Part shown: positions 1 to 64,000 of the stretch, in pieces
Layout of the letters: every line of letters starts with the position of its first letter
Numbering within the stretch: position 1 is the first letter of the stretch
Source of the DNA: an uncultured delta proteobacterium
GTDB lineage: Bacteria; Desulfobacterota; BSN033; UBA1163
Length of the DNA: 64,000 nt
NCBI GenBank assembly: GCA_963827685.1
Contig: CAWHBU010000003.1
Coordinates: forward strand, 128,001 to 192,000
Direction of reading: 5' to 3'
Notes under the pieces: model-generated
The model's input: the letters and a program-made list of their open reading frames with translations, nothing else
Told to the model about the DNA's origin: nothing
Databases searched by the model: none
Program-made: the position numbers and the translations under genes

Positions 1-363
1 GAGAATGTATTCAACATTTTCCCCATCTTGAAGGAAAGGAAGAGCCAACGCGCCGATACCTTCAGCGGCGGGGAACAGCAGCAATTAGCCATTGCAAGGG
101 GATTGATGTCAAGTCCCTCGCTCCTGATGCTGGATGAACCTTCCCTGGGGCTCATGCCCAGATTAGTTTCCGAGATCTTTCATATCGTCCGTGAGATAAG
201 CCAGAAGGGCGTGACTGTACTCCTTGTCGAACAGAACGTTTTTGAAGCCTTGCAGATATCACATCGAGCCTATGTCCTTCAGACAGGCCGTATCGTCCTT
301 GAAGGTAGGGGAGACGAGCTGATCAAATCCGACCTTGTAAGAAAAGCCTATCTCGGTATGTAA
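1..363 (+). CDS. Branched-chain amino acid ABC transporter ATP-binding protein (LivF-like), 5'-truncated by window edge
   Basis: ABC signature FSGGEQQQLAIAR, Walker B LLMLDEPSLG, H-loop variant VEQN. Confidence 0.9.
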   Translation, partial: ENVFNIFPILKERKSQRADTFSGGEQQQLAIARGLMSSPSLLMLDEPSLGLMPRLVSEIFHIVREISQKGVTVLLVEQNVFEALQISHRAYVLQTGRIVLEGRGDELIKSDLVRKAYLGM

Positions 364-422
364 TGTCATCAGGAACGTTGACCCCAAGAAAGGTGCACTA
401 ACCGGACGGCCTATTCTCAGAG

Positions 423-1739
423 GTGCGGATGCAGATTATTATGAAGTATGGAAGAAAAGGATTGGCGATTGAACTCCCGGAGGGTCTCAAAGTAGATGTG
501 ATAAAGAAAAAGGCAATGCCAATCCTCAAGGACCCTGCGGCAGCACTGAGATCTGGGTTATCACACCCTGTTGGGTGTAAGCCTCTGGCGAAAGAGGTAA
601 GGGGAATCAAAAATATCTGCATAGCGATCTGTGATATTACGAGACCTGTGCCTCACGGGATCGTGTTGCCCGTCCTCATTCAGGAGTTGATCGACGCCGG
701 TGTGAATCCGGCCTCTATCACGTTGCTCATAGCAACGGGTCTTCACCGACCGAACGAAGGGGAAGAACTTCGGGAATTGATTGGGAGCGATTGGGTCCTC
801 GAAACCGTGCGAGTCGTAAACCACTTTGCGAAAAATGACGAAGACCATGACTATCTTGGGATTACCCCCCGGGGAATGCCCGTCAGGATAGACAAACGGT
901 TTGTGAATGCAGAGATGCGCATCGCTGTCGGATTGATTGAACCTCACTTTATGGCGGGTTACTCAGGGGGAAGAAAAGTGATTGTGCCGGGAATCGCACA
1001 TCAGGATACCATCCGGGCACTGCACTCAACGAGGATGCTCGAAAATGAGGGCGTGGCCAACTGCAGACTGGACGGCAATCCAGTCCATGAGGAGCAAATG
1101 GCCGTCGTCAAGATGGTGGGCAGGAGTCTTGCGTTAAATACAGTGATCGATGAAGACCGTAGACTATCTTTCGTAAATTTTGGCGACATCGAGAAGAGTT
1201 ATCTCGCCGCTATTGCCTTTGCCCGACCCTATTTTGAAATCCCCGTTGCACGAAAATATAATACAGTCATCACCAGTTCCGCAGGCTACCCCCTGGATCG
1301 AAACTATTATCAGACGATAAAAGGCATGGTGGGTGTGGCAGATATTGTCGAGCCGGGGGGCAATCTTTTTATCGTCTCAGAATGCTCCGAGGGATTGGGT
1401 ACCCCGGAATATGCCGAGTCACAGGCCAGGTTAATCAATGTTGGAATGGAGAGATTCCTCGAAGAAACCTCGCAGAGGCAGTTTGCCTCTATCGATGAAT
1501 GGGAATCCATCATGCAAATCAAGGCCATGAAGACCGGAACCATACACCTTTATAGTGAATGTCTCACGAAGGAAGAACAGGCACTGACAGGCGTTAAGGT
1601 AATCACATCCCTGACGGAAGCGATCAAAAGAAGCGTGGAGGAGAAAAAGGATAACCACGTGGCCGTCGTACCTGAAGGTCCTTACGTCATATCTCTTTAC
1701 AGACCCGGAAATAAAAAGGGATACAACCTGAACGATTGA
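423..1739 (+). CDS. larA: Nickel-dependent lactate racemase (LarA) family protein
   Basis: DITRP, ATGLHR, IEPHFMAGYSGGRK, GNPVHEE, GYPLDRNYYQ motifs. Confidence 0.85.
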   Translation: MRMQIIMKYGRKGLAIELPEGLKVDVIKKKAMPILKDPAAALRSGLSHPVGCKPLAKEVRGIKNICIAICDITRPVPHGIVLPVLIQELIDAGVNPASITLLIATGLHRPNEGEELRELIGSDWVLETVRVVNHFAKNDEDHDYLGITPRGMPVRIDKRFVNAEMRIAVGLIEPHFMAGYSGGRKVIVPGIAHQDTIRALHSTRMLENEGVANCRLDGNPVHEEQMAVVKMVGRSLALNTVIDEDRRLSFVNFGDIEKSYLAAIAFARPYFEIPVARKYNTVITSSAGYPLDRNYYQTIKGMVGVADIVEPGGNLFIVSECSEGLGTPEYAESQARLINVGMERFLEETSQRQFASIDEWESIMQIKAMKTGTIHLYSECLTKEEQALTGVKVITSLTEAIKRSVEEKKDNHVAVVPEGPYVISLYRPGNKKGYNLND

Positions 1740-1870
1740 TGGAACCTCCTTCCGGTCCGTGATCAACAATCTCCCTGAGATCATAATCATGAAGACCTGA
1801 GTCAAGGAAACAGATTCGACCCCAGAAGACGCCCAAGACACAATGGATACACTAAAGAGAAAGAAAGGAG

Positions 1871-2278
1871 ATGAACATGGCAATTGCTTCGAATATCCGC
1901 CCAGGTGACGACCCCGTTGAGGTTTCCAAAAAACTCGTCGGCCAAACGCGAACTCAATTAATGAAAGAGCTGCTCGCTTACTTTGATATACCGGCCAATA
2001 TCATCAATCACGTGTTCGGCAATCTCTATGCGCGCGACGTACTGACGCAGCGGGAGCGGGAACTCTGCGCAGTGGCCGCATTGTGTGTTTTGAATCGTGC
2101 CAATGAACTGAAGAGCCACATCATTGCTGCGGTCCGTACCGGGGCCACCAAGGCAGAGGTGGCTGAAGTGATCCTCCAGATGTCCACCTACGGCGGCATG
2201 CCGGTTTGCCTCGAGGGCCTGGAAATCGCCAGACAGGTCTTTGAAAAGAGTACGGCATCGCCGGTAAAGAAAAAATAA
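1871..2278 (+). CDS. Carboxymuconolactone decarboxylase family protein
   Basis: FGNLYAR..L..RERELCAVAAL, EVILQMSTYGGMP. Confidence 0.85.
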   Translation: MNMAIASNIRPGDDPVEVSKKLVGQTRTQLMKELLAYFDIPANIINHVFGNLYARDVLTQRERELCAVAALCVLNRANELKSHIIAAVRTGATKAEVAEVILQMSTYGGMPVCLEGLEIARQVFEKSTASPVKKK

Positions 2279-2340
2279 GGTTTCTCCGCCCTGGAATAAT
2301 AGAAGCATTATACATTGCTCAGAAAATAACCCCGCAAAAT

Positions 2341-2438
2341 ACTCCTCTCCCCTCGGTGGGAGAGGATAGAGGTGAGGGGGGACACGATTTGGACATTCAC
2401 CCCCACCCTCGCCCTCCCCCATCGAAGGGGGAGGGGAC
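2341..2438. repeat. REP-like palindromic repeat (CCCTCTCCC...GGGAGAGG type)
   Basis: Two adjacent GC-rich hairpins; related units near 25585, 27715, 27905, 31680, 43050. Confidence 0.6.
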
Positions 2439-2531
2439 AAACGGAGTCAATTCTCATGGTTCCAGGGTGACGAACCCGTCATGAAAGATTGTTTTACTCT
2501 TTGTCTAAATCAAAAAAGAGGGTGGCCACTC

Positions 2532-3422
2532 ATGAAGTTGCTAAGAACCCCTGATGAAAGATTTAAAGGATTGCCAGGTTATCCTTTTAAACCACACTAT
2601 GTTGAAGTCGAGGGGGTAAGAATTCATTACGTTGATGAAGGCCATAATGACTGTGAGACAGTATTAATGATGCATGGCGAACCCTCGTGGTCGTATCTCT
2701 ACAGAAAAATGATACCTGTCGTGGTTGGGTCCGGATACCGCGTCATCGCTCCAGACCTGGTTGGATTCGGAAAATCAGATAAACCGGCGGAGATGAGCGA
2801 TTATTCATATCAAAAACATGTCGGCTGGATGACCGGACTCATCACATTACTTGATTTAAGGAATATTACGCTGGTATGCCAGGACTGGGGTGGTTTGATC
2901 GGACTGCGCATTGCCGCCGAACACGAAGAACGATTTAAACGGATATGCGTCTCAAACACAGGTTTGCCAGCCGGAAAAGGAGAGCCATCAGAGGCTCTTC
3001 TCGCGTGGCGGGAATATTCTCAAAAAACACCTGATTTCAATACTGGCGAAATCGTTAACAGGGCCTGCGTGAATAAACTCGTACCGGAAGTGATTGCCGC
3101 CTACAATGCTCCCTTCCCCGATGATTCATATAAAGCCGGTGCAAGAATTTTCCCGACGCTGGTCCCCACATCGCCTGATGATCCGGCTGTGCTGGCGAAT
3201 CTAAAAGCGTGGGATGTTCTTTCACGGTGGGAGAAGCCTTTCCTCACTGCTTTTAGCGATTCAGATCCCATCACGAAAGGCGCCGATGCCCATTTCCAAA
3301 AAACCATACCCGGGACAAAGGGAATGAAGCACACAACGATCATGAACGCCGGCCATTTCGTTCAGGAAGATAAGGGTGGGGAATGGGCTCGGATCATCGT
3401 GGAATTTATCCGCGAGAATTAA
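2532..3422 (+). CDS. Haloalkane dehalogenase (alpha/beta hydrolase)
   Basis: MKLLRTPDERF start, HGEPSWSYLY, nucleophile elbow QDWGG, AGHFVQED. Confidence 0.9.
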   Translation: MKLLRTPDERFKGLPGYPFKPHYVEVEGVRIHYVDEGHNDCETVLMMHGEPSWSYLYRKMIPVVVGSGYRVIAPDLVGFGKSDKPAEMSDYSYQKHVGWMTGLITLLDLRNITLVCQDWGGLIGLRIAAEHEERFKRICVSNTGLPAGKGEPSEALLAWREYSQKTPDFNTGEIVNRACVNKLVPEVIAAYNAPFPDDSYKAGARIFPTLVPTSPDDPAVLANLKAWDVLSRWEKPFLTAFSDSDPITKGADAHFQKTIPGTKGMKHTTIMNAGHFVQEDKGGEWARIIVEFIREN

Positions 3423-3596
3423 GTTTCATGGATCAATCAGACCGGGGGGCAAATATATCATGGTATTTCTTAGATGGGCAACAAGGGTTATGCTTGAAAA
3501 ACTAATGTGAAGAAAATGGGTTGTCTCATCCTTTGCAGGGAGGCTTCACGTTAGTGCACATTTCTCCGCGGAACAGGGAGCGAGAAAGGGAAATAT

Positions 3597-4118
3597 ATGA
3601 CTCACCACCATGCGCAGACGAAGGTACAACAACAGAGGAACGATCTTACTGGCGAGCATGCAGTGGGTGATGCCGGCCAGATCGTGTTAGGCTGTCTCTT
3701 TGCGGTAATCTGGATAGCTGACACATTCTTTGTCCAGTCCACAATTTTCCTCAACCAGCATGTGCCACTAAGTGCCAGAATACCTGCTGGAATCATTCTG
3801 CTGGTTCTGTCAGGCTATTTGGCGAAAACGGGGATGTCTATTGTGTTCGGCGAAGGAAGAGAGACACCTGGTGTCATTCGGAAGAGTGTGTTTAATGTTG
3901 TGCGCCATCCGATATACCTGAGCGAGATTCTACTTTACTTAGGTCTCCTGCTTTTAAGCATATCGCTCGCTGCTACAGTGGTTTGGCTTATCGCAATCGG
4001 GTTCTTGCATTACATATCTCGTTACGAAGAAAGACTGCTGCTTTCGCGTTTTGGCGAGCAGTATGAGCAGTACATGCGCGAAGTGCCAATGTGGATCCCG
4101 CGGCTTCGGAAAAGATGA
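3597..4118 (+). CDS. Isoprenylcysteine carboxylmethyltransferase/PEMT-family membrane protein
   Basis: Hydrophobic helices, VRHPIY, EERLL..RFGEQYEQY..VPMWIP. Confidence 0.8.
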   Translation: MTHHHAQTKVQQQRNDLTGEHAVGDAGQIVLGCLFAVIWIADTFFVQSTIFLNQHVPLSARIPAGIILLVLSGYLAKTGMSIVFGEGRETPGVIRKSVFNVVRHPIYLSEILLYLGLLLLSISLAATVVWLIAIGFLHYISRYEERLLLSRFGEQYEQYMREVPMWIPRLRKR

Positions 4119-4271
4119 TTGGTCACTCAGAACCATCCGACGCTTCAACGGCCTGCCGCCGAAGAGAAACTGGGGATTAAATTCTTATTCTTTATTTTAT
4201 TTCAACCTCGTTAAAGGATTCCGATAATGGCGAGACCTCTTTGTGTCAACATCCGAGATTTAGCCCCATCC

Positions 4272-4395
4272 TTTACCCCGTTAGAAATAATGCCCCGCTG
4301 CTCTGCAGAGGGGTTGGGTTTTATAATAATTCCGGCGGGGTTTAATGCCCCGCTCGGTTTCGAGTCGCAACGACTGGAATTTCTAATGGGGTTTA
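4272..4395. mobile_element. MITE-like element, copy 1 (TIR ACCCCGTTAGAAAT)
   Basis: Terminal inverted repeats; near-identical inverted copy at 21797-21950. Confidence 0.75.
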
Positions 4396-4434
4396 CTACG
4401 AGGTCGTCCTCTCACGTAGCATTGGAAAGGAATA

Positions 4435-4920
4435 ATGATGCCGGAACTTAATCCGAAACATGTGCAAACGGTAATAGACATTATAAACCGGGGACCATAT
4501 TTTAGGCACTTATCCATGCCTGTAAAAGACATAGGCATGGGATATTCGCTTGTTGAGCTTGAGATCGGGAATGAGCATTTAAACCCATTTGGTGGACTTC
4601 ACGGAGGAGTTTATGCTTCAGCGATCGATACAGCCGCCTATTGGGCAGTGTATTGTGAGCTTGATGAAGATGTCGGATTAATATCGCTTGATCTAAAGGT
4701 CGATTATCTTGCTCCGGCTAATGCGGGGAAATTGATTATCAAAGGACGCCGCATCAAAATCGGAAAAACAATTTGTTTGGCAGAAGCTACCGCTTTTGAT
4801 CAAAATGATAAATGGCTTGCTCATGGAATTTCAAAAATGATGGTGACTCAAGGTCTTCAGACAATAAAAGATGCTCTTAATTTCGTAGGGACTGGCTATC
4901 TCCCTCCAAAATTTATTTAA
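4435..4920 (+). CDS. PaaI family thioesterase (hot-dog fold)
   Basis: HLNPFGGLHGGVYASAID, DLKVDYLAP. Confidence 0.9.
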   Translation: MMPELNPKHVQTVIDIINRGPYFRHLSMPVKDIGMGYSLVELEIGNEHLNPFGGLHGGVYASAIDTAAYWAVYCELDEDVGLISLDLKVDYLAPANAGKLIIKGRRIKIGKTICLAEATAFDQNDKWLAHGISKMMVTQGLQTIKDALNFVGTGYLPPKFI

Positions 4921-4923
4921 TTG

Positions 4924-5000
4924 GCCTAACCTATCCTTCAACAAGCACTGGCAAAATCGCTGGCACCGTTTTTGACAGCCTGTTAAGGATGACGTTGAGC
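4924..5000 (+). other. Integron attC recombination site
   Basis: R'' GCCTAAC 4924-30, 5-nt spacer, L'' CTTCAACA with extra C, L' TGTTAAG 4981-87, 6-nt spacer, R' GTT 4994-96; begins 3 nt after PaaI stop. Confidence 0.75.
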
Positions 5001-6799
5001 CTGTAGAAAAAGTCTTAAAAGCATGATAAAATCGCCATATCAGTAGCGGCAAAGAGAGCGGAGACCGCTTAGGAGGGACTGGATGGCGAGATACAAAGAG
5101 TTTGATTATTCACAGGGAAAGTTCATACCGATCCACTTTGACCGACAGATCTTACCCGGGACGTTTGAGTATAGCCTTCATTACCTCATTGACAACGAGA
5201 TAGACCTGTCGATTTTTGATTGCCGGTACCGAAACGACGAGATGGGAGCGCCGGCCTACGATCCCACCATCCTATTAAAGATTATCCTGTATGCCTACTC
5301 ACGAGGAATTACCTCGAGCCGAAAGATAGCGCAGTGTTGTCAAGAGAATGTTATCTTCATGGCACTGTCGGCAGATACGCAGCCGCATTTTACGACGATC
5401 TCAGACTTCATTTCGACCTCGGGCCAGGAGATCATCCATCTGTTTCTAGAGATACTGTTGATCTGCGATGAGATGGGGCTGATCGGGAAAGAGATGTTTG
5501 CGGTGGATGGCTGCAAGCTGCCTTCAAACGCCTCGAAAGAATGGAGCGGGACGAAGAAAGAACTGGAGAAGAAAAGAGAGAAGATGGAGAAGGTGATCAG
5601 GCAGATTGTCAAGCGGCATCGGGAGGTGGATGTTACCGAGGCGGACCGGGGAGTGATGGAGCAAGAAGAGCAGTATGTGGAGACCCTTCGGGGGAAGGTA
5701 AAGAAGATAAAGGCATGGCTACGAGAAAACGAGGACAAACCTGGCAAGAGCGGTAAGCCCGTGAAGAGCAACATCACGGACAATGAGAGCGCCAAGATGA
5801 AGACCTCGCACGGGGTGATCCAGGGTTACGATGGGGTAGCGGTGGTAGACGGAAAGCACCAGGTGGTTGTACATGCGGAGGCATTTGGAGCAGCGCAGGA
5901 ACATGATCTTCTTCTTCCTATGCTCGAGGGGACGAGGGAGAACTTCGAGGCCGTCGGCATTAAACAGGATGTCTTCGAGAAAGCAAAGCTCACAGCGGAC
6001 AGTGGGTTTCATACCGAGGCGAATATGAAGGAGGTCATGGGGCAAGGGATCGATGCCTATATTGCAGACACGCAGTTTCGGAAGCGGGACCCGCGGTTTT
6101 CGGACGTTGACAAATACAAAGAGCAATTCAGAAAGGAGAGGGCTGAGTACTACGGAGTGGCCGACTTATACAGGCCACACAGGGATTTTACGATCAGCGA
6201 AGACAAGACTCATTGCATCTGTCCTGGGGGTAAGCGCCTGTATCGCAATGGGGGGAATGTGGTGGTCAACGGTCAGCGGGCCATCAAGTTTCATGGGAGA
6301 AAGACCGACTGTCGGATCTGCGGACTACGGGAGAGATGCCTGAGACATCCGGACAGAACGGAGGCAAGACAGGTGTACTTCTTTCAGGGGAGTGCGGAGT
6401 CGAAGCCGGAGACGTTTACCCAGAAGATGAAGCGCAAAATAGATTCGATAAAAGGCAGACTCATCTACAACAGGAGACTCGGAACGGCAGAACCTGTATT
6501 TGGGAATATTTGCTCTACCTTAGGGTTGAACCGATTTACCCTTCGAGGGAAACGAAAAGTGAACACCCAGTGGTTACTCTACTGTGCGGTGCACAATCTA
6601 TTTAAAGTGCATCGATACGGTCTGGAGCTTGCGTGAACGGAGCCGGATTGGGTGATAGGGTATTGGGGTAAGAAAAATATCATGAAAAGACGAACATTTC
6701 GCCAAGAATCGGAAAAACTTTTGATGACAGAAAATAATTTCCTATTTTTGATCCAGCAGAAGAAGCGGTTTTTAAAAAACCGACTTTTTCTACAGGCTC
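4997..6799 (+). mobile_element. IS1182-family insertion sequence
   Basis: Perfect 18-bp TIRs GAGCCTGTAGAAAAAGTC (4997-5014) / GACTTTTTCTACAGGCTC (6782-6799); flanking GTT direct repeat. Confidence 0.92.
5083..6636 (+). CDS. IS1182-family DDE transposase
   Basis: GAPAYDP..LLKIILYAY, PHFTTISDF, AVDG, ADSGF, AEPVFGNI motifs. Confidence 0.92.
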   Translation: MARYKEFDYSQGKFIPIHFDRQILPGTFEYSLHYLIDNEIDLSIFDCRYRNDEMGAPAYDPTILLKIILYAYSRGITSSRKIAQCCQENVIFMALSADTQPHFTTISDFISTSGQEIIHLFLEILLICDEMGLIGKEMFAVDGCKLPSNASKEWSGTKKELEKKREKMEKVIRQIVKRHREVDVTEADRGVMEQEEQYVETLRGKVKKIKAWLRENEDKPGKSGKPVKSNITDNESAKMKTSHGVIQGYDGVAVVDGKHQVVVHAEAFGAAQEHDLLLPMLEGTRENFEAVGIKQDVFEKAKLTADSGFHTEANMKEVMGQGIDAYIADTQFRKRDPRFSDVDKYKEQFRKERAEYYGVADLYRPHRDFTISEDKTHCICPGGKRLYRNGGNVVVNGQRAIKFHGRKTDCRICGLRERCLRHPDRTEARQVYFFQGSAESKPETFTQKMKRKIDSIKGRLIYNRRLGTAEPVFGNICSTLGLNRFTLRGKRKVNTQWLLYCAVHNLFKVHRYGLELA

Positions 6800-6890
6800 G
6801 TTATCCTCTCCCCCAATCTAAAATCAACAGCTCTTAACGTAGATTGATCTCCAAACTTTGTAGCTGGAAGAGGCAGCCCCCTTTTTTAAT
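6800..6890 (+). repeat. Dispersed repeat A, copy 1 (starts at attC G|TT)
   Basis: Aligns with 9023-9110 (AATCAACAGCTCTTAAnGTAGATTGATCTCCAAACTT...GGAAGAGGnAGCCCC). Confidence 0.8.
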
Positions 6891-6905
6891 TCTTTATATA
6901 GAGAC

Positions 6906-7013
6906 TTATGTTGACACAACAATCCGAGAGGTGTATTCTGTAAACCAGATAGTGCTCGAACACGGGGAGGCACTGAAAAAACATTAGACAAATTCACGAC
7001 TCCTGAAGATGTG
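6906..7013 (+). promoter_or_regulatory. Repeat B copy 1: sigma70-type promoter plus conserved ~75-nt leader
   Basis: TTGACA(6911)-N17-TATTCT(6934); homologous to 8441-8550. Confidence 0.65.
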
Positions 7014-7111
7014 ACCCTGTTGCATCTCCTGTTGCATTCCCTAATAGTCCCCAGGGAGGTCAAGAAAGGTGAAGGTGCTATTTCTTAGTTTCACGAAGAC
7101 AAGGCGGGTTG

Positions 7112-7561
7112 TTAGAGATTGAGCAATTGGAAAAAAGTCCCCCAATTAATAAATTGATGTTTTACCGACAAATCTTTTTCCCTTATTTTCATCAGGCCCA
7201 TACGGTTCATGCCAAAGCCTGACTTTATATTTTTTAAGTCATCGCGAGAGACGAGGAATCCTAATGGGTGGTTCTTGCTTTCAGACTGTGTCAGAAGAAT
7301 GACAGCCCAATCCATATTTTCCGGGGAAATAAAATGAGAAATTTCTTGCCAAGGTGAAGGCATTTCGAAAAACTCTTTGCCGTGTTTCGCATGAATGAAT
7401 AAGAAATGGGTTTTACTTTTAATGTAAAAACGGTAAAGCTGTGCATGTCTTCTTATTAATTTTAGATCGAACTTAACCCTCTTTTGTCCTAAGGCAGTTC
7501 TTAAGTTCGATAAAAATTCATTAGCTAATTCTTTAGAGGCTTCTGCTGGCACTTCTTTCAT
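7112..7561 (-). CDS. Hypothetical protein
   Basis: 149-aa ORF downstream of csp; no recognised motif. Confidence 0.6.
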   Translation of the reverse strand: MKEVPAEASKELANEFLSNLRTALGQKRVKFDLKLIRRHAQLYRFYIKSKTHFLFIHAKHGKEFFEMPSPWQEISHFISPENMDWAVILLTQSESKNHPLGFLVSRDDLKNIKSGFGMNRMGLMKIREKDLSVKHQFINWGTFFQLLNL

Positions 7562-7727
7562 CCCATCCTAATACCCGGGTTGATCTATAGGTACCTTTGA
7601 GAGCTACCGCTATTCCGTCAATTCATTTATCAACAGAATAAACAACCGGAATTTTCCTTTAAGCCCGTCTGCTGATACAGGGAGGTTCTGTTGAAAGATG
7701 GAAAACGGATGCCAAAATTTTGTAAAG

Positions 7728-7761
7728 AAAGAGAAGCCAACTCATCCGCTGGCTTCCCTTT
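7728..7761 (-). terminator. Intrinsic terminator after csp
   Basis: Minus-strand hairpin GAAGCCA..TGGCTTC followed by T-rich run. Confidence 0.55.
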
Positions 7762-7767
7762 GAGGGC

Positions 7768-7968
7768 TCAAACTATTTTTACATCAGTGGCATTAGGGCC
7801 TTTGGGGCCTTGGGTGGTTTCGAATTCAACCTCGTCACCCTCCTTCAGGGATTTGAACCCCTCCCCCGTGATTGCCGAGTGGTGAACAAACACATCTTTA
7901 GCTCCTTCCACTTCGATAAATCCAAAGCCCTTCTGATCGTTGAACCACTTTACTCGTCCTCTTGACAT
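7768..7968 (-). CDS. cspA: Cold-shock protein
   Basis: [15 protein letters not shown] (RNP1), DVFVHHSAI (RNP2); GGAGG RBS. Confidence 0.95.
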
Positions 7969-7998
7969 AATAACCTCCATTTGAACTTAAGTTGAAAT

Positions 7999-8145
7999 AA
8001 AAAACCCGCCAAAGAGGGAAACTCACTCTTTGCGGGCTTCCTTTTTTTCGAAGCCCGCTTTGCCCAAAGAGCTTTTGCTCCTTGGTCTCTTATCATTCCC
8101 GCCTCAAAGGTTTTACCCTTTTTGGCTCTACTGATAAGATTGCGG
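7999..8145 (-). promoter_or_regulatory. Structured csp 5' leader with terminator/antiterminator pair
   Basis: Stem 8005-16/8026-36 plus U6; competing stem 8032-40/8050-58; helix 8088-95/8132-39. Confidence 0.55.
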
Positions 8146-8175
8146 GTTTAGAAAAACCTCTATTGTCTTACTTAT

Positions 8176-8204
8176 TTTATAACACAAGAAAGGGATTTTG
8201 GCAA
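8176..8204 (-). promoter_or_regulatory. Sigma70-type promoter for csp
   Basis: Minus strand TTGCCA-N17-TATAAA. Confidence 0.55.
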
Positions 8205-8440
8205 TGAGATGAGATGGATAAAATTCTTTTAAATAATATTCATTGGAGTTCGCGTCAATCCAGACCTTCCTGAACAAAGGGACTGTCTATGTGGTCGAGC
8301 CAACACCCCCCCATTCCGTGGAGCAATATAGTGATCCATCCTTTAATTGAATTTTGAAGGTTTTTACCCTAGCCGCTTTCTATCCCTGGTTTTCGGGTCT
8401 CTTTTCAAGACCTTCTTTCAAGCTTCGGAAACATGCAAAC

Positions 8441-8550
8441 TTATGTTTGACATAGAAATCTGAGAGGTGTATTCTGTGAATCAGGAAATACCCGAACACG
8501 GGGAGACACCGAAAAAACATCGGACAAATTCATGCCATCTGAAGATGTGT
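8441..8550 (+). promoter_or_regulatory. Repeat B copy 2: promoter plus leader upstream of 8601 gene
   Basis: TTGACA(8447)-N17-TATTCT(8470); homologous to 6906-7013. Confidence 0.65.
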
Positions 8551-8600
8551 GAACATCTAAGATTTGATCCCACTTTTTTTGGAAAAATGGAGGCTTAGGC

Positions 8601-8966
8601 ATGGTAAGACGATTTAGTGATGAACCGATTCTCCCAATGCGTGCTCTTCAAATATGGCAAATTTTGATAAGTGCTGCACGCAATCGACAAATTCTAACCT
8701 ACGGTATTCTGGCGAGCATGCTTGGATATGAACGTGCGGGCGTCCTCGCACAACCCCTTGGACACATAATGTACTATTGTCAACAAAATGAACTGCCACC
8801 ACTAACTATCTTAGTTGTTAACCAGGATACGGGGGTTCCAGGCGAAGGATTAACAGGTGCCGATCTTAATGCGGACAGAGAGTCTGTATTTCGTTACGAT
8901 TGGTACTCGATAATTCCCCCCACTCCAGAGGAATTCCGCGAAGCATACACGCGCGGGCAACAGTAG
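8601..8966 (+). CDS. Hypothetical protein, probable winged-helix, cassette-like
   Basis: LTYG.LA..LG, LPPLTILVVN..TG.PG.G pattern; GGAGG RBS; followed by degenerate attC. Confidence 0.75.
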   Translation: MVRRFSDEPILPMRALQIWQILISAARNRQILTYGILASMLGYERAGVLAQPLGHIMYYCQQNELPPLTILVVNQDTGVPGEGLTGADLNADRESVFRYDWYSIIPPTPEEFREAYTRGQQ

Positions 8967-9029
8967 GCCCAACAGGCGGCCGCACAAGGATCGATCTTAA
9001 ACTGTGGCCTCTGATGCGGGCCGGTATCC
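8967..9029 (+). other. Degenerate attC-like site
   Basis: R'' GCCCAAC directly after stop; imperfect stem; R' position reads GGTATCC. Confidence 0.35.
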
Positions 9030-9110
9030 TGACTTCCAATCCACAATCAACAGCTCTTAAGGTAGATTGATCTCCAAACTTAGAGGTGGAAGAGGTAGCC
9101 CCTTTTTTAA
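9023..9110 (+). repeat. Dispersed repeat A, copy 2
   Basis: Aligns with 6800-6890. Confidence 0.8.
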
Positions 9111-9275
9111 CTCTCTCCCCGTACTAAATGGTTTACAGATTTTCTAAAAAGGAGTATATTCCAATCAGTAATCCACAGGGTGGGGACGAAAACATTCTTT
9201 CATTTTCAGAAATGAAAAATAATAATCAGTGCTTGGTCAACTTTCAATAAAGGTTTATTTCGCCGGGAAAAAGCC

Positions 9276-9374
9276 TGGGGTCAGACTTAAATATTGACAT
9301 TTAAGGACAGAACGAAAATTTATCTTCTTTTTAAAAAGAGCAAGAAAAGATCTCAATAATTAAGTCTGACCCCA
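9276..9374. repeat. Inverted-repeat element (REP/MITE-like)
   Basis: Perfect 15-bp IR TGGGGTCAGACTTAA / TTAAGTCTGACCCCA around AT-rich core. Confidence 0.7.
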
Positions 9375-9475
9375 AAGACATGTCCCAATTGGTAATCATC
9401 GACGGCTTTTCATATCTTGACTCACATTATCTATCCATATTATCATATGGTGGGTTTGAGAAATTCATACATTTT

Positions 9476-10978
9476 ATGAAACTTAAGTCGTCCTCTCTGC
9501 AGATAAATACACTGTTTCCAATTGGGAGATCATTATATGGTGATCTTAACAACAATCTCGAAAAAGAAACATCTATATCTATCGGCCAACAAGAAGGTTT
9601 ATCCCAAATAGATGTTCTTGATAACAAATTGAAACAGCACTTCCATAGGAAAATCAAAATTCAGCCGGAATTGTCACGCCAGATAGTAAGCTTTCAGGCA
9701 AACAAACCCAGACGCTCATACCGCTGGTATAAATATAAGGAAGCTTTTTCTGCAGCACTCGTCGAATATTTATTTTTTAAATACGGAATTCAATCAGGGA
9801 AAGCACTTGACCCCTTTGCAGGAAGCGGAACGGCTTTGTTTGCAGCGAGTGATATGGAAATTGATGTCGATGGGATTGAATTACTTCCTGTTGGACAACA
9901 GATTATTTTTGCAAGGGAGTGCTTGGAAAAAGAATTTACTCAGGCCGATCTTGACTCTTTTAAGCATTGGGCGAAGGAGCGTCCTTGGCATGCATCAAAG
10001 GTAAAAATACCCCTTTCTAAATTGCCTATCACAGAGGGGGCCTATCCGAAAAAAACACTTGATTCAATTGAGCGATACATCGGAGCCTGGCAGAGAGAAA
10101 ACAACAAAGTCCAGTCCGTTGTACGCTTCGCTTTGTTGTGTGTACTTGAGCAAGTCAGTTTTACACGTAAAGATGGGCAGTATCTTCGGTGGGATTATCG
10201 TTCAGGCCGCCGGCAGGGTGCGAAGCCTTTCGATAAAGGGGAGATACTCAATTTCGATAAAGCAATATGCGAAAAAATAAATGAAATTTACCGCGATTTA
10301 GAGGCTGGGAAGGGGTCTGGAGAATTATTTGTTCCCAAAGGCATAAAAGGGAATATTCACCTTTTTTGTGGTTCATGTCTTGATATTATGCCGACTCTGC
10401 AGAGGAATTCATACGACGCCGTTGTGACATCTCCACCTTACTGTAATCGTTATGATTATACAAGAACATATGCGTTAGAGTTAGCATTGCTTGGGATAGG
10501 AGAAGAGGGGATCAGCAGGCTTAGACAGGAAATGTTAAGCTGCACAGTGGAAAATAGGGCAAAAGATTTATTGAAAATGAATCCGAAATGGATAAATGCC
10601 ATCGCTGCCGCAGAAAATCAGGAATTGTTGCAGGCAATTTTACGATATCTCGAAGAAGAAAAAGATAAAGGCCAGCTAAACAATAACGGCATTCCAAGAA
10701 TGGTAAGGGGCTATTTCTATGAAATGGCATGCGTTATTAGTGAAATGGCCCGCGTTTTAAAACCCAATGCCCTATCATTCATGGTCAATGACAATGTGCG
10801 TTATGCTGGCGCCAGCATTTCGGTTGATATGATCCTCTGCAACATTGCAGAAAAACTGGGATTCCATGTAGAAAACATTCTTGTTTTGCCAAACGGGAAA
10901 GGAAACAGCAGTCAGCAAATGGGAAAACATGGCCGTGATCCATTAAGAAAGTGTGTCTATGTCTGGAGAAAGCTATAA
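9476..10978 (+). CDS. Amino-DNA methyltransferase (probable m4C; M.AvaI/M.BsoBI-like); start uncertain
   Basis: LDPFAGSGT (SAM binding), TSPPY catalytic motif, GNSSQQMG C-terminus; adjacent to REase. Confidence 0.88.
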
Positions 10979-10983
10979 GGTTT

Positions 10984-11934
10984 ATGAAGAAACCGTATCG
11001 CAAACATCTATCCGGCTACACCGATCTGCTAACGACTTATGAAGAAGTTAGAGCCGGTTTTGTCGCCTTAGCATTAGAAAAAAACCGTAGGGCCACTCCG
11101 TTTGTCGAACAAGCAAGATCTCTTAAAACAGCTGCGAGTCAAGCCAAGAATCCTGCCGATCTTCTTAATATTCAGAGCATACAGCTTGCTTTATTGACGG
11201 CCTCAGGAGTGTCAGACAAAGCAATGAAATATCTGGAGTCTAATGACAAATTAGAAGCAATCCAAAAATTGATTGAAAAATACCTCGAACCCGCTGGATC
11301 AGCCTTTGTCGAAGAATTAGTATTTAGATTTCTTTTGACAAGAGGAGATACTTTGGGAGGTTCAATGCGAAATGTCGGTGGAGTTTTAGGTGAGCGTAAA
11401 TTGGCACGAGCAACACTTGCCAACCTTGCACTTGCAGGAATTGCTTATCAATGGCTTCATGCTGACAGCGAAGAATGGATCGTTGGAAAAAGAGATGACG
11501 CTGATGTTGAGCTCTATCTAAATGGGCTTAGTTGGTCAGGCAAAGGCAAAAACCGTACAATGATTTACAACCGCAGGGTTCCATTCATTGGGAAAAATAT
11601 TGATTTGTGCCTTCTCAATTGCTCCCCTGAAGGGTTCGACACTGCCTTTAATAGTCCTTCTCATTACATTGCTCTTGGAGAACTCAAAGGGGGTATTGAT
11701 CCTGCCGGAGCTGATGAACATTGGAAAACGGCAAGGACTTCTTTAACCCGAATACGCAAGGCATTTTCTAAAGAAAAAGCTTCACCACATCTATTTTTCG
11801 TTGGCGCAGCCATCGAACACAGCATGGCCGGAGAAATATGGGGTCAATTAAAAGATGGAACCTTAAGCAATGCCGCCAATCTGACCAACGGAGATCAAGT
11901 AGCTTCTTTATGTGGATGGTTGTGTAGTCTGTAA
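10984..11934 (+). CDS. Type II restriction endonuclease, AvaI/BsoBI family (probably CYCGRG)
   Basis: RFLLTRGDTLGGSMRN and ELKGGIDPAGADEHWKTA signatures. Confidence 0.88.
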   Translation: MKKPYRKHLSGYTDLLTTYEEVRAGFVALALEKNRRATPFVEQARSLKTAASQAKNPADLLNIQSIQLALLTASGVSDKAMKYLESNDKLEAIQKLIEKYLEPAGSAFVEELVFRFLLTRGDTLGGSMRNVGGVLGERKLARATLANLALAGIAYQWLHADSEEWIVGKRDDADVELYLNGLSWSGKGKNRTMIYNRRVPFIGKNIDLCLLNCSPEGFDTAFNSPSHYIALGELKGGIDPAGADEHWKTARTSLTRIRKAFSKEKASPHLFFVGAAIEHSMAGEIWGQLKDGTLSNAANLTNGDQVASLCGWLCSL

Positions 11935-12077
11935 CCTAGAACAGAAATTTTAAATGTAGATGTTAAATTCCGTGATCTTTTAATGGGTGTTTCTTTAAAA
12001 GGGTAATCTATACGAGGGTATTCAAGAATGGCACAAATTCACCCTGAACGACGCGTGCGGCATCTGCAAACTCAGAA

Positions 12078-12419
12078 CATCGCGTATTAACAAAATTAAT
12101 AAACAAAATAAAAGGAAATGGGGTCAATAATACTCAGATAATGTCAATGCTCAGTGGATATTTTGAAGATATGTTCTTAGTATTTAAAGAGATCTATAGA
12201 TGCCTTCGCAACGGAGGAAAAGTTGCAGTAGTTGTCAGCAATGTTAGGTTTTCTGGCGTTAATGTGCCTGTGGATGAAATCCTTTTCGAAATCGGAGAGC
12301 AAGCCGGATTATATGCTCGTTATATCTGGGTTGCAAGGTATAGGGGAAATAGTTCTCAACAAATGAAGACCTATTCTCGCGAACCATCCAGAGAAAGCAT
12401 TGTTTTTTGGAATAAGTAA
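12078..12419 (+). pseudogene. C-terminal remnant of a second AvaI-type DNA methyltransferase
   Basis: GYFEDM, VSNVRFSG, RGNSSQQMK paralogous to C-terminus of 9476 MTase; frame open upstream of 12141 but SAM-binding and SPPY motifs absent. Confidence 0.75.
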
Positions 12420-13188
12420 AAATGACAAAGAAAAAAATAGTTTATTTATTTGGCGCTGGTGCTACTCAGGCCGTTATCAAGGAAATTGACCCTGAAAAGA
12501 GCTTAATGACTGAGGACATACGGGAGTTAATAGGATCGAAATACTCTAAAAAAGGGATTGACCCAGCGATTTGGAATGAGCTAGTTACAAAGGAAACTGA
12601 TATTGAACACCTAATATCCGTCCTTGAATCTCATTATAATTATTCAACTTCCGATAAAATAAGAAAATATTATTGGCAAGCCGTGGTAAGGTTAATCAAA
12701 GACCTATCAAAATCACCTCCGGCGAATCTATACACTGTTTTATATGATCTTCATAAAAATGTAGAAAGTCTGGAAGAGGAGTTAATTTGCTTCATAACAC
12801 TGAATTATGAAGATCTTCTGGAACAATCTCTAAAAAAACATCTAAAATTTGATATAGACTATGCAATTGATACTGCGAGCAATAGGAGCAAAAAAAATAA
12901 GGCGAGAATATTGAAATTACATGGTTCTTTCAATTGGATTAATACCAGACCAATTCAGATAAAAAGTATGACAGCAATTCAACATAAGAAAACATTATGG
13001 ATACCGCCGGGGGTCGAGAAGCGAAAGGACAATTATCCTTTTAACTTGCTATGGGGTGAAGCGCTAGAATGTTTGATGGAATGCGATATTGTAAGACTAA
13101 TAGTGGAGTGCACCCCTGAAACTGGACAAAATGTGTTAGAGTGGTGACAGGATCTTAGCCCCCTGAATGGGGGAGAAAGGATCTTGTC

Positions 13189-13536
13189 ATGAGAAACCAA
13201 CGGCGCTTTTCTCCAGAACTTAAACGTTCTATCGTCGAAGAGCTTTTGAGCCAAACCTCCTCTCCTGCCCAGATCTGTCGACGCCATAATATCTCCTCCG
13301 GCCTCCTCTATCATTGGAAAAGACAATATGCCCGAGGGAAATTCGGCAATGAACCGACCAAGGAAGCAGCCCTGGCCGATCGCGTCGAACAGCTGGAACG
13401 ACTGGTCGGCCAGTTGACCCTGGAAAAAGAGTTCTTAAAAAAAGCCTTGAAACATACCCTCGAAAAAGCCGACAGAAGAGAGAATTCCTTCTCCATCACC
13501 TCCATAAAGGAATCCAAGGGGGGTGTCAGCTCATGA
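13189..13536 (+). CDS. IS3 transposase OrfA (HTH)
   Basis: RRFSPELKRSIV..ICRRHNIS..LLYHWK, LEKEFLKKA. Confidence 0.9.
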   Translation: MRNQRRFSPELKRSIVEELLSQTSSPAQICRRHNISSGLLYHWKRQYARGKFGNEPTKEAALADRVEQLERLVGQLTLEKEFLKKALKHTLEKADRRENSFSITSIKESKGGVSS

Positions 13537-14357
13537 ATCTTCCGAGGAGTAGCTTCTATTATCCGCCGAGAGAGAAAACGCCCTCTCAACAAGAACAGGA
13601 GAAGACTCTCGAGGGACGGATTGAAGCCCTCTGTTTGGAATTCCCTCGCTATGGCTATCGAAGGGTAACGGCTCAGTTGCATCGTGAAGGTCTTCTCATC
13701 AACCACAAGAAAGTCCTTAAGATCATGAAAGCCAATGATTTAGTCTGCCGCCCGCACAGGAAATGGGTCAGAACGACCCAGAGCGATCATGGCTACCCCC
13801 TCTATCCCAATCTTCTGAAGGATCGTCCTATTACGGCCATCAATCAGGCTTGGGTTGCCGATATTACCTATATCCGTATTACTTCGTGCTTTGTCTATCT
13901 GTCTGTTCTGTTGGATCTCTTCTCTCGAAAGGCTATCGGCTATGCGGTGTCTCAAAGTCTTCATGCCTCATTGACTCTTCAAGCCTTAGGGATGGCTTTG
14001 TCTCAAAGGGACCCTCCCCGAGGCTGCATCCACCACTCTGACCAAGGGGTTCAGTATGCCTCTTGGGAGTATGTTCAAAGGTTGAAGAATCACCATTTTC
14101 AAATCAGCATGGCTCGTAGAGGAAACCCCTATGATAATGCCTTTGCTGAGAGCTTTATTAAGACCCTCAAGAGTGAGGAAATCGATCTTTGGGAGTATCG
14201 GACTCTTGAGGACGTTCACCAACGACTTCCCTTTTTTATTGAAGAAGTGTATAACAAGAAACGATTGCACTCTGCACTGGGATATTTACCCCCAGATGAA
14301 TTTGAAGCCATGGTCATAAAGACTAATAACTTTCTACACCCCTGTCTATCACTCTAA
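13533..14357 (+). CDS. IS3 transposase OrfB (rve DDE)
   Basis: YGYRRVT, WVADITY, HHSDQGVQY, DNAFAESF, YN..RLHSALGY; ATGA overlap with orfA. Confidence 0.92.
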   Translation: MNLPRSSFYYPPREKTPSQQEQEKTLEGRIEALCLEFPRYGYRRVTAQLHREGLLINHKKVLKIMKANDLVCRPHRKWVRTTQSDHGYPLYPNLLKDRPITAINQAWVADITYIRITSCFVYLSVLLDLFSRKAIGYAVSQSLHASLTLQALGMALSQRDPPRGCIHHSDQGVQYASWEYVQRLKNHHFQISMARRGNPYDNAFAESFIKTLKSEEIDLWEYRTLEDVHQRLPFFIEEVYNKKRLHSALGYLPPDEFEAMVIKTNNFLHPCLSL

Positions 14358-14786
14358 GTTTGATTGTCCAATCCCAGGGGTTCAGTCCATAGGTTGCTCA
14401 CTGAGTCAAAATGACTGGGGACTGATCCCAATACTCTATACGGCGCAACGATTTAATAATAAAGGTCAAAACATAAAAATCGAAATAATAGACTTTATGA
14501 AAGCGGGGGAAAATATTAAGAAGAATTACCGATATCTTGATGTGAAACAAATCAACGAGATCGAGGAAATCATTGCATACTATAGACGTCAATTACCAGA
14601 TTCATCAGACGAAGAGCGTAATAAGGAGATGATTACCCAATTTTCTGACAAGGACAAAATGAATCCATTCAAGATATGGCTTGATGCAAAAATAGACCAA
14701 ATAGTTAAAGAAGACAATGATAAAGGAACAGACAGCATAAAGACAGCAAACTTTGTTCGTAATTTTTATTACAAGGAACCCAGCCT

Positions 14787-15908
14787 ATGAATAAAACAAA
14801 TATTAAGTGGACGATTAAAAGCCTTCTAGAAAAATATGATGCTATCGAGTTCCCTGAATACCAACGAGAACCTTCAGTTTGGAATCTAGATAAAAAGCAA
14901 AAGCTTATAGATTCAATACTACGAAAATTTGATATTGCTACCATTTACCTGTACAAGCGCGATGATGGCAACTACGAATGTATTGATGGGCGGCAGAGAA
15001 TCAATGCAATTATATCTTTTCTTGGTTTAAATGAACAAACTGATTCTGCCGGAGACGGTAGCAGTTCTGACAATAATTTCAAATTTATGAGCTCAGATGA
15101 GCTCCTTGGTTCAAGAGATTTGGAAGCTTTTAACAACAAAAGATGGGGTGATCTTAATGCCAAGCAACAAAAGGATTTTCTGGATTATGAATTCAATGTA
15201 CTCGAAGTAACGGATATTGATAAGGATGCTGAGCTTAACTTGATGTTTTTGAGATTGCAACTGGGAGCATCCCTCAACGCAGGGGAAAAGCTAAACGCAA
15301 TGGTTGGGGATATGAGAGATTTAATTTTTAAAGAATCTACGACCCCACCACCTTTAGGGCAACATCCATATCTTGACTATTTAGAAATCCAACAAAGAAG
15401 ATTCTCCAGAGAACTAACCGCTGCCCAAATAACTATGAATTTCTTTTCGCTTAAGAAAACAGGTGAGTTCAAAAGAGCAAGATTTAAAGATTTACAGGAA
15501 TTCTTCAAGGAAAATCTAAAATTTGGCCAGGAGGAGAAAGGGATGACATCATTATTAAGAGCAAGATTAGATGCGATTCACAAGACCTTACCGAAGGCAC
15601 CTAAGGTGAGACTAAAGAATCGCGCTATTGGTGTAAGCACTTTTTTCTTTGTAAATGAAATGATCGAACGTAAGCAGGATGGTGACATACTCACGTTTTT
15701 AAAATTTCTTCAGTTATTTTTAAAGAGACTAAAAGAGCAGGTGGAAAAAGGGATAGATATTGACCGACAATATAAAGATCTTCTAAAGTTTCAGACCTAT
15801 ATATCTCAAGCAGCCGTTGAAAAATATGCTATAGAAAGCCGCCAAAAATTCTTAAGAGAGTACTTTGATCATTATTTAAAACACAACAAAAAGATTAAAG
15901 GTGATTAA
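14787..15908 (+). CDS. DUF262 (ParB/Srx-like, GmrS-type) domain protein
   Basis: FPEYQRE..VW, IDSIL, IDGRQRINAI, MFLRLQ.G..LN. Confidence 0.85.
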   Translation: MNKTNIKWTIKSLLEKYDAIEFPEYQREPSVWNLDKKQKLIDSILRKFDIATIYLYKRDDGNYECIDGRQRINAIISFLGLNEQTDSAGDGSSSDNNFKFMSSDELLGSRDLEAFNNKRWGDLNAKQQKDFLDYEFNVLEVTDIDKDAELNLMFLRLQLGASLNAGEKLNAMVGDMRDLIFKESTTPPPLGQHPYLDYLEIQQRRFSRELTAAQITMNFFSLKKTGEFKRARFKDLQEFFKENLKFGQEEKGMTSLLRARLDAIHKTLPKAPKVRLKNRAIGVSTFFFVNEMIERKQDGDILTFLKFLQLFLKRLKEQVEKGIDIDRQYKDLLKFQTYISQAAVEKYAIESRQKFLREYFDHYLKHNKKIKGD

Positions 15909-15951
15909 CTCCGTTCGATTTGGAAGCTCATAGGAAGAAAAGAAGGGTCCG

Positions 15952-16071
15952 CCTGCTCGGGAAAAGTCGATGAATCCTCGTTTTACATCAGTCGCGATGA
16001 GCTGAACGCGAACTCGATTCTCATTTGCCTTGACAAAGCATCAAGACTACATTGACAAGAGCCAGCCCATC
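15952..16071 (-). repeat. Direct repeat C copy 1, includes RNB-ribonuclease-like 3' end
   Basis: Homologous to 18240-18514; minus strand reads RVRVQLIATDVKRGFIDFSR. Confidence 0.75.
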
Positions 16072-16158
16072 GATAAAGAGAGATGGGGACGTTCGTGCAA
16101 AGAGGAATAATTTCCTGTCACTTGTAATGGGGTAGAACAGGAAGTATCGAACACGCGG

Positions 16159-17079
16159 CTATACGCCAAGGTAGTCCCGGAGTTTTCGCAGTGCCTCCCG
16201 GTGTTTCCCCTTGGTCATTCGGCCTATATTTAGAAGCTTCCATTGAACGGCAGGAAGATTCTCGATTCCGGGCACGCCCAACAAATTCCACTGGGGTTTT
16301 CCCTCTTTAACAGATACGATAAACTGCCTTTCGTCCCGGGTCATTTCCTTGCGAAGCTTGGATACCAATTGCTCTCCTATAGTCCTCAGCTCCTCTGGCG
16401 TGACCGGTTCGACCACCATCCCCTGAAATTCTCTCTCGAAGACCGGGCGCAGATCACCCCATTGTGGATTGAGGATTTCGACCATCGGTCGGGAGTGACT
16501 GACAAGGTAGACAAGAAAGGCCTTGCGTACTTTCTCCGGAAACCCCTCATTCTTGAACAGCATATCGATGTCGAAAAGATCTCTCGGATGCTGCCGGTCC
16601 AGAGCTGCACAGGCCTTCCCTCCATAAAGATCCTCGAATGAAAGGGTGCGGGCTTCGATCGAAAGCTCAAAGAAATCCTGTGCCCTCTGACAGAGGGTTC
16701 TCGTTTCTGTTGGAAATACCGATCCTCTCAGGACAGGGTTCGGTTCTATTTTGACCGCTGCATCGTCACGGCGGAATAGCAAACCGGCTAAAATATCCAG
16801 GTCATGATCTTTCTTGGGAAACACGCGAACGCCGGCAATTTTTTTCTCAACCTTTTCGGAGATTCGAAGAAGGGCTTTGTCGATGTCATTTAAAGCAGTC
16901 TCACGGTCGTTAACCGGAAGATAGGTCAGGTCAATATCGACGGAAAGACGGGGAAGATCCCTTAAGAAGAAGTTGATCGCGGTCCCTCCCTTCAAGGCAA
17001 AGATTTCCTCTTCGTTTACAAAGGGCAAAACCCGAAGGAGCAATTCTGCCTGCCTGAAAAAGACCGTGTCTTTTTTCAA
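16159..17079 (-). CDS. abiEii: Type IV TA toxin, AbiEii-family nucleotidyltransferase
   Basis: FALKGGTAIN, PRLSVDIDL, GGK..AALDRQHPRDLFD. Confidence 0.9.
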   Translation of the reverse strand: MKKDTVFFRQAELLLRVLPFVNEEEIFALKGGTAINFFLRDLPRLSVDIDLTYLPVNDRETALNDIDKALLRISEKVEKKIAGVRVFPKKDHDLDILAGLLFRRDDAAVKIEPNPVLRGSVFPTETRTLCQRAQDFFELSIEARTLSFEDLYGGKACAALDRQHPRDLFDIDMLFKNEGFPEKVRKAFLVYLVSHSRPMVEILNPQWGDLRPVFEREFQGMVVEPVTPEELRTIGEQLVSKLRKEMTRDERQFIVSVKEGKPQWNLLGVPGIENLPAVQWKLLNIGRMTKGKHREALRKLRDYLGV

Positions 17080-17855
17080 ACTGTTCCTTCTCTCCTTACC
17101 CTGGGGACCGTGATTTGATACTTGGGATCGAGTTCTCCCCCGGATACGATCCTCCGCTTCCCTCTGCCGAAATCTATCCGTGAAAGATTAAGCTTTTCCA
17201 CCCAGGGATGCCTATGTTTTTCGGCCATGTACATGAAAAGCCTTTTAACTTTGATAAAGCGGCATATTTCGAGAAGCTTTTGAACGATCTCGGGCCTGAG
17301 CGTAACAAGGCTCTCCATGATGAGAAGCGACTCCTCGAAGCTTACCTTCTCCGGAACGAGGTAAAGCATCTCCATGGCCGCCCGCTCCGGCGAGGATATC
17401 CGAATGGAGAACTCCCTCTCCTTCCATTCGGAGAATCCGTCACGGTTGTTTTCAGGGAAAAGGCTCGTCCGGGTCACAACAAGGCGAAGACTAAGTCGTT
17501 CTCCTGAGAACCAGGCGGGTAGGACGATCCCAGGCTGAGCGTAAAGAAAGAGGGTTCTTGTCTCCTCAGGAACGTAGTGACCGTAACCCTTGAGTTCAAG
17601 GGCCGTCTTCCCTCCTGCGTGAACTTCAAGCTCAAGCTGGGATTGAACCGCGTATAAGGCTCCGGGCCACTCGACCCGATCTTCAGGGAGGATGTAGGCC
17701 CCTTGGCCAAAAGATTTAATCCAGCCGCTACGGCGATATTTCGTCAGGAGATCGTAAGTAAACCCTTGCCGTTTCAGGTAAGAAGCCGTTGCAACGGTTC
17801 CCCTGGACCACTTACGGATGAGCTGGTTTATTTTTGTTGTTTTTTCATTACCCAT
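17076..17855 (-). CDS. abiEi: Type IV TA antitoxin, AbiEi family
   Basis: Y.RSGW....G.GAY, HAGGKTALELKG, SSPERAAME, IKVKRLFMY; overlaps toxin start. Confidence 0.88.
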   Translation of the reverse strand: MGNEKTTKINQLIRKWSRGTVATASYLKRQGFTYDLLTKYRRSGWIKSFGQGAYILPEDRVEWPGALYAVQSQLELEVHAGGKTALELKGYGHYVPEETRTLFLYAQPGIVLPAWFSGERLSLRLVVTRTSLFPENNRDGFSEWKEREFSIRISSPERAAMEMLYLVPEKVSFEESLLIMESLVTLRPEIVQKLLEICRFIKVKRLFMYMAEKHRHPWVEKLNLSRIDFGRGKRRIVSGGELDPKYQITVPRVRREGTV

Positions 17856-18239
17856 GGTACTTAAATAACAATAATCTTAAACCAAAGTCAAGTGGGAAGT
17901 TTAAAAAAGTCGGAATTTCATTACTGGAAGGCAAGAAATAACCGTTTTCTTAAACCGTAACAAAGGGCTTCCGATCCAGAGCAATTGTTGTGCGTCATTT
18001 CCGGGGAAGCACAACTCGGTACGAGTCGGTGCGGTACGACCGAGTCGACTCCGACTCGATTCCGACAGGGGAGTATACTCGTCAACGAAGGGGACATAGG
18101 TTCTAAAACAACTTGACACCGTTGGCCCTTTTTAAAGAAGCGTTAAATGTGGGAAATACCTTAATCAGGACAAATACAAATAATCCGCTTCATCTCTTTC
18201 CCTGCCGGGACGGGCGAATATCAATCCCCCTGTCTTCAT

Positions 18240-18514
18240 CCTGCTTGGGCGAAGTCGATGAATGCTCGTTCTACATCAGTCCTTATTAATACAAACGCAA
18301 TAAGCAGATTGTCATTACGAAGAGTTAGGCGATGAAGTAATCTCATCAAAAACGAGATTGCCACGCTTGCGCGCCGGAGCGCTTCAGCGCGCAGGCACGC
18401 CCTTTGGGCTCGCAATGACAAGTTATTCAAAGCGTTTGTATCAGCTCAACGCGAACTCGATTCTCATTTGTCTTGCCAAAGTATCAAGATTAGATTGACA
18501 AGAGCCAGCCCATC
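18240..18514 (-). repeat. Direct repeat C copy 2, interrupted by MITE
   Basis: Minus strand RVRVEL/IRTDVERAFIDFAQAG*; homologous to 15952-16071. Confidence 0.75.
18289..18441. mobile_element. MITE (TIR ATACAAACGC) enclosing GTCATT...AATGAC palindrome
   Basis: Absent from repeat C copy 1; same TIR family at 21116-21302 and 25563-25682. Confidence 0.75.
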
Positions 18515-18523
18515 AACTATTCT
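18495..18523 (+). promoter_or_regulatory. Sigma70-type promoter for 18550 gene
   Basis: TTGACA-N17-TATTCT. Confidence 0.55.
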
Positions 18524-18549
18524 TTTTTCAGAGGAAAGGAGAGCGAGCC

Positions 18550-20094
18550 ATGATTAAAACAGTTGAACAGTATCTTGAAAGCTTGAACGACGGTAGGCAA
18601 ATCTGGTGTCTGGGGGAAAAGGTATCCGATGTTCGTACCCACCCTACCCTCAGCAGCATCATCAAAACCGCCTGCATGGACTATGTCCTGCCCAACCATC
18701 CCGGTTTCCGGAACTTGTTCGTAACGAAGAACGAGGACGGAGAGGATATTAATTTCCTGCTCACCTCCCCCAAAACGCCGGAAGATCTCTTGAGAAGAAG
18801 AGAATGCTACATCAACGGCGTCAGATCCGGTGGAGGGGTGATGGTTCATTGCATGGGCGCTGATGCGCTCGCCGCCTTTACGGTTGCGGCCGGGGTCATG
18901 GATAAGGAAATCGGGACCCATTATACGGAGCGGGTGGAGAATTATCGGAAGCTGCTTCAAAAGCAGGACCTGGCCATTACCGGAGCCATTACGGATGTAA
19001 AAGGAGACAGGAGCCTGCATCCTTCGAAACAGAAACAGCACAAGGACTATTATCTGAGAATCGTGGATAAACCGAAAGACGGGATCGTGGTGAGAGGAGC
19101 CAAGGTGCATATCAGCGCTACCCCCTGTGCCAATGAAGCCCTCTGCCTGCCCTGCCGGACCCATGGTGAGGAAGATAAGGATTATGCCCTGGGCTTTGCC
19201 ATCCCGCTCAATGCACCCGGGATTAAACTTATCGCCGTGGAGCCCGTGTCACGCACCTACGGGGAAGAAGGCGAATTTGATTATCCCAAGACGAGTGTCA
19301 CCCAGCCTACAGAGTGTCTGATTGTTTTCGACGATGTGTTTGTGCCGTGGGAGCGGGTGTTCATGTGCAGGGAGTGGCAGTTCAGCCGCCATCTGGCTTA
19401 TGCCTTTGCCAGTTATCACCGTCTTTTCGGCACCTGTAAAATGGTCGGAAAGCTCGAAATCATCACCGGGGCGGCCGCCTTGATCGCCGAGTATAACGGG
19501 GTTGAGAACGTCGGTCATGTCCGGAAAAAGCTGGCCTGGATGGCCATGATCACTGAAACGGTGACCCAGTTGGGAAAGGCGGCCTGCCTCGATCCTACAA
19601 AGGAATTCGGGAGCGACGTCGTGATGCCCAACCGGATGGCCATTAATGCCTCCAAGTACACCTTTGCCAGTAATTTTCACCAGATGTGCCAGCACTTACA
19701 GGATATTGCCGGAGGGCTATCAGCAACGGTCCCGACGTTCCGGGATTGGAACAATGCCGAGATCCAGCCCTACATTGAAAAATATCTGGGAGCAAAGGAT
19801 GGGGTTCCGACGGAAGATCGACTTCGGGTGATGCGGCTTTGCAAGGACATGACCTGCAATTTTTACCAGATCGACACCATTCACGGAGAGGGGTCCATGG
19901 CTGCTCAGGAGATGTTCTTATACGGCAGCGCCGACTGGAAAAAACTTAAATCGGCGGCAAAACGGGCCGCCCATGTAGATGGCTGGCAGGATGATCCCAC
20001 CTATGGAAAACTTTTACATCCGAAAGAGCAGGTGAAAATGCCTGCCGTGGATGAATCGTATCAAAGCATACCCAAAACGGCCAAGAGAAAGTAA
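18550..20094 (+). CDS. 4-hydroxybutyryl-CoA dehydratase / HpaB family flavoprotein
   Basis: EQYLESL.DGR, ITDVKGDRS, VVRGAKVH, VFDDVFVPWERVF, HGEGS..AQ. Confidence 0.85.
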   Translation: MIKTVEQYLESLNDGRQIWCLGEKVSDVRTHPTLSSIIKTACMDYVLPNHPGFRNLFVTKNEDGEDINFLLTSPKTPEDLLRRRECYINGVRSGGGVMVHCMGADALAAFTVAAGVMDKEIGTHYTERVENYRKLLQKQDLAITGAITDVKGDRSLHPSKQKQHKDYYLRIVDKPKDGIVVRGAKVHISATPCANEALCLPCRTHGEEDKDYALGFAIPLNAPGIKLIAVEPVSRTYGEEGEFDYPKTSVTQPTECLIVFDDVFVPWERVFMCREWQFSRHLAYAFASYHRLFGTCKMVGKLEIITGAAALIAEYNGVENVGHVRKKLAWMAMITETVTQLGKAACLDPTKEFGSDVVMPNRMAINASKYTFASNFHQMCQHLQDIAGGLSATVPTFRDWNNAEIQPYIEKYLGAKDGVPTEDRLRVMRLCKDMTCNFYQIDTIHGEGSMAAQEMFLYGSADWKKLKSAAKRAAHVDGWQDDPTYGKLLHPKEQVKMPAVDESYQSIPKTAKRK

Positions 20095-20109
20095 CCATGG
20101 GGTGCTATT

Positions 20110-20284
20110 GTAGTGCGTCCAACACTTCTTTACATATTTTACATATAATGTAGCATCAAAACGGTCATTCCTGCCCCGATTTTCATCGGGATAAACTCCA
20201 GCAGGAATCCAGAGGGGCAAAAAGACTGGATTCCGGGTCAAGCCCGGAATGACAATCAAAGTAAAAGGATTTATAACGCACTAC
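20110..20284. mobile_element. MITE/REP composite (TAGTGCGT...ACGCACTA enclosing GTCATTCC...GGAATGAC)
   Basis: Outer IR and inner palindrome both visible. Confidence 0.6.
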
Positions 20285-20327
20285 ACTATGTTATTGATTG
20301 AGAACACACCCAAGAAAGGAAAAAACC

Positions 20328-21116
20328 ATGAATCTTTCACTCTTTTCTCTTGAAGGAAAAGTAGCCCTGATAACCGGCGGGAGTCGCGGCATCGGACGTG
20401 CCAGTGCTCTTGCCCTCGCCGACGCCGGGGCCAGCGTGGTGGTCGCCAGTCGAAAAATCGCCGATCTCGAACCGGTGGCCGAGGAAATAAAATCTAAAGG
20501 CGTCAAGGCAATGGCAATAGCGGCTCACATCGCCAAGATGGAAGACTCCAGGGCGTTGATCGAACAGGCCATGAAGGCATTCGGAAGAATCGATATTCTC
20601 ATGAACAACGCGGGAACCAACCCCTATTACGGCCCGCTCATGGACCAGGATGAGAAGACCTATGATATCACCATGAATGTCAACCTGAAGGGTCTCTTCT
20701 TTCTGAGCCAGCTGGCGGCGAGAGTCATGAAGGCCCAGGGCGGAGGATGCATCATCAATACCTCGTCCATCGGCGGCTTGAGGGCGGGCGAACTGGGCGT
20801 GTACTGTGTGACCAAGGCCGCTGTCATCATGCTCACCCAGGTCATGGCCAAGGAGTGGGGACAGTACAACATCAGAGTGAATGCTATCGCACCGGGGGTC
20901 ATCAAGACGCGGCTCAGCGAAGCCCTGTGGAAAGATCCGGCGGTCAGTGCGAAAGCGGTTGCCCAGGTTCCCCTGATGCGACTCGGCGAGCCGGAAGAAA
21001 TCGCAGGCACCGTCGTGTTCCTGGCCTCTGATGCGGGGAGCTACATTACAGGAGAAACGATCGTGATCGACGGAGGCCGTGTCCACGGCGAACCCGCTCA
21101 TCTGAAAAAGAACTAA
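20328..21116 (+). CDS. SDR family oxidoreductase
   Basis: TGGSRGIG, NNAG, YCVTK, RVNAIAPG. Confidence 0.92.
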   Translation: MNLSLFSLEGKVALITGGSRGIGRASALALADAGASVVVASRKIADLEPVAEEIKSKGVKAMAIAAHIAKMEDSRALIEQAMKAFGRIDILMNNAGTNPYYGPLMDQDEKTYDITMNVNLKGLFFLSQLAARVMKAQGGGCIINTSSIGGLRAGELGVYCVTKAAVIMLTQVMAKEWGQYNIRVNAIAPGVIKTRLSEALWKDPAVSAKAVAQVPLMRLGEPEEIAGTVVFLASDAGSYITGETIVIDGGRVHGEPAHLKKN

Positions 21117-21302
21117 TACAAACGCACTAAATGCTTTTACATTGTCATTGCGAGCGACCAGCGGGAGCGTGGCAATCTCTCTTCATAAGTGCGAGATTGC
21201 GGAGCCTGTTCCGAACAAAGTGAGGAATCTCCGGGTTTGCTTCGGCTTCGCCTCGCAACCATTTCATTCCTCGCAAAGACAATTTATTTAATGCGTTTGT
21301 AT
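21116..21302. mobile_element. MITE (TIR ATACAAACGCA), TA-flanked, enclosing GTCATTGCGAG-type palindrome
   Basis: TA at 21114-15 and 21303-04; overlaps SDR stop codon. Confidence 0.75.
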
Positions 21303-21332
21303 TAATTCCCCACCAAGACAGGAGGAAAGGCA

Positions 21333-21743
21333 ATGCAGGTTAAATCGGTTGATCACATCAGCTATGCTGTCAACGACATCGATAAGGTCGTCGAGGCGTG
21401 GTCGCGGCTATACGGCATCGGACCATGGACCTTTCACGAAAACGGCGGCATGGATGGGAAAGGACGTCCCTGGAAAATACGAATGGCCTTTGCCTACTTA
21501 GGACCCGTTGAGATCGAACTCGTTCAGTGTCTGCAAGGAAAAATCTTCCAGTCCAAGTTTATCGACAAGTGGGGAGAAGGTGTCCATCATCTCGGTTTTT
21601 ACGTTGACGATGTCGACGCGGAAGTGGTAAAATTAGTGAAAGAAGGAGCCACACTGCTCATCCATGATCCGGGCAGATTCGCCTATCTGGATGCAGGTGG
21701 CCCGGGCGGCGCCATCTTCGAACTGATGAAAAGAAGAGACTGA
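21333..21743 (+). CDS. VOC/glyoxalase family protein (methylmalonyl-CoA epimerase-like)
   Basis: DHISYAV.D, EIELVQ, GEGVHHLGF.VDD, FEL. Confidence 0.85.
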   Translation: MQVKSVDHISYAVNDIDKVVEAWSRLYGIGPWTFHENGGMDGKGRPWKIRMAFAYLGPVEIELVQCLQGKIFQSKFIDKWGEGVHHLGFYVDDVDAEVVKLVKEGATLLIHDPGRFAYLDAGGPGGAIFELMKRRD

Positions 21744-21796
21744 CCTGAAAAGTCTGTTATGTCAGCGTGATGATGAGTTTAAGAGTATTACGACTG

Positions 21797-21950
21797 TAAA
21801 CCCCGTTAGAAATTCCAGTCGTTGCGACTCGAAACCGAGCGGGGCATTAAACCCCGCCGGAATTATTCTAAAATCTAACCCCGCTGGCAGAGCCCTGAAC
21901 CGCATGGTGTACAGGGCAGAGCAGCGGGGCATCATTTCTAACGGGGTAAA
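21797..21950. mobile_element. MITE-like element, copy 2, with extra GCCCTG..CAGGGC hairpin insert
   Basis: Reverse complement of 4272-4395 plus ~30-nt insert. Confidence 0.75.
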
Positions 21951-22195
21951 GGGAAGAATAAATGCCAAAATTAGAATGTCCAAAATGTAAAGAAGGATTG
22001 GGTGAGATCATCAGGGTGATCGAAGTGCGGTGTCGCTTTGATGAGAAGGCGGATGATTATCTTACCGAAGCAGAGGGGGACCGCTTTATCGATCTTTGCC
22101 CGATATGCAGGACAGAGCTTGAGATCTTTTAGATCAGTGGCCAACGGGTAAGTGTTATCCCGCCGTCTCATTACCTCGGCAAGGAGGAGAAAAGC

Positions 22196-22708
22196 ATGGA
22201 TGTGTTTACTGCTATTAGCCAGAGAAGCAGCGTGAGAGCGTACAAAGCTACGGATATTGGAGAGGATAAAATAAAAAGGATACTGGAAGCAGTTAGGCTT
22301 TCCCCTTCTGCCAGCAACCGCCAGGAATGGAAATTTATCGTTGTGAAGAATAAGGAAACAAGGAAGAAGCTGGCCAACGCTGCCTTCGGACAGTCTTTTA
22401 TCGGAGAAGCACCGGTCGTCATTGTTGCCTGTGGGACGGAATCGAAGTCCATCATGGCTTGCGGCCAACCCGCTCACACGGTGGATGTATCCATCGCCTG
22501 TGCGTTTATGATCCTGCAGGCCTATGAAATGGGTTTGGGGACTTGTTGGATCGGTGCTTTTAAGGAAGAGGATGTTAAGAAAATTCTGAAGATCCCAGAA
22601 CACGTTCGGGTGGTCGCGATGATTCCCCTGGGATACCCGAATCAACCCCCCTCAGAAAAATCCAGAAAGAGCTTGGATCAAATCGTTTGCTTTGAGAAGT
22701 ATGAATGA
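22196..22708 (+). CDS. Nitroreductase family protein
   Basis: [25 protein letters not shown]. Confidence 0.92.
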
Positions 22709-22838
22709 AAAGGAAACCGGCCTTGCCCTTGCCTCGTAGAGAGGGAATTGGGCTTCCATGGTGGCGTCATTGATTATGATAGGATAATGCGGCGGTGCAG
22801 GTATTTGCCGTAAAGGGACTCAAATCAGGAATCTGTAA

Positions 22839-23951
22839 TCACACCAGGATCTCCTTCAACGCCCCCATCAATGAATGGATGCTCTGGATGCGGCAGGTCT
22901 CACCCATCAGGCCGATTCTCCAGATCTTGCCTTTGAGCTGACCCAATCCTCCTCCGACTTCGATACTATATTGCTCCAAGAGTCTTTTTCGTGTCGGAAC
23001 ATCATCAATCCAGTCGGGGAGGGTGACGGAGGTTAGCATAGGCAAACGATATCCTTCCTGGGCAAAGAGCTTAAATCCAAACCCCTCCAACTCCATCTTT
23101 AGTCGATCCCCTAATGTTTGATGGCGCTGAAATCTTGCCTCAAGTCCTTCCTCGAAGATGATTCTCAATCCTTCTCTCAATGCATAGAGCATCGAGATAG
23201 GGGCGGTGTGGTGATAAAAACGTTCTTCACCCCAATATCGCTCGATCATCGTGAGATCCAGGTACCAGCTTTGGACCTTCTTCTTCCTCGAATGTAATAC
23301 ATCCATTCCCTTCTGGTTGATGGTAATAGGAGAAAGCCCAGGAGGAACGCTTAAACATTTCTGAGTCCCACTGTAACAGATATCGATCCCCCAATCATCC
23401 ACCTTGACCTCGCAACCGCCCAGAGAGGTGACCGTATCCACTAAGAATAAAATCTCCTTCGATTTACAGAAACCTCCGATTTCTTCCAAAGGCTGCCGAG
23501 CCCCGGTAGAGGTCTCGGCATGGACGACTGCACAGAGCTTTGCGTCCGGGTTTCTTTTCATGGCCTGGATCATTCTTTCGGGTTCGATGATCTTACCCCA
23601 TTCCCCTTCGACTCGGATCACCCTTGCCCCGGAACGCTCTGCCACGTCCGACATCCGTTCCCCAAACAGTCCGTTCACTCCGATGATGATCGTATCTCCC
23701 TGTTCTATAAAATTGACAAAGGCGGCCTCCATGCCAGCACTTCCAGTTCCTGAGATCGGAATGGTGAGACGATTTTTCGTCTGAAATAGATTTCTCAACA
23801 GATGGCAAGTATCATCCATCATATACAGGAATTGGGGATCTAAATGGCCCACCAAAGGTGTACTCATCGCCTTCAAAACGCGGTAATGGACATTGCTTGG
23901 ACCTGGTCCCATTAAAATGCGTGGGATTGGATTCAGTTCTTGCATGATCAA
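22839..23951 (-). CDS. Alanine/serine-glyoxylate aminotransferase (class V PLP)
   Basis: LMGPGPSN, HAETSTG, VDTVTSLG, SGTQKCLSVPPG. Confidence 0.92.
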   Translation of the reverse strand: MIMQELNPIPRILMGPGPSNVHYRVLKAMSTPLVGHLDPQFLYMMDDTCHLLRNLFQTKNRLTIPISGTGSAGMEAAFVNFIEQGDTIIIGVNGLFGERMSDVAERSGARVIRVEGEWGKIIEPERMIQAMKRNPDAKLCAVVHAETSTGARQPLEEIGGFCKSKEILFLVDTVTSLGGCEVKVDDWGIDICYSGTQKCLSVPPGLSPITINQKGMDVLHSRKKKVQSWYLDLTMIERYWGEERFYHHTAPISMLYALREGLRIIFEEGLEARFQRHQTLGDRLKMELEGFGFKLFAQEGYRLPMLTSVTLPDWIDDVPTRKRLLEQYSIEVGGGLGQLKGKIWRIGLMGETCRIQSIHSLMGALKEILV

Positions 23952-24718
23952 ACCTCCTCCAAATCTAATTTCATTCCATCGCTGGCAGCAATGACTTTCA
24001 ACCCCAATTCTTTCTCTAACTCGGCAGCCACAACCCAGGGCTTTGCCTTGATCATTGTCATTCCAAAGTGGGTCAAGATGGTCAACTTTGGTCTGGCTTT
24101 CCTAAGGATCATTTTCACATCTTCGATGGAGAGATGATCAATCGACTCATCACCAATCGGCTTCAGTCGAACTACATGGATGACCAAAATCTCTCCTCCA
24201 TAAAGACTCGGGAGTTCGGGAAAAAATTTTGTATCGGTGATAAAAGAAATCGTACGGGGGGATATCTTAAAATTAATCCCATAGGTCTCGACTCGATGCT
24301 GGTGCTTCCGGGCGGTTGAGAATAGAATGTCTCCGATCCGGTATTCGGAATCCTCCTTCAACACCTCCACTTTTTCAACGTAACCCATTACATATTTTAA
24401 GACAACCGGATCTTCCTCCAGGGCATCCGCGGGAGCGAACAGGACACCCTTTTTCTTAAATCCTCCCTCCGTCATGGCCTCGATCATCACGTTGACATCG
24501 CCGGAATGGTCTAAGTGTTTGTGGGTGAGGAGAATGCCGTCCAATGTAGCAGGCTCTAATTTGGGTTTGCTATTGAGGCACCGGACCAAGGCCCCCGGCC
24601 CGGGATCGATGTAGAGATTCGTCTTACCCACTGAGAGCCACACTCCACCAGAGGCCCGGAGTTGCTTCATCACCACAAATCGGGCACCTGCCGTGCCTAA
24701 GAATTTGATGAAAGACAT
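23948..24718 (-). CDS. MBL-fold metallo-hydrolase
   Basis: FLGTAG, IDPGPG, THKHLDH, THFG. Confidence 0.88.
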   Translation of the reverse strand: MSFIKFLGTAGARFVVMKQLRASGGVWLSVGKTNLYIDPGPGALVRCLNSKPKLEPATLDGILLTHKHLDHSGDVNVMIEAMTEGGFKKKGVLFAPADALEEDPVVLKYVMGYVEKVEVLKEDSEYRIGDILFSTARKHQHRVETYGINFKISPRTISFITDTKFFPELPSLYGGEILVIHVVRLKPIGDESIDHLSIEDVKMILRKARPKLTILTHFGMTMIKAKPWVVAAELEKELGLKVIAASDGMKLDLEEV

Positions 24719-24766
24719 ATGATCTGAACGAATAGAACGGATGATAGCAAATCAATCGAACAACAA

Positions 24767-24919
24767 TAGTGAACGCCTTAATAAAGTGGTCATTGCGAGG
24801 AGCGAAGCGACGTGGCAATCCCGTGAGATTGCTTCACTTCGCCCTGAACACCATGCGGTGCAGGGCTTCGTTCGCAATGACACGACGCGGATGTCAACTT
24901 ATTTATGGCGTTCACTATA
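24767..24919. mobile_element. MITE/REP composite (TAGTGAACGCC...GGCGTTCACTA)
   Basis: Outer IR enclosing GTCATTGCGAGGAGCGAAGCGACG...GCAATGAC with nested GCCCTG hairpin. Confidence 0.7.
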
Positions 24920-24960
24920 ATTAAAATTAATATAATTCCTCAAGTTCGGTGTCATTCCCC

Positions 24961-25164
24961 AAATCCCGATTTAGAAAAGGAAACCCTTTTGCCCACATGT
25001 CATTGCGAGCACCTGAAAGGTGCGTGCCTGCACGCCGAAGTGCTTGCCTTTGTTGAAGCGGATACTTGCAGCCAAACGTTCCGGCACGCAGGCGTGGCAA
25101 TCTCTTTGAAAAAAGCGAGACTGCTTCGTTTCACTCGCAGAGACAGTTTCCTAAATCGAGATTT
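24961..25164. mobile_element. MITE/REP composite (AAATCCCGATTTAG...CTAAATCGAGATTT)
   Basis: Outer IR enclosing GTCATTGCGAG unit and nested GCCTGC..GCAGGC hairpin. Confidence 0.6.
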
Positions 25165-25176
25165 GTGTCATTCGAA

Positions 25177-25554
25177 TCATTCGCCTTTCTCCAGTTCTCT
25201 TAACCTCTCATCATCCAGTCCGAAGTAGTGCCCCACCTCATGGATGACCACTTCTCTGACCTTCTCTTCAATCTCCTCCTGTGTTTGACACATCGACTCG
25301 ATGGGGATCTGAAAGAGCGTGATCTTATCCGGAAGGACGTTCCCGTAATAAAATCCTCTTCGGTCTAAAGGGACGCCTTGATAAAGTCCTAATAATTCGA
25401 AAGGGGATCGCAGATCCATCTCTGAAAGAAGATCTCGCGAGGCTCGGTCCTCTACGACCACATCCACATTCTTCATTTTCTTCTTAAAAAATTTAGGAAG
25501 TCTCTTCAGCGCTAAAACCACTAACTCCTCGAATTCTCGTCTGGTCAGCCTCAT
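25177..25554 (-). CDS. Zincin-like metallopeptidase family protein (DUF1025-like)
   Basis: LLGLYQGVP, PDKITLF, HEVGHYFG. Confidence 0.88.
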   Translation of the reverse strand: MRLTRREFEELVVLALKRLPKFFKKKMKNVDVVVEDRASRDLLSEMDLRSPFELLGLYQGVPLDRRGFYYGNVLPDKITLFQIPIESMCQTQEEIEEKVREVVIHEVGHYFGLDDERLRELEKGE

Positions 25555-25562
25555 AGTAATTA

Positions 25563-25682
25563 ATACGAACGTATTAATTTTTTTACCCCCCCACCCTCCC
25601 CTCCCCCTCAAGGGGGGAGGGTTAGCCTGCCTGCCGGTAGGCAGGGAAGAGGGTGATGTCACTTTATTTAATGCGTTTGCAT
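25563..25682. mobile_element. MITE (degenerate ATACAAACGCA TIR), TA-flanked, different internal cargo
   Basis: TIR family shared with 18289 and 21116; cargo is CCCTCCCC/GGGGGAGG plus CCTGCCTGCCGGTAGGCAGG. Confidence 0.65.
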
Positions 25683-25683
25683 T

Positions 25684-25759
25684 AGTTCGGAGTGATTAGT
25701 TTCGCGTTCGGAGCATTGGATCTTGAAACCCCGAACTTTGAACTCCGAACTCAAAACTC
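25684..25759. repeat. Tandem-heptamer hairpin (GAGTTCG/CGAACTC family)
   Basis: Opposed 7-mer arrays; same family at 47550 and 59916. Confidence 0.7.
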
Positions 25760-25769
25760 GATTCGCCTC

Positions 25770-26536
25770 CTATCTACCGATGATATACCGTTTTGGATCT
25801 ACCTTATTCCGCAGGATCTCCAACTCTTCTTTAGTGGGAGGAGGAGTTTTGACAATCTCCTTGGCTTTGAGGAGTACGAAGCCACAATTTGCCTGTATCT
25901 CCTCGAGGGTACAACCCTGGTGGATGGACTCGATGCGCATACGCTTGGTCTCTTCGTCAAATCCCATCACGGCCATATTGGTAATCACTTTGTACGGGCC
26001 GGTATTGGCCGGCAATCCTGCCCTCTCTCGAGCGCCAGGACCATCGAGATATCCTGGTGAAGTGATAAAATTAACCTTCGGTACGAACCTCTTCGCATCC
26101 TGAGGCGTGATGACCATAATTTTCCAACAGAAGGAGGCAAAATCATTTGCCCCTCCAGATCCAGGAAAGCGTACCTGAGGTTTTCGCCAATCTCCGATGA
26201 CAGTGGAGTTGAGGTTTCCATACATATCGATTTGAGCTCCTCCCAAAAAGGTGTAGTCAACCATTCCTCGTTGAGAGATTTCCATGATATCGCACATTCC
26301 GCTCGCCATGACCGCTTTGTAAAAAGTCCGTGAATCACCAACGGAAATCGGCATGGTGGGGAGCAGAGGCGCAATGCCTCCGGCTTCGAACATGATCACC
26401 AAGTTGGGAGCATGGGTTTTCTGAGCGAGCATGGCCGCTGCACAGGGGGTCCCGTCCCTACTCCTACGCTTCTCCCATCCTCCAGATTGCGCGCAGCCGC
26501 CACAATCATCATTTCTGTAGCGTTATAATTGGCCAT
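25770..26536 (-). pseudogene. Family I CoA-transferase subunit B (GctB-like) with 1-nt frameshift near 26446-26450
   Basis: ATG 26536 MANYNATEMIVAAAR..GVGTG, then frame change to PCAAAMLAQ..FEAG, GGAQIDMYGNLN, GSGGAND; may be a sequencing error. Confidence 0.75.
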
Positions 26537-26541
26537 CTTGA

Positions 26542-27552
26542 TCACTCCCTCTTCTTCGATTCGATAAGATTTTCCTGATCTCGAAGTTCGCTAATCCGCT
26601 GAATGCCTCCGCAGAGCTCTAAGTATTCATTGAAATCCTTGGTTCCATAGATATACTTTTCTAAGAATTTTTTGAATCTCTCGGGATTCTTCTCCGTCTC
26701 CAACCAGAGCCTTAAATGTTCCTCATCAGAGAAGTACTCATAGGGCATATTTCCGGGATAGCTCCCATAGGGCACTTCGCATACCGCATCGACCAGGAGA
26801 TAAGGAATAACGGTAAGCGAGGGATTATTCCGAATCTCCTCATTATGAACTAACCGCTCACAAGTAATGATCAGGTGTTTGGAGGCACGGGCAAGTTCCA
26901 AATCCGCAATGGATATTCCTCTTATTCTGGCGTTCCCATGGATATCGGCTTCATGAACATGAATGGCTGAAACGTCGGGCCAAAGGGCAGGATACAGAGT
27001 ATAGAGTTGCCCTGTGAAAGGACATTTCGCCAATTTGGCCGCGCTGTATTTAAAAGTATCCGTCCCCATGAGGTTGCGCCCTGGTAAGTAAGAAACTCCC
27101 ATTGCCGCAGCCTTGAGGCGAAGGGCCATAGAATAGTTGGACCATTCACAGCACTCTACCTTGCCACTTTCCATATACCGGCGAGCATTGGGAGAAAGCC
27201 CCCTCGCTTCTAACCCGACAATGTAGGCGATATCGCAGCGATTAAAAACTTCTCCCGCTGCCAAGATTTGAAAATCATGGGTAGAAGTATGACCGGCAAA
27301 AGCAAGATTCTTCTTCCTCTGTCTGACGATCTCATGACAGATTGCTGTGGGAATGCGGTTGGCTCCAAATCCACCAATGGCTAAATAGTCTCCATCATGG
27401 ATGAAGAGATCGACCGCCTCCTTCACCGACATGGATTTATTCACTAAGGCTCTATTTTTATGTCGAAAAAATTCCCTCGCCTTTTCAGCATCGGGATTCA
27501 CAAAAAGAGGGCCTTCCCCCTGAACATTCACTTCCACCATATCCTCCCCCAT
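26542..27552 (-). CDS. Family I CoA-transferase subunit A (GctA-like)
   Basis: IHDGD..AIGGF, LKAAAMG, IHVHEADIHGN, PYGSYP. Confidence 0.88.
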   Translation of the reverse strand: MGEDMVEVNVQGEGPLFVNPDAEKAREFFRHKNRALVNKSMSVKEAVDLFIHDGDYLAIGGFGANRIPTAICHEIVRQRKKNLAFAGHTSTHDFQILAAGEVFNRCDIAYIVGLEARGLSPNARRYMESGKVECCEWSNYSMALRLKAAAMGVSYLPGRNLMGTDTFKYSAAKLAKCPFTGQLYTLYPALWPDVSAIHVHEADIHGNARIRGISIADLELARASKHLIITCERLVHNEEIRNNPSLTVIPYLLVDAVCEVPYGSYPGNMPYEYFSDEEHLRLWLETEKNPERFKKFLEKYIYGTKDFNEYLELCGGIQRISELRDQENLIESKKRE

Positions 27553-28102
27553 TGATTTGCCTGATCATGTCTCCGATGGAGCCTCATGAGTTACGGCAAA
27601 TGATTAAATAAGAACATTGGGCACGCCTATCTGGAATTAATTGAATAGCACTCTTAAGATTTCCCGTCAAGAAGTATTTGCCCAAAAAAAATAGATATTG
27701 ACTCGATCCAGTTCCCCCTCTCCCTTGATGCCTGCCTGCGCGAAGCCGCTTCGGCGAAGGCAGGGGAGAGGGCTGGGTCGCCGACGCGCCATAGCCTGCC
27801 TTCGCCGAAAAGCTCTCGTGTGCCGGAGAACTTCTTCGGCGAGCAGGTCGTGCAGGCAGGCCGCTTTGGCGACGGCGCGGTGAGGGTACATTATCACCAT
27901 TTCTATCCCCCTCCCCTTAATTCCCTCCCGCCAGGGGAGGGGATTTTTTTGGGTTTGTCTTTCTCAATGTCTATTTTTCGGTGCCGGAAAAAAATGCGTT
28001 CAGCCCATAGTGCTTTGCGCATCGTCTTGGAAGAATGATAGCCCCACCTTTGAGCCGAAAACTTTTATTTTCCAACCTAATATGTTATTAGTTTTTTCAT
28101 AA

Positions 28103-29299
28103 ATGATCTCACAGGTGATACGGATGGGGCTCCTACAAGAATTGAAAATGCTTGACCTTTCAAGGCTTTTGCCGGGTCCCTACTGCTCTCTTCTCTTAGC
28201 CGATTTGGGGATGGAGGTATTGAAAATCGAAGATCCTGAACAGGGCGACTATACACGAATGATAGGCCCCATTCGGAAAAAGGACAGTGCCATTTTTCTT
28301 GCTTTGAATCGAAACAAAAAAAGCATGAAATTGAACCTCAAGATAAGGGAAGGAAAGGAGATTCTCTACAAGCTCATTCAGTCCTATGACATCCTCTTAG
28401 AGAGTTTCAGGCCAGGGGTGATGGACCGCCTCGGTATCGGTTATCAGGAACTGAAAAAAAGAAACCCCCGTGTTATCCTATGTTCCCTTTCGGGATACGG
28501 GCAGGACGGACCTTATCAAGAGAGGTCCGGTCATGATATCAATTACATCGGCCTGGGAGGAGTGCTTGAGATAACAGGGGCGAAAAATGGGGACCCTGTC
28601 CTCCCGGGAGTTCAAATCGCAGATATCGGTGGAGGGGGAATGATGGCTGCCGTCGCCATTCTCGCTGCGGCCATCCATCGGGAAAAAACAGGTGAGGGGC
28701 AATTCCTGGATATCTCCATGATGGATAGTGTCGTCTCCTGGCTCTCCATCCATGCGGGAAAATATTTCATGGATGGAGAACTCCTGAAACGGGGTGATAT
28801 GCCTTTGACAGGAAGATATGCCTGTTATCAAGTCTATCCAACCAAGGACGGGAGGCACATGTCTCTGGGGGCGCTGGAGCCTAAATTTTGGAAGAACTTC
28901 TGCGAAGCGGTCGGGCGCAGAGACCTGATGGATAAACAATTCATCGAAGGAGAGGAACGGCTTCGTGTCATCGAGGAGATTCAAAATCTTTTCAAGACCA
29001 AAACCCAAGAGGAGTGGGTTGACTTTTTCAAGAAGGTGGATGCATGCTGTGAACCCATCTTAACCTTTGAAGAGGTCTTTCAACATCCACAAGTTCTCCA
29101 TCGACGGATGGTGATGGAGGTCGAACATCCTGTTGAAGGAAACATCCGCCAGTTGGGAAATCCCATCAAATCATCCCAATTCCCTTTTGAGATCCGTACC
29201 CCTTCGCCGGGATGGGGAGAACACACCATGGAGGTTTTGAAAGAAATAGGGTATTCTGAAAAGGAGATCCAACACTTGAAGGAAGTCAAGGCAATTTAA
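28103..29299 (+). CDS. Family III CoA-transferase (CaiB/BaiF)
   Basis: LDLSRLLPGP, LNRNKKS, ESFRPG, GYGQDGP, GHDINY. Confidence 0.92.
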   Translation: MISQVIRMGLLQELKMLDLSRLLPGPYCSLLLADLGMEVLKIEDPEQGDYTRMIGPIRKKDSAIFLALNRNKKSMKLNLKIREGKEILYKLIQSYDILLESFRPGVMDRLGIGYQELKKRNPRVILCSLSGYGQDGPYQERSGHDINYIGLGGVLEITGAKNGDPVLPGVQIADIGGGGMMAAVAILAAAIHREKTGEGQFLDISMMDSVVSWLSIHAGKYFMDGELLKRGDMPLTGRYACYQVYPTKDGRHMSLGALEPKFWKNFCEAVGRRDLMDKQFIEGEERLRVIEEIQNLFKTKTQEEWVDFFKKVDACCEPILTFEEVFQHPQVLHRRMVMEVEHPVEGNIRQLGNPIKSSQFPFEIRTPSPGWGEHTMEVLKEIGYSEKEIQHLKEVKAI

Positions 29300-29302
29300 A
29301 GA

Positions 29303-29408
29303 ACTGGGATACTGGAATGATTGAACAATGGAATGATGGGTCTAAATACAATGAACCTCTTTTCTTTCTTGCCCATTATTCCATTATTCCAATATTCCAC
29401 TATTCCAT
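29303..29408. repeat. Tandem-octamer hairpin (TGGAATGA / TATTCCA)
   Basis: Opposed 8-mer arrays between caiB-like gene and ferredoxin. Confidence 0.75.
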
Positions 29409-29426
29409 GGGTTTGTGGTGTTCGTG

Positions 29427-29675
29427 ATGGCCAAAATTGAAATTGATCAAGAGCGGTGCAAGGGATGTGGGCTTTGCACGATTTCTTGCCCAAAAGCGCT
29501 GATTCGGATCGGAGAAGAAATTAATCGTCAGGGATATTTTTATGTCGTTTGGGAGGCAGATGGACAATGCACGGGATGTGCCATTTGCGGGGAGACCTGT
29601 CCTGATGTCGCCATCCGAGTATGGAGGGATAGTGCAGAATCAAGAACCCGAAAAAATATTGGCCAAAGGGAATGA
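29427..29675 (+). CDS. 2x[4Fe-4S] ferredoxin, 2-oxoacid oxidoreductase delta subunit
   Basis: CKGCGLC...CP and CTGCAICG.TCP. Confidence 0.88.
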   Translation: MAKIEIDQERCKGCGLCTISCPKALIRIGEEINRQGYFYVVWEADGQCTGCAICGETCPDVAIRVWRDSAESRTRKNIGQRE

Positions 29676-30738
29676 AGCAATAGCCATGGCTGCCATTGAT
29701 TCGGGATGTCTCCTCTATTTCGGATATCCCATCACTCCGCAAAATGACATCCCGGAGTACCTTTCCAAGCACCTTCCTGCCCTGGGCGGGGAGTTCATCC
29801 AAGCGGAGAGTGAGATTGCTTCGATCAATTTGCTCTTAGGGGCTTCAGCCACTGGAGCAAGGGCCATGACCTCTTCCTCGAGCCCCGGGATCTCCCTGAT
29901 GCAAGAGGGAATCTCCTATCTGGCAGGAAGTGAACTTCCAGGACTAATCGTTAATATCTCGAGGAGCGGTCCAGGACTGGGTGGAATTTCTCCCTCTCAG
30001 GGAGACTACTTTCAAGCCACACGTGGTGGAGGACATGGAGATTATCGAATGATCGTTCTTGCTCCTTCCTCGATTCAAGAAATGTATGATTTGACCTGTC
30101 TTGCCTTTGATCTTTCCGACAAATACCGGAATCCCGCTATGATTCTTGGAGATGCCCTGATTGGACAGATGAAGGAACCCCTCGTTCGGAGAAGGGGGGC
30201 GAAGATGGACCTCCCGCCGAAAGACTGGGCCCTGACCGGAGCAACAGGGAGAAAACCCCATCGGATTAAATCCCTTTACCTCCAGGACGGCGAACTTTCA
30301 GAACATAATTGGAAACTTTATCAGAAATACGAGCAGATGAAAAAAGAGGAGGTACGCTTTGAAAGTCTTTTTAGTGAAAATGCCAAACTGATGGTTGCCG
30401 CATTCGGAAGTATGGCCAGGGTGTCGAAAACTTCTGTCGAGCTGGCGAGAGAGGAAGGGTTGAAAGTGGGACTCCTCCGGCCTATCACGCTCTTCCCCTT
30501 TCCAGAAAAAGCGCTTTATGACCTCTCTCAGAGGGTCAAGCTATTTTTGACTGTCGAATTAAACACAGGACAGATGCTGGAGGATATAAAGCTCTCGGTG
30601 GGACGGGATGCCCAAGTCTATTTCTATGGAAGGCCTCCAGGCTCTCTCCCTTCCCCGGAAGAGGTATTGGAAGAAATAAAAAAATACTATAAAGAAGCAC
30701 CAAATACCAAGCACCGAATCCCAAATAAACTCCGATGA
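29632..30738 (+). CDS. vorB: 2-oxoacid:ferredoxin oxidoreductase alpha subunit (VorB-like)
   Basis: GTG start after GGAGG; KGNEAIA, GYPITPQ, QAESE, SSSPGISL. Confidence 0.88.
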   Translation: MQNQEPEKILAKGNEAIAMAAIDSGCLLYFGYPITPQNDIPEYLSKHLPALGGEFIQAESEIASINLLLGASATGARAMTSSSSPGISLMQEGISYLAGSELPGLIVNISRSGPGLGGISPSQGDYFQATRGGGHGDYRMIVLAPSSIQEMYDLTCLAFDLSDKYRNPAMILGDALIGQMKEPLVRRRGAKMDLPPKDWALTGATGRKPHRIKSLYLQDGELSEHNWKLYQKYEQMKKEEVRFESLFSENAKLMVAAFGSMARVSKTSVELAREEGLKVGLLRPITLFPFPEKALYDLSQRVKLFLTVELNTGQMLEDIKLSVGRDAQVYFYGRPPGSLPSPEEVLEEIKKYYKEAPNTKHRIPNKLR

Positions 30739-30831
30739 CCCAAATTCGAAACTTTAAACAAGAACGTTTTGGTCATTTGATATTGGTGCTTTGGATTTGT
30801 TTGGAATTTGTAATTTGGAATCTGGGATTTT
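30697..30831. repeat. Tandem-heptamer hairpin (CCAAAT / ATTTGG family)
   Basis: Opposed arrays; left arm forms last codons of vorB. Confidence 0.7.
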
Positions 30832-30871
30832 CAACTCCAGTGCATCAATTCGGTCAATAGGAGAGCCAAAA

Positions 30872-31624
30872 ATGGAGCTTGTCTTCAAACGTCCCGAATG
30901 TCTCATTGATATTCCATTCCATTTCTGCCCAGGATGTCACCACGGCATCGCCCATCGATTGGTGGCAGAGGCAATCGACTATTTTAAGATCAGGGAAAAA
31001 ACAATCGGGGTCGCCTCCGTGGGTTGCTCTGTTTTTATGTATGATTATTTCAATATCGACGTCTTAGAGGCGCCTCATGGGAGAGCTTCGGCCGTGGCCT
31101 CTGGAGTGAAGCGTGCCAGGAAGGATCGAATCGTTTTCACCTACCAGGGAGACGGAGACCTCGCCGCCATTGGGATCGCTGAGGGGATTCATACGGCCAA
31201 TCGTGGTGAAAACATTACCATCATCTTTGCTAACAATGGGATCTACGGGATGACCGGAGGTCAGATGGCGCCTACAACGCTTCTTGGACAAAAAACGAGC
31301 ACGAGCCCTTATGGAAGAGACTTTACTTACGACGGCTATCCCATCCGAATGGCAGAGATGTTAGCGACCTTAGAAGGAAGCGCCTTCGTGGCCAGAGTGG
31401 CCGTAAACAACCCCGGCAATTTGATGAAAGCCAAGCGAGCCATTCGTAAGGCCTTTCAGATACAGATCGATGAAATGGGTTTTTCTTTTGTCGAGGTATT
31501 ATTGGCTTGCCCCACCAATTGGGGGATGACGGCTTTAGAAGCTAATAAGCGGGTCGAAGAAGAGATGATCCCTTACTACCCATTGGGTATTTTAAAAGAA
31601 CGAGAAATGGCGGACTATTTATAA
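30872..31624 (+). CDS. 2-oxoacid:ferredoxin oxidoreductase beta (TPP) subunit
   Basis: [29 protein letters not shown]. Confidence 0.9.
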
Positions 31625-31629
31625 AAATG

Positions 31630-31778
31630 TAAATACGAAGCACGAAATTGAAATGAATTAAGGGATTGCGAATTTAGGGACCCCCTCCCCCTCCCCCTTA
31701 CTAAGGGGGAGATTAAGAGGGGGTTCCTAAATTCCTCAATTCCTAAATCAAAGTATCGATATTCGAATTTCGGATTTT
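31630..31778. repeat. Nested palindromic repeats (CGAAAT/ATTTCG > GGAATT/AATTCC > CCCCT..GGGG)
   Basis: Three concentric inverted-repeat layers. Confidence 0.6.
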
Positions 31779-31789
31779 CGGTGTGATTC

Positions 31790-32368
31790 ATGAGCAATAA
31801 CCGATTCTATTACGACTTCATTGTTGCTGGATTTGGAGGACAGGGCGTATTGGTCATTGGAAACCTTCTCGCTTACGCTGCTATGAGAGAAGGCAAATTT
31901 GTCACTTACCTCCCTGTTTACGGAGTCGAGATGAGGGGCGGAACGGCCAATTGCACGGTTGTCATCTCTTCTCACCAGATCGGATCTCCTGTGGTGGGAA
32001 GACCCCATGCCGCCATCGCAATGAATTTGCCTTCTTTGATAAAATATGAACCGCTTATTCTACCCAAGGGGCTTTTGTTCATCAACTCCTCTCTCATTGC
32101 GCCCAAAGAGATTTACCGGAAAGACATTGAAAATCTTTCCATCCCTGTCAATGAGATTGCGATCGATCATGGAAACCCAAAACTCGCGAACATGGTCGCA
32201 TTAGGCGCCTTTAATCAAAAAACCAAATTGGTTCAGATGACTTCTCTATTTGAATCCCTGGAAAAGGTACTGGATGAACGATATGGTCATCTTATTCCAT
32301 CCAATATCAAGGCTATCGAAATTGGAGCTGAATTTGTTAAGAATAACATGTCCATGCCTGAGCGCTGA
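31790..32368 (+). CDS. 2-oxoacid:ferredoxin oxidoreductase gamma subunit
   Basis: AGFGGQG, YGVEMRGG, NMVALGA. Confidence 0.9.
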   Translation: MSNNRFYYDFIVAGFGGQGVLVIGNLLAYAAMREGKFVTYLPVYGVEMRGGTANCTVVISSHQIGSPVVGRPHAAIAMNLPSLIKYEPLILPKGLLFINSSLIAPKEIYRKDIENLSIPVNEIAIDHGNPKLANMVALGAFNQKTKLVQMTSLFESLEKVLDERYGHLIPSNIKAIEIGAEFVKNNMSMPER

Positions 32369-32501
32369 AGCGCTCCTGCCTCCGCGAAGCCCGCTTCGGC
32401 GGGCGTAGGAAGGTCGGCGCGCGAGCGTGTCACATGAAGGAATCATCAGTAATCCAGAGACCACGGTATCGAAGTAGATAGACAAATCGAAAGGAAAGAT
32501 T

Positions 32502-33092
32502 ATGGAAGAGAAAAGGGATTTTGAAGAGATCCGTGTTGGAGAAAAGGTTAAGGTCTTGAGGGAGCAGAAAGGTCTTTCACTGAAAGAATTGGCCGACTTA
32601 ACCGGATTTTCTACAGCCTTGCTCTCCCAGATGGAAAACCACCTTGTTTCCCCGTCCCTTGGCACGATGATCAAACTGGCGAAAGCACTGGGGGTGAGAG
32701 TGGGGGACTTTTTTGGTGAGACAGAGGGAGAGCCTTTCGCGATTGTGAGGAATGACGAACGAAAAACGGTCTCTCGATTTGCCTCAAAAGAAGGAGTGAA
32801 GTATGGTTATCTATACGAGTCTTTAGGGTTTGAGAAGAAAAACCGCCATATGGAACCTTTCATCGTGACTCTGGAGCCCGCTACCATTAAGACCTCCAAG
32901 ACCTCCGTTCATGATGGGGAGGAATTTATCTTTGTTCTCGAAGGTGAAATGGAAGTGATTCTGGGAACCCATACCGATGTCCTTCACCCGGGGGATTCCA
33001 TCTATTATGATTCCAATATTCCCCATCGAGTTCAATGTCACCAAGATAGGGTAACGAGAATATTGGCTGTACTCTATGCCGCCAGCACTTAA
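32502..33092 (+). CDS. XRE-family HTH + cupin transcriptional regulator
   Basis: LSLKELA..TG.S..LLSQMEN, H.GEEFIFVLEG, GDSIYY..PH. Confidence 0.92.
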   Translation: MEEKRDFEEIRVGEKVKVLREQKGLSLKELADLTGFSTALLSQMENHLVSPSLGTMIKLAKALGVRVGDFFGETEGEPFAIVRNDERKTVSRFASKEGVKYGYLYESLGFEKKNRHMEPFIVTLEPATIKTSKTSVHDGEEFIFVLEGEMEVILGTHTDVLHPGDSIYYDSNIPHRVQCHQDRVTRILAVLYAAST

Positions 33093-33159
33093 AGGCCGAA
33101 TACCGAATGGTAAGCAGAGTTAGTAGATCTAAAATTCAAAATCAAATGGCAGGCCAACC

Positions 33160-34335
33160 ATGAAAAAAGTCTCTCCTTTTCTGTTAGTAGTTCTCTCAGT
33201 CTTCATACTTCCCAATATAAGTTTCAGCCAACCCGCTCTCAAGGTCGGAGCTTTGATCCCCTACTCCGGTCGATGGGGAGATTCAGGAAGGGAATGTGCC
33301 AGAGGGATGTTGGACGCAGCGAAATGGTTCAATCAACGAGAGGGAGTCTCTGGAAGAAAATTAGAGATTATTCTCGTTGACGATACCTCCCGACCCGCTG
33401 AATTCATGGCGGCTTACCGAAAATTGAATGAAGCAGATCGTATTCTGATTCTCACCCTCTATTCCACCGAAACAGCTCTTGCTCTGGCTCCTCACTTCCA
33501 CTACCATCGGATCCCAACGTTTATCAGCTCCTTACCTTCTCAACTTGCCAACGCATCCAAATATCCATATGTTTTCTCAATCACTCCCACCTCTCTCGAT
33601 TTAGCCAAAATAGCAATGAATTTCATCTCGGACAAATCCGGCATTAAATTGAGAAGGCCTAAAGTCATTTTCGTTGGATCCTCTGATCACTATGGACGCC
33701 ATTTTTTAGATGAAGCGAAGGAATATGCCGGAGCCTTGGGAATTGAAATCGGACCGGATGTCTGGATCTCTGATTTATCACCCTCTGGAGACAAAGAGGA
33801 AAAACACAACCCGCCTCTCCTCGCAACGATCCATTCCTATAAGCCCGACTTCGCCTATCTGAGCCTCTCCTCCAAGGAAGCCTCCGTCCTCCTGCAGGAA
33901 GTTAAGAAAACAGATCTTAAGACCAAATGGATTTGCAGCATGAGGGCTTTTGACGAAAATCTAATGGCTTTCGATGGAGTTCTGGGAGTGCAGCCCATCT
34001 CTCCTTTTGGAGAAGACGTCCCAGGGATGGCCGCCATCAAAGAGGCCCATCAGAGATGGCACCCGTATGATTCTCATACACTTTCCTATGTCGAAGGGTG
34101 GGCGACGACACTGGTGATCTCAGAGGCTCTAAGAAGGTCCCTCCCGGAAAAAGGATTTTCTCGTGAAAGGATAAAGCTTGCTCTGGAAGGATTTAAAGAT
34201 TTCATCACGGGGGGGCTCACCCCGCCTCTCACCATTACCTCCAAAGATCATCGTCCCAGTGTAGAATCCAGGATTTTTATCGTCAAAGATGGAAAGCTTT
34301 CACGCTATACTGGCTTCATCTCCTTGGGAAGGTAG
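33160..34335 (+). CDS. ABC transporter substrate-binding protein (Liv/PBP type 1)
   Basis: Signal peptide, KVGALIPYSG, G.SGRKLE, DHRP. Confidence 0.85.
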   Translation: MKKVSPFLLVVLSVFILPNISFSQPALKVGALIPYSGRWGDSGRECARGMLDAAKWFNQREGVSGRKLEIILVDDTSRPAEFMAAYRKLNEADRILILTLYSTETALALAPHFHYHRIPTFISSLPSQLANASKYPYVFSITPTSLDLAKIAMNFISDKSGIKLRRPKVIFVGSSDHYGRHFLDEAKEYAGALGIEIGPDVWISDLSPSGDKEEKHNPPLLATIHSYKPDFAYLSLSSKEASVLLQEVKKTDLKTKWICSMRAFDENLMAFDGVLGVQPISPFGEDVPGMAAIKEAHQRWHPYDSHTLSYVEGWATTLVISEALRRSLPEKGFSRERIKLALEGFKDFITGGLTPPLTITSKDHRPSVESRIFIVKDGKLSRYTGFISLGR

Positions 34336-34337
34336 TA

Positions 34338-34367
34338 GAATGTCCCGCCCTATGGGCGGGACATTCT
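34338..34367. terminator. Hairpin / probable terminator
   Basis: Perfect stem AGAATGTCCCGCCC..GGGCGGGACATTCT right after stop. Confidence 0.55.
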
Positions 34368-34671
34368 GAAGCATTTAGGCAGATTTTTACTTGACAAAAA
34401 AATACTGTTTTGTTAATTGATGAAAATGGCTTTGGGTGGGATCTTGTTCTGATTTAAAATCCTCTCCTCATTTACAGAAAATTAGAAAAAATTATAGTTT
34501 GTAGTCTTCGACAAGAGACGAAAGCAAATCCCATAAGGGTGAGGATATTCATTCCTTGTTTAGCAAATTCATGGCCACAAACGGGACGACCGTCTTTTCC
34601 TACTTCTATTCTATCTTCCCTCTCAGGATCATTAGAATCTCTCAGGAACTACGAGTCACAAGCCAAACTGC

Positions 34672-35499
34672 ATGGGAAAGGAGCCTTTAATGGCCGCCAC
34701 CAAAGAAGTTCAACTTCAAGTCAAAAAGCTTTTTATGGCTTTCGGAGGGATCCAAGCTCTGATGGATGTAAGCTTGGAGGTGAACAAAGGTGAGATCTTT
34801 TCCATCATCGGTCCCAATGGTGCCGGCAAAACAGTTCTCCTGAACTGCATCAATGGTCTCTATCACCCCCAAAGAGGCCACCTCTATTTTGAGGGAAAGG
34901 AGATCACCAAATCAAAGCCCTATCAGAGGGCAAAAATGGGGATATCCCGCACATTTCAGAAGATCGAGCTTTTTAAAGGCACAACCGTACTTGACAACAT
35001 TCGACTGGGTCGTCATATCCATCTTAAAACAGGATTGTTCAGTGGTTCCATTTACGTCGGAAAGACGGCTCACGAGGAGATTGAAAACCGAGATTTTGTT
35101 GAGCGGGAGATCATTGATCTCCTTGAGATCGAACATATTCGCGACCGAAATGTCGGAATGCTTCCTTACGGACTTCAAAAACGGGTCGAATTGGCAAGGG
35201 CCCTGGCTCTTAATCCTAAGATCATTTTATTGGATGAACCTCTGGCGGGTTTAAATTTAGAGGAAGTCGAGGATATGGCACGATTCATCTTAGATATCAA
35301 TGAAGAAAAAAAATGGCAGACCACCTGTATTCTCGTTGAACATGATATGGGGGTGGTCATGGATATTTCCCATCGAGTAATGGCTCTTAACTTTGGCCAG
35401 AAGATCGCCGAAGGAACCCCTTCCGAGGTTCAGAATAATCCCGATGTGATTAAAGCCTATCTGGGCGAGGTGGAGGACCTTTATGTCACACGGCGATAG
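34672..35499 (+). CDS. ABC transporter ATP-binding protein (LivG-like)
   Basis: GPNGAGKT, LPYGLQKRVELARAL, LLDEP, EHD. Confidence 0.92.
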   Translation: MGKEPLMAATKEVQLQVKKLFMAFGGIQALMDVSLEVNKGEIFSIIGPNGAGKTVLLNCINGLYHPQRGHLYFEGKEITKSKPYQRAKMGISRTFQKIELFKGTTVLDNIRLGRHIHLKTGLFSGSIYVGKTAHEEIENRDFVEREIIDLLEIEHIRDRNVGMLPYGLQKRVELARALALNPKIILLDEPLAGLNLEEVEDMARFILDINEEKKWQTTCILVEHDMGVVMDISHRVMALNFGQKIAEGTPSEVQNNPDVIKAYLGEVEDLYVTRR

Positions 35500-37417
35500 T
35501 TGGAAAGAAATTGAGATGACGAAAGATTTGACCATCCCCAAACTCTTTTTACAATCTGTAAAAAAATATGGGGTTAAAAAGGTGGCCATGCGTGAAAAGG
35601 AATTTGGGATCTGGATTCCTATGACCTGGAAACAATATTATGAAAATGTGAAGCGAATTGCCTTAGGGATGGTTACGCTGGGATTAGAAAAAGGGGATAA
35701 AGTGGCTATGATTGGTGACAATCGTCCTGAGGCGCTCTGGGTTGAAATGGCTGCCATGTGCGTGGGTGCTGTGGGAGTTTGGTTATTCCAGGATTCTCTG
35801 ATTGATGAAGTACAGTACATCATCGATCATTCTGACACCAAATTGATGGTAGGCGAAGGTCAGGAAGAGGTCGATAAATGCCTCAGGATTAAGGATAAAT
35901 GCCCAAAGTTGAAGAGAATGATCTGGGATGACCCAAAAGGGATGAGAGGTTATGATGATCCCATTCTCATCGGTCTTCAGGAGGTCATGAAACTTGGTGA
36001 GGAGTTGGAAAAGAAGGAACCGGGCCTTTTTGTGGATATGGTCATGAGAGGAAAAGGGGATGATGTTTGTCTCCTCTTTTACACATCAGGAACCACTGCC
36101 CTTCCCAAAGGGGCTCTTCTTACCCATTATAATATGTTAACCATGGGACAAAATTTGATGCGTGTAGACCCCTATTTTGAAACGGATGACTTTGTCTCTT
36201 ACCTCCCTTTTGCCTGGATTGGAGAGCAGATGATGTCGATCTCCTGTGGAATTCAGGCTGGGTTTACGCTCAATTTCCCTGAGGAGCCTGAGACCGCCGA
36301 GGAGAATATTCGTGAAATCGGTCCTCATGTGATGTTTGCTCCTCCTCGCATTTATGAACAGATGGTTCGAAACGTACAGGTCAAATACTTGGATGCCTCT
36401 TGGCCAAAAAGGAATGCCTATGAGTTGGCAATGAAGATCGGTTACCGTGTAGCCGATTTCAAGTTTTCAAAAAAGGCTTCCCCCTGGTACTGGAAGGTTC
36501 TCAACTTCCTTGCCTACCTGGGGGTCCATAAAAAATTGAGAGATCATCTCGGTCTCTCCAGGATTAGGGATACCTACACTGGAGGGGCAGCCATGGGGCC
36601 AGACCATTTCCGCTTCTTTCATGCGATTGGAGTAAATCTGAAACAGATTTACGGCCAGACAGAAATTGCTGGGATTTCGGTTCTTCATCGAGACAATGAC
36701 ATTAAATTCGATACGGTGGGTAAACCCATCCCTGAAACAGAAGTGAAAATTACTTCAGAAGGCGAAATCATTTCAAAAAGCCCTTCCGTTTTTAGGGGTT
36801 ATTACAAGATGCCTGAAGAAACAACCCAATCCCTTAGAGATGGATGGCTTCATTCAGGGGATACGGGTTTCATCGATGGGGATGGTCATCTTGTTGTATT
36901 CGATCGGACGAAAGATGTGATGATCCTGAGTGATGGGTCGAAATTCTCCCCCCAGTATTTAGAGACCCGGTTGAAATTTAGTCCTTATATTAAAGATGTG
37001 TGGGCAATCGGTGACACTAAACCCTATATCTCGGGAGTCATCTGTATTGACTACGGAGTAGTAGGCAATTGGGCAGAGGCCCGAAATATTCCTTATACCA
37101 GTTATTCTGAACTTTCTCAGATGACCGAGGTTTATGAATTGGTTCAGAAAGAGATCATTAAAATGAACCTTGGCCTTCCTCCCCTTGCTCGCATTAAAAA
37201 ATTTGTAAACCTCTATAAGGAATTTGATCCCGATGATGATGAATTAACCCGAACGCGAAAACTGAGAAGAGCCTTTGTTGAAGAACGTTACAAAAATATT
37301 GTTAAGGGCCTTTATTCAGACACAGAGAACATCCATATGGACACCACGATTACTTATGAAGACGGAAGGGTGGTCCATATTAAGACGGACCTCAAAGTGA
37401 TGGAAGTACCACAATAA
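35483..37417 (+). CDS. Long-chain acyl-CoA synthetase (AMP-binding); start may be 35516
   Basis: YTSGTT..PKG, IYGQTE, GWLHSGD.G, DRTKD. Confidence 0.92.
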   Translation: MSHGDSWKEIEMTKDLTIPKLFLQSVKKYGVKKVAMREKEFGIWIPMTWKQYYENVKRIALGMVTLGLEKGDKVAMIGDNRPEALWVEMAAMCVGAVGVWLFQDSLIDEVQYIIDHSDTKLMVGEGQEEVDKCLRIKDKCPKLKRMIWDDPKGMRGYDDPILIGLQEVMKLGEELEKKEPGLFVDMVMRGKGDDVCLLFYTSGTTALPKGALLTHYNMLTMGQNLMRVDPYFETDDFVSYLPFAWIGEQMMSISCGIQAGFTLNFPEEPETAEENIREIGPHVMFAPPRIYEQMVRNVQVKYLDASWPKRNAYELAMKIGYRVADFKFSKKASPWYWKVLNFLAYLGVHKKLRDHLGLSRIRDTYTGGAAMGPDHFRFFHAIGVNLKQIYGQTEIAGISVLHRDNDIKFDTVGKPIPETEVKITSEGEIISKSPSVFRGYYKMPEETTQSLRDGWLHSGDTGFIDGDGHLVVFDRTKDVMILSDGSKFSPQYLETRLKFSPYIKDVWAIGDTKPYISGVICIDYGVVGNWAEARNIPYTSYSELSQMTEVYELVQKEIIKMNLGLPPLARIKKFVNLYKEFDPDDDELTRTRKLRRAFVEERYKNIVKGLYSDTENIHMDTTITYEDGRVVHIKTDLKVMEVPQ

Positions 37418-37424
37418 GAGTCGA

Positions 37425-37920
37425 TGCAAAATGGACAATGTAAGATTAGCAATTAGCGATGAATGAAAAAAGTCATCAACTCGCAGACCGGCTGCTTGAT
37501 TTTGCAGTAAGTGTGATCAAGATTACTGATGCGTTGTCTCAAACAGTTGCTGGAAGACACATCGGAGGCCAACTCATCAGAGCAGGGACGTCCGGCGGAT
37601 CAAATTATGAGGAAGCTTGTGGGGCTGAATCAAGATCAGACTTTACTCATAAAATGAGTATCGTCCTGAAAGAGCTAAAGGAAACGCGTTTCTGGCTTCG
37701 ATTGATCCAACGTACTGGAATGCTTGAACCTCAATACACCGAGCCCGTAATAACCGAATGCGAACACCTATGTGCGATCACGGCGAAAAGCATTATCACC
37801 GCGAAGAAGAAGAACGAGTCTAAACTGCCGAGGAAAAACTAATGGTGAAGAATAGAGCTAAATGATTTTCGTTCTTAGTCCTTCATCGTTAATTTTACAT
37901 TGCTAATTTTGCAATTTGCA
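37425..37920. repeat. Heptamer-array inverted repeats enclosing four-helix-bundle gene
   Basis: 39-nt arms 37425-37463 and 37882-37920 built from TGCAAAA/TTAGCAA-like units. Confidence 0.8.
37459..37842 (+). CDS. Four helix bundle protein (23S rRNA IVS protein / TIGR02436-like)
   Basis: L..R..DFA, QLIRAGTS.GSNYEEA..AESRSDF.HK..I..KE..ET.FWL. Confidence 0.9.
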   Translation: MNEKSHQLADRLLDFAVSVIKITDALSQTVAGRHIGGQLIRAGTSGGSNYEEACGAESRSDFTHKMSIVLKELKETRFWLRLIQRTGMLEPQYTEPVITECEHLCAITAKSIITAKKKNESKLPRKN

Positions 37921-37943
37921 GTGTGGTTTCTAAGGGAGGCTGC

Positions 37944-38828
37944 ATGGAACTTTTCTTACAACTCTTTATCACAGGAATTCTGGTCGGTAGCATCTATGCC
38001 GTGGTCGCTCTTGGCTGGACCCTAATCTATAAATGCTCTGGCGTCCTCAACCTCGCCATGGGCGAACTCACCCTCATCGGGGCTTATGTCTGCCTCAGCT
38101 TCTACAATTGGGGAATTCCCTTTGTCTTAGCATTGCTTTTTACATTAGTCGTTGGATTTGCGTTGGGACTTTTGACTGAACACCTCTTTCTCCGACCTAT
38201 GGTAGGAGAACCTGTTTTGAGCGTGATTATGGTAACGGTGGGCCTCTCCTTCTTTTTTAAAGGTCTTGTGGAACTAATTTGGGGAACAGATACCGTTGTT
38301 TTTAATCCTATGGTATTTCCAATCGAACCCATTTTTATTGGAAAGATTGTAGTCGGTCAGGTTTATCTATGGGCTTTTGTTGCATCGATCGTCCTCCTCT
38401 TAGCTTTTGTCTCTTTCTTTAAATATACAAAATGGGGGTTATCGATGCAGGCCACGGCTGATGATGAAATGGCCGCTCTTTCATTGGGTGTGAACGCAAA
38501 GATTGTTTATGCCCTTGCCTGGGCTATTGCATTCATGGCCGCAGGAGTAGGTGGGACCTTATTGGGGAATATCAACGGGTTAAATATTTCGGTTGGCTAT
38601 TTAGGCTTATTAGTTCTCCCCGCTGTCGTTCTGGGAGGTCTCAACTCTGTCCCTGGAGCGATTGTAGGGGGTTTGGTGATAGGTGTTCTTCAGAACCTCG
38701 CAGATGGCTATCTGAGTCGCTATACCCCCGGTGGAGTCAAGGATGTATTTCCCTTTGTTATCATGGTGATCATCCTGCTCTTTAGGCCTTATGGACTCTG
38801 GGGGTGGGTTAGGATTGAAAGAGTCTAA
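37944..38828 (+). CDS. ABC transporter permease (LivH-like)
   Basis: GSIYAVVALG, LNLAMGE, TKWG..MQA, LGGLNS.PGA. Confidence 0.9.
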   Translation: MELFLQLFITGILVGSIYAVVALGWTLIYKCSGVLNLAMGELTLIGAYVCLSFYNWGIPFVLALLFTLVVGFALGLLTEHLFLRPMVGEPVLSVIMVTVGLSFFFKGLVELIWGTDTVVFNPMVFPIEPIFIGKIVVGQVYLWAFVASIVLLLAFVSFFKYTKWGLSMQATADDEMAALSLGVNAKIVYALAWAIAFMAAGVGGTLLGNINGLNISVGYLGLLVLPAVVLGGLNSVPGAIVGGLVIGVLQNLADGYLSRYTPGGVKDVFPFVIMVIILLFRPYGLWGWVRIERV

Positions 38829-38833
38829 CAAAA

Positions 38834-38916
38834 CATTGCAAATTGAAAAATTAGCAATGCAAATTCATCAATAAAAGAAAAGGAACTGCTAACTTTACAA
38901 TGTTAATTTTGCAGTG
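38834..38916. repeat. Gene-less heptamer hairpin, same family as 37425-37920
   Basis: TGCAAAT TGAAAAA TTAGCAA... / ...TGTTAATTTTGCAGTG. Confidence 0.8.
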
Positions 38917-38933
38917 AGAATCGAGAGGTCAAA

Positions 38934-40028
38934 ATGGCTTATCGACCTTGCGGTGTTTATCATCAACATTACCGTCAAGACCATGCTTGGTGGCAAACCA
39001 AATTTGTCTGGGGTAAGATGATCCTCCTCTTGGTAACCCTTTTCTACTTGATCCCGAAGTTTGCAGGCCTCTACCTGGTCTCAGTTGCCAATGTCATTGG
39101 ATACACGATCCTCTCTGCTATGGGCGTTCAATTACTGATCGGGTATTGTGGACAGGTCACACTGGGCCATTCCGCATTTATTGCAGTAGGGGCTTATACC
39201 AGTACGCTGTTGATGCTTCAACTCCACCTGCCCTACCCTATTACGCTTATTCTTGGGGGCATTGTAGGAGGCCTGTGGTGCGTCCTGTTCGGTCTTCCCT
39301 CCGCTCGAGTGAAGGGATTCTACCTGATCATGACCACGATGGCAGCCCAATTTATTACTGTTGAATTCTTTATCACACAGTATGTAAGCCAAATCGGAGG
39401 TCGAGGCGTTGCTTTCTCCATCCCCCCCGGGACGGTAAAAATCGGCCCCTGGGTGATCCAATCGGATATGGAAGTCTATTACCTGATGCTTGTCCTCGTC
39501 TCTTTGTGTACCTTCATGATGGCCAATCTTGTCCGATCAAAGATAGGCCGGGCCTGGATTGCCATTCGAGATAATGATATCGCTGCTGAAACTCTCGGAG
39601 TCAATATTGTTTTATATAAACTACTCGCATTCTTTGTTGCAGGCTTCTTGGGAGGCATTGCAGGTTCTTTCTGGGTCACATCGCTGGCTGCAGTGAGCCC
39701 GGAACATTTTCAGTTTGGATGGTCTCTCTGGTTGGTTGGAGTGATCCTTATTGGAGGAGTTGGGAGCATCCATGGCACCATCTTTGGGGCGATGTTCATG
39801 ACTTTGATTCCCGAAGGTCTCAAATTCCTTATCTTCTTTCTCACTCAGAATGCCTCTATTGTCAATCTGATGCCTTTTCTCCCTCATCTCCTTGAAAAAT
39901 TTCTCTTCGTTAAAGAATCAGCCTTTGGTCTTGTCATTGTCTTGTTCTTGATCTTCGAACCGAACGGTCTCTCTTATCGATGGTGGCAAGTGAAAAATTA
40001 CTTTAATTTGTGGCCGTTTTCATATTAA
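38934..40028 (+). CDS. ABC transporter permease (LivM-like)
   Basis: GYCGQVTLGH, GRAWIAIRDNDIAA, IGG.GS..G, EPNG. Confidence 0.9.
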   Translation: MAYRPCGVYHQHYRQDHAWWQTKFVWGKMILLLVTLFYLIPKFAGLYLVSVANVIGYTILSAMGVQLLIGYCGQVTLGHSAFIAVGAYTSTLLMLQLHLPYPITLILGGIVGGLWCVLFGLPSARVKGFYLIMTTMAAQFITVEFFITQYVSQIGGRGVAFSIPPGTVKIGPWVIQSDMEVYYLMLVLVSLCTFMMANLVRSKIGRAWIAIRDNDIAAETLGVNIVLYKLLAFFVAGFLGGIAGSFWVTSLAAVSPEHFQFGWSLWLVGVILIGGVGSIHGTIFGAMFMTLIPEGLKFLIFFLTQNASIVNLMPFLPHLLEKFLFVKESAFGLVIVLFLIFEPNGLSYRWWQVKNYFNLWPFSY

Positions 40029-40077
40029 CGTTTCACATGCCTGCACGCCGAAGTGCCGGCCTTTCCGCACGCAGGCG

Positions 40078-40140
40078 TGTCCGACATCCGTGACCGTGAA
40101 AAAAATAGTTTACGGACACGAGACACGGAAACGGACAACG
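40078..40140. repeat. Tandem-hexamer hairpin (TCCGTG/CACGGA family)
   Basis: Opposed arrays; same family at 42331-42422. Confidence 0.65.
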
Positions 40141-40234
40141 AAAGAAAGGGGTGATGCAAAGTCATTGGTTGGTGGGAGAACAAAATAGGGAGGCGCAGTT
40201 TCTTTATTCTTATTAAATTTACAGGAGGTAAAAA

Positions 40235-41490
40235 ATGAGAATCAAATTTAGAATTTTTGCAATCGGATTAACTTTTTTAATCATGGGTCTTACTGCATCA
40301 TGGGGAATTGCCCAAGAGGTCAAGCTGGGGCTCTTCAGGATCTAACAGGAGCAACCTCCGATGTGGGAAAAGATGAGGCATTGGGGGTTCGGGAGGCGGT
40401 CCAATACTATAATGATACGGGAGGAATTAACGGCAAGAAGATCCGATTATTCCAATATGACTATGGATATCGGATTCCTGAGGCCATTACTACCTATAAA
40501 CGTTTTAGGGATTACGATAAGGTGGCTATGGTCTTAGGCTGGGGGACAGGGGACACGGAATCGCTTTCTCCTACGATCAATGCCGATAAAATGCCTTATC
40601 TCTCCAGCTCTTTTTCTGGCCATCTATGCGATCCCAAGAAGACTCCTTATAACTTCGTTTATGGAGTGGACTATTCGACAAATGCTCGAGGCGCCATCAC
40701 CTACTGGTTTGAACAGGTTTGGAAAAAAGATCCAAAATGGAAGGGATTAAGAGAGAAAGGGGCTAAACCTAAGTTTGCATGTTTCATTGACACCTCATCA
40801 CCTTTTGCGACGGCTCCAAGCAAGGCCATCAAAGATCAGGCTGAGCTGCTCGGCTTCGAAATCGGTCCTGATTATAATATTCCCTTGACAGCTCTGGATA
40901 CTAAGAGCCAGATTATCGCTGCCAAGAATTTCGGAGTCAATTTGGGATGGCATGGCAACACAACGATGTCCACTTCTGCTACACTTAAAGATGCGTACGC
41001 GTTAGGTCTCGGCGCAGACCATATTATGACCCACTGGGCCTTAGACGAAAACCTTCCCAAGCTGGCTGGACCCGCAGCGGAAGGAACCATTGGCCTGATT
41101 GCCTGTGCGTTCTTCAATGAGGAATATCCCGCGAAGAAGAAAGTTACGGATTATGCCAAGAAACTTAATCCGGGCGTTCCCTTGGAAAATCGTACTGTTC
41201 GTGCGGTCCAGGGATGGGTTAAAGTAACCTTGGCTGTTGAAGCGATGCGAAGGGCTGACAAAGCAGGCAAGCTTAATGGGCCGGGGATTAAAGACGCCTT
41301 TGAGACGATGAAGGAGTGGCCCGGCTTAAAAGAATTTGGAGGCCAGCTGGTAACCATTACTCCAACCGACCATCGTTATAGTTCCGTCGTCAGAATAGGA
41401 AGGGTCATCAAAGGTAAGCCTCAAACGGTCGGTGAAATTGACATGCGGGCCAAATACCCCGACAGATGGGCTTCCTGGCTTGGGTGGTAA
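40235..41490 (+). pseudogene. ABC substrate-binding protein with 1-nt frameshift in G-run 40327-40330
   Basis: GGAGG RBS, ATG 40235 signal peptide MRIKFRIFAIG..AQEVKLG then frame change to ALQDLTGATSDVG; may be a sequencing error. Confidence 0.75.
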
Positions 41491-41500
41491 GGAGAAGAAA

Positions 41501-42328
41501 TTGAAACCGAACCATTCGAATTCTTCAGAGAAAGTCCTGAAGCTGAACAATATTGAAGTCATGTATGACGAGATTATTCTGGTGCTTAAAGGGGTTTCCA
41601 TTGAGATTCCTCAAGGAGGAATTGTAACCCTTCTTGGAGCAAATGGGGCTGGGAAATCGACCACCCTAAAATCCATCTCTGGATTGCTCAAGCACGAGGA
41701 TGGTGAAGTCACCGATGGTAGTATTGAATTCATGGGTGAGAAAATCCACCATCTCTCCGCTGAGGAGATAGCAAAAAGAGGAATATCCCAAATCATAGAG
41801 GGAAGAAGGGTTTTTGAGCACCTTACCGTGGAAGAGAATCTACGGGTGGGAGCCCATCTTCGTGGAATGGGCTCTGCGGCTAAGGAAAGGCTTGAGATGG
41901 TCTATAACTATTTCCCCAGACTGATCGAGCGGCGTAACGTCTTAGCAGGTTTTATCAGTGGTGGAGAACAGCAGATGACCGTGATCGGAAGAGCCCTTAT
42001 GGCCCAACCCAAACTCATTCTTCTCGACGAACCGTCTATGGGCCTTGCCCCCATGCTGATCAAGGAGATCTTCGAAATCATCACCCGGTTGAACAAAGAA
42101 GAAAAAATCCCTCTTCTCTTAGTCGAACAGAATGTGAAATTGGCGCTCACGGTCGCCCAATATGCTTATGTCTTAGAAAACGGGAGACTGGTGATGCATG
42201 ACACCTCAGAAAAGTTGAGGGAAAATCCAGATATCAGAGACTTTTACTTAGGTCTTTCTGATATCGGTGAACGAAAGAGTTTTCGAAATATAAAACATTA
42301 TAAAAGAAGAAAAAGGTGGCTCACATAA
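41501..42328 (+). CDS. ABC transporter ATP-binding protein (LivF-like)
   Basis: TTG start after AGGAG; GANGAGKS, ISGGEQQM, LLDEPS. Confidence 0.9.
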   Translation: MKPNHSNSSEKVLKLNNIEVMYDEIILVLKGVSIEIPQGGIVTLLGANGAGKSTTLKSISGLLKHEDGEVTDGSIEFMGEKIHHLSAEEIAKRGISQIIEGRRVFEHLTVEENLRVGAHLRGMGSAAKERLEMVYNYFPRLIERRNVLAGFISGGEQQMTVIGRALMAQPKLILLDEPSMGLAPMLIKEIFEIITRLNKEEKIPLLLVEQNVKLALTVAQYAYVLENGRLVMHDTSEKLRENPDIRDFYLGLSDIGERKSFRNIKHYKRRKRWLT

Positions 42329-42330
42329 AA

Positions 42331-42422
42331 CCGTGACTCGTGATTCGTGTCCGTGGGTCGTAAGAATTTTGTTAAATAAAAGTCTAACAGGTTGCGGACA
42401 CGGAAAACGGACACGGTCACGT
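42331..42422. repeat. Tandem-hexamer hairpin (CCGTG/CACGG family)
   Basis: Opposed arrays directly after livF-like stop. Confidence 0.65.
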
Positions 42423-42452
42423 TATTCTTTAAATAAGAAAAGGAGGTTTCCT

Positions 42453-43022
42453 ATGCAAAGACTCTTATTAATTCTTATAGCGATTGCATTTGCAATCGGG
42501 GGATTGACAGCCTGCAAACCTGGCCTCCTGCCGACAGATGAGGCCGGGAAACCAAAAGTGATATTGGAGCGGATCGAAGTAGTAAGTTCCTTCCCATGGA
42601 CCGATCTTCCCGCCCGTACTCCATTGGCTCTTGGCTTCGTGTTTAACATCAACAACCCGAGTGGTTATAATATCATGCTGGACAATATGAAATTCGCATT
42701 TTCCTTTGAAGTAACCCCTGATTATTACGTTGAAATAAACGTTCCCGTCTCCTATGATCAAACCTATTTTCCACCCAACACAACCAGTCAATATCGAATC
42801 GTCAGCATTATAGATTCAGCGGTGATCAACGGAAAGCTTGCAGTAACCCAAGGAGCTAAGCTCCAGCCCCTTGATTTGAAGCCAGCAGATCTAATCAAAA
42901 ACTGGTATTCCAAGATTGGGGACTTTGCCTTTGGTATCAAGGTAGTGGAAGGAATGGCAGTCTTTTCAAGTGAGAAGGGAGACCTATTCATTGCTTTTGA
43001 AGGAAAATTTCCAAGGAAATGA
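42453..43022 (+). CDS. Putative lipoprotein (LEA_2-like beta fold possible)
   Basis: AGGAGG RBS, lipobox LTAC, F.INNP motif. Confidence 0.7.
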   Translation: MQRLLLILIAIAFAIGGLTACKPGLLPTDEAGKPKVILERIEVVSSFPWTDLPARTPLALGFVFNINNPSGYNIMLDNMKFAFSFEVTPDYYVEINVPVSYDQTYFPPNTTSQYRIVSIIDSAVINGKLAVTQGAKLQPLDLKPADLIKNWYSKIGDFAFGIKVVEGMAVFSSEKGDLFIAFEGKFPRK

Positions 43023-43070
43023 CGAGACACAAATAATTCCTCACTTATAATCCTCCCATCCCCCCTTTCA

Positions 43071-44408
43071 ATGGAGGGGAAGATGGGAGGATCCTCCCCC
43101 AGGAGATTCCCCATGCCTAAACAAGAGGTAATGGATAGGACGACGGCTTTTTTGAAGAAAAATCTTGAGACCACGCCCCCCAAAAAGCGTCTCGAATATC
43201 TTAATCAAAAACTGAGAGGAATTACACAATATGCTTACAGAAATTCTGTCGCTTTCAAGAACAAAATGGATTCCGTTGGATTAAAACCAAAGGATATCCT
43301 GACAATGAAAGATTTAGAAAAAATTCCCATTACTGAAAAGGCTGACCTGATGGGATTTCAGAAGAAGAATCCTCCCTTTGGCGGATTTGAAGGAGTCCCG
43401 CTTCGCGAATTGAGAAGGATCTATGTCTCACCAGGACCCCTCTATGAACCTGGCGAAATTGAATATGATGAGCTTGGATGGGCACAGGGAATGTATGCGG
43501 CGGGCTTTCGGCCCGGAGACATTGCCATCAATACATTCAGTTACCACATGGTTCCTTTTGCCATGCAGATGTTGGATAACTCTCTCTTCAGGATCGGATG
43601 TATCACTATTCCCACAGGTGTCGGCAATACCGAACAACAGGTGAATATCCTTAAGAACCTAAGGGTCAGGGCGTTTTGCGGAACTCCAAGCTTTCTTCTC
43701 AACATCGCTGAAAAGGCGGAGGAGATGGGCTTAGATCTGAAAAAAGACTTCCACCTCCAGGTCGGCTTTGTGGCTGCAGAGATGGTACCAGAATCCCTCA
43801 GATCTGAATTGGAAGAGAGATTTGGAATGACCATCCGACAAGGTTATGGAACCGCTGATATTCGATGCTTGGGTTACGAATGTGTGGAGAAGAATGGGAT
43901 GCATGTCCCGGATGACAAGATCGTGGAGATCGTTGACCCTGAGACGGGCAACCAGTTGGACCCTGGAAAAGCGGGGGAGATTGTTGCCACTTCATTCAAT
44001 AAAGTCTACCCTTTAATTCGATTTGGGACAGGAGACCTCTCCATCCTCAGCGAGGCCTCCTGCCCTTGCGGTAGAACCTCTGCGAGATTAGTAAAGATTC
44101 TGGGGAGGGTGGATCAAGCGACCAAGGTCAGGGGACTTTTCATCCATCCCGGTCAAGTCGATGAAGTGGCTGCAAGGTTTCCACAGATCGCAAGGTATCA
44201 GGTACGGATTACAAGAAAGGAGCACAAGGACGAAATGACCTTCTTGACTGAACTTAGGGAAGAAGATGATCAATCTGATAAGCTAAAGGAAGGGATAGAA
44301 AGATCTGTCCGGGATGTGATGAAAGTAAGGGGCGAAGTCAAATTCGTGTCTAAAGGGACGATTCCAGATGGGGTCAAGAAGATTGAAGACCAACGCACCT
44401 GGGAATGA
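43071..44408 (+). CDS. Phenylacetate-CoA ligase family protein (start probably 43113 or 43131)
   Basis: LEKIP.TEK, GTPSFL, GYGTAD, YPLIRFGTGD, GR.D...KVRG. Confidence 0.88.
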   Translation: MEGKMGGSSPRRFPMPKQEVMDRTTAFLKKNLETTPPKKRLEYLNQKLRGITQYAYRNSVAFKNKMDSVGLKPKDILTMKDLEKIPITEKADLMGFQKKNPPFGGFEGVPLRELRRIYVSPGPLYEPGEIEYDELGWAQGMYAAGFRPGDIAINTFSYHMVPFAMQMLDNSLFRIGCITIPTGVGNTEQQVNILKNLRVRAFCGTPSFLLNIAEKAEEMGLDLKKDFHLQVGFVAAEMVPESLRSELEERFGMTIRQGYGTADIRCLGYECVEKNGMHVPDDKIVEIVDPETGNQLDPGKAGEIVATSFNKVYPLIRFGTGDLSILSEASCPCGRTSARLVKILGRVDQATKVRGLFIHPGQVDEVAARFPQIARYQVRITRKEHKDEMTFLTELREEDDQSDKLKEGIERSVRDVMKVRGEVKFVSKGTIPDGVKKIEDQRTWE

Positions 44409-44539
44409 ATTTCGAATGCTACAAAATACCAGTCTCTGGTTCAACGGTTAGGGTTAGGATGCCGGTTTCGTTGACAGGTTATATCATTGATCTCTAAGTT
44501 TTCAGCCTTAACCTTCTCACATCAACTCTTAATAAACTT

Positions 44540-44569
44540 TTGACGGTTTTTTGTTAAATGTGCTAAGAT
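44540..44569 (+). promoter_or_regulatory. Sigma70-type promoter for 44599 gene
   Basis: TTGACG-N18-TAAGAT with TGn extension. Confidence 0.45.
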
Positions 44570-44598
44570 GATGTCCAAAAAGAAAGGGGGAGGAATTT

Positions 44599-45276
44599 AT
44601 GAAAATTCATTACAAAGGATTTATAAGAGAAAGAATCCAAAGAAATCCTGTGACAATAAGCCCCGATGCTTCCTTCTTCGAAGCCCGAAACCTTATCCAT
44701 GAAAAGGGTATTCAACATCTGCCAGTAGTAGATAAGAGCGGCAAACTGGTAGGAATTGTTACAGACGGAGATATTCGGGAAGCCGCCCCCTCTGATGCGA
44801 CCCTGCTCAGCGTCCAGGAACTTAACTATCTATTAGGAAAACTGAAGGTTTCGGCCTTTATGACGCCAGAGGATAAGTTGATCACCATCACTCCTGACGC
44901 ATTGATTGAGGAAGCAGTCCAATTGATGCATGACCACAAGATCGGGTCTCTTCCCGTTGTGGAGGGGAAAAAGCTGTATGGAATTTTTACAGAGACAGAT
45001 GCCTTAGACCATTTCGTGGATATATTTGGCCTCAAGCAGAAAGGGACCCGTTTAACCATCGCCCTTGAAGATAAACCCGGTTCGCTGCTCGGTATACTTG
45101 AAGTGCTCAAAAAACATAATATAAACATGATCAGCATTGTCACTCCTTCTTTTATGGTGGAAGGAAAAAGGATCGCTGCCATTCGAATTAAAACAGAAGA
45201 CTATAAGGATGTAATTAAGGATTTAGAGAAAGCAGGCTATGATGTTTTATCTATAGGCAAATGGCCCTCCATTTAG
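44599..45276 (+). CDS. acuB: CBS + ACT domain protein (AcuB-like)
   Basis: Two CBS repeats, APSDAT.LS..ELNYLL, EDKPG ACT motif. Confidence 0.85.
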   Translation: MKIHYKGFIRERIQRNPVTISPDASFFEARNLIHEKGIQHLPVVDKSGKLVGIVTDGDIREAAPSDATLLSVQELNYLLGKLKVSAFMTPEDKLITITPDALIEEAVQLMHDHKIGSLPVVEGKKLYGIFTETDALDHFVDIFGLKQKGTRLTIALEDKPGSLLGILEVLKKHNINMISIVTPSFMVEGKRIAAIRIKTEDYKDVIKDLEKAGYDVLSIGKWPSI

Positions 45277-45398
45277 TCTATCTTTTTTCCGATGAAGTTT
45301 AGCCGTTTACGTTAAGTGGCACGATCAGGGTGGTGCTATAGTATACAACCGAACAAAGTCAAACACGGAAGACGGTCTTCAGTAAGGAGAGGATAAGC

Positions 45399-46580
45399 AT
45401 GAGAGAAGTGGTGATCACCAGTGCCGTCCGAACAGCCATCGGTAACTTCCTCGGGGGATTAAGTCCTTTCAGCGCCACGGAGTTAGGAGCCAGAGTAATC
45501 GAGGAGGCAGTCAAACGATCGAAGATTCAAAAAAACGATGTGGATGAAGTGATCATGGGGAATGTCCTCCCATTCGGACTGGGACAGAATCCAGCTCGTC
45601 AAGCGATGATCAAGGCTGGACTTCCAATGCCGGGAGGGGCTATCACCGTCAACAAGGTCTGCGGTTCCGGGTTGAAGGCCGTGATGTTAGCTGCCCAGGT
45701 GATCATGGCCGGAGATGCAGAGGTGATCGTCGCCGGTGGCATGGAGAGTATGAGCCGAGCTCCCTACTATTTGGAAAATGCGAGAACAGGCTACCGGCTT
45801 TGGGATGGAAAATTGGTGGATGGAATGGTCCATGATGGTCTCTGGGACGTGGTGAGCGATTACCATATGGGGTATACCGCTGAGATTCAATCGAAGAAGT
45901 TTAATATCAGCCGTCAAGAACAGGATCAATTTGCATACGAATCAAACCTCAAGGCGATGAAGACGATCCGAGAGGGAAAATTTAAAGAGGAGATCCTCCC
46001 TCTCCCGATCCCTTCGAAGAGAGGGGAACCGACTCTTTTTGAAATCGATGAGGGACCCCGTGATACCGATCTCCAAACGATGACCAAACTCAAACCTGTC
46101 TTTAAAGAGGATGGAGTTGTCACGGCCGCAAATTCCTCTAAGATCAGCGATGGAGCAAGTGCTCTCGTGGTCATGTCAAAGGAGAAGGCCCGGGCTCTGG
46201 GCGTGGAGCCCATGGCAAAGGTCGGGGCACAAGCGGCGGCGGGTGTGGAGTTGGAGGACGTCCTCGTCGCCCCGATTCAATCGATTCCGAAGGCCCTGAA
46301 AAAGGCCGGCCTCTCCCTGAAGGATATCGACCTCTTCGAAATCAACGAAGCCTTTTCTGCGACAACGGTGGCCGTCGTCAAAGCCTTGGGAATAGACAAG
46401 AGTAAGGTCAATGTCCACGGGGGTGCTGTTGCCCTAGGCCATCCGATCGGTGCGAGCGGGGCGAGAGTCCTGACCACATTGCTTTACGCCATGAAAGAGA
46501 CGGGGGCGAAGAGAGGAATGGCTTCTCTCTGTTTGGGCGGTGCAGAAGCCGTGAGTTTAATCGTAGAAAGAATAGGCTAA
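45399..46580 (+). CDS. Acetyl-CoA C-acetyltransferase (thiolase)
   Basis: NKVCGSG, GGMESMS, EINEAF, GHPIGASG, LCLGG. Confidence 0.95.
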   Translation: MREVVITSAVRTAIGNFLGGLSPFSATELGARVIEEAVKRSKIQKNDVDEVIMGNVLPFGLGQNPARQAMIKAGLPMPGGAITVNKVCGSGLKAVMLAAQVIMAGDAEVIVAGGMESMSRAPYYLENARTGYRLWDGKLVDGMVHDGLWDVVSDYHMGYTAEIQSKKFNISRQEQDQFAYESNLKAMKTIREGKFKEEILPLPIPSKRGEPTLFEIDEGPRDTDLQTMTKLKPVFKEDGVVTAANSSKISDGASALVVMSKEKARALGVEPMAKVGAQAAAGVELEDVLVAPIQSIPKALKKAGLSLKDIDLFEINEAFSATTVAVVKALGIDKSKVNVHGGAVALGHPIGASGARVLTTLLYAMKETGAKRGMASLCLGGAEAVSLIVERIG

Positions 46581-46586
46581 AAAGAA

Positions 46587-46682
46587 CATTGCAAAATGCA
46601 AAGTTAACATCGCAAAGTTATCACTGAAAGATTTTTTCTTTCCATTGCTAATGGCTAATTTTTCAATGTTAATTTTGCAATG
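46587..46682. repeat. Gene-less heptamer hairpin, same family as 37425-37920
   Basis: CATTGCAAAATGCAAAGTTAACAT... / ...ATGTTAATTTTGCAATG. Confidence 0.8.
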
Positions 46683-46702
46683 AGCTTTTAACAGGAGGCC
46701 TT

Positions 46703-47554
46703 ATGGAAATTAAGACGATCGGCGTCGTGGGAGCTGGACAGATGGGAAATGGAATTGCTCAGGTAGCCGCCTATTCTGGATTCCGGGTCATCATGAGTGA
46801 TATTGCCGATCCTTTCATTCAAAAAGGTCTAACGACCATTTCTAAGAATCTGGATCGAATGGTGGAAAAGGGAAAGATTGCCTCTCAGAAGAAAGAGGAG
46901 GTGATGGGAAAGATCAAAGGGACGACTAAAATTGGAGACATGGCGGATGCAGATTTTGTTGTCGAGGCCGCCACAGAGAACGAATCCCTCAAATTGAACC
47001 TGTTTAAAGAACTGGATCAGGTTTGTCGAAAAGAGATCATCCTCTCGAGCAATACTTCCTCCATCTCTATCACTAAGCTTGCCTCAGCAACCCAAAGACC
47101 GTCACAAGTCATCGGAATGCATTTCATGAACCCTGTCCCGGTGATGCAGCTGGTGGAGATCATCCGGGGCCTTCAAACCTCTCAGGAAACTTTTGGTACG
47201 GTTAAGTCCCTCGCCGAGCAGATAGGTAAAACCCCGGTTGAAGCGAATGACTTCCCGGGATTCATCTCCAATCGAGTCTTAATGCCCATGATCAACGAAG
47301 CAATTTATGCCCTCTTTGAAGGAGTGGGCACACCAGAGGCCATCGACACCGTCATGAGACTGGGAATGAATCATCCCATGGGGCCCTTGACATTGGCCGA
47401 CCTGATCGGCCTGGATACGTGTCTGGCTATTATGGAGGTCATCTATAAGGGTTTGGGGGATTCCAAGTATCGTCCCTGCCCTCTCCTCAAAAAATATGTC
47501 GAGGCAGGTTACCTAGGTAGGAAAACGGGAAGAGGGTTCTATACCTATAGTTAG
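46703..47554 (+). CDS. hbd: 3-hydroxybutyryl-CoA dehydrogenase
   Basis: GAGQMG, SNTSS, GMHFMNP, GFISNR, HPMGP. Confidence 0.93.
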
Positions 47555-47628
47555 AAGTTAGGAGTTCGGAGTTCAGAGTTCGGAGATTCTAAAAATACTC
47601 CGAACTAGGAACTGAAAACTCCGAACTG
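47550..47628. repeat. Tandem-heptamer hairpin (GAGTTCG/CGAACT family)
   Basis: GAAGTTA GGAGTTC GGAGTTC AGAGTTC ... CTCCGAA CTAGGAA CTGAAAA CTCCGAA. Confidence 0.8.
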
Positions 47629-47642
47629 AATTTTGGAAGGCG

Positions 47643-48788
47643 ATGGACTTCAAACTCACTCAAGAACAAGAGATGATCAGAAATATGGCGAGAGATTTCA
47701 CGGAGAAGAATATCAAGCCCGTGGCCGCGCAATATGACGAGGAAAAACAGTTTCCCTATCAGAACCTTAAGAAAATGGCTGAGAAGGGCCTGATGGGAAT
47801 GAATGTTCCAGCGGAATATGGCGGGTCGGAAGTTGGAGCGGTTGCCTGTAGCCTCGCCATCACGGAAATCGCGAAGGGATGTGCTTCCCATGCCGTGACG
47901 ACTTCTGTGACCAATATGGTTGCGGAGTTGATCTACGAGTTCGGACAGGAGGAGATAAAAAGAAAACACATCCCCAAGATATGTCGTGGCGAATATCCTG
48001 CCGGAGCCTTTGCTCTGACTGAACCCCACACTGGATCCGATGCGGTCAATATTCGCATGAGCGCCATCCGTCAAAAGGATACCTATCGTGTTAATGGAAC
48101 TAAAACCATGATCACCAGTGGAGAAGCTTCAGGTGTGACTGTTACCTGGGCCGTCACGGATCGCAATGCAAAGAGAGGAAAAGGGATCAGCGCTTTTGTC
48201 ATTGAGAAGGGGACGCCTGGATTTATTGTGGGAAAGGCAGAAGATAAGATGGGCCACCGGGCAGCCCAGAACAACGAATTGATCTTTGACAACTGTGTGA
48301 TCCCCAGCAATTGCCTTTTGGGCAAGGAGGGTGAAGGGTTTAAGATTGCTATGATCGAACTCAACGGGGGAAGGATCGGAATTGGGTCTTTAGCGGTAGG
48401 GGTGGGATTCGCAGCCATTGATTTTGCAAGAGGATATGTTAAAGAAAGGGAGGTTTTTGGCAAACCCCTTTCCAGCTTTGAGGCCATTCAATGGATGATC
48501 GCAGACTCGTATACAGAGTTGGAAGCCGCTCAGCTTCTTGTCTTGCGCGCCGCTCTCCTCAAGGAAGACCATCAACCCTTTACGAAAGAGGCTTCCATGG
48601 CAAAGCTCTTTGCCACGGAGACGGCAAGGAATGTTGCGATCCGCGCTCTTCAGATGCTGGGTGGGTATGGTTATTTTAAAGAGTATCCGATGGAACGTTA
48701 CCTTCGAGATATCATTGGAACAACCCTCTATGAAGGGACCTCTGAGGTTCAACGAATTGTGATTTCGAGGGAAATATTGAATCGCTGA
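47643..48788 (+). CDS. Acyl-CoA dehydrogenase (butyryl-CoA DH-like)
   Basis: FALTEP..GSD, NGTK, GRIGI, GGYGY, YEGTSE. Confidence 0.93.
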   Translation: MDFKLTQEQEMIRNMARDFTEKNIKPVAAQYDEEKQFPYQNLKKMAEKGLMGMNVPAEYGGSEVGAVACSLAITEIAKGCASHAVTTSVTNMVAELIYEFGQEEIKRKHIPKICRGEYPAGAFALTEPHTGSDAVNIRMSAIRQKDTYRVNGTKTMITSGEASGVTVTWAVTDRNAKRGKGISAFVIEKGTPGFIVGKAEDKMGHRAAQNNELIFDNCVIPSNCLLGKEGEGFKIAMIELNGGRIGIGSLAVGVGFAAIDFARGYVKEREVFGKPLSSFEAIQWMIADSYTELEAAQLLVLRAALLKEDHQPFTKEASMAKLFATETARNVAIRALQMLGGYGYFKEYPMERYLRDIIGTTLYEGTSEVQRIVISREILNR

Positions 48789-48926
48789 TATTTTTTTCAT
48801 ATCATTAATGAAATTATTCACAGAGTACCATTTGGGCTTCGGATTTGATTTGACATTTTTGCTATGATATTTGACACTTAAGTATAGTGATTTGTTCTTA
48901 GTTTTAACATGGGGAGGACCTAAGAA

Positions 48927-50075
48927 ATGGAATTGTCAGAACAGACCTTTGCCCAAAAGTTTGACCTCTACGGATGTTTTCAATGCGGTAAGTGCACAGG
49001 AGGGTGTCCTGTTTCCCTCAAATCGAAGCTGAATATCCGAAGGCTAATGATCGAGGGTATTTTGGGAAAGAATCTCGATCGGGTCAGTGAGAAGGAGGAA
49101 CTCTGGGATTGTACCACATGTAAAACCTGCACACTCCGGTGCCCTCGTGGTTTGAAGCCCATGGATCTGGTCATCGGAATGAGGGGAATCCTGATCGAAG
49201 AGGGACACATTCCTAAGACCATTATCGAAGCCATGGAAAGCGCTTACAAATATGGAAACCCCTGGGGAATCCCGAAGAACAAAAGGACAGAGTGGATCAA
49301 AGGGCTGCCCGAAGACCTCAAGGTGAAGGACTTCTCCCAAGGGGACCGTGCTGAGTTTCTTTACTTCGTCGGATGCACCGCTTCTTCCGATCCCCGAATT
49401 CAGGAAATCGCAAAGTCCTTTGTCTTCGGACTTCGGCAGGCCGGCGTCGATTTCGGGATCCTCGGAAACGACGAACAATGCTGCGGTAACGAGATCCGGA
49501 GAATGGGAGAAGCAGGTCTCTTTGAGGAGCTCGTCGAAGGAAACATGAAACAGTTCGACACCTATCAGATCGAAAATATCATCACCACCTGTCCTCATGG
49601 TTTCAATGCCTTCAAGAATGAGTATCCTCAAGGAAAGTTCAATGTTCTCCACGCTACCCAGGTTTTGGCAAAGCGCTTAGAAGAAGGGAAACTTTCTCTC
49701 ACGCAGCAGGTCAAAAAGGTGGTCACCTATCATGACCCCTGTTTTTTGGGCAAGCAGAATAACATTTTCGACAAACCCCGAATCCTTCTGAACGCCATTC
49801 CGGGCCTCACCTTCAAAGAACTTGACCGTTCCCGAGAAAGAAGTCTCTGCTGCGAAGGCGGAGGAGGAAGGATGTGGGTAGAATCTTCGACCGATACAGG
49901 CCAGCGTCTTGCTGAGGTCCGAGTGAGAGACGCCGTAGAATTGGGAGCAGAGATCTTAGCAACGGCATGTCCCCTATGTGTGTTGACACTGGAGGACGCT
50001 GTGAAGACCTCTGGCTTTGAAGAAAAAATCAAAGTGATGGACGTGACGGAGTTATTGGCTGAGGCCATGGAATGA
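48927..50075 (+). CDS. HdrD/BamD-like Fe-S oxidoreductase (2x[4Fe-4S] + two CCG domains)
   Basis: CFQCGKCTGGCP, CTTCKTC..RCP, CCG, TCPH, YHDPC, CCEGGGG, ACPLC. Confidence 0.88.
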   Translation: MELSEQTFAQKFDLYGCFQCGKCTGGCPVSLKSKLNIRRLMIEGILGKNLDRVSEKEELWDCTTCKTCTLRCPRGLKPMDLVIGMRGILIEEGHIPKTIIEAMESAYKYGNPWGIPKNKRTEWIKGLPEDLKVKDFSQGDRAEFLYFVGCTASSDPRIQEIAKSFVFGLRQAGVDFGILGNDEQCCGNEIRRMGEAGLFEELVEGNMKQFDTYQIENIITTCPHGFNAFKNEYPQGKFNVLHATQVLAKRLEEGKLSLTQQVKKVVTYHDPCFLGKQNNIFDKPRILLNAIPGLTFKELDRSRERSLCCEGGGGRMWVESSTDTGQRLAEVRVRDAVELGAEILATACPLCVLTLEDAVKTSGFEEKIKVMDVTELLAEAME

Positions 50076-50076
50076 G

Positions 50077-50454
50077 ATGAAACTGAGAGAGATTCGAGAC
50101 ATTTTGGATGCAGAACTGATTACGGGAGACGCGAGTCTCGATAAAGAGATAAAGTACGTTAATGCGGCGGACCTTATCAGCGACGTCCTCGCTTACAGCA
50201 CGGGACCGGGGGCCTTACTTATTACGGGGATTGTCCATTCCCAGGTGATTTATGCAGCGAATACAATCGAATTAGGGGCCATCCTTTTTGTCAGAGGAAA
50301 ACGGCCCAACGAGGCAACCTTACAATTGGCGAACGAGAATCATATCCCCCTCTTGACTACCCGCTATATCATGTTTGAAGCATGCGGTCGCTTATATCAA
50401 CTTGGTATGAGGGCGTGTATCGAAAAAGTGAAAAATGGCCGGGGCGGGAAATAA
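50077..50454 (+). CDS. DRTGG domain protein
   Basis: AADLISDVLA, LLITG, FVRGK.P, ACGRLY. Confidence 0.8.
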   Translation: MKLREIRDILDAELITGDASLDKEIKYVNAADLISDVLAYSTGPGALLITGIVHSQVIYAANTIELGAILFVRGKRPNEATLQLANENHIPLLTTRYIMFEACGRLYQLGMRACIEKVKNGRGGK

Positions 50455-50914
50455 CATATCACTTCATGAAATGTTTCATATCCAGGGGGGCAATTTTACG
50501 AATGCCGGGTCCATTTCAAGTCAGGTCAAGAAGATTCTAATAAGGGCTGGATTTTCTCATCGCGTCATTCGTAGAACATCCATTGCGACCTTCGAGGCCG
50601 AGATGAACGTGATCTGCTATGCCAACCGAGGAACGATTTCGCTCTTTATTACGCCCGACTTCTTGAAGATCGTAGTCGAAGACGAAGGGACCGGTATTCC
50701 CGATATCAATCTGGCGATGAAAGAGGGCTACTCGACCGCTAACGAAAAGATTCATGAATTGGGGTTCGGTGCGGGAATGGGCCTTTCCAATATAAAAAAT
50801 AATACGGACGAGATGATCCTCACCTCTAAATTCGGGGAAGGAACTCATCTTGAGTTTGTCATCAGTCTGGAAGGAAGGGATAAGCTGGTTCCCCTGTTGA
50901 GCACCAGGGGATGA
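50435..50914 (+). CDS. Anti-sigma-factor-like Ser/Thr kinase (RsbT/HATPase)
   Basis: EAEMN, ED.G.GIPD..LAM.EGYSTA, GFGAGMGL. Confidence 0.85.
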   Translation: MAGAGNNISLHEMFHIQGGNFTNAGSISSQVKKILIRAGFSHRVIRRTSIATFEAEMNVICYANRGTISLFITPDFLKIVVEDEGTGIPDINLAMKEGYSTANEKIHELGFGAGMGLSNIKNNTDEMILTSKFGEGTHLEFVISLEGRDKLVPLLSTRG

Positions 50915-50933
50915 TAAGAGGGAAGGAACTCCT

Positions 50934-51281
50934 TTGATGACGGTCTCCGATATCGTCAAATCCTTTGGACTAAAGATTAGGGCAGGGAAAAATCGGCTCG
51001 ATGAGGAGGTGACAGGAGGGTATGCCGGCGATCTCCTCAGCGATGTGATTGCCCACAGCCGCAAAGGGAACATCTGGGTGACCATCCAAACCCATCCCAA
51101 TATCGTTGCGGTGGCCACCATGAAGGAGCTGGCAGGAATTATTTTAACAGGAGGAAGAGAACCTGATTCAGATACCCTTCAAAAGGCGGAAGAGGAAGAG
51201 ATGCCTATCTTGGTCTCTTCGCTCTTTACCTTTGAATTGGTGGGCAAACTCTACCAAAAGGGGATTTCAGGAACGGGTTGA
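50934..51281 (+). CDS. DRTGG domain protein
   Basis: GGYAGDLLSDV, WVTIQTHPNIVAVA. Confidence 0.8.
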   Translation: MMTVSDIVKSFGLKIRAGKNRLDEEVTGGYAGDLLSDVIAHSRKGNIWVTIQTHPNIVAVATMKELAGIILTGGREPDSDTLQKAEEEEMPILVSSLFTFELVGKLYQKGISGTG

Positions 51282-52021
51282 TGCTGAAAAAGTTTCGGGC
51301 GGACCTCCACATTCATTCATGCCTTTCGCCTTGTGGAGATGAAGAGATGAGGCCTCGTGCCCTTGTGAACCAGGCGTTGGCCAAGGGTTTAGATATGATC
51401 GCCATCTGTGACCACAATTCAGCGGAAAATACGGCAGCCTTCATCAGTGCTGGAGATGAGAGGGGCCTTAAAGTGCTCCCCGGGATCGAAGTCACCTCAA
51501 AAGAGGAAATTCATCTCATTGCCCTGTTCGATACCCAAGAGGACTGTACAGCCCTTCAAAATCTGATTTACCAAAATCTTCCAGGTGAAAATGTAGAAGA
51601 GGTGTTTGGTCCTCAGACGGTGGTCAACGAATGGGATGAAACGGTAGGCATCAATCGGAGAATGTTGATTGGGGCGACCCTCCTTCCCCTTGAACAGATC
51701 GTCTCCGTGATTCATTCACTGGGGGGGGTGGCCATCGCCTCGCATATCGATCGCCAGGCGTTCAGTCTGCTTGGACAATTGGGATTCATCCCGGAGGGGA
51801 TACTCCTGGATGGATTGGAGGTCTCCTCTCGTACCTCCAAGGAGGAGGCGAAGAATCGATTTCATTCCTATCAACACTACTCCTTCGTTTGGTTCTCCGA
51901 TGCCCATTGTCTTGAGGACATCGGCAAAAGCACGACCCCCTTCCTTTTGAAAGAGACCACATCACGGGAAGTTAAAATGGCCCTTCATCGCAAAGAAGGA
52001 CGAAAGGTCATGGAGGCATAA
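51281..52021 (+). CDS. PHP domain protein (putative phosphatase)
   Basis: DLHIHSCLSPCG, DHN, PGIE, SHIDR, SDAH. Confidence 0.88.
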   Translation: MLKKFRADLHIHSCLSPCGDEEMRPRALVNQALAKGLDMIAICDHNSAENTAAFISAGDERGLKVLPGIEVTSKEEIHLIALFDTQEDCTALQNLIYQNLPGENVEEVFGPQTVVNEWDETVGINRRMLIGATLLPLEQIVSVIHSLGGVAIASHIDRQAFSLLGQLGFIPEGILLDGLEVSSRTSKEEAKNRFHSYQHYSFVWFSDAHCLEDIGKSTTPFLLKETTSREVKMALHRKEGRKVMEA

Positions 52022-52041
52022 CACGTCGGTGAGAGGCAGGG

Positions 52042-52590
52042 TTGGAAGATCTCTCTCTCCATATACTGGACATTGTTGAGAATGCCATTTCGGCGAAGGC
52101 AAAAAAAATTGAGATCTGGGTGGTTGAAGAACCCAGGGAGGATCGGTTGACGATCGAAATCAAGGATGACGGAATCGGGATGGACGAAGAGGTCAGTCAA
52201 AAAGCGGTTGACCCTTTTTTTACCACCCGGTCTTCAAGGAGAGTGGGGTTAGGTCTTTCTTTCATGGCGCAAGCAGCTCAAGAGACAGGGGGCTCGCTTC
52301 GAATCGAGTCGACATTGGGAAAAGGCACAAAAGTGACGGCCACTTTCCAGTACCATCATATCGACAGAAAACCCTTGGGAAGCATGGTTGAAACGATGAT
52401 GACGCTCCTTATTGGAAATCCTGAATTGGACATTCTCTATACCCATCAGAAGGAGGAAAAGTCATACGTTCTCAGCAGTTCGTGGTTGAAAAATCACTTT
52501 AAAGATCGGTCCCTCGTCGATCCAGAAGTCATCCAATGGATGAAAACGCATCTCAAGGAGGGGCTGAAACAGATTGGAGTTCAGGGATGA
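52042..52590 (+). CDS. Histidine kinase-like ATPase
   Basis: LHILDIVEN, DDG.GM, DPFFTTR..R.VGLG, HIDR.PLG. Confidence 0.85.
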   Translation: MEDLSLHILDIVENAISAKAKKIEIWVVEEPREDRLTIEIKDDGIGMDEEVSQKAVDPFFTTRSSRRVGLGLSFMAQAAQETGGSLRIESTLGKGTKVTATFQYHHIDRKPLGSMVETMMTLLIGNPELDILYTHQKEEKSYVLSSSWLKNHFKDRSLVDPEVIQWMKTHLKEGLKQIGVQG

Positions 52591-53066
52591 GGTTGGTAGA
52601 AGAGATTTCCCGAGCAGATTGGGAAAAGATTGACCAGGTGATCGATCGGTATAGAAAGAGGCCGGGGATCCTTATTCCAGTTTTAAAGGAGGTCCAGGAT
52701 ATCTGTGGATACCTTCCCAAAAAGGTCCAGCACCGGATTGCGCAGGGGCTTCAGCTTCCCGCTTCCCAGGTCTATGGAGTCGTCTCGTTTTATGCATTTT
52801 TTACAACGATTCCCAGGGGAAAACATATCATCAGGGTGTGCCTTGGAACGGCGTGCTATGTGAGAGGCTCCAAACAGATCCTGGACAATCTTCAAAGGGA
52901 ACTCCATGTTGAAGTCGGAGGGATCACACAAGATCGGAAATTTTCTTTGGAAGCTGTGCGATGCCTTGGGGCTTGCGGTTTAGCTCCGGTCATGGTCGTG
53001 GGGAGCGAGACGTACGGCATGATCAGTCCGGGTAAAGCGATTGAAATTGTAAGTTCTTATCGATAG
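52587..53066 (+). CDS. NuoE/HydC-like [2Fe-2S] subunit
   Basis: LIPVL..VQ, VVSFY, VCLGTAC, RCLGAC. Confidence 0.9.
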   Translation: MRLVEEISRADWEKIDQVIDRYRKRPGILIPVLKEVQDICGYLPKKVQHRIAQGLQLPASQVYGVVSFYAFFTTIPRGKHIIRVCLGTACYVRGSKQILDNLQRELHVEVGGITQDRKFSLEAVRCLGACGLAPVMVVGSETYGMISPGKAIEIVSSYR

Positions 53067-53239
53067 GGGTGCACCACAGAAATAACGCTCTATTTCCCTG
53101 AACCATGTAAGGTTCAGGGCCAGTCATGCACCCCGCGTGGTGCATGGCAAAGAGCACTTGAATAGCTTATTTTGCTGGAAATAATCTTCTTCAAACATAG
53201 TTCCATTTATGGGGTACACCCCATAGGAGATGGATCGCG

Positions 53240-53623
53240 ATGGCTAAGTTAACCATTGAAGACTTGAAACGGATCAAGGAGGAAGTTCGCTCCACCACGG
53301 TTCTGAGGGAGGGAGGCTTCCGAGCAAAGGTCAACATCCACATGGGAACCTGTGGCATTGCTGCCGGGGCCAGAAAATTGATGTCCGCTGTTTTACAGGA
53401 GATCGAGGAGAAAAAAATCAAGGATGTCATGGTGACGACCTCCGGGTGTGCAGGGCTCTGTAGCCGTGAACCGATGGCCACCGTCGAAATTCTCGGGAAA
53501 CCCCCTGTAAAATATTGCGACCTCAATGAAGAGAGGATGAAGGAAATAATCGTTCGCCATGTCTTGAATGGGGAAATTGTTGAGGCCTATGCCCTGGCAA
53601 GGGGAAGTGAGACCACTTATTAA
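53240..53623 (+). CDS. Thioredoxin-like [2Fe-2S] ferredoxin (HydD/HndB-like)
   Basis: HMGTCGIAAGA, GCAGLCSREP. Confidence 0.88.
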   Translation: MAKLTIEDLKRIKEEVRSTTVLREGGFRAKVNIHMGTCGIAAGARKLMSAVLQEIEEKKIKDVMVTTSGCAGLCSREPMATVEILGKPPVKYCDLNEERMKEIIVRHVLNGEIVEAYALARGSETTY

Positions 53624-53626
53624 TTC

Positions 53627-53690
53627 GGGGGTGGAAAGTAGAGAGTTGAAAGTGGTAAAAACCACATTCCACCTTCCGCTCTCCACCTGC
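53627..53690. repeat. Tandem-heptamer hairpin (GTGGAAA/TTCCAC family)
   Basis: Opposed arrays between hydD-like and hydB-like genes. Confidence 0.7.
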
Positions 53691-53706
53691 AAAATAGGGT
53701 AAAAGG

Positions 53707-55494
53707 ATGAAAGCGTATCGAACTCATCTCATGGTATGTGCCGGAACAGGCTGTGTTTCCTGCGGTTCTTTGCAGTTGAGAGAACGGCTGGAAACAGAAT
53801 TGAAGAACCGGGGTCTTTCGGATGAAGTGAAGGTGGTGATCACAGGATGTAACGGCTTTTGCGCGGAAGGCCCGATCATGGTCGTTTATCCTGAAGGCAT
53901 CTTCTACAAAAAATTGACCCAGGAGGATATTCCTTTTCTCGTGGAGGAGCATTTCCTCAAAGGACGCCCCGTCCAGAAGTTTTTGTATACCGGACCGGCG
54001 GTCAAGGAAAAAGTCCCTCTGTTAAAGGACATTCCCTTCTTCGAGCATCAGGTGCTGAGGGCGCTCAGAAATCGAGGCTTGATCGATGCGGAGAATATCG
54101 ACGAATATATCGCCCGAGATGGGTATGCTGCCCTTTCTAAAGTCCTCTCTTCCATGAAGCCGGAAGAGGTGATCCAGGAAGTAAAAATCTCTGGATTGAG
54201 AGGCCGTGGGGGAGCCGGGTTTCCAACGGGTCAAAAATGGGAGGAGGGCCGGCGCTACGATTCTTTCCCAAAATATGTCATCTGTAACGGGGACGAAGGA
54301 GATCCGGGGGCATTCATGGACCGCTCCGTCCTGGAGGCAGATCCCCATTCGGTTTTAGAAGGAATGGCCATCTGCGGTTATGCCATTGACGCCCATCAGG
54401 GATATATCTATGTGAGAGCGGAGTATCCTCTGGCGATTCATCGGCTCAATATAGCCATTGAGAAGGCGAGAGACTATGGATTGTTGGGAAAAGATATTTT
54501 AGGGTCCGGTTTCGATTTTGATATCGGTATCTATCCGGGTGCAGGGGCCTTTGTCTGTGGAGAATCGACCGCACTCATGTATTCCCTGGAAGGGAAGCGT
54601 GGAATGCCTCGAATTAAACCCCCAAGGTCCACAGAGGCTGGTCTATGGAGCCAACCCACGGTTCTCAACAACGTAGAGACCCTTGCCAATGTTCCTCCCA
54701 TCCTCTTAAATGGCGGACAGTGGTTCGCCTCTCTCGGAACGGAGGGATCGAAGGGGACGAAGGTCTTCGCCCTCACCGGTACCGTCGAAAACGTGGGACT
54801 GATCGAGGTCCCCATGGGAACCACACTTCGAAAGATCATCTACGATATTGGAGGAGGCATCTCTGATAAAAGAGAGTTTAAAGCGATCCAAATCGGAGGA
54901 CCTTCCGGGGCCTGCCTCCCAGCATCCTTATTGGATCTGGAGGTCGATTTTGACTCCCTCGATGAGGCCGGGGCCATGATGGGCTCCGGTGGTCTGGTCG
55001 TCACGAACGATTCGACCTGCATGGTCGATACCGCCCGGTTCTTCACCGATTTTTCTGTCGATGAATCCTGCGGCAAATGCGTCCCCTGTCGCGTGGGAAT
55101 GAAAGTGATGCTCAACATTCTTAATCGCATTACGATGGGACAGGGAACGATGGAGGACATCGGGCATTTGGAACGATTGGGCCAACATATCAAAGATAGC
55201 TCCCACTGCGGTTTGGGAAAAACAGCCCCGAATCCCGTACTTTCCACGATCCGCTATTTTCGAAATGAATATGAGGCCCATATCCTGGAGAAGAGATGCC
55301 CTGCCCTGGTCTGCACGAGTCTTATAAAATTTCGGGTCGATCCTGAAAAGTGCAAGATGTGCGGCCTCTGCAAGAAGGCATGCCCGATGGAGGCAGTCAC
55401 GTGGGAGAAAAAGGCGCCTGCTGTCATCGACGTGGAGAAATGCATTCGTTGTCGGTCTTGTATCCAGGCCTGTAAGTTTAGAGCGATCGAATAA
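53707..55494 (+). CDS. NuoF/HydB-like NADH-binding FMN subunit, bifurcating-type architecture
   Basis: N-terminal 2Fe-2S, GRGGAGFP, DEGDPGAFMD, GAFVCGE, GGPSG, ESCGKCVPCR, C-terminal 2x[4Fe-4S]. Confidence 0.9.
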   Translation: MKAYRTHLMVCAGTGCVSCGSLQLRERLETELKNRGLSDEVKVVITGCNGFCAEGPIMVVYPEGIFYKKLTQEDIPFLVEEHFLKGRPVQKFLYTGPAVKEKVPLLKDIPFFEHQVLRALRNRGLIDAENIDEYIARDGYAALSKVLSSMKPEEVIQEVKISGLRGRGGAGFPTGQKWEEGRRYDSFPKYVICNGDEGDPGAFMDRSVLEADPHSVLEGMAICGYAIDAHQGYIYVRAEYPLAIHRLNIAIEKARDYGLLGKDILGSGFDFDIGIYPGAGAFVCGESTALMYSLEGKRGMPRIKPPRSTEAGLWSQPTVLNNVETLANVPPILLNGGQWFASLGTEGSKGTKVFALTGTVENVGLIEVPMGTTLRKIIYDIGGGISDKREFKAIQIGGPSGACLPASLLDLEVDFDSLDEAGAMMGSGGLVVTNDSTCMVDTARFFTDFSVDESCGKCVPCRVGMKVMLNILNRITMGQGTMEDIGHLERLGQHIKDSSHCGLGKTAPNPVLSTIRYFRNEYEAHILEKRCPALVCTSLIKFRVDPEKCKMCGLCKKACPMEAVTWEKKAPAVIDVEKCIRCRSCIQACKFRAIE

Positions 55495-55528
55495 GAAAAA
55501 CATTCCATAAGAAAGAGTTAAGCGCGAG

Positions 55529-58084
55529 ATGGGAACTCAAATGATCAAACTGAAGATTGATGAAATCGAGATTGAGGTTGAGAAAGGCAAGACGATTCTC
55601 GAGGCCGCTCAATCTGCGGGCGTCCGCATTCCCTCTCTCTGCCACGACCGAAGGCTCATTCCCTTTGGCGCTTGCCGTCTCTGTGTCGTCCAGCAAGAAG
55701 GAAAATCTGAACTCGTGCCATCCTGTTTCACCCCTGCGAGAAACGGGATGGAGATTCTTACCCAATCTCCAAAGATTTCTGAATCGAGACGGCTGCAGCT
55801 CCAATTCATTCTGCTCAACCATCCGATGGTCTGTCCCCGCTGTGAAAAAGAGGGCGAATGTGACCTCCAGAATTTGATCTATGAATATGGGGTGGAAGAG
55901 ACACGCTATCCATGGGAGCCAATGATATCTCCTGCGGACGATCGATCTCTCCTCCTCCAGAGAGATTCCAATAAATGTATCCTCTGTGGCCGGTGCGCTC
56001 GCATCTGTGATGAGGTTCAGGGAATAGGAGAACTCTCTTTTACCCGAAGAGGAATCAAGACGGCCATCGATACGGACTTTCATCGCCCCATCCAATGTGA
56101 ATTCTGCGGCCAATGCATGGATACCTGCCCGGTGGGGGCTATTACCAGCGACCGTTTCGACTATACGGCCAAATCTTGGGAGTTGAAGGAGACGACAACC
56201 CCCTGCCCTTACTGCGGATGTGGATGCCTTCTCACTATGGGTTCGAAAGATGGAGAAGTAAAAAGGGTTTTCTCCGACCCTGGCAGGGGCCCAAGCGATG
56301 GAAATCTTTGCGTCAAGGGAAGGTTTGGTTGGGACTTCGTCGACCATCCTGAAAGGATCAAGACCCCTCTTCTAAGAGTCAACGGGGCATTCAAAGAGGC
56401 CTCGTGGGATGAGGTTCTCCAGTTTATAACCAGCAAGCTTGAAGAAATTAAGAGCCAGTATGGTCCCCAAGCGATTGCCGCTATCGCCTCCGGTCGATTG
56501 ACCAATGAGGAATACTATCTGTTTCATAAGTTATTCCGAGAGGCAGTCGGAACGGATCAAGTCGGTTACGGCGGTGGCAGCGCCTACAGGGGCTTGACAG
56601 AGGGTTTGGCAAAGACATTGGGTATGGCCGCCTCCACCAATTCGATCCAAGAGATTCGGAAAGCCGATTGCATTCTCGTGATTGGTGTTGACCCTGCGGC
56701 CACACACCCGATCATCAAGAATGAGATCCATTTGGCAATCCGGCGGAACAGGACTCAGTTGATTGTGCTCGGTTCCCATGATATTGACCTCACCCGAGCC
56801 ACACAGATTTCTCCCATGTTTCATCCCAGTATCACTCTCATCGATAAACCTGGGATGGAGGTCTCCTTGCTCAACGCCATGATTGGAACTATATTGAGGG
56901 AAGGCCTTGAGGATAAAGATTTCATCGAAGAGAAAACCCAAGGGATAGAAGAATTGAAAAAGAAGATGGCCGTCTCCCCCGCTTCCAAAGATGAGTGGCT
57001 GGGAATCCTTCCGGAGGCAAAGAAGGCAGAAATTGAAAAGGCAGCCAGAGCATTTGCAAAAGCTAAAAAAGCCATGATTCTGATTGGCTCCGGTCTTTGG
57101 TCCCATATTCCTCCAAAAGAGACCGCCATGGCCGCCTCCAACCTTGCTCTGATCACAGGCCATCTCGGGAAGGAGTCCTCCGGGATTCTTCTCCTTCTGG
57201 ATAAATGCAATGCCCAGGGGGCCATCGATATGGGGGACGGCGCAAAAGGAGGAGCATGGGGATTGAAAGACCTCATCCAAAGGGCAGAGGAAGGCAAGCT
57301 AAGGGCCGTTTATATCGTCGGGGAAAACCCGCTCGTCACTTATCCCGATACCGATCAACTGAAGAAGGCATTGGAAAAAGTTCCGTGCCTCATCGTCCAG
57401 GACCTCTTCTTGACGGAGACGGCAAAGATGGCCCACGTCATCCTTCCTGCGAGTGCTTTTGTGGAAAAGAGCGGAACGTATACCAATCTGGAACGAAGGG
57501 TTCAGAAGTTAAATCCTCTTCGTCCGCCCCGCCACCAGTCAAAATCAGATTTTGAGATCTTCTTGAGCCTGTTGCGGCTTTTCGAGTACCCTGTTCCGGG
57601 AGAAACGCCTGAGGCCGTCTTTGAAGAGATTTGCCGTCAGATCCCTCATTACCGAGGGATTCAGGATGGAAAGCAATGGCCGGATAACGCCTCTTACCTC
57701 TATGCTGACGGGTTTCCAAATGGAAAGGCGAAACTGATACCGGTTGGAAAAACACCGGGTCCTCCAATTCCAGAAGGTTATCCTTTCCAACTGATTCAGA
57801 GGCCTTCCCTTTTCCAATCGGGGTTTCTCAGTTCAAAGAGCGACGCTTTGAAAATGGTCTCTGAAAAGCCTACCCTGGAAATAAACATCGAGGATGCCCG
57901 AGCGCTCAAGATCGAAGAGGAAGAAGTCATCCAGGTCTCAGCCCATGGGGGACGTTCTTTCAGGATGAGAGCGAAACTTTCCTCAATGTCCTCTCCCGGG
58001 GTAATCACTGTTCCTTATCCCTGTCCCCTCGTTGATGATAGGGGTATCAGTTCCGTCAAAATCGAAAGGTTAAAAGCAATCTAA
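55529..58084 (+). CDS. NuoG/FdhA-like multi-Fe-S protein with molybdopterin-oxidoreductase fold, catalytic Cys/Sec apparently absent
   Basis: 2Fe-2S, HxxxCxxCxxxxxC, 2x4Fe-4S, CPYCGCGC; GYGGGSAY where Fdh has CARL(C/U)H. Confidence 0.8.
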   Translation: MGTQMIKLKIDEIEIEVEKGKTILEAAQSAGVRIPSLCHDRRLIPFGACRLCVVQQEGKSELVPSCFTPARNGMEILTQSPKISESRRLQLQFILLNHPMVCPRCEKEGECDLQNLIYEYGVEETRYPWEPMISPADDRSLLLQRDSNKCILCGRCARICDEVQGIGELSFTRRGIKTAIDTDFHRPIQCEFCGQCMDTCPVGAITSDRFDYTAKSWELKETTTPCPYCGCGCLLTMGSKDGEVKRVFSDPGRGPSDGNLCVKGRFGWDFVDHPERIKTPLLRVNGAFKEASWDEVLQFITSKLEEIKSQYGPQAIAAIASGRLTNEEYYLFHKLFREAVGTDQVGYGGGSAYRGLTEGLAKTLGMAASTNSIQEIRKADCILVIGVDPAATHPIIKNEIHLAIRRNRTQLIVLGSHDIDLTRATQISPMFHPSITLIDKPGMEVSLLNAMIGTILREGLEDKDFIEEKTQGIEELKKKMAVSPASKDEWLGILPEAKKAEIEKAARAFAKAKKAMILIGSGLWSHIPPKETAMAASNLALITGHLGKESSGILLLLDKCNAQGAIDMGDGAKGGAWGLKDLIQRAEEGKLRAVYIVGENPLVTYPDTDQLKKALEKVPCLIVQDLFLTETAKMAHVILPASAFVEKSGTYTNLERRVQKLNPLRPPRHQSKSDFEIFLSLLRLFEYPVPGETPEAVFEEICRQIPHYRGIQDGKQWPDNASYLYADGFPNGKAKLIPVGKTPGPPIPEGYPFQLIQRPSLFQSGFLSSKSDALKMVSEKPTLEINIEDARALKIEEEEVIQVSAHGGRSFRMRAKLSSMSSPGVITVPYPCPLVDDRGISSVKIERLKAI

Positions 58085-58147
58085 GTGATCCTTCTCTCCT
58101 CTCTTGCCAAAGAAGGGAGAGAGGATTCTAAGAAAGGGGGAAATTGA

Positions 58148-58939
58148 ATGAACATTATCGTGTGTGTCAAGAGGGTCCCAGAAACAGCGGATGCGGACGT
58201 CATCATCGACAAATCAGGGAAAGACATTGAAAAGAGCGGATTGGTCTTCGATCTCAATGAGTGGGACAATTATGCCATTGAGGAAGCGATTCTGCTGAAG
58301 GAAAAAATGGGCGGAACCGTGACGGTAATCTCCATGGGAGGGGAAGAATCGAATGAATCCCTGCGGAAATGTCTGGCCATGGGCGCCGATGATGCCGTGC
58401 GGTTGACCGATCCTGCCTTCGCGGGATCGGATGGATTTGCTACGGCGAGGGTGTTGTCAGAGGCAGTCCGAAAAATTCCTCATGACCTTGTCTTCACAGG
58501 CGTACAGGCCGAAGATGATGGGTTTGGACAAGTGGGAGTTGCCTTGGCCGAAATCTTAGGGGTTCCTCATGTCTCTCTCGTCAACTCTCTCGAAGTCCAG
58601 GATAAGAAGCTGAAGGCCCACCGAGAACTGGAAGGGGGATTAGAGGAGGTGGTTGAAGTCGGCCTTCCCGCTGTCCTGACGATTCAAACTGGAATCAATC
58701 AACCCCGCTATGTCTCGATCATGGGTATTCGAAAGGTGGCTAAAAAAGAGATTAAGTCTTTAGGTGTCTCGGATCTCAATCTGAAGGCGGAAGAGGTTGG
58801 CCTTTCCGGCTCGCATATTAAGTTGGAAAAGATCTTTCTTCCTCCGGTGGGTGAGGGAGCACAGATGTTGCAGGGAAAACCGGAAGAGATAGCATCCAAG
58901 GTTTTCAATATTCTGAAGGACAAAGGAGGGCTCACCTAA
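58148..58939 (+). CDS. etfB: Electron transfer flavoprotein beta subunit
   Basis: VCVKRVP, AIEEA, LAMGAD, N.PRY. Confidence 0.93.
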   Translation: MNIIVCVKRVPETADADVIIDKSGKDIEKSGLVFDLNEWDNYAIEEAILLKEKMGGTVTVISMGGEESNESLRKCLAMGADDAVRLTDPAFAGSDGFATARVLSEAVRKIPHDLVFTGVQAEDDGFGQVGVALAEILGVPHVSLVNSLEVQDKKLKAHRELEGGLEEVVEVGLPAVLTIQTGINQPRYVSIMGIRKVAKKEIKSLGVSDLNLKAEEVGLSGSHIKLEKIFLPPVGEGAQMLQGKPEEIASKVFNILKDKGGLT

Positions 58940-59922
58940 TGAAGAAGATCATCGCCTTAGCAGAACATCGACAAGGAGAATTGCGAGATATAACATGGGA
59001 GGTTCTATCTAAAGGAAGACAATTAGCCGAGGGTATGGGTGCAGAGATCGAGGTCGCTCTTTTGGGCAAAGGTGTGAAGAAATTGGCAGAAGCCCTCAAA
59101 CCAAAAGCCAACAGGGTGCTTCTCATCGAAGATGACCGTCTTGAGGCCTTCAACTCAGAGACTTATCAGAAAGTCCTCACCCAACTGATCATAGAAAGGA
59201 AGCCATTTCTGACCCTGATCGGACACACGGCCATGGGAATGGATGTCGCTCCGGCATTAGCTGTTCAACTGAAGATGCCTATTGCCACAGACTGCATCGG
59301 GGTCGATGTGGCGGGAGAGACCTTTGCACTCACCCGTCAACTTTATGGAGGAAAGGTCAATGCAGCCGTTTCCTTCTTGAAGAGCGGGCCCTACATGATT
59401 ACCCTGCGGTCCGGTGGTTTTCCCGCAGTGGAAAAGGAACCTTTCCCAGGTGAAATCGTCACTGTTCCCTCTCCATTGACAGACGAAGGTCTGGCCAGAC
59501 GTTTTCTCCAGTATGTGGAGGCAGCAGTGGGTGAAGTGGATATCACCCAAGCCGATGTGTTGGTCTCCGTAGGAAGGGGAATTAAAGAAGCAGAGAATAT
59601 ACCGCTTGTAAAAGAGTTGGCCGATATGTTGGGAGCGGCGCTCTCCTGTTCCAGACCTGTTGTGGATAAGAAGTGGTTGCCTAAAGACCGTCAGGTAGGA
59701 ACTTCAGGCAAGACCGTGAAACCGAAGGTTTACATTGCCATTGGCATTAGTGGTGCTTTCCAGCATGTGGCAGGGATGAAAGGTGCGGGGACGGTGATCG
59801 CGATTAATAAAGATCCAAAAGCCCCTATCTTTGGTGTTGCCAACTATGGCATCGTGGCGGACTTGTTCAAGTTTGTTCCTGTTTTGAAAGAGAGGGTCAA
59901 AGAGCTCAAACAGAAAAGTTAA
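58939..59922 (+). CDS. etfA: Electron transfer flavoprotein alpha subunit
   Basis: [32 protein letters not shown]. Confidence 0.93.
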
Positions 59923-60033
59923 GAGTTCGCCTGCCTGCCGGTAGGCAGGGAGTTGGGAGTTCGGAGTCAAAACCTAACCACTACTAATTCTTCTAACGAT
60001 TTTCTCCGAACTCCGAACTAATCACTCCGAACT
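59916..60033. repeat. Tandem-heptamer hairpin (GAGTT/AACTC) with nested CCTGCCTGCCGGTAGGCAGG palindrome
   Basis: Opposed arrays overlapping etfA stop. Confidence 0.75.
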
Positions 60034-60048
60034 GGGATAGGGTTAGGA

Positions 60049-61203
60049 ATGGATTTTGAATTGACAGGAGAGCAGAAGGACATTCAGAAGGCTGCCAGGG
60101 AGTTCGCCCAGGGGGAGTTCGACAAGGAGAAGATCCTGGAGTGGGAGCAAAACCATACCTTTCCCAAGGAACTCTGGAAGAAGGCCTGTAAATTGGGGTT
60201 CGTAGGCATTCACTTTCCCGAGGAATACGGGGGCCAGGGTTATGGGATCACTGAAAATATCCTGATCGTTGAAGAACTCTGTCGGAAAGACTCCGGAGTC
60301 GGTATTGCTTTAAGCCTTGTTGATTTCTCCTCTGAGGTGGTCCTCCGCTTCGGGACCCATGAACAGAAGAAGAAGTATCTCATTCCGGTCACCAAAGGAG
60401 AATTTATCTCTGCCGGCGCCTACACAGAACCTGACCACGGGAGTGATATCACCCTGATGGCTACCACAGCGTTGAAACAGGGTGATTCCTTCGTGATCAA
60501 TGGGACAAAGACATTCATCACCAATGGAACGCTTGCAGACTTCTTCGTTGTTCTCTGCCAGACCGATTCCAATGCAAAACCCTCTTACCGCGGTCAATGC
60601 ACCATTCTCGTTGAAAAAGGGACAAAGGGGCTGGAGGCTACGGAGATCGCGCCTAAGATGGGCATCCGGATGACATCGACGGTTGAGCTCTCCTTCAATG
60701 ATGTCAAAGTTCCTTTGACCCACCTTCTGGGTAAGGAAAATAAGGGGTTCTATCAAGTTCTTGAATTCTTCGATGAGAGCCGGATTGAGATCGCTGCCCA
60801 GGCCCTTGGCATTGCTCAGGGAGCCTTTGATCGGGCCCTGGACTATGCAAAACAGAGAGAACAGTTTGGAAAGAAACTGGCCGATTTTCAGATCACCCAA
60901 CACAAGTTAGCGGATATGGCAACCAAGATTGAGACAGCCAGGCTCCTTGTCTACAAGGCTGCCTGGAACTATGACCAGAAGAGGATCGATCCAAAACTGA
61001 CCTCCATGGCCAAGATGTTTTCCGCGAAGACAGCGGTAGAGGTCGCTGATGAGGCCATCCAGATTTTCGGAGGTTATGGCTACATCACTGAATACGAAGT
61101 AGAGCGTTTCTATCGGGATGCGAAGATCACAGAAATCTATGAGGGTACGAAAGAGATCCAGAAGAATACGATCGCCTCTGCCTTGATTGGGAAATTGAAC
61201 TAA
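60049..61203 (+). CDS. Acyl-CoA dehydrogenase
   Basis: TEPDHGSD, NGTKTFITN, REQFG, GGYGY, IYEGT.EIQ. Confidence 0.93.
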   Translation: MDFELTGEQKDIQKAAREFAQGEFDKEKILEWEQNHTFPKELWKKACKLGFVGIHFPEEYGGQGYGITENILIVEELCRKDSGVGIALSLVDFSSEVVLRFGTHEQKKKYLIPVTKGEFISAGAYTEPDHGSDITLMATTALKQGDSFVINGTKTFITNGTLADFFVVLCQTDSNAKPSYRGQCTILVEKGTKGLEATEIAPKMGIRMTSTVELSFNDVKVPLTHLLGKENKGFYQVLEFFDESRIEIAAQALGIAQGAFDRALDYAKQREQFGKKLADFQITQHKLADMATKIETARLLVYKAAWNYDQKRIDPKLTSMAKMFSAKTAVEVADEAIQIFGGYGYITEYEVERFYRDAKITEIYEGTKEIQKNTIASALIGKLN

Positions 61204-61207
61204 ATAG

Positions 61208-61286
61208 GGTGACTCGTGACGGGTGTTGGTGAATGTTAAAACCTCAAAAAGGGTTTCGAATCACGACTCACGAATCACGATTCACG
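61208..61286. repeat. Tandem-heptamer hairpin (TCGTGA/TCACGA family)
   Basis: GTGACTC GTGAC ... TCACGAC TCACGAA TCACGAT TCACGG. Confidence 0.7.
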
Positions 61287-61303
61287 GAAAAGAAAGTACT
61301 ATT

Positions 61304-63562
61304 ATGAAGAGCGAAGAGATGAGAGAAGTCATTCCCGAAATCCTAGTCATCGGGGCCGGTATTGCAGGCATGCAAGCTGCTCTGGATATCGCCGACAAGG
61401 GGTTTAAGGTCCATTTAGTGGAGAAGGACACTTGCGTTGGGGGCCATATGGCCCAATTGGATAAGACCTTCCCCACCCTTGATTGCTCTGCCTGTATCAG
61501 CACGCCTAAAATGGTTGATACGGCGAATCATCCTAACATCAATCTTCTCACCTACTCAGAGATCGTTCGGGTTGAAGGAAAAGCTGGACATTTCAAGGTC
61601 ACGGTCAGAAAGAAACCCCGTTTTGTCGATGTAACCAAATGTACGGGTTGTGGTGACTGCGCCGCTCAATGCCCAGTCACCCTCCCCAACGAATTTGACA
61701 TGGGGTTAGGAAACAGGAAAGCAATCTATATCTCTTTCCCCCAGGCCGTTCCACTTAAATATACGATGGATCGCCGGGGGACTTCCCCCTGTACGGCTAC
61801 CTGCCCCCTCCACTGTAATGCCCAGGGCTATGTGGCCCTCATCTCCCAAGGCAAGTTTAAAGAAGCCCTTGAACTGGTGAGGGAGAAACTCCCCTTCCCG
61901 GGAATATTAGCCTATGCCTGTGCTCACCCCTGTGAAAGGGAGTGTAAGCGAATTGAAGAGGATCGTCCTATCTCCATCTGTCATCTCAAAAGGTTCCTCG
62001 TCGATCATGTTGAAGAACCTGAGTTTAAGTTTACGCCTCCCGAAGAAAAGGGAAAAAAGATAGCCATCGTGGGCGCAGGTCCGTCGGGACTCACCGCCGC
62101 ATATGATCTGAGAAAAATGGGTTACGGTGTCACCCTTTTTGAATCCAAAAATGAGTTAGGCGGTCTTCTCATCCACGGTTTCCCCTCCTATCGTCTTCCG
62201 AGGCAGGTGGTGGAAAAGGATCTCTCGGTGATCGATAAGATGGGAATAGAGGTCAAATGCAACACCCAGGTGGGAAAGGACATCTCCCCGGAGACACTCA
62301 CTCAATCCTATGATGCGATCTTTATCGCTGGTGGTATCACTGGAGTAGAATCCATCACGCGTGCCTTTAAGGGCCTAAAGAAAACGCGAAGAGGGACGAT
62401 TCAGGTCAATCCCATCTCCTTGGAAACCGCCGTGAAAGGGATCTTTGTGGGTGGAGATATGGTGACTGGTCCTGGGACCATTGTCGAATCCATGGCCCAG
62501 GGAAGGAAGGCTGCTGTTTCAATTGATCGATACCTTCGCGGAGAAGATCTGCTTCAAGGAAGGGAGTCCGAAGGAACACAAATCTCACCCTTAAGAAGCC
62601 TTCTTCCCTATTCGAAGAGAATGGAGCGAGAAGTCCTGCCCGATATGGTAAAACCACTCGTCGCCAGCATCACCGCAGAGGAGGCGATGGAGGAGGCAAA
62701 GCGTTGTCTCAATTGCGCAGGATGTTCGGATTGTGGAGAGTGTGCCAAGGCCTGTCAGCCCAAAGCCATCAATTATGGAATGAAAGAAGAGATCGTCGAA
62801 CTTCATGTGGGATCCATCATCCTCGCAACCGGTTTCGATCCCTTCAACCCGAAACTGAAACCCGAATTTGGATATGGCAAGTATCCCAACGTCCTTCATG
62901 GTCTTGAAATAGAGAGGCTCTGTTCTGCCTCTGGTCCAACCCAAGGTGAAATTATCATCCAGGGAAAGAAGCCCAAAGAGGTGATCTTTATTCACTGCGT
63001 TGGGTCGAGGGATAAGGCAGCGGGCAACGAATACTGCTCAAGGGTCTGCTGTATGTATACGGCTAAGCAAGCCCATCTCCTCAGGGATAAGATTCCGGAT
63101 GCCAATATCACCGTCCTCTATATGGATGTGAGGGCCTTTGGAAAAGGATTTGAAGAATTTTACGAGAGGGTCCAAAAAGAGAGGATCGTCTACAGAAGGG
63201 GAAATCCCTCTGAGGTTTATCGAAGAAACGGGAAACTGGTGGTCAGGGGCGAGGATACCCTCTTAGGAGAACCTTTTGAATTAGAAGCAGACCTGGTCGT
63301 CCTGGCCTCAGGACTCGTCCCCCGAAAGGAGGATAATCTTCTAAAAGACCTTCTCAAGTTGGAGAAATCCTCTGACCAATTTTATGCAGAGGCTCCAGGC
63401 CTCGATCCAATTGTAACGGGTGTGGATGGGATCTTCCTGGCAGGTTGTTGCCAGGGGCCCAAAGATATTCCGGACACAGTGGCACAGGCCAGTGGTGCAG
63501 CTTCAATGGCCTGCGCCTTTGTAGCGAAAGGAAGAGAAACAAAAGTTAAGAGTTCAGAGTGA
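61304..63562 (+). CDS. HdrA-like flavoprotein with inserted, internally shortened GltD-like module (HdrL-like)
   Basis: GAGIAG, DKTFPTLDCSAC, CVGSRD, CSRVCCMY, GPKDIP; insert CTATCP..ACAHPCE..GAGPSG. Confidence 0.85.
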   Translation: MKSEEMREVIPEILVIGAGIAGMQAALDIADKGFKVHLVEKDTCVGGHMAQLDKTFPTLDCSACISTPKMVDTANHPNINLLTYSEIVRVEGKAGHFKVTVRKKPRFVDVTKCTGCGDCAAQCPVTLPNEFDMGLGNRKAIYISFPQAVPLKYTMDRRGTSPCTATCPLHCNAQGYVALISQGKFKEALELVREKLPFPGILAYACAHPCERECKRIEEDRPISICHLKRFLVDHVEEPEFKFTPPEEKGKKIAIVGAGPSGLTAAYDLRKMGYGVTLFESKNELGGLLIHGFPSYRLPRQVVEKDLSVIDKMGIEVKCNTQVGKDISPETLTQSYDAIFIAGGITGVESITRAFKGLKKTRRGTIQVNPISLETAVKGIFVGGDMVTGPGTIVESMAQGRKAAVSIDRYLRGEDLLQGRESEGTQISPLRSLLPYSKRMEREVLPDMVKPLVASITAEEAMEEAKRCLNCAGCSDCGECAKACQPKAINYGMKEEIVELHVGSIILATGFDPFNPKLKPEFGYGKYPNVLHGLEIERLCSASGPTQGEIIIQGKKPKEVIFIHCVGSRDKAAGNEYCSRVCCMYTAKQAHLLRDKIPDANITVLYMDVRAFGKGFEEFYERVQKERIVYRRGNPSEVYRRNGKLVVRGEDTLLGEPFELEADLVVLASGLVPRKEDNLLKDLLKLEKSSDQFYAEAPGLDPIVTGVDGIFLAGCCQGPKDIPDTVAQASGAASMACAFVAKGRETKVKSSE

Positions 63563-63644
63563 TGAGTTAAGAGTTTAGAGTTATGAATGATGAGTTATAA
63601 ATCAATTATTTCACGAGTCACGAATCACGAGGCACGAATCACGG
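63542..63644. repeat. Heptamer arrays with non-matching arms (GAGTT-type left, TCACGA-type right)
   Basis: Left GAGTTAA/GAGTTCA units; right TCACGAG/TCACGAA units. Confidence 0.65.
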
Positions 63645-63651
63645 AGAAAAG

Positions 63652-64000
63652 ATGAAGATCGGCGTCTATATCTGTCATTGTGGGATCAACATTGCGGCGA
63701 CAGTAGATATCGAAAAGGTGAGGACATTTGCTCAGACCCTCCCCCATGTCGAAGTCGCCCGAAATTATCAGTATATGTGCTCGGATCCTGGCCAGGATTT
63801 GATTAAGAATGATATCAGAAACAATGGCATTGATCGGGTGGTGGTAGCGGCTTGCTCTCCTCGGATGCACGAACCCACTTACCGTAAGGCTGTCCAGTCG
63901 GCAGGACTCAATCCCTACTTTTTTGAAATGTCCAACATCCGTGAACAGTGCTCCTGGGTTCATACGAACAGAGAGGATGCTACGAAAAAGGCGATGGATC
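63652..64000 (+). CDS. hdrA: HdrA-family protein, N-terminus, truncated by window edge
   Basis: [42 protein letters not shown]. Confidence 0.9.

Follow-up and report, generated by a model that had tools for sequence, protein, structure and literature searches.

The described systems closest to the present locus are those in which a SIR2 protein or a DUF262 protein acts in defence. In SIR2-HerA, Asn and His residues of SIR2 form a dyad and SIR2 by itself is silent (PMC11514289). Stand-alone DUF262 proteins are already known from Menshen, Dazbog and PD-T4-2 (PMC10952713). In a 64,000-nucleotide stretch of DNA from an uncultured delta proteobacterium (hereafter the window), a first-pass annotation had proposed a two-gene anti-phage system composed of a SIR2 gene, split by an insertion sequence, and a gene for a DUF262 protein. 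The analysis reported here suggests, with a probability of about 45%, that the intact unit consists of a methyltransferase, SIR2 and DUF262, and that it combines self-marking like that of restriction–modification (RM) systems with NAD+ depletion in place of DNA cutting. That the cassette serves defence of some kind is very probable.

The interrupted SIR2 gene and its DUF262 neighbour

The features of the locus are listed in Table 1. The insertion sequence has imperfect 40-nt inverted repeats (13104-13143 and 14350-14389), encodes OrfA/OrfB with the Pfam domains HTH_Tnp_1, HTH_21 and rve, and is flanked by TAG at both ends (13101-13103 and 14390-14392). Deletion of the element together with one TAG gave a frame of 1080 nt (359 aa) with zero internal stops, in which the SIR2 motifs GAGA, TLNYE, KLHGS and IGCSL were found, as had been claimed, at positions 11, 126, 165 and 227. 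An IS-free allele is represented by contigs of runs X3 and X4, which omit exactly 13099-14389. Repeats, domains, rejoining and IS-free alleles together confirm that IS3 splits the SIR2 gene. The join is not due to chance, because both halves align back to back in intact relatives as a single ORF, because 92 loci have an intact SIR2 of 339-386 aa, because the 3′ half matches the family profile with a probability of 99.6%, and because the X3/X4 contigs lack precisely the inserted segment. Conserved family columns are retained at 37/38 positions in the 5′ part and 13/13 in the 3′ part. A contig of run X1, possibly the source sample, spans the left IS junction, indicating that the insertion is real DNA; X1 contigs also span the junction at 12073, and an assembly artefact was ruled out as the source of either. 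A second copy of IS3 (contig C5) is 99.92% identical and, judged from sequence comparison, the insertion is recent. The predicted overlap (ATGA, 14787-14790) of the SIR2 stop with the start of the 373-aa DUF262 protein was also confirmed.

Table 1. Features of the SIR2–DUF262 locus in the window
Feature	Position	Strand	Evidence
Alpha-class SPPY (N4-cytosine type) methyltransferase of BsoBI-like RM pair	9380..10978	+	Pfam N6_N4_Mtase; PADLOC MTase_II PDLC03224, E 1.7e-158
BsoBI-family type II restriction endonuclease	10951..11934	+	Pfam Endonuc-BsobI, E 3.6e-148
Truncated class A methyltransferase of the cassette itself (3′ end, ~110 codons)	12074..12419	+	72% identity to L062 methyltransferase residues 296-404
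SIR2 gene, 5′ part (227 codons; GAGA/TLNYE/KLHGS)	12422..13103	+	Pfam SIR2_2, E 1.5e-6; PADLOC SIR2
IS3-family insertion sequence	13104..14389	+	40-nt terminal inverted repeats; 3-bp TAG target duplication
SIR2 gene, 3′ part (remaining Rossmann fold and helical C-terminal extension)	14393..14790	+	Profile 99.6%
DUF262 protein (GmrSD_N, ParB-like NTPase, with all-helical ParBDB-like domain; 373 aa)	14787..15908	+	Pfam GmrSD_N, E 1.3e-17
AbiEii/AbiEi toxin–antitoxin pair	16159..17855	-	Pfam, PADLOC

In alignment A2, which comprises 86 of the 92 intact SIR2 sequences (6 near-duplicates or sequences with doubtful starts were omitted), Asn128, His167 and the GxG motif are invariant (86/86). The predicted SIR2 model (pLDDT 92) had the SIR2 of SIR2-HerA as its top structural matches; the matches 8sub, 8wld and 8w9l gave E ~1e-8 and TM 0.45-0.55. 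The cassette SIR2 proteins (339-386 aa) carry no TIR or SLOG domain, no long DSR sensor region and no Argonaute/APAZ domain. The invariant Asn and His and the fold near SIR2-HerA support the earlier assignment to the defence-NADase type, and the cassette SIR2 is predicted to be an NAD+-destroying enzyme of this type.

The DUF262 protein carries PEYQR at position 23 and DGRQR at 67, and the QRxxxW and DGRQR motifs are invariant among relatives; 6 short homologues out of 120 were omitted from alignment A1. Its frame in the window is open, although the near-invariant Pro202 (Pro in 110/113 relatives) is changed to Gln. The predicted model (pLDDT 86.5) matched BrxU and SspE best (BrxU: Z 8.0, rmsd 11 over 301 residues). 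Pfam detected no HNH domain in the window protein, whose C-terminal half is all helical with no conserved His, and no HNH neighbour recurs among 136 homologous loci. The proposal that this DUF262 protein lacks a nuclease is thus upheld, its fold being like that of BrxU and SspE minus the HNH domain. Among longer proteins searched for fusions, none of 8 matches from 7861 candidates had a SIR2 or methyltransferase Pfam domain, which is weak evidence. Complex prediction for the DUF262 and SIR2 proteins of locus L062 (alignments A3 and A2) gave a score of 0.00, with no controls folded, and so speaks neither for nor against a complex.

Conservation and distribution of the pair

The search of other genomes for intact SIR2–DUF262 neighbours showed that the homologues are co-located. 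SIR2 lies directly upstream of DUF262 at 116 of the 136 loci; at 2 it lies within 3 kb with IS1595 between, at 4 it is absent (3 of these being weak or partial DUF262 matches), and at 14 the upstream DNA is too short to judge. The locus set includes near-duplicates and kin, so these counts overstate independence, and the metagenome matches listed are 80 of 165. In a reverse search of 469 genomes, DUF262 was found downstream of 7 of 8 strong SIR2 matches, the eighth being cut by IS3. Six weak matches (E above 1e-14) in a Dehalococcoidia sample had no DUF262 and one of them was SIR2-HerA, implying that they belong to other families. Tree distances of SIR2 and DUF262 correlated with rho 0.89 (n=84), compared to 0.46 and 0.52 (n=58) for the pair proteins versus the methyltransferase (5 near-duplicate loci and 3 loci with broken DUF262 were omitted from the trees). 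Adjacency and co-divergence demonstrate a conserved, coupled pair, as had been postulated.

The pair occurs in many uncultured bacteria and archaea, with phylum labels numbering 14 for the bacteria and 3 for the archaea. Neither 72,556 plasmids nor 50,697 phages yielded a SIR2 match. DUF262 matched 10 plasmid records, 9 of them partial and at 29-40% identity and none covering 80%, and an IMG/VR scan with a single DUF262 protein gave 0 of 6 stretches confirmed. The family is rare and unseen in the collections of plasmids and phages, a possible reason for its having escaped screens of laboratory strains. Damaged copies, with IS elements or frameshifts, are common (the window, L047, L051, G357 and G026; 7 loci with split frames).

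This frequent inactivation, the patchy spread over many phyla and the frequent insertion of the cassette alone, with housekeeping genes on either side, would fit a selfish or regulatory unit that is not mainly anti-phage. The methyltransferase would be an antidote whose loss exposes the cell to killing by the pair (addiction), or DUF262 would regulate the operon in the manner of DndB, with SIR2 acting as a deacylase or an ADP-ribosyltransferase. Such a role is quite unlikely: matches of the SIR2 fold to SIR2-HerA, ThsA, KomC and DSR2 stand above those to deacylases, and the plasmid and phage searches found no SIR2. Addiction and defence are, moreover, compatible.

A methyltransferase as third member

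The presence of a methyltransferase was counted at the 80 pair loci whose upstream DNA reaches 1.5 kb or more; 45 of the 125 pair loci had less and were left out. A methyltransferase lies within 600 nt of the pair at 71/80 loci, and a cytosine methyltransferase within 3 kb at 77/80, counted at cassette loci alone. Two evaluable loci have none (L027, with flanks of ~5 and 6 kb, and L123, which is short), and at one the methyltransferase is 5.1 kb off. Of the 77 enzymes, 68 are alpha-SPPY, 8 beta-SPPY and 1 C5. The SPPY motif, which is of the N4-methylcytosine (m4C) type, is present in all full-length cassette methyltransferases and missing from the window remnant. Sequence comparison with the PDB gave 3 weak, motif-only matches. 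The methyltransferase remains beside the pair even where it is downstream or inverted, and no other neighbour family recurs above about one-tenth of loci. The original view of a two-gene system is therefore replaced by one with a third member, and repairing just SIR2 and DUF262 would omit it.

The partner can differ between close relatives. Loci L033 (beta) and L030 (alpha) have unrelated methyltransferases, yet their DUF262 proteins are 87% and their SIR2 proteins 84% identical, suggesting that the mark matters more than the protein that makes it. Two distant members (L042 and G222) have C5 methyltransferases beside them, which is a poor fit to an m4C-specific reader.

The first-pass annotation had DUF262 detecting phage DNA or nucleotides and triggering NAD+ depletion. 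On such a model DUF262 would detect phage DNA modifications, as in GmrSD, BrxU and Dazbog, or a fall in the nucleotide pool, as in HerA, and trigger SIR2; the methyltransferase would be incidental or would only mask host sites. BrxU as top structural match and the lack of a methyltransferase at L027 are consistent with this, as are Dazbog, a DUF262-containing abortive system of two genes that is set off by a cytosine methylase from the phage (10.1101/2022.08.27.505566), and the repression of SaSir2-HerA by ATP (PMC11514289). This reading leaves unexplained a methyltransferase so close to the pair and kept despite inversions and family swaps; we consider it unlikely, and the 77/80 loci favour a reading in which the cell's own mark, or its absence, is sensed.

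Of the 97 genes that flank 57 alpha-class cassettes, none matched a Pfam family of type II restriction endonucleases; many are housekeeping genes and ~52 have no Pfam match, so this absence applies to recognisable families only. Beta-class cassettes do have a restriction endonuclease. The named endonucleases beside the pair are BsoBI (window, L047, L102 and L133), XhoI (5 loci), XcyI (G026) and BsaWI (L042), mostly of families with CG-core hexamer sites, a point in favour of the self-mark model, and a DpnII/BanI-like nuclease is found instead at 4 loci. Complete RM systems adjoin the pair at ~17 loci; at L005 type III mod and res stand on either side of the pair, and at L062 they lie nearby. 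Synonymous shuffling, in which homologous positions are not independent, gave for CYCGRG 92 observed versus ~132 expected sites in the SIR2 and DUF262 genes, 424 versus ~477 in the flanks and 89 versus ~73 (no depletion) in the methyltransferase genes; for CTCGAG the counts were 43 observed and ~47 expected, and no clear site emerged.

The adjoining RM systems, the type III arrangements and the acceptance of unrelated methyltransferases speak for a further reading, that of a mark-licensed or guard system. Here DUF262 would attach to methylated sites of the host, as SspE binds phosphorothioate, and the pair would respond once that state is upset, for instance by a phage that inhibits the methyltransferase or the RM system, imitates DNA or breaks down the host's DNA. 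The pair would then back up RM, as PrrC and PARIS do, with NAD+ depletion as a fitting last-resort response. Activation of SspE by the host's mark has been described (PMC13251355). At most loci (68/80, alpha-class), however, no recognisable nuclease accompanies the methyltransferase that the pair could guard, and we regard this reading as somewhat unlikely.

In the window, the remnant of the cassette's own methyltransferase ends 2 nt before the SIR2 start; both catalytic motifs are gone and only positions 389-480 of the 481-position PADLOC profile are matched. X3/X4 contig matches begin or end at 12073, placing a breakpoint at about that position. The upstream methyltransferase belongs to subfamily NRYDY, class B, as do those of 5 intact cassettes, and from its sequence it is a possible substitute partner. 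The earlier statement that the pair lies between an RM system and AbiE holds as to position, BsoBI-like RM and AbiEi/AbiEii genes flanking it, but the RM pair is probably tied to the cassette, more than a neighbour. AbiE was rejected as a cassette part, since it does not recur across homologous loci. Rfam gave no match over 4800-19000. To all appearances the window copy is inactive and broken, and its value is as evidence for partner exchange.

Proposed mechanism and relation to known systems

We tentatively propose that a ParB-type switch reads missing host m4C on incoming DNA and fires a SIR2 NADase, leading to abortive infection. The sequences and models show the content and order of the genes, their coupling, the conserved catalytic residues, the folds and the exchange of methyltransferases; the steps that follow are proposed. 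The methyltransferase would label the host's sites as self with N4-methylcytosine. DUF262 would bind DNA with the helical domain and the groove formed at QRxxxW, and unmarked DNA of an entering phage or plasmid would switch its NTPase. DUF262 thus switched would turn on the otherwise silent SIR2, as HerA does in SIR2-HerA, whereupon NAD+ would drop and the infected cell arrest. The pair would be pluggable onto unrelated methyltransferases, with the window and G026 as partner swaps in progress. In the window, deletion or recombination at ~12073 may have removed most of the methyltransferase and brought in the BsoBI-like RM pair, whose methylase may now do the marking; the recent IS3 would later have split SIR2.

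Swapping of methyltransferases without a matching change in DUF262 implies that all partners must cover one site. The XhoI and XcyI sites (CTCGAG and CCCGGG) do not overlap, and this and the 4 loci with DpnII/BanI-like nucleases stand against one common site. The three loci where the methyltransferase is absent or distant stand against the self-mark model, as does the behaviour of known DUF262 sensors, which in the sources cited respond to modification, not to its absence (PMC10952713; 10.1101/2022.08.27.505566; PMC13251355).

If true, the proposal would join methylation self-marking and NAD+-depleting abortive infection, usually separate branches of immunity. It would also provide a small model for DNA reading and signalling by nuclease-less DUF262 proteins, those of Menshen, Dazbog and PD-T4-2 included, and account for one class of methyltransferases that seem to be orphans among uncultured bacteria and archaea.

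No named system for the cassette was found in PADLOC 2.0 or by literature search, as the first-pass annotation had supposed; current DefenseFinder models, articles behind a subscription and supplementary tables (PMC12065111; 10.1101/2024.01.29.577857) may contain it. Thoeris, DSR and SPARSA/pAgo partners were not among the recurring neighbours. PD-T4-2_A is matched by the N-terminal 60 residues of DUF262 only, the Dazbog models in PADLOC gave no match, and neither DzbB nor PD-T4-2_B was found as second gene, the partner matching only SIR2 models in PADLOC. With Menshen, the cassette shares the two-domain plan of NsnA, ParB-DUF262 plus ParBDB (PMC12065111), and NsnA is the top PADLOC match of the window protein (E 6e-20, residues 8-364), also matched by two distant homologues. 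However, the neighbours scanned gave no match to the NsnB ATPase or the NsnC nuclease, no gene is conserved downstream of DUF262, and membership was rejected because NsnB and NsnC are missing; the main text of the Menshen paper (PMC12065111) mentions no SIR2, sirtuin or NADase.

Like SIR2-HerA (Nezha), the cassette has a stand-alone SIR2 of ~350-400 aa with the Asn/His dyad and an NTPase gene directly downstream, but the partner is a ParB-like DUF262 protein and a methyltransferase is added; no HerA family recurs in the 136 loci, and membership was rejected. GmrSD and BrxU share a DUF262 with QRxxxW and DGxQR, BrxU being also the closest fold, whereas the cassette has no nuclease domain and these type IV enzymes are not known to come with a cognate methyltransferase; membership in GmrSD was rejected, as no fused or adjacent DUF1524/HNH was found. 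In SspABCD-SspE and DndBCDE-DndI, as in the cassette, DUF262 and a helical middle domain are tied to a host DNA-marking enzyme. The cassette differs in its predicted mark, cytosine methylation, in lacking HNH/DUF1524 and in its separate SIR2 effector; the neighbours scanned include no ssp or dnd genes, the recurring partner being the methyltransferase. Type II RM systems share the methyltransferase, those of the cassettes matching PDLC03224 as does the BsoBI-linked methylase, but in the cassette the restriction nuclease is usually missing and SIR2 and DUF262 stand in its place.

The SIR2–DUF262 pair and its interrupted copy

Removal of the IS3-family element yielded a single 359-codon SIR2 frame with GAGA, TLNYE, KLHGS and IGCSL, the stop codon of which overlaps the start codon (ATG) of the gene for DUF262, a protein of 373 aa. 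The split gene and its coupling to DUF262, as proposed in the first-pass annotation, were thus confirmed in the rejoined sequence, and the interruption was borne out by the ends, transposase domains and flanks of the element. Contig C5 carries a second IS3 copy with 99.92% identity to this one, indicating that the insertion is recent. Contigs from two sequencing runs (X3 and X4), about 95% like the window, skip the element exactly, and a contig from run X1, which may be the window's own source, crosses the left junction; IS-bearing and IS-free forms therefore both exist as DNA.

Of 3375 candidates, 735 proved to be relatives of the DUF262 protein at E <= 0.001, and the best 120 are 47–85% identical. 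With an alignment of 114 relatives, 56 loci were retrieved from the genomes of species, as well as 80 of the 165 matches in metagenomes. The results showed that intact SIR2–DUF262 neighbours are co-located in other genomes: SIR2 lies directly 5′ of DUF262 in 116/136 loci and within 3 kb, with IS1595 in between, in two more; it is absent from four (three of them weak or partial DUF262 matches), and upstream DNA was too short to score in 14. A profile search raised the SIR2 count to 125/136. A single intact SIR2 ORF (339–386 aa) was present in 92 loci, the most frequent junction being the window's 4-nt overlap (24/92). The 50 pair-bearing genome loci are labelled with 14 bacterial and three archaeal phyla; one further archaeon has no label. 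A SIR2 profile search of 68 genomes from the class of the host and of a Dehalococcoidia sample (401 genomes) gave eight strong matches outside the window, at least two and probably four of which overlap the existing locus set; DUF262 lies downstream in seven, and the eighth is interrupted by IS3. SIR2 and DUF262 tree distances correlate (rho 0.89 over 84 loci), which reflects linkage, not physical contact, because kin share history. The SIR2–DUF262 pair is a conserved unit.

The modelled intact SIR2 of locus L062 (pLDDT 92) ranked closest to SIR2 of SIR2-HerA, followed by ThsA, KomBC and DSR2, all above a deacylase, and GxG, Asn128, Tyr129 and His167-Gly-Ser were invariant in 86/86 proteins. 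The SIR2 of Staphylococcus aureus SIR2-HerA has a catalytic Asn/His dyad and is silent by itself, becoming active once HerA binds (PMC11514289). In the DUF262 model (pLDDT 86.5, pTM 0.59), the N-terminal half resembles ParB and the C-terminal half is entirely helical; the top structural matches of the model, with middling scores, were BrxU, SspE and ParB proteins. The best PADLOC match, across nearly the full length, was Menshen NsnA, which is described in PMC12065111 as having two domains, a sensor that binds NTP and a domain that binds DNA. Arg205, Arg232 and Arg352 in the helical half are invariant and may suit DNA binding.

A methyltransferase as third gene

The system had been put forward as one of two genes; the pair is indeed conserved and coupled, but a third member emerged. 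Neighbour clustering gave only one other large family, in 78 loci. Its members are DNA methyltransferases of roughly 410 aa, in which motif I sits close to the N-terminus and SPPY further on. SPPY marks N4-cytosine methyltransferases, the classes of which are named alpha and beta. Upstream DNA of 1.5 kb or more was available for 80 pair loci. Of these, 71 have a methyltransferase no farther than 600 nt from the pair and 77 have one within 3 kb (alpha-class SPPY in 68, beta-class SPPY in eight and C5 in one); in one more locus it is 5.1 kb off, and two have none. The gene still adjoins the pair when inverted or relocated downstream (nine loci).

Members of three alpha subfamilies, only 24–32% alike among themselves, and of a beta family unrelated to them occur dispersed across the DUF262 tree, and the methyltransferase tree tracks the pair loosely (rho 0.46 and 0.52). 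Loci L033 and L030 have DUF262 and SIR2 proteins 87% and 84% identical, respectively, whereas their methyltransferase classes differ. The methyltransferase is thus exchanged between subfamilies and families. No type II REase family was matched among 97 genes flanking 57 alpha-class cassettes; about half of these genes lacked a Pfam match, and they include one type III Res subunit and many housekeeping genes. Beta-class partners are accompanied by a nuclease, XhoI-like in five loci, of a DpnII/BanI-like family in four and of another unnamed family in two. Where type III mod and res genes enclose or adjoin the cassette (see table), it is therefore embedded in another RM system.

In the window, only a methyltransferase remnant immediately precedes SIR2. 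A contig from X3 matches the window from 12073, preceded by 765 different bases, and one from X4 follows the BsoBI-like RM block as far as 12073 and then diverges. The upstream RM methylase carries a class B motif; class B methyltransferases occur without a nuclease in five intact cassettes, and BsoBI-like RM pairs also adjoin the pair in L047, L102 and L133. The DUF262 frame is open, with Gln replacing a Pro kept in 110/113 relatives, which hints weakly at relaxed selection. The window copy carries two lesions, a methyltransferase deletion and the IS3 insertion, and this dead copy probably records a swap of methyltransferase partner. The broken layout of genome G026 is the same and was arrived at independently.

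Features of the window and of other loci (L numbers)
Location	Feature	Observation
Window 5083-6636 (+)	DUF772/DDE transposase	Upstream of RM pair
Window 6799-7013, 8447-8549, 9022-9081, 9276-9374	Intergenic repeats	Two direct-repeat families (103 and 60 nt); no Rfam match
	99-nt element	25-nt inverted ends; 5′ of RM methylase, among intergenic repeats
Window 9001-9400		23 blastn matches in genome
Window 7112-7561 (-), 8601-8966 (+)	ORFs, 149 and 121 aa	Upstream of RM pair; no Pfam/PADLOC match
Window 7771-7971 (-)	Cold-shock protein gene	Upstream of RM pair
	Methyltransferase remnant	Short ORF 5′ of SIR2; last ~110 codons, class A; 72% to residues 296-404 of L062
Window 12422-14790	SIR2 gene	Rejoined without IS3
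Window 13104-14389	IS3-family element	40-nt imperfect inverted repeats at ends, OrfA/OrfB transposase domains, TAG either side
Window 15952-16071, 18240-18514	Direct repeats (42 and 75 nt, 88-91% alike)	Either side of AbiE pair, which may be a separate mobile cassette; more copies on contigs C6 and C8
L005:210-8225, L062:1846-10793, L064, L060	Type III mod and res genes	Cassette between or beside them
L027:437-4343, L106:4454-8381, L107:6860-10763	Three genes (about 350-390 aa, 470-520 aa, 440-aa SF1 helicase)	Recurrently adjoin pair; no PADLOC match, first two without Pfam match; possible unnamed defence system
L034:1799-2746	Second DUF262 gene	
L045:4126-4893	SRA-HNH gene	Divergent from pair; archaeon
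L054:3-2303	STAND-TPR gene	Close to pair
L106:8526-9383, L107:5881-6765, L109:6700-7626, L135:7696-8619	Unnamed 285-310-aa family	No Pfam match; partnered with beta SPPY methyltransferases; Atlas neighbours DpnII/BanI-like nucleases
L135:1007-4711	SIR2-STAND-TPR (Avs5-like) gene	Directly 5′ of pair
L150:2-3413	SIR2-HerA pair	Preceded directly by gene for a DNA methyltransferase
L155:4580-9376 (G026)	Alpha methyltransferase, XcyI-like nuclease, methyltransferase remnant, SIR2 without HGS segment, DUF262	lexA immediately upstream
L158:6552-8049 (G222)	C5 methyltransferase, HNH and HhH-GPD glycosylase genes	Adjoin pair

Possible modes of action

The cassette very probably serves defence of some kind, a selfish or regulatory role being quite improbable. 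The most likely reading (probability about 0.45) is RM-like: the methyltransferase would mark self DNA, DUF262 would react to DNA without the mark, and SIR2 would drain NAD+. Such a mode would explain why an otherwise orphan methyltransferase is kept beside the pair, why unrelated methyltransferases are interchangeable and why copies without one occur inactivated. The nameable nucleases adjoining the pair (BsoBI, BsaWI, XhoI and XcyI) lean to CG-core hexamers. The XhoI and XcyI sites are of this kind; those of BsoBI and BsaWI are given as CYCGRG and WCCGGW in the consulted part of PMC4652773.

However, two loci have no methyltransferase, two distant members have C5 methyltransferases, a broken SIR2 stands beside an intact methyltransferase in L007 and G357, and analysis of site avoidance singled out no clear recognition site. 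Furthermore, characterised DUF262 sensors are triggered by modification, also against the RM-like reading. A mark-licensed or guard mode, for which SspE is the precedent in the consulted parts of PMC13251355 and PMC12707154, is unlikely as the explanation of the cassette. The proposal of the first-pass annotation, that DUF262 senses phage modifications or nucleotide pools, has a precedent in Dazbog (10.1101/2022.08.27.505566) and is less likely still.

Comparison with known systems

PADLOC-DB 2.0 returned no named system for the cassette, only generic SIR2, NsnA and MTase_II matches, in agreement with the initial impression that the pairing matches none. Membership of SIR2-HerA, GmrSD/BrxU/SspE, Menshen, Dazbog and PD-T4-2 was ruled out by gene content. 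No published description of the unit was found in a full-text search of openly accessible articles; the unit is absent from the consulted parts of PMC10952713, 10.1101/2024.01.29.577857, 10.1101/2022.08.27.505566 and PMC12065111, and SIR2 is not mentioned in the main text of PMC4619093, as far as consulted. The methyltransferase-linked SIR2–DUF262 cassette, very probably a defence system, is real and conserved, and apparently undescribed. In its likely working, it would be a cross between mark reading of the SspE type and killing of the SIR2-HerA type.
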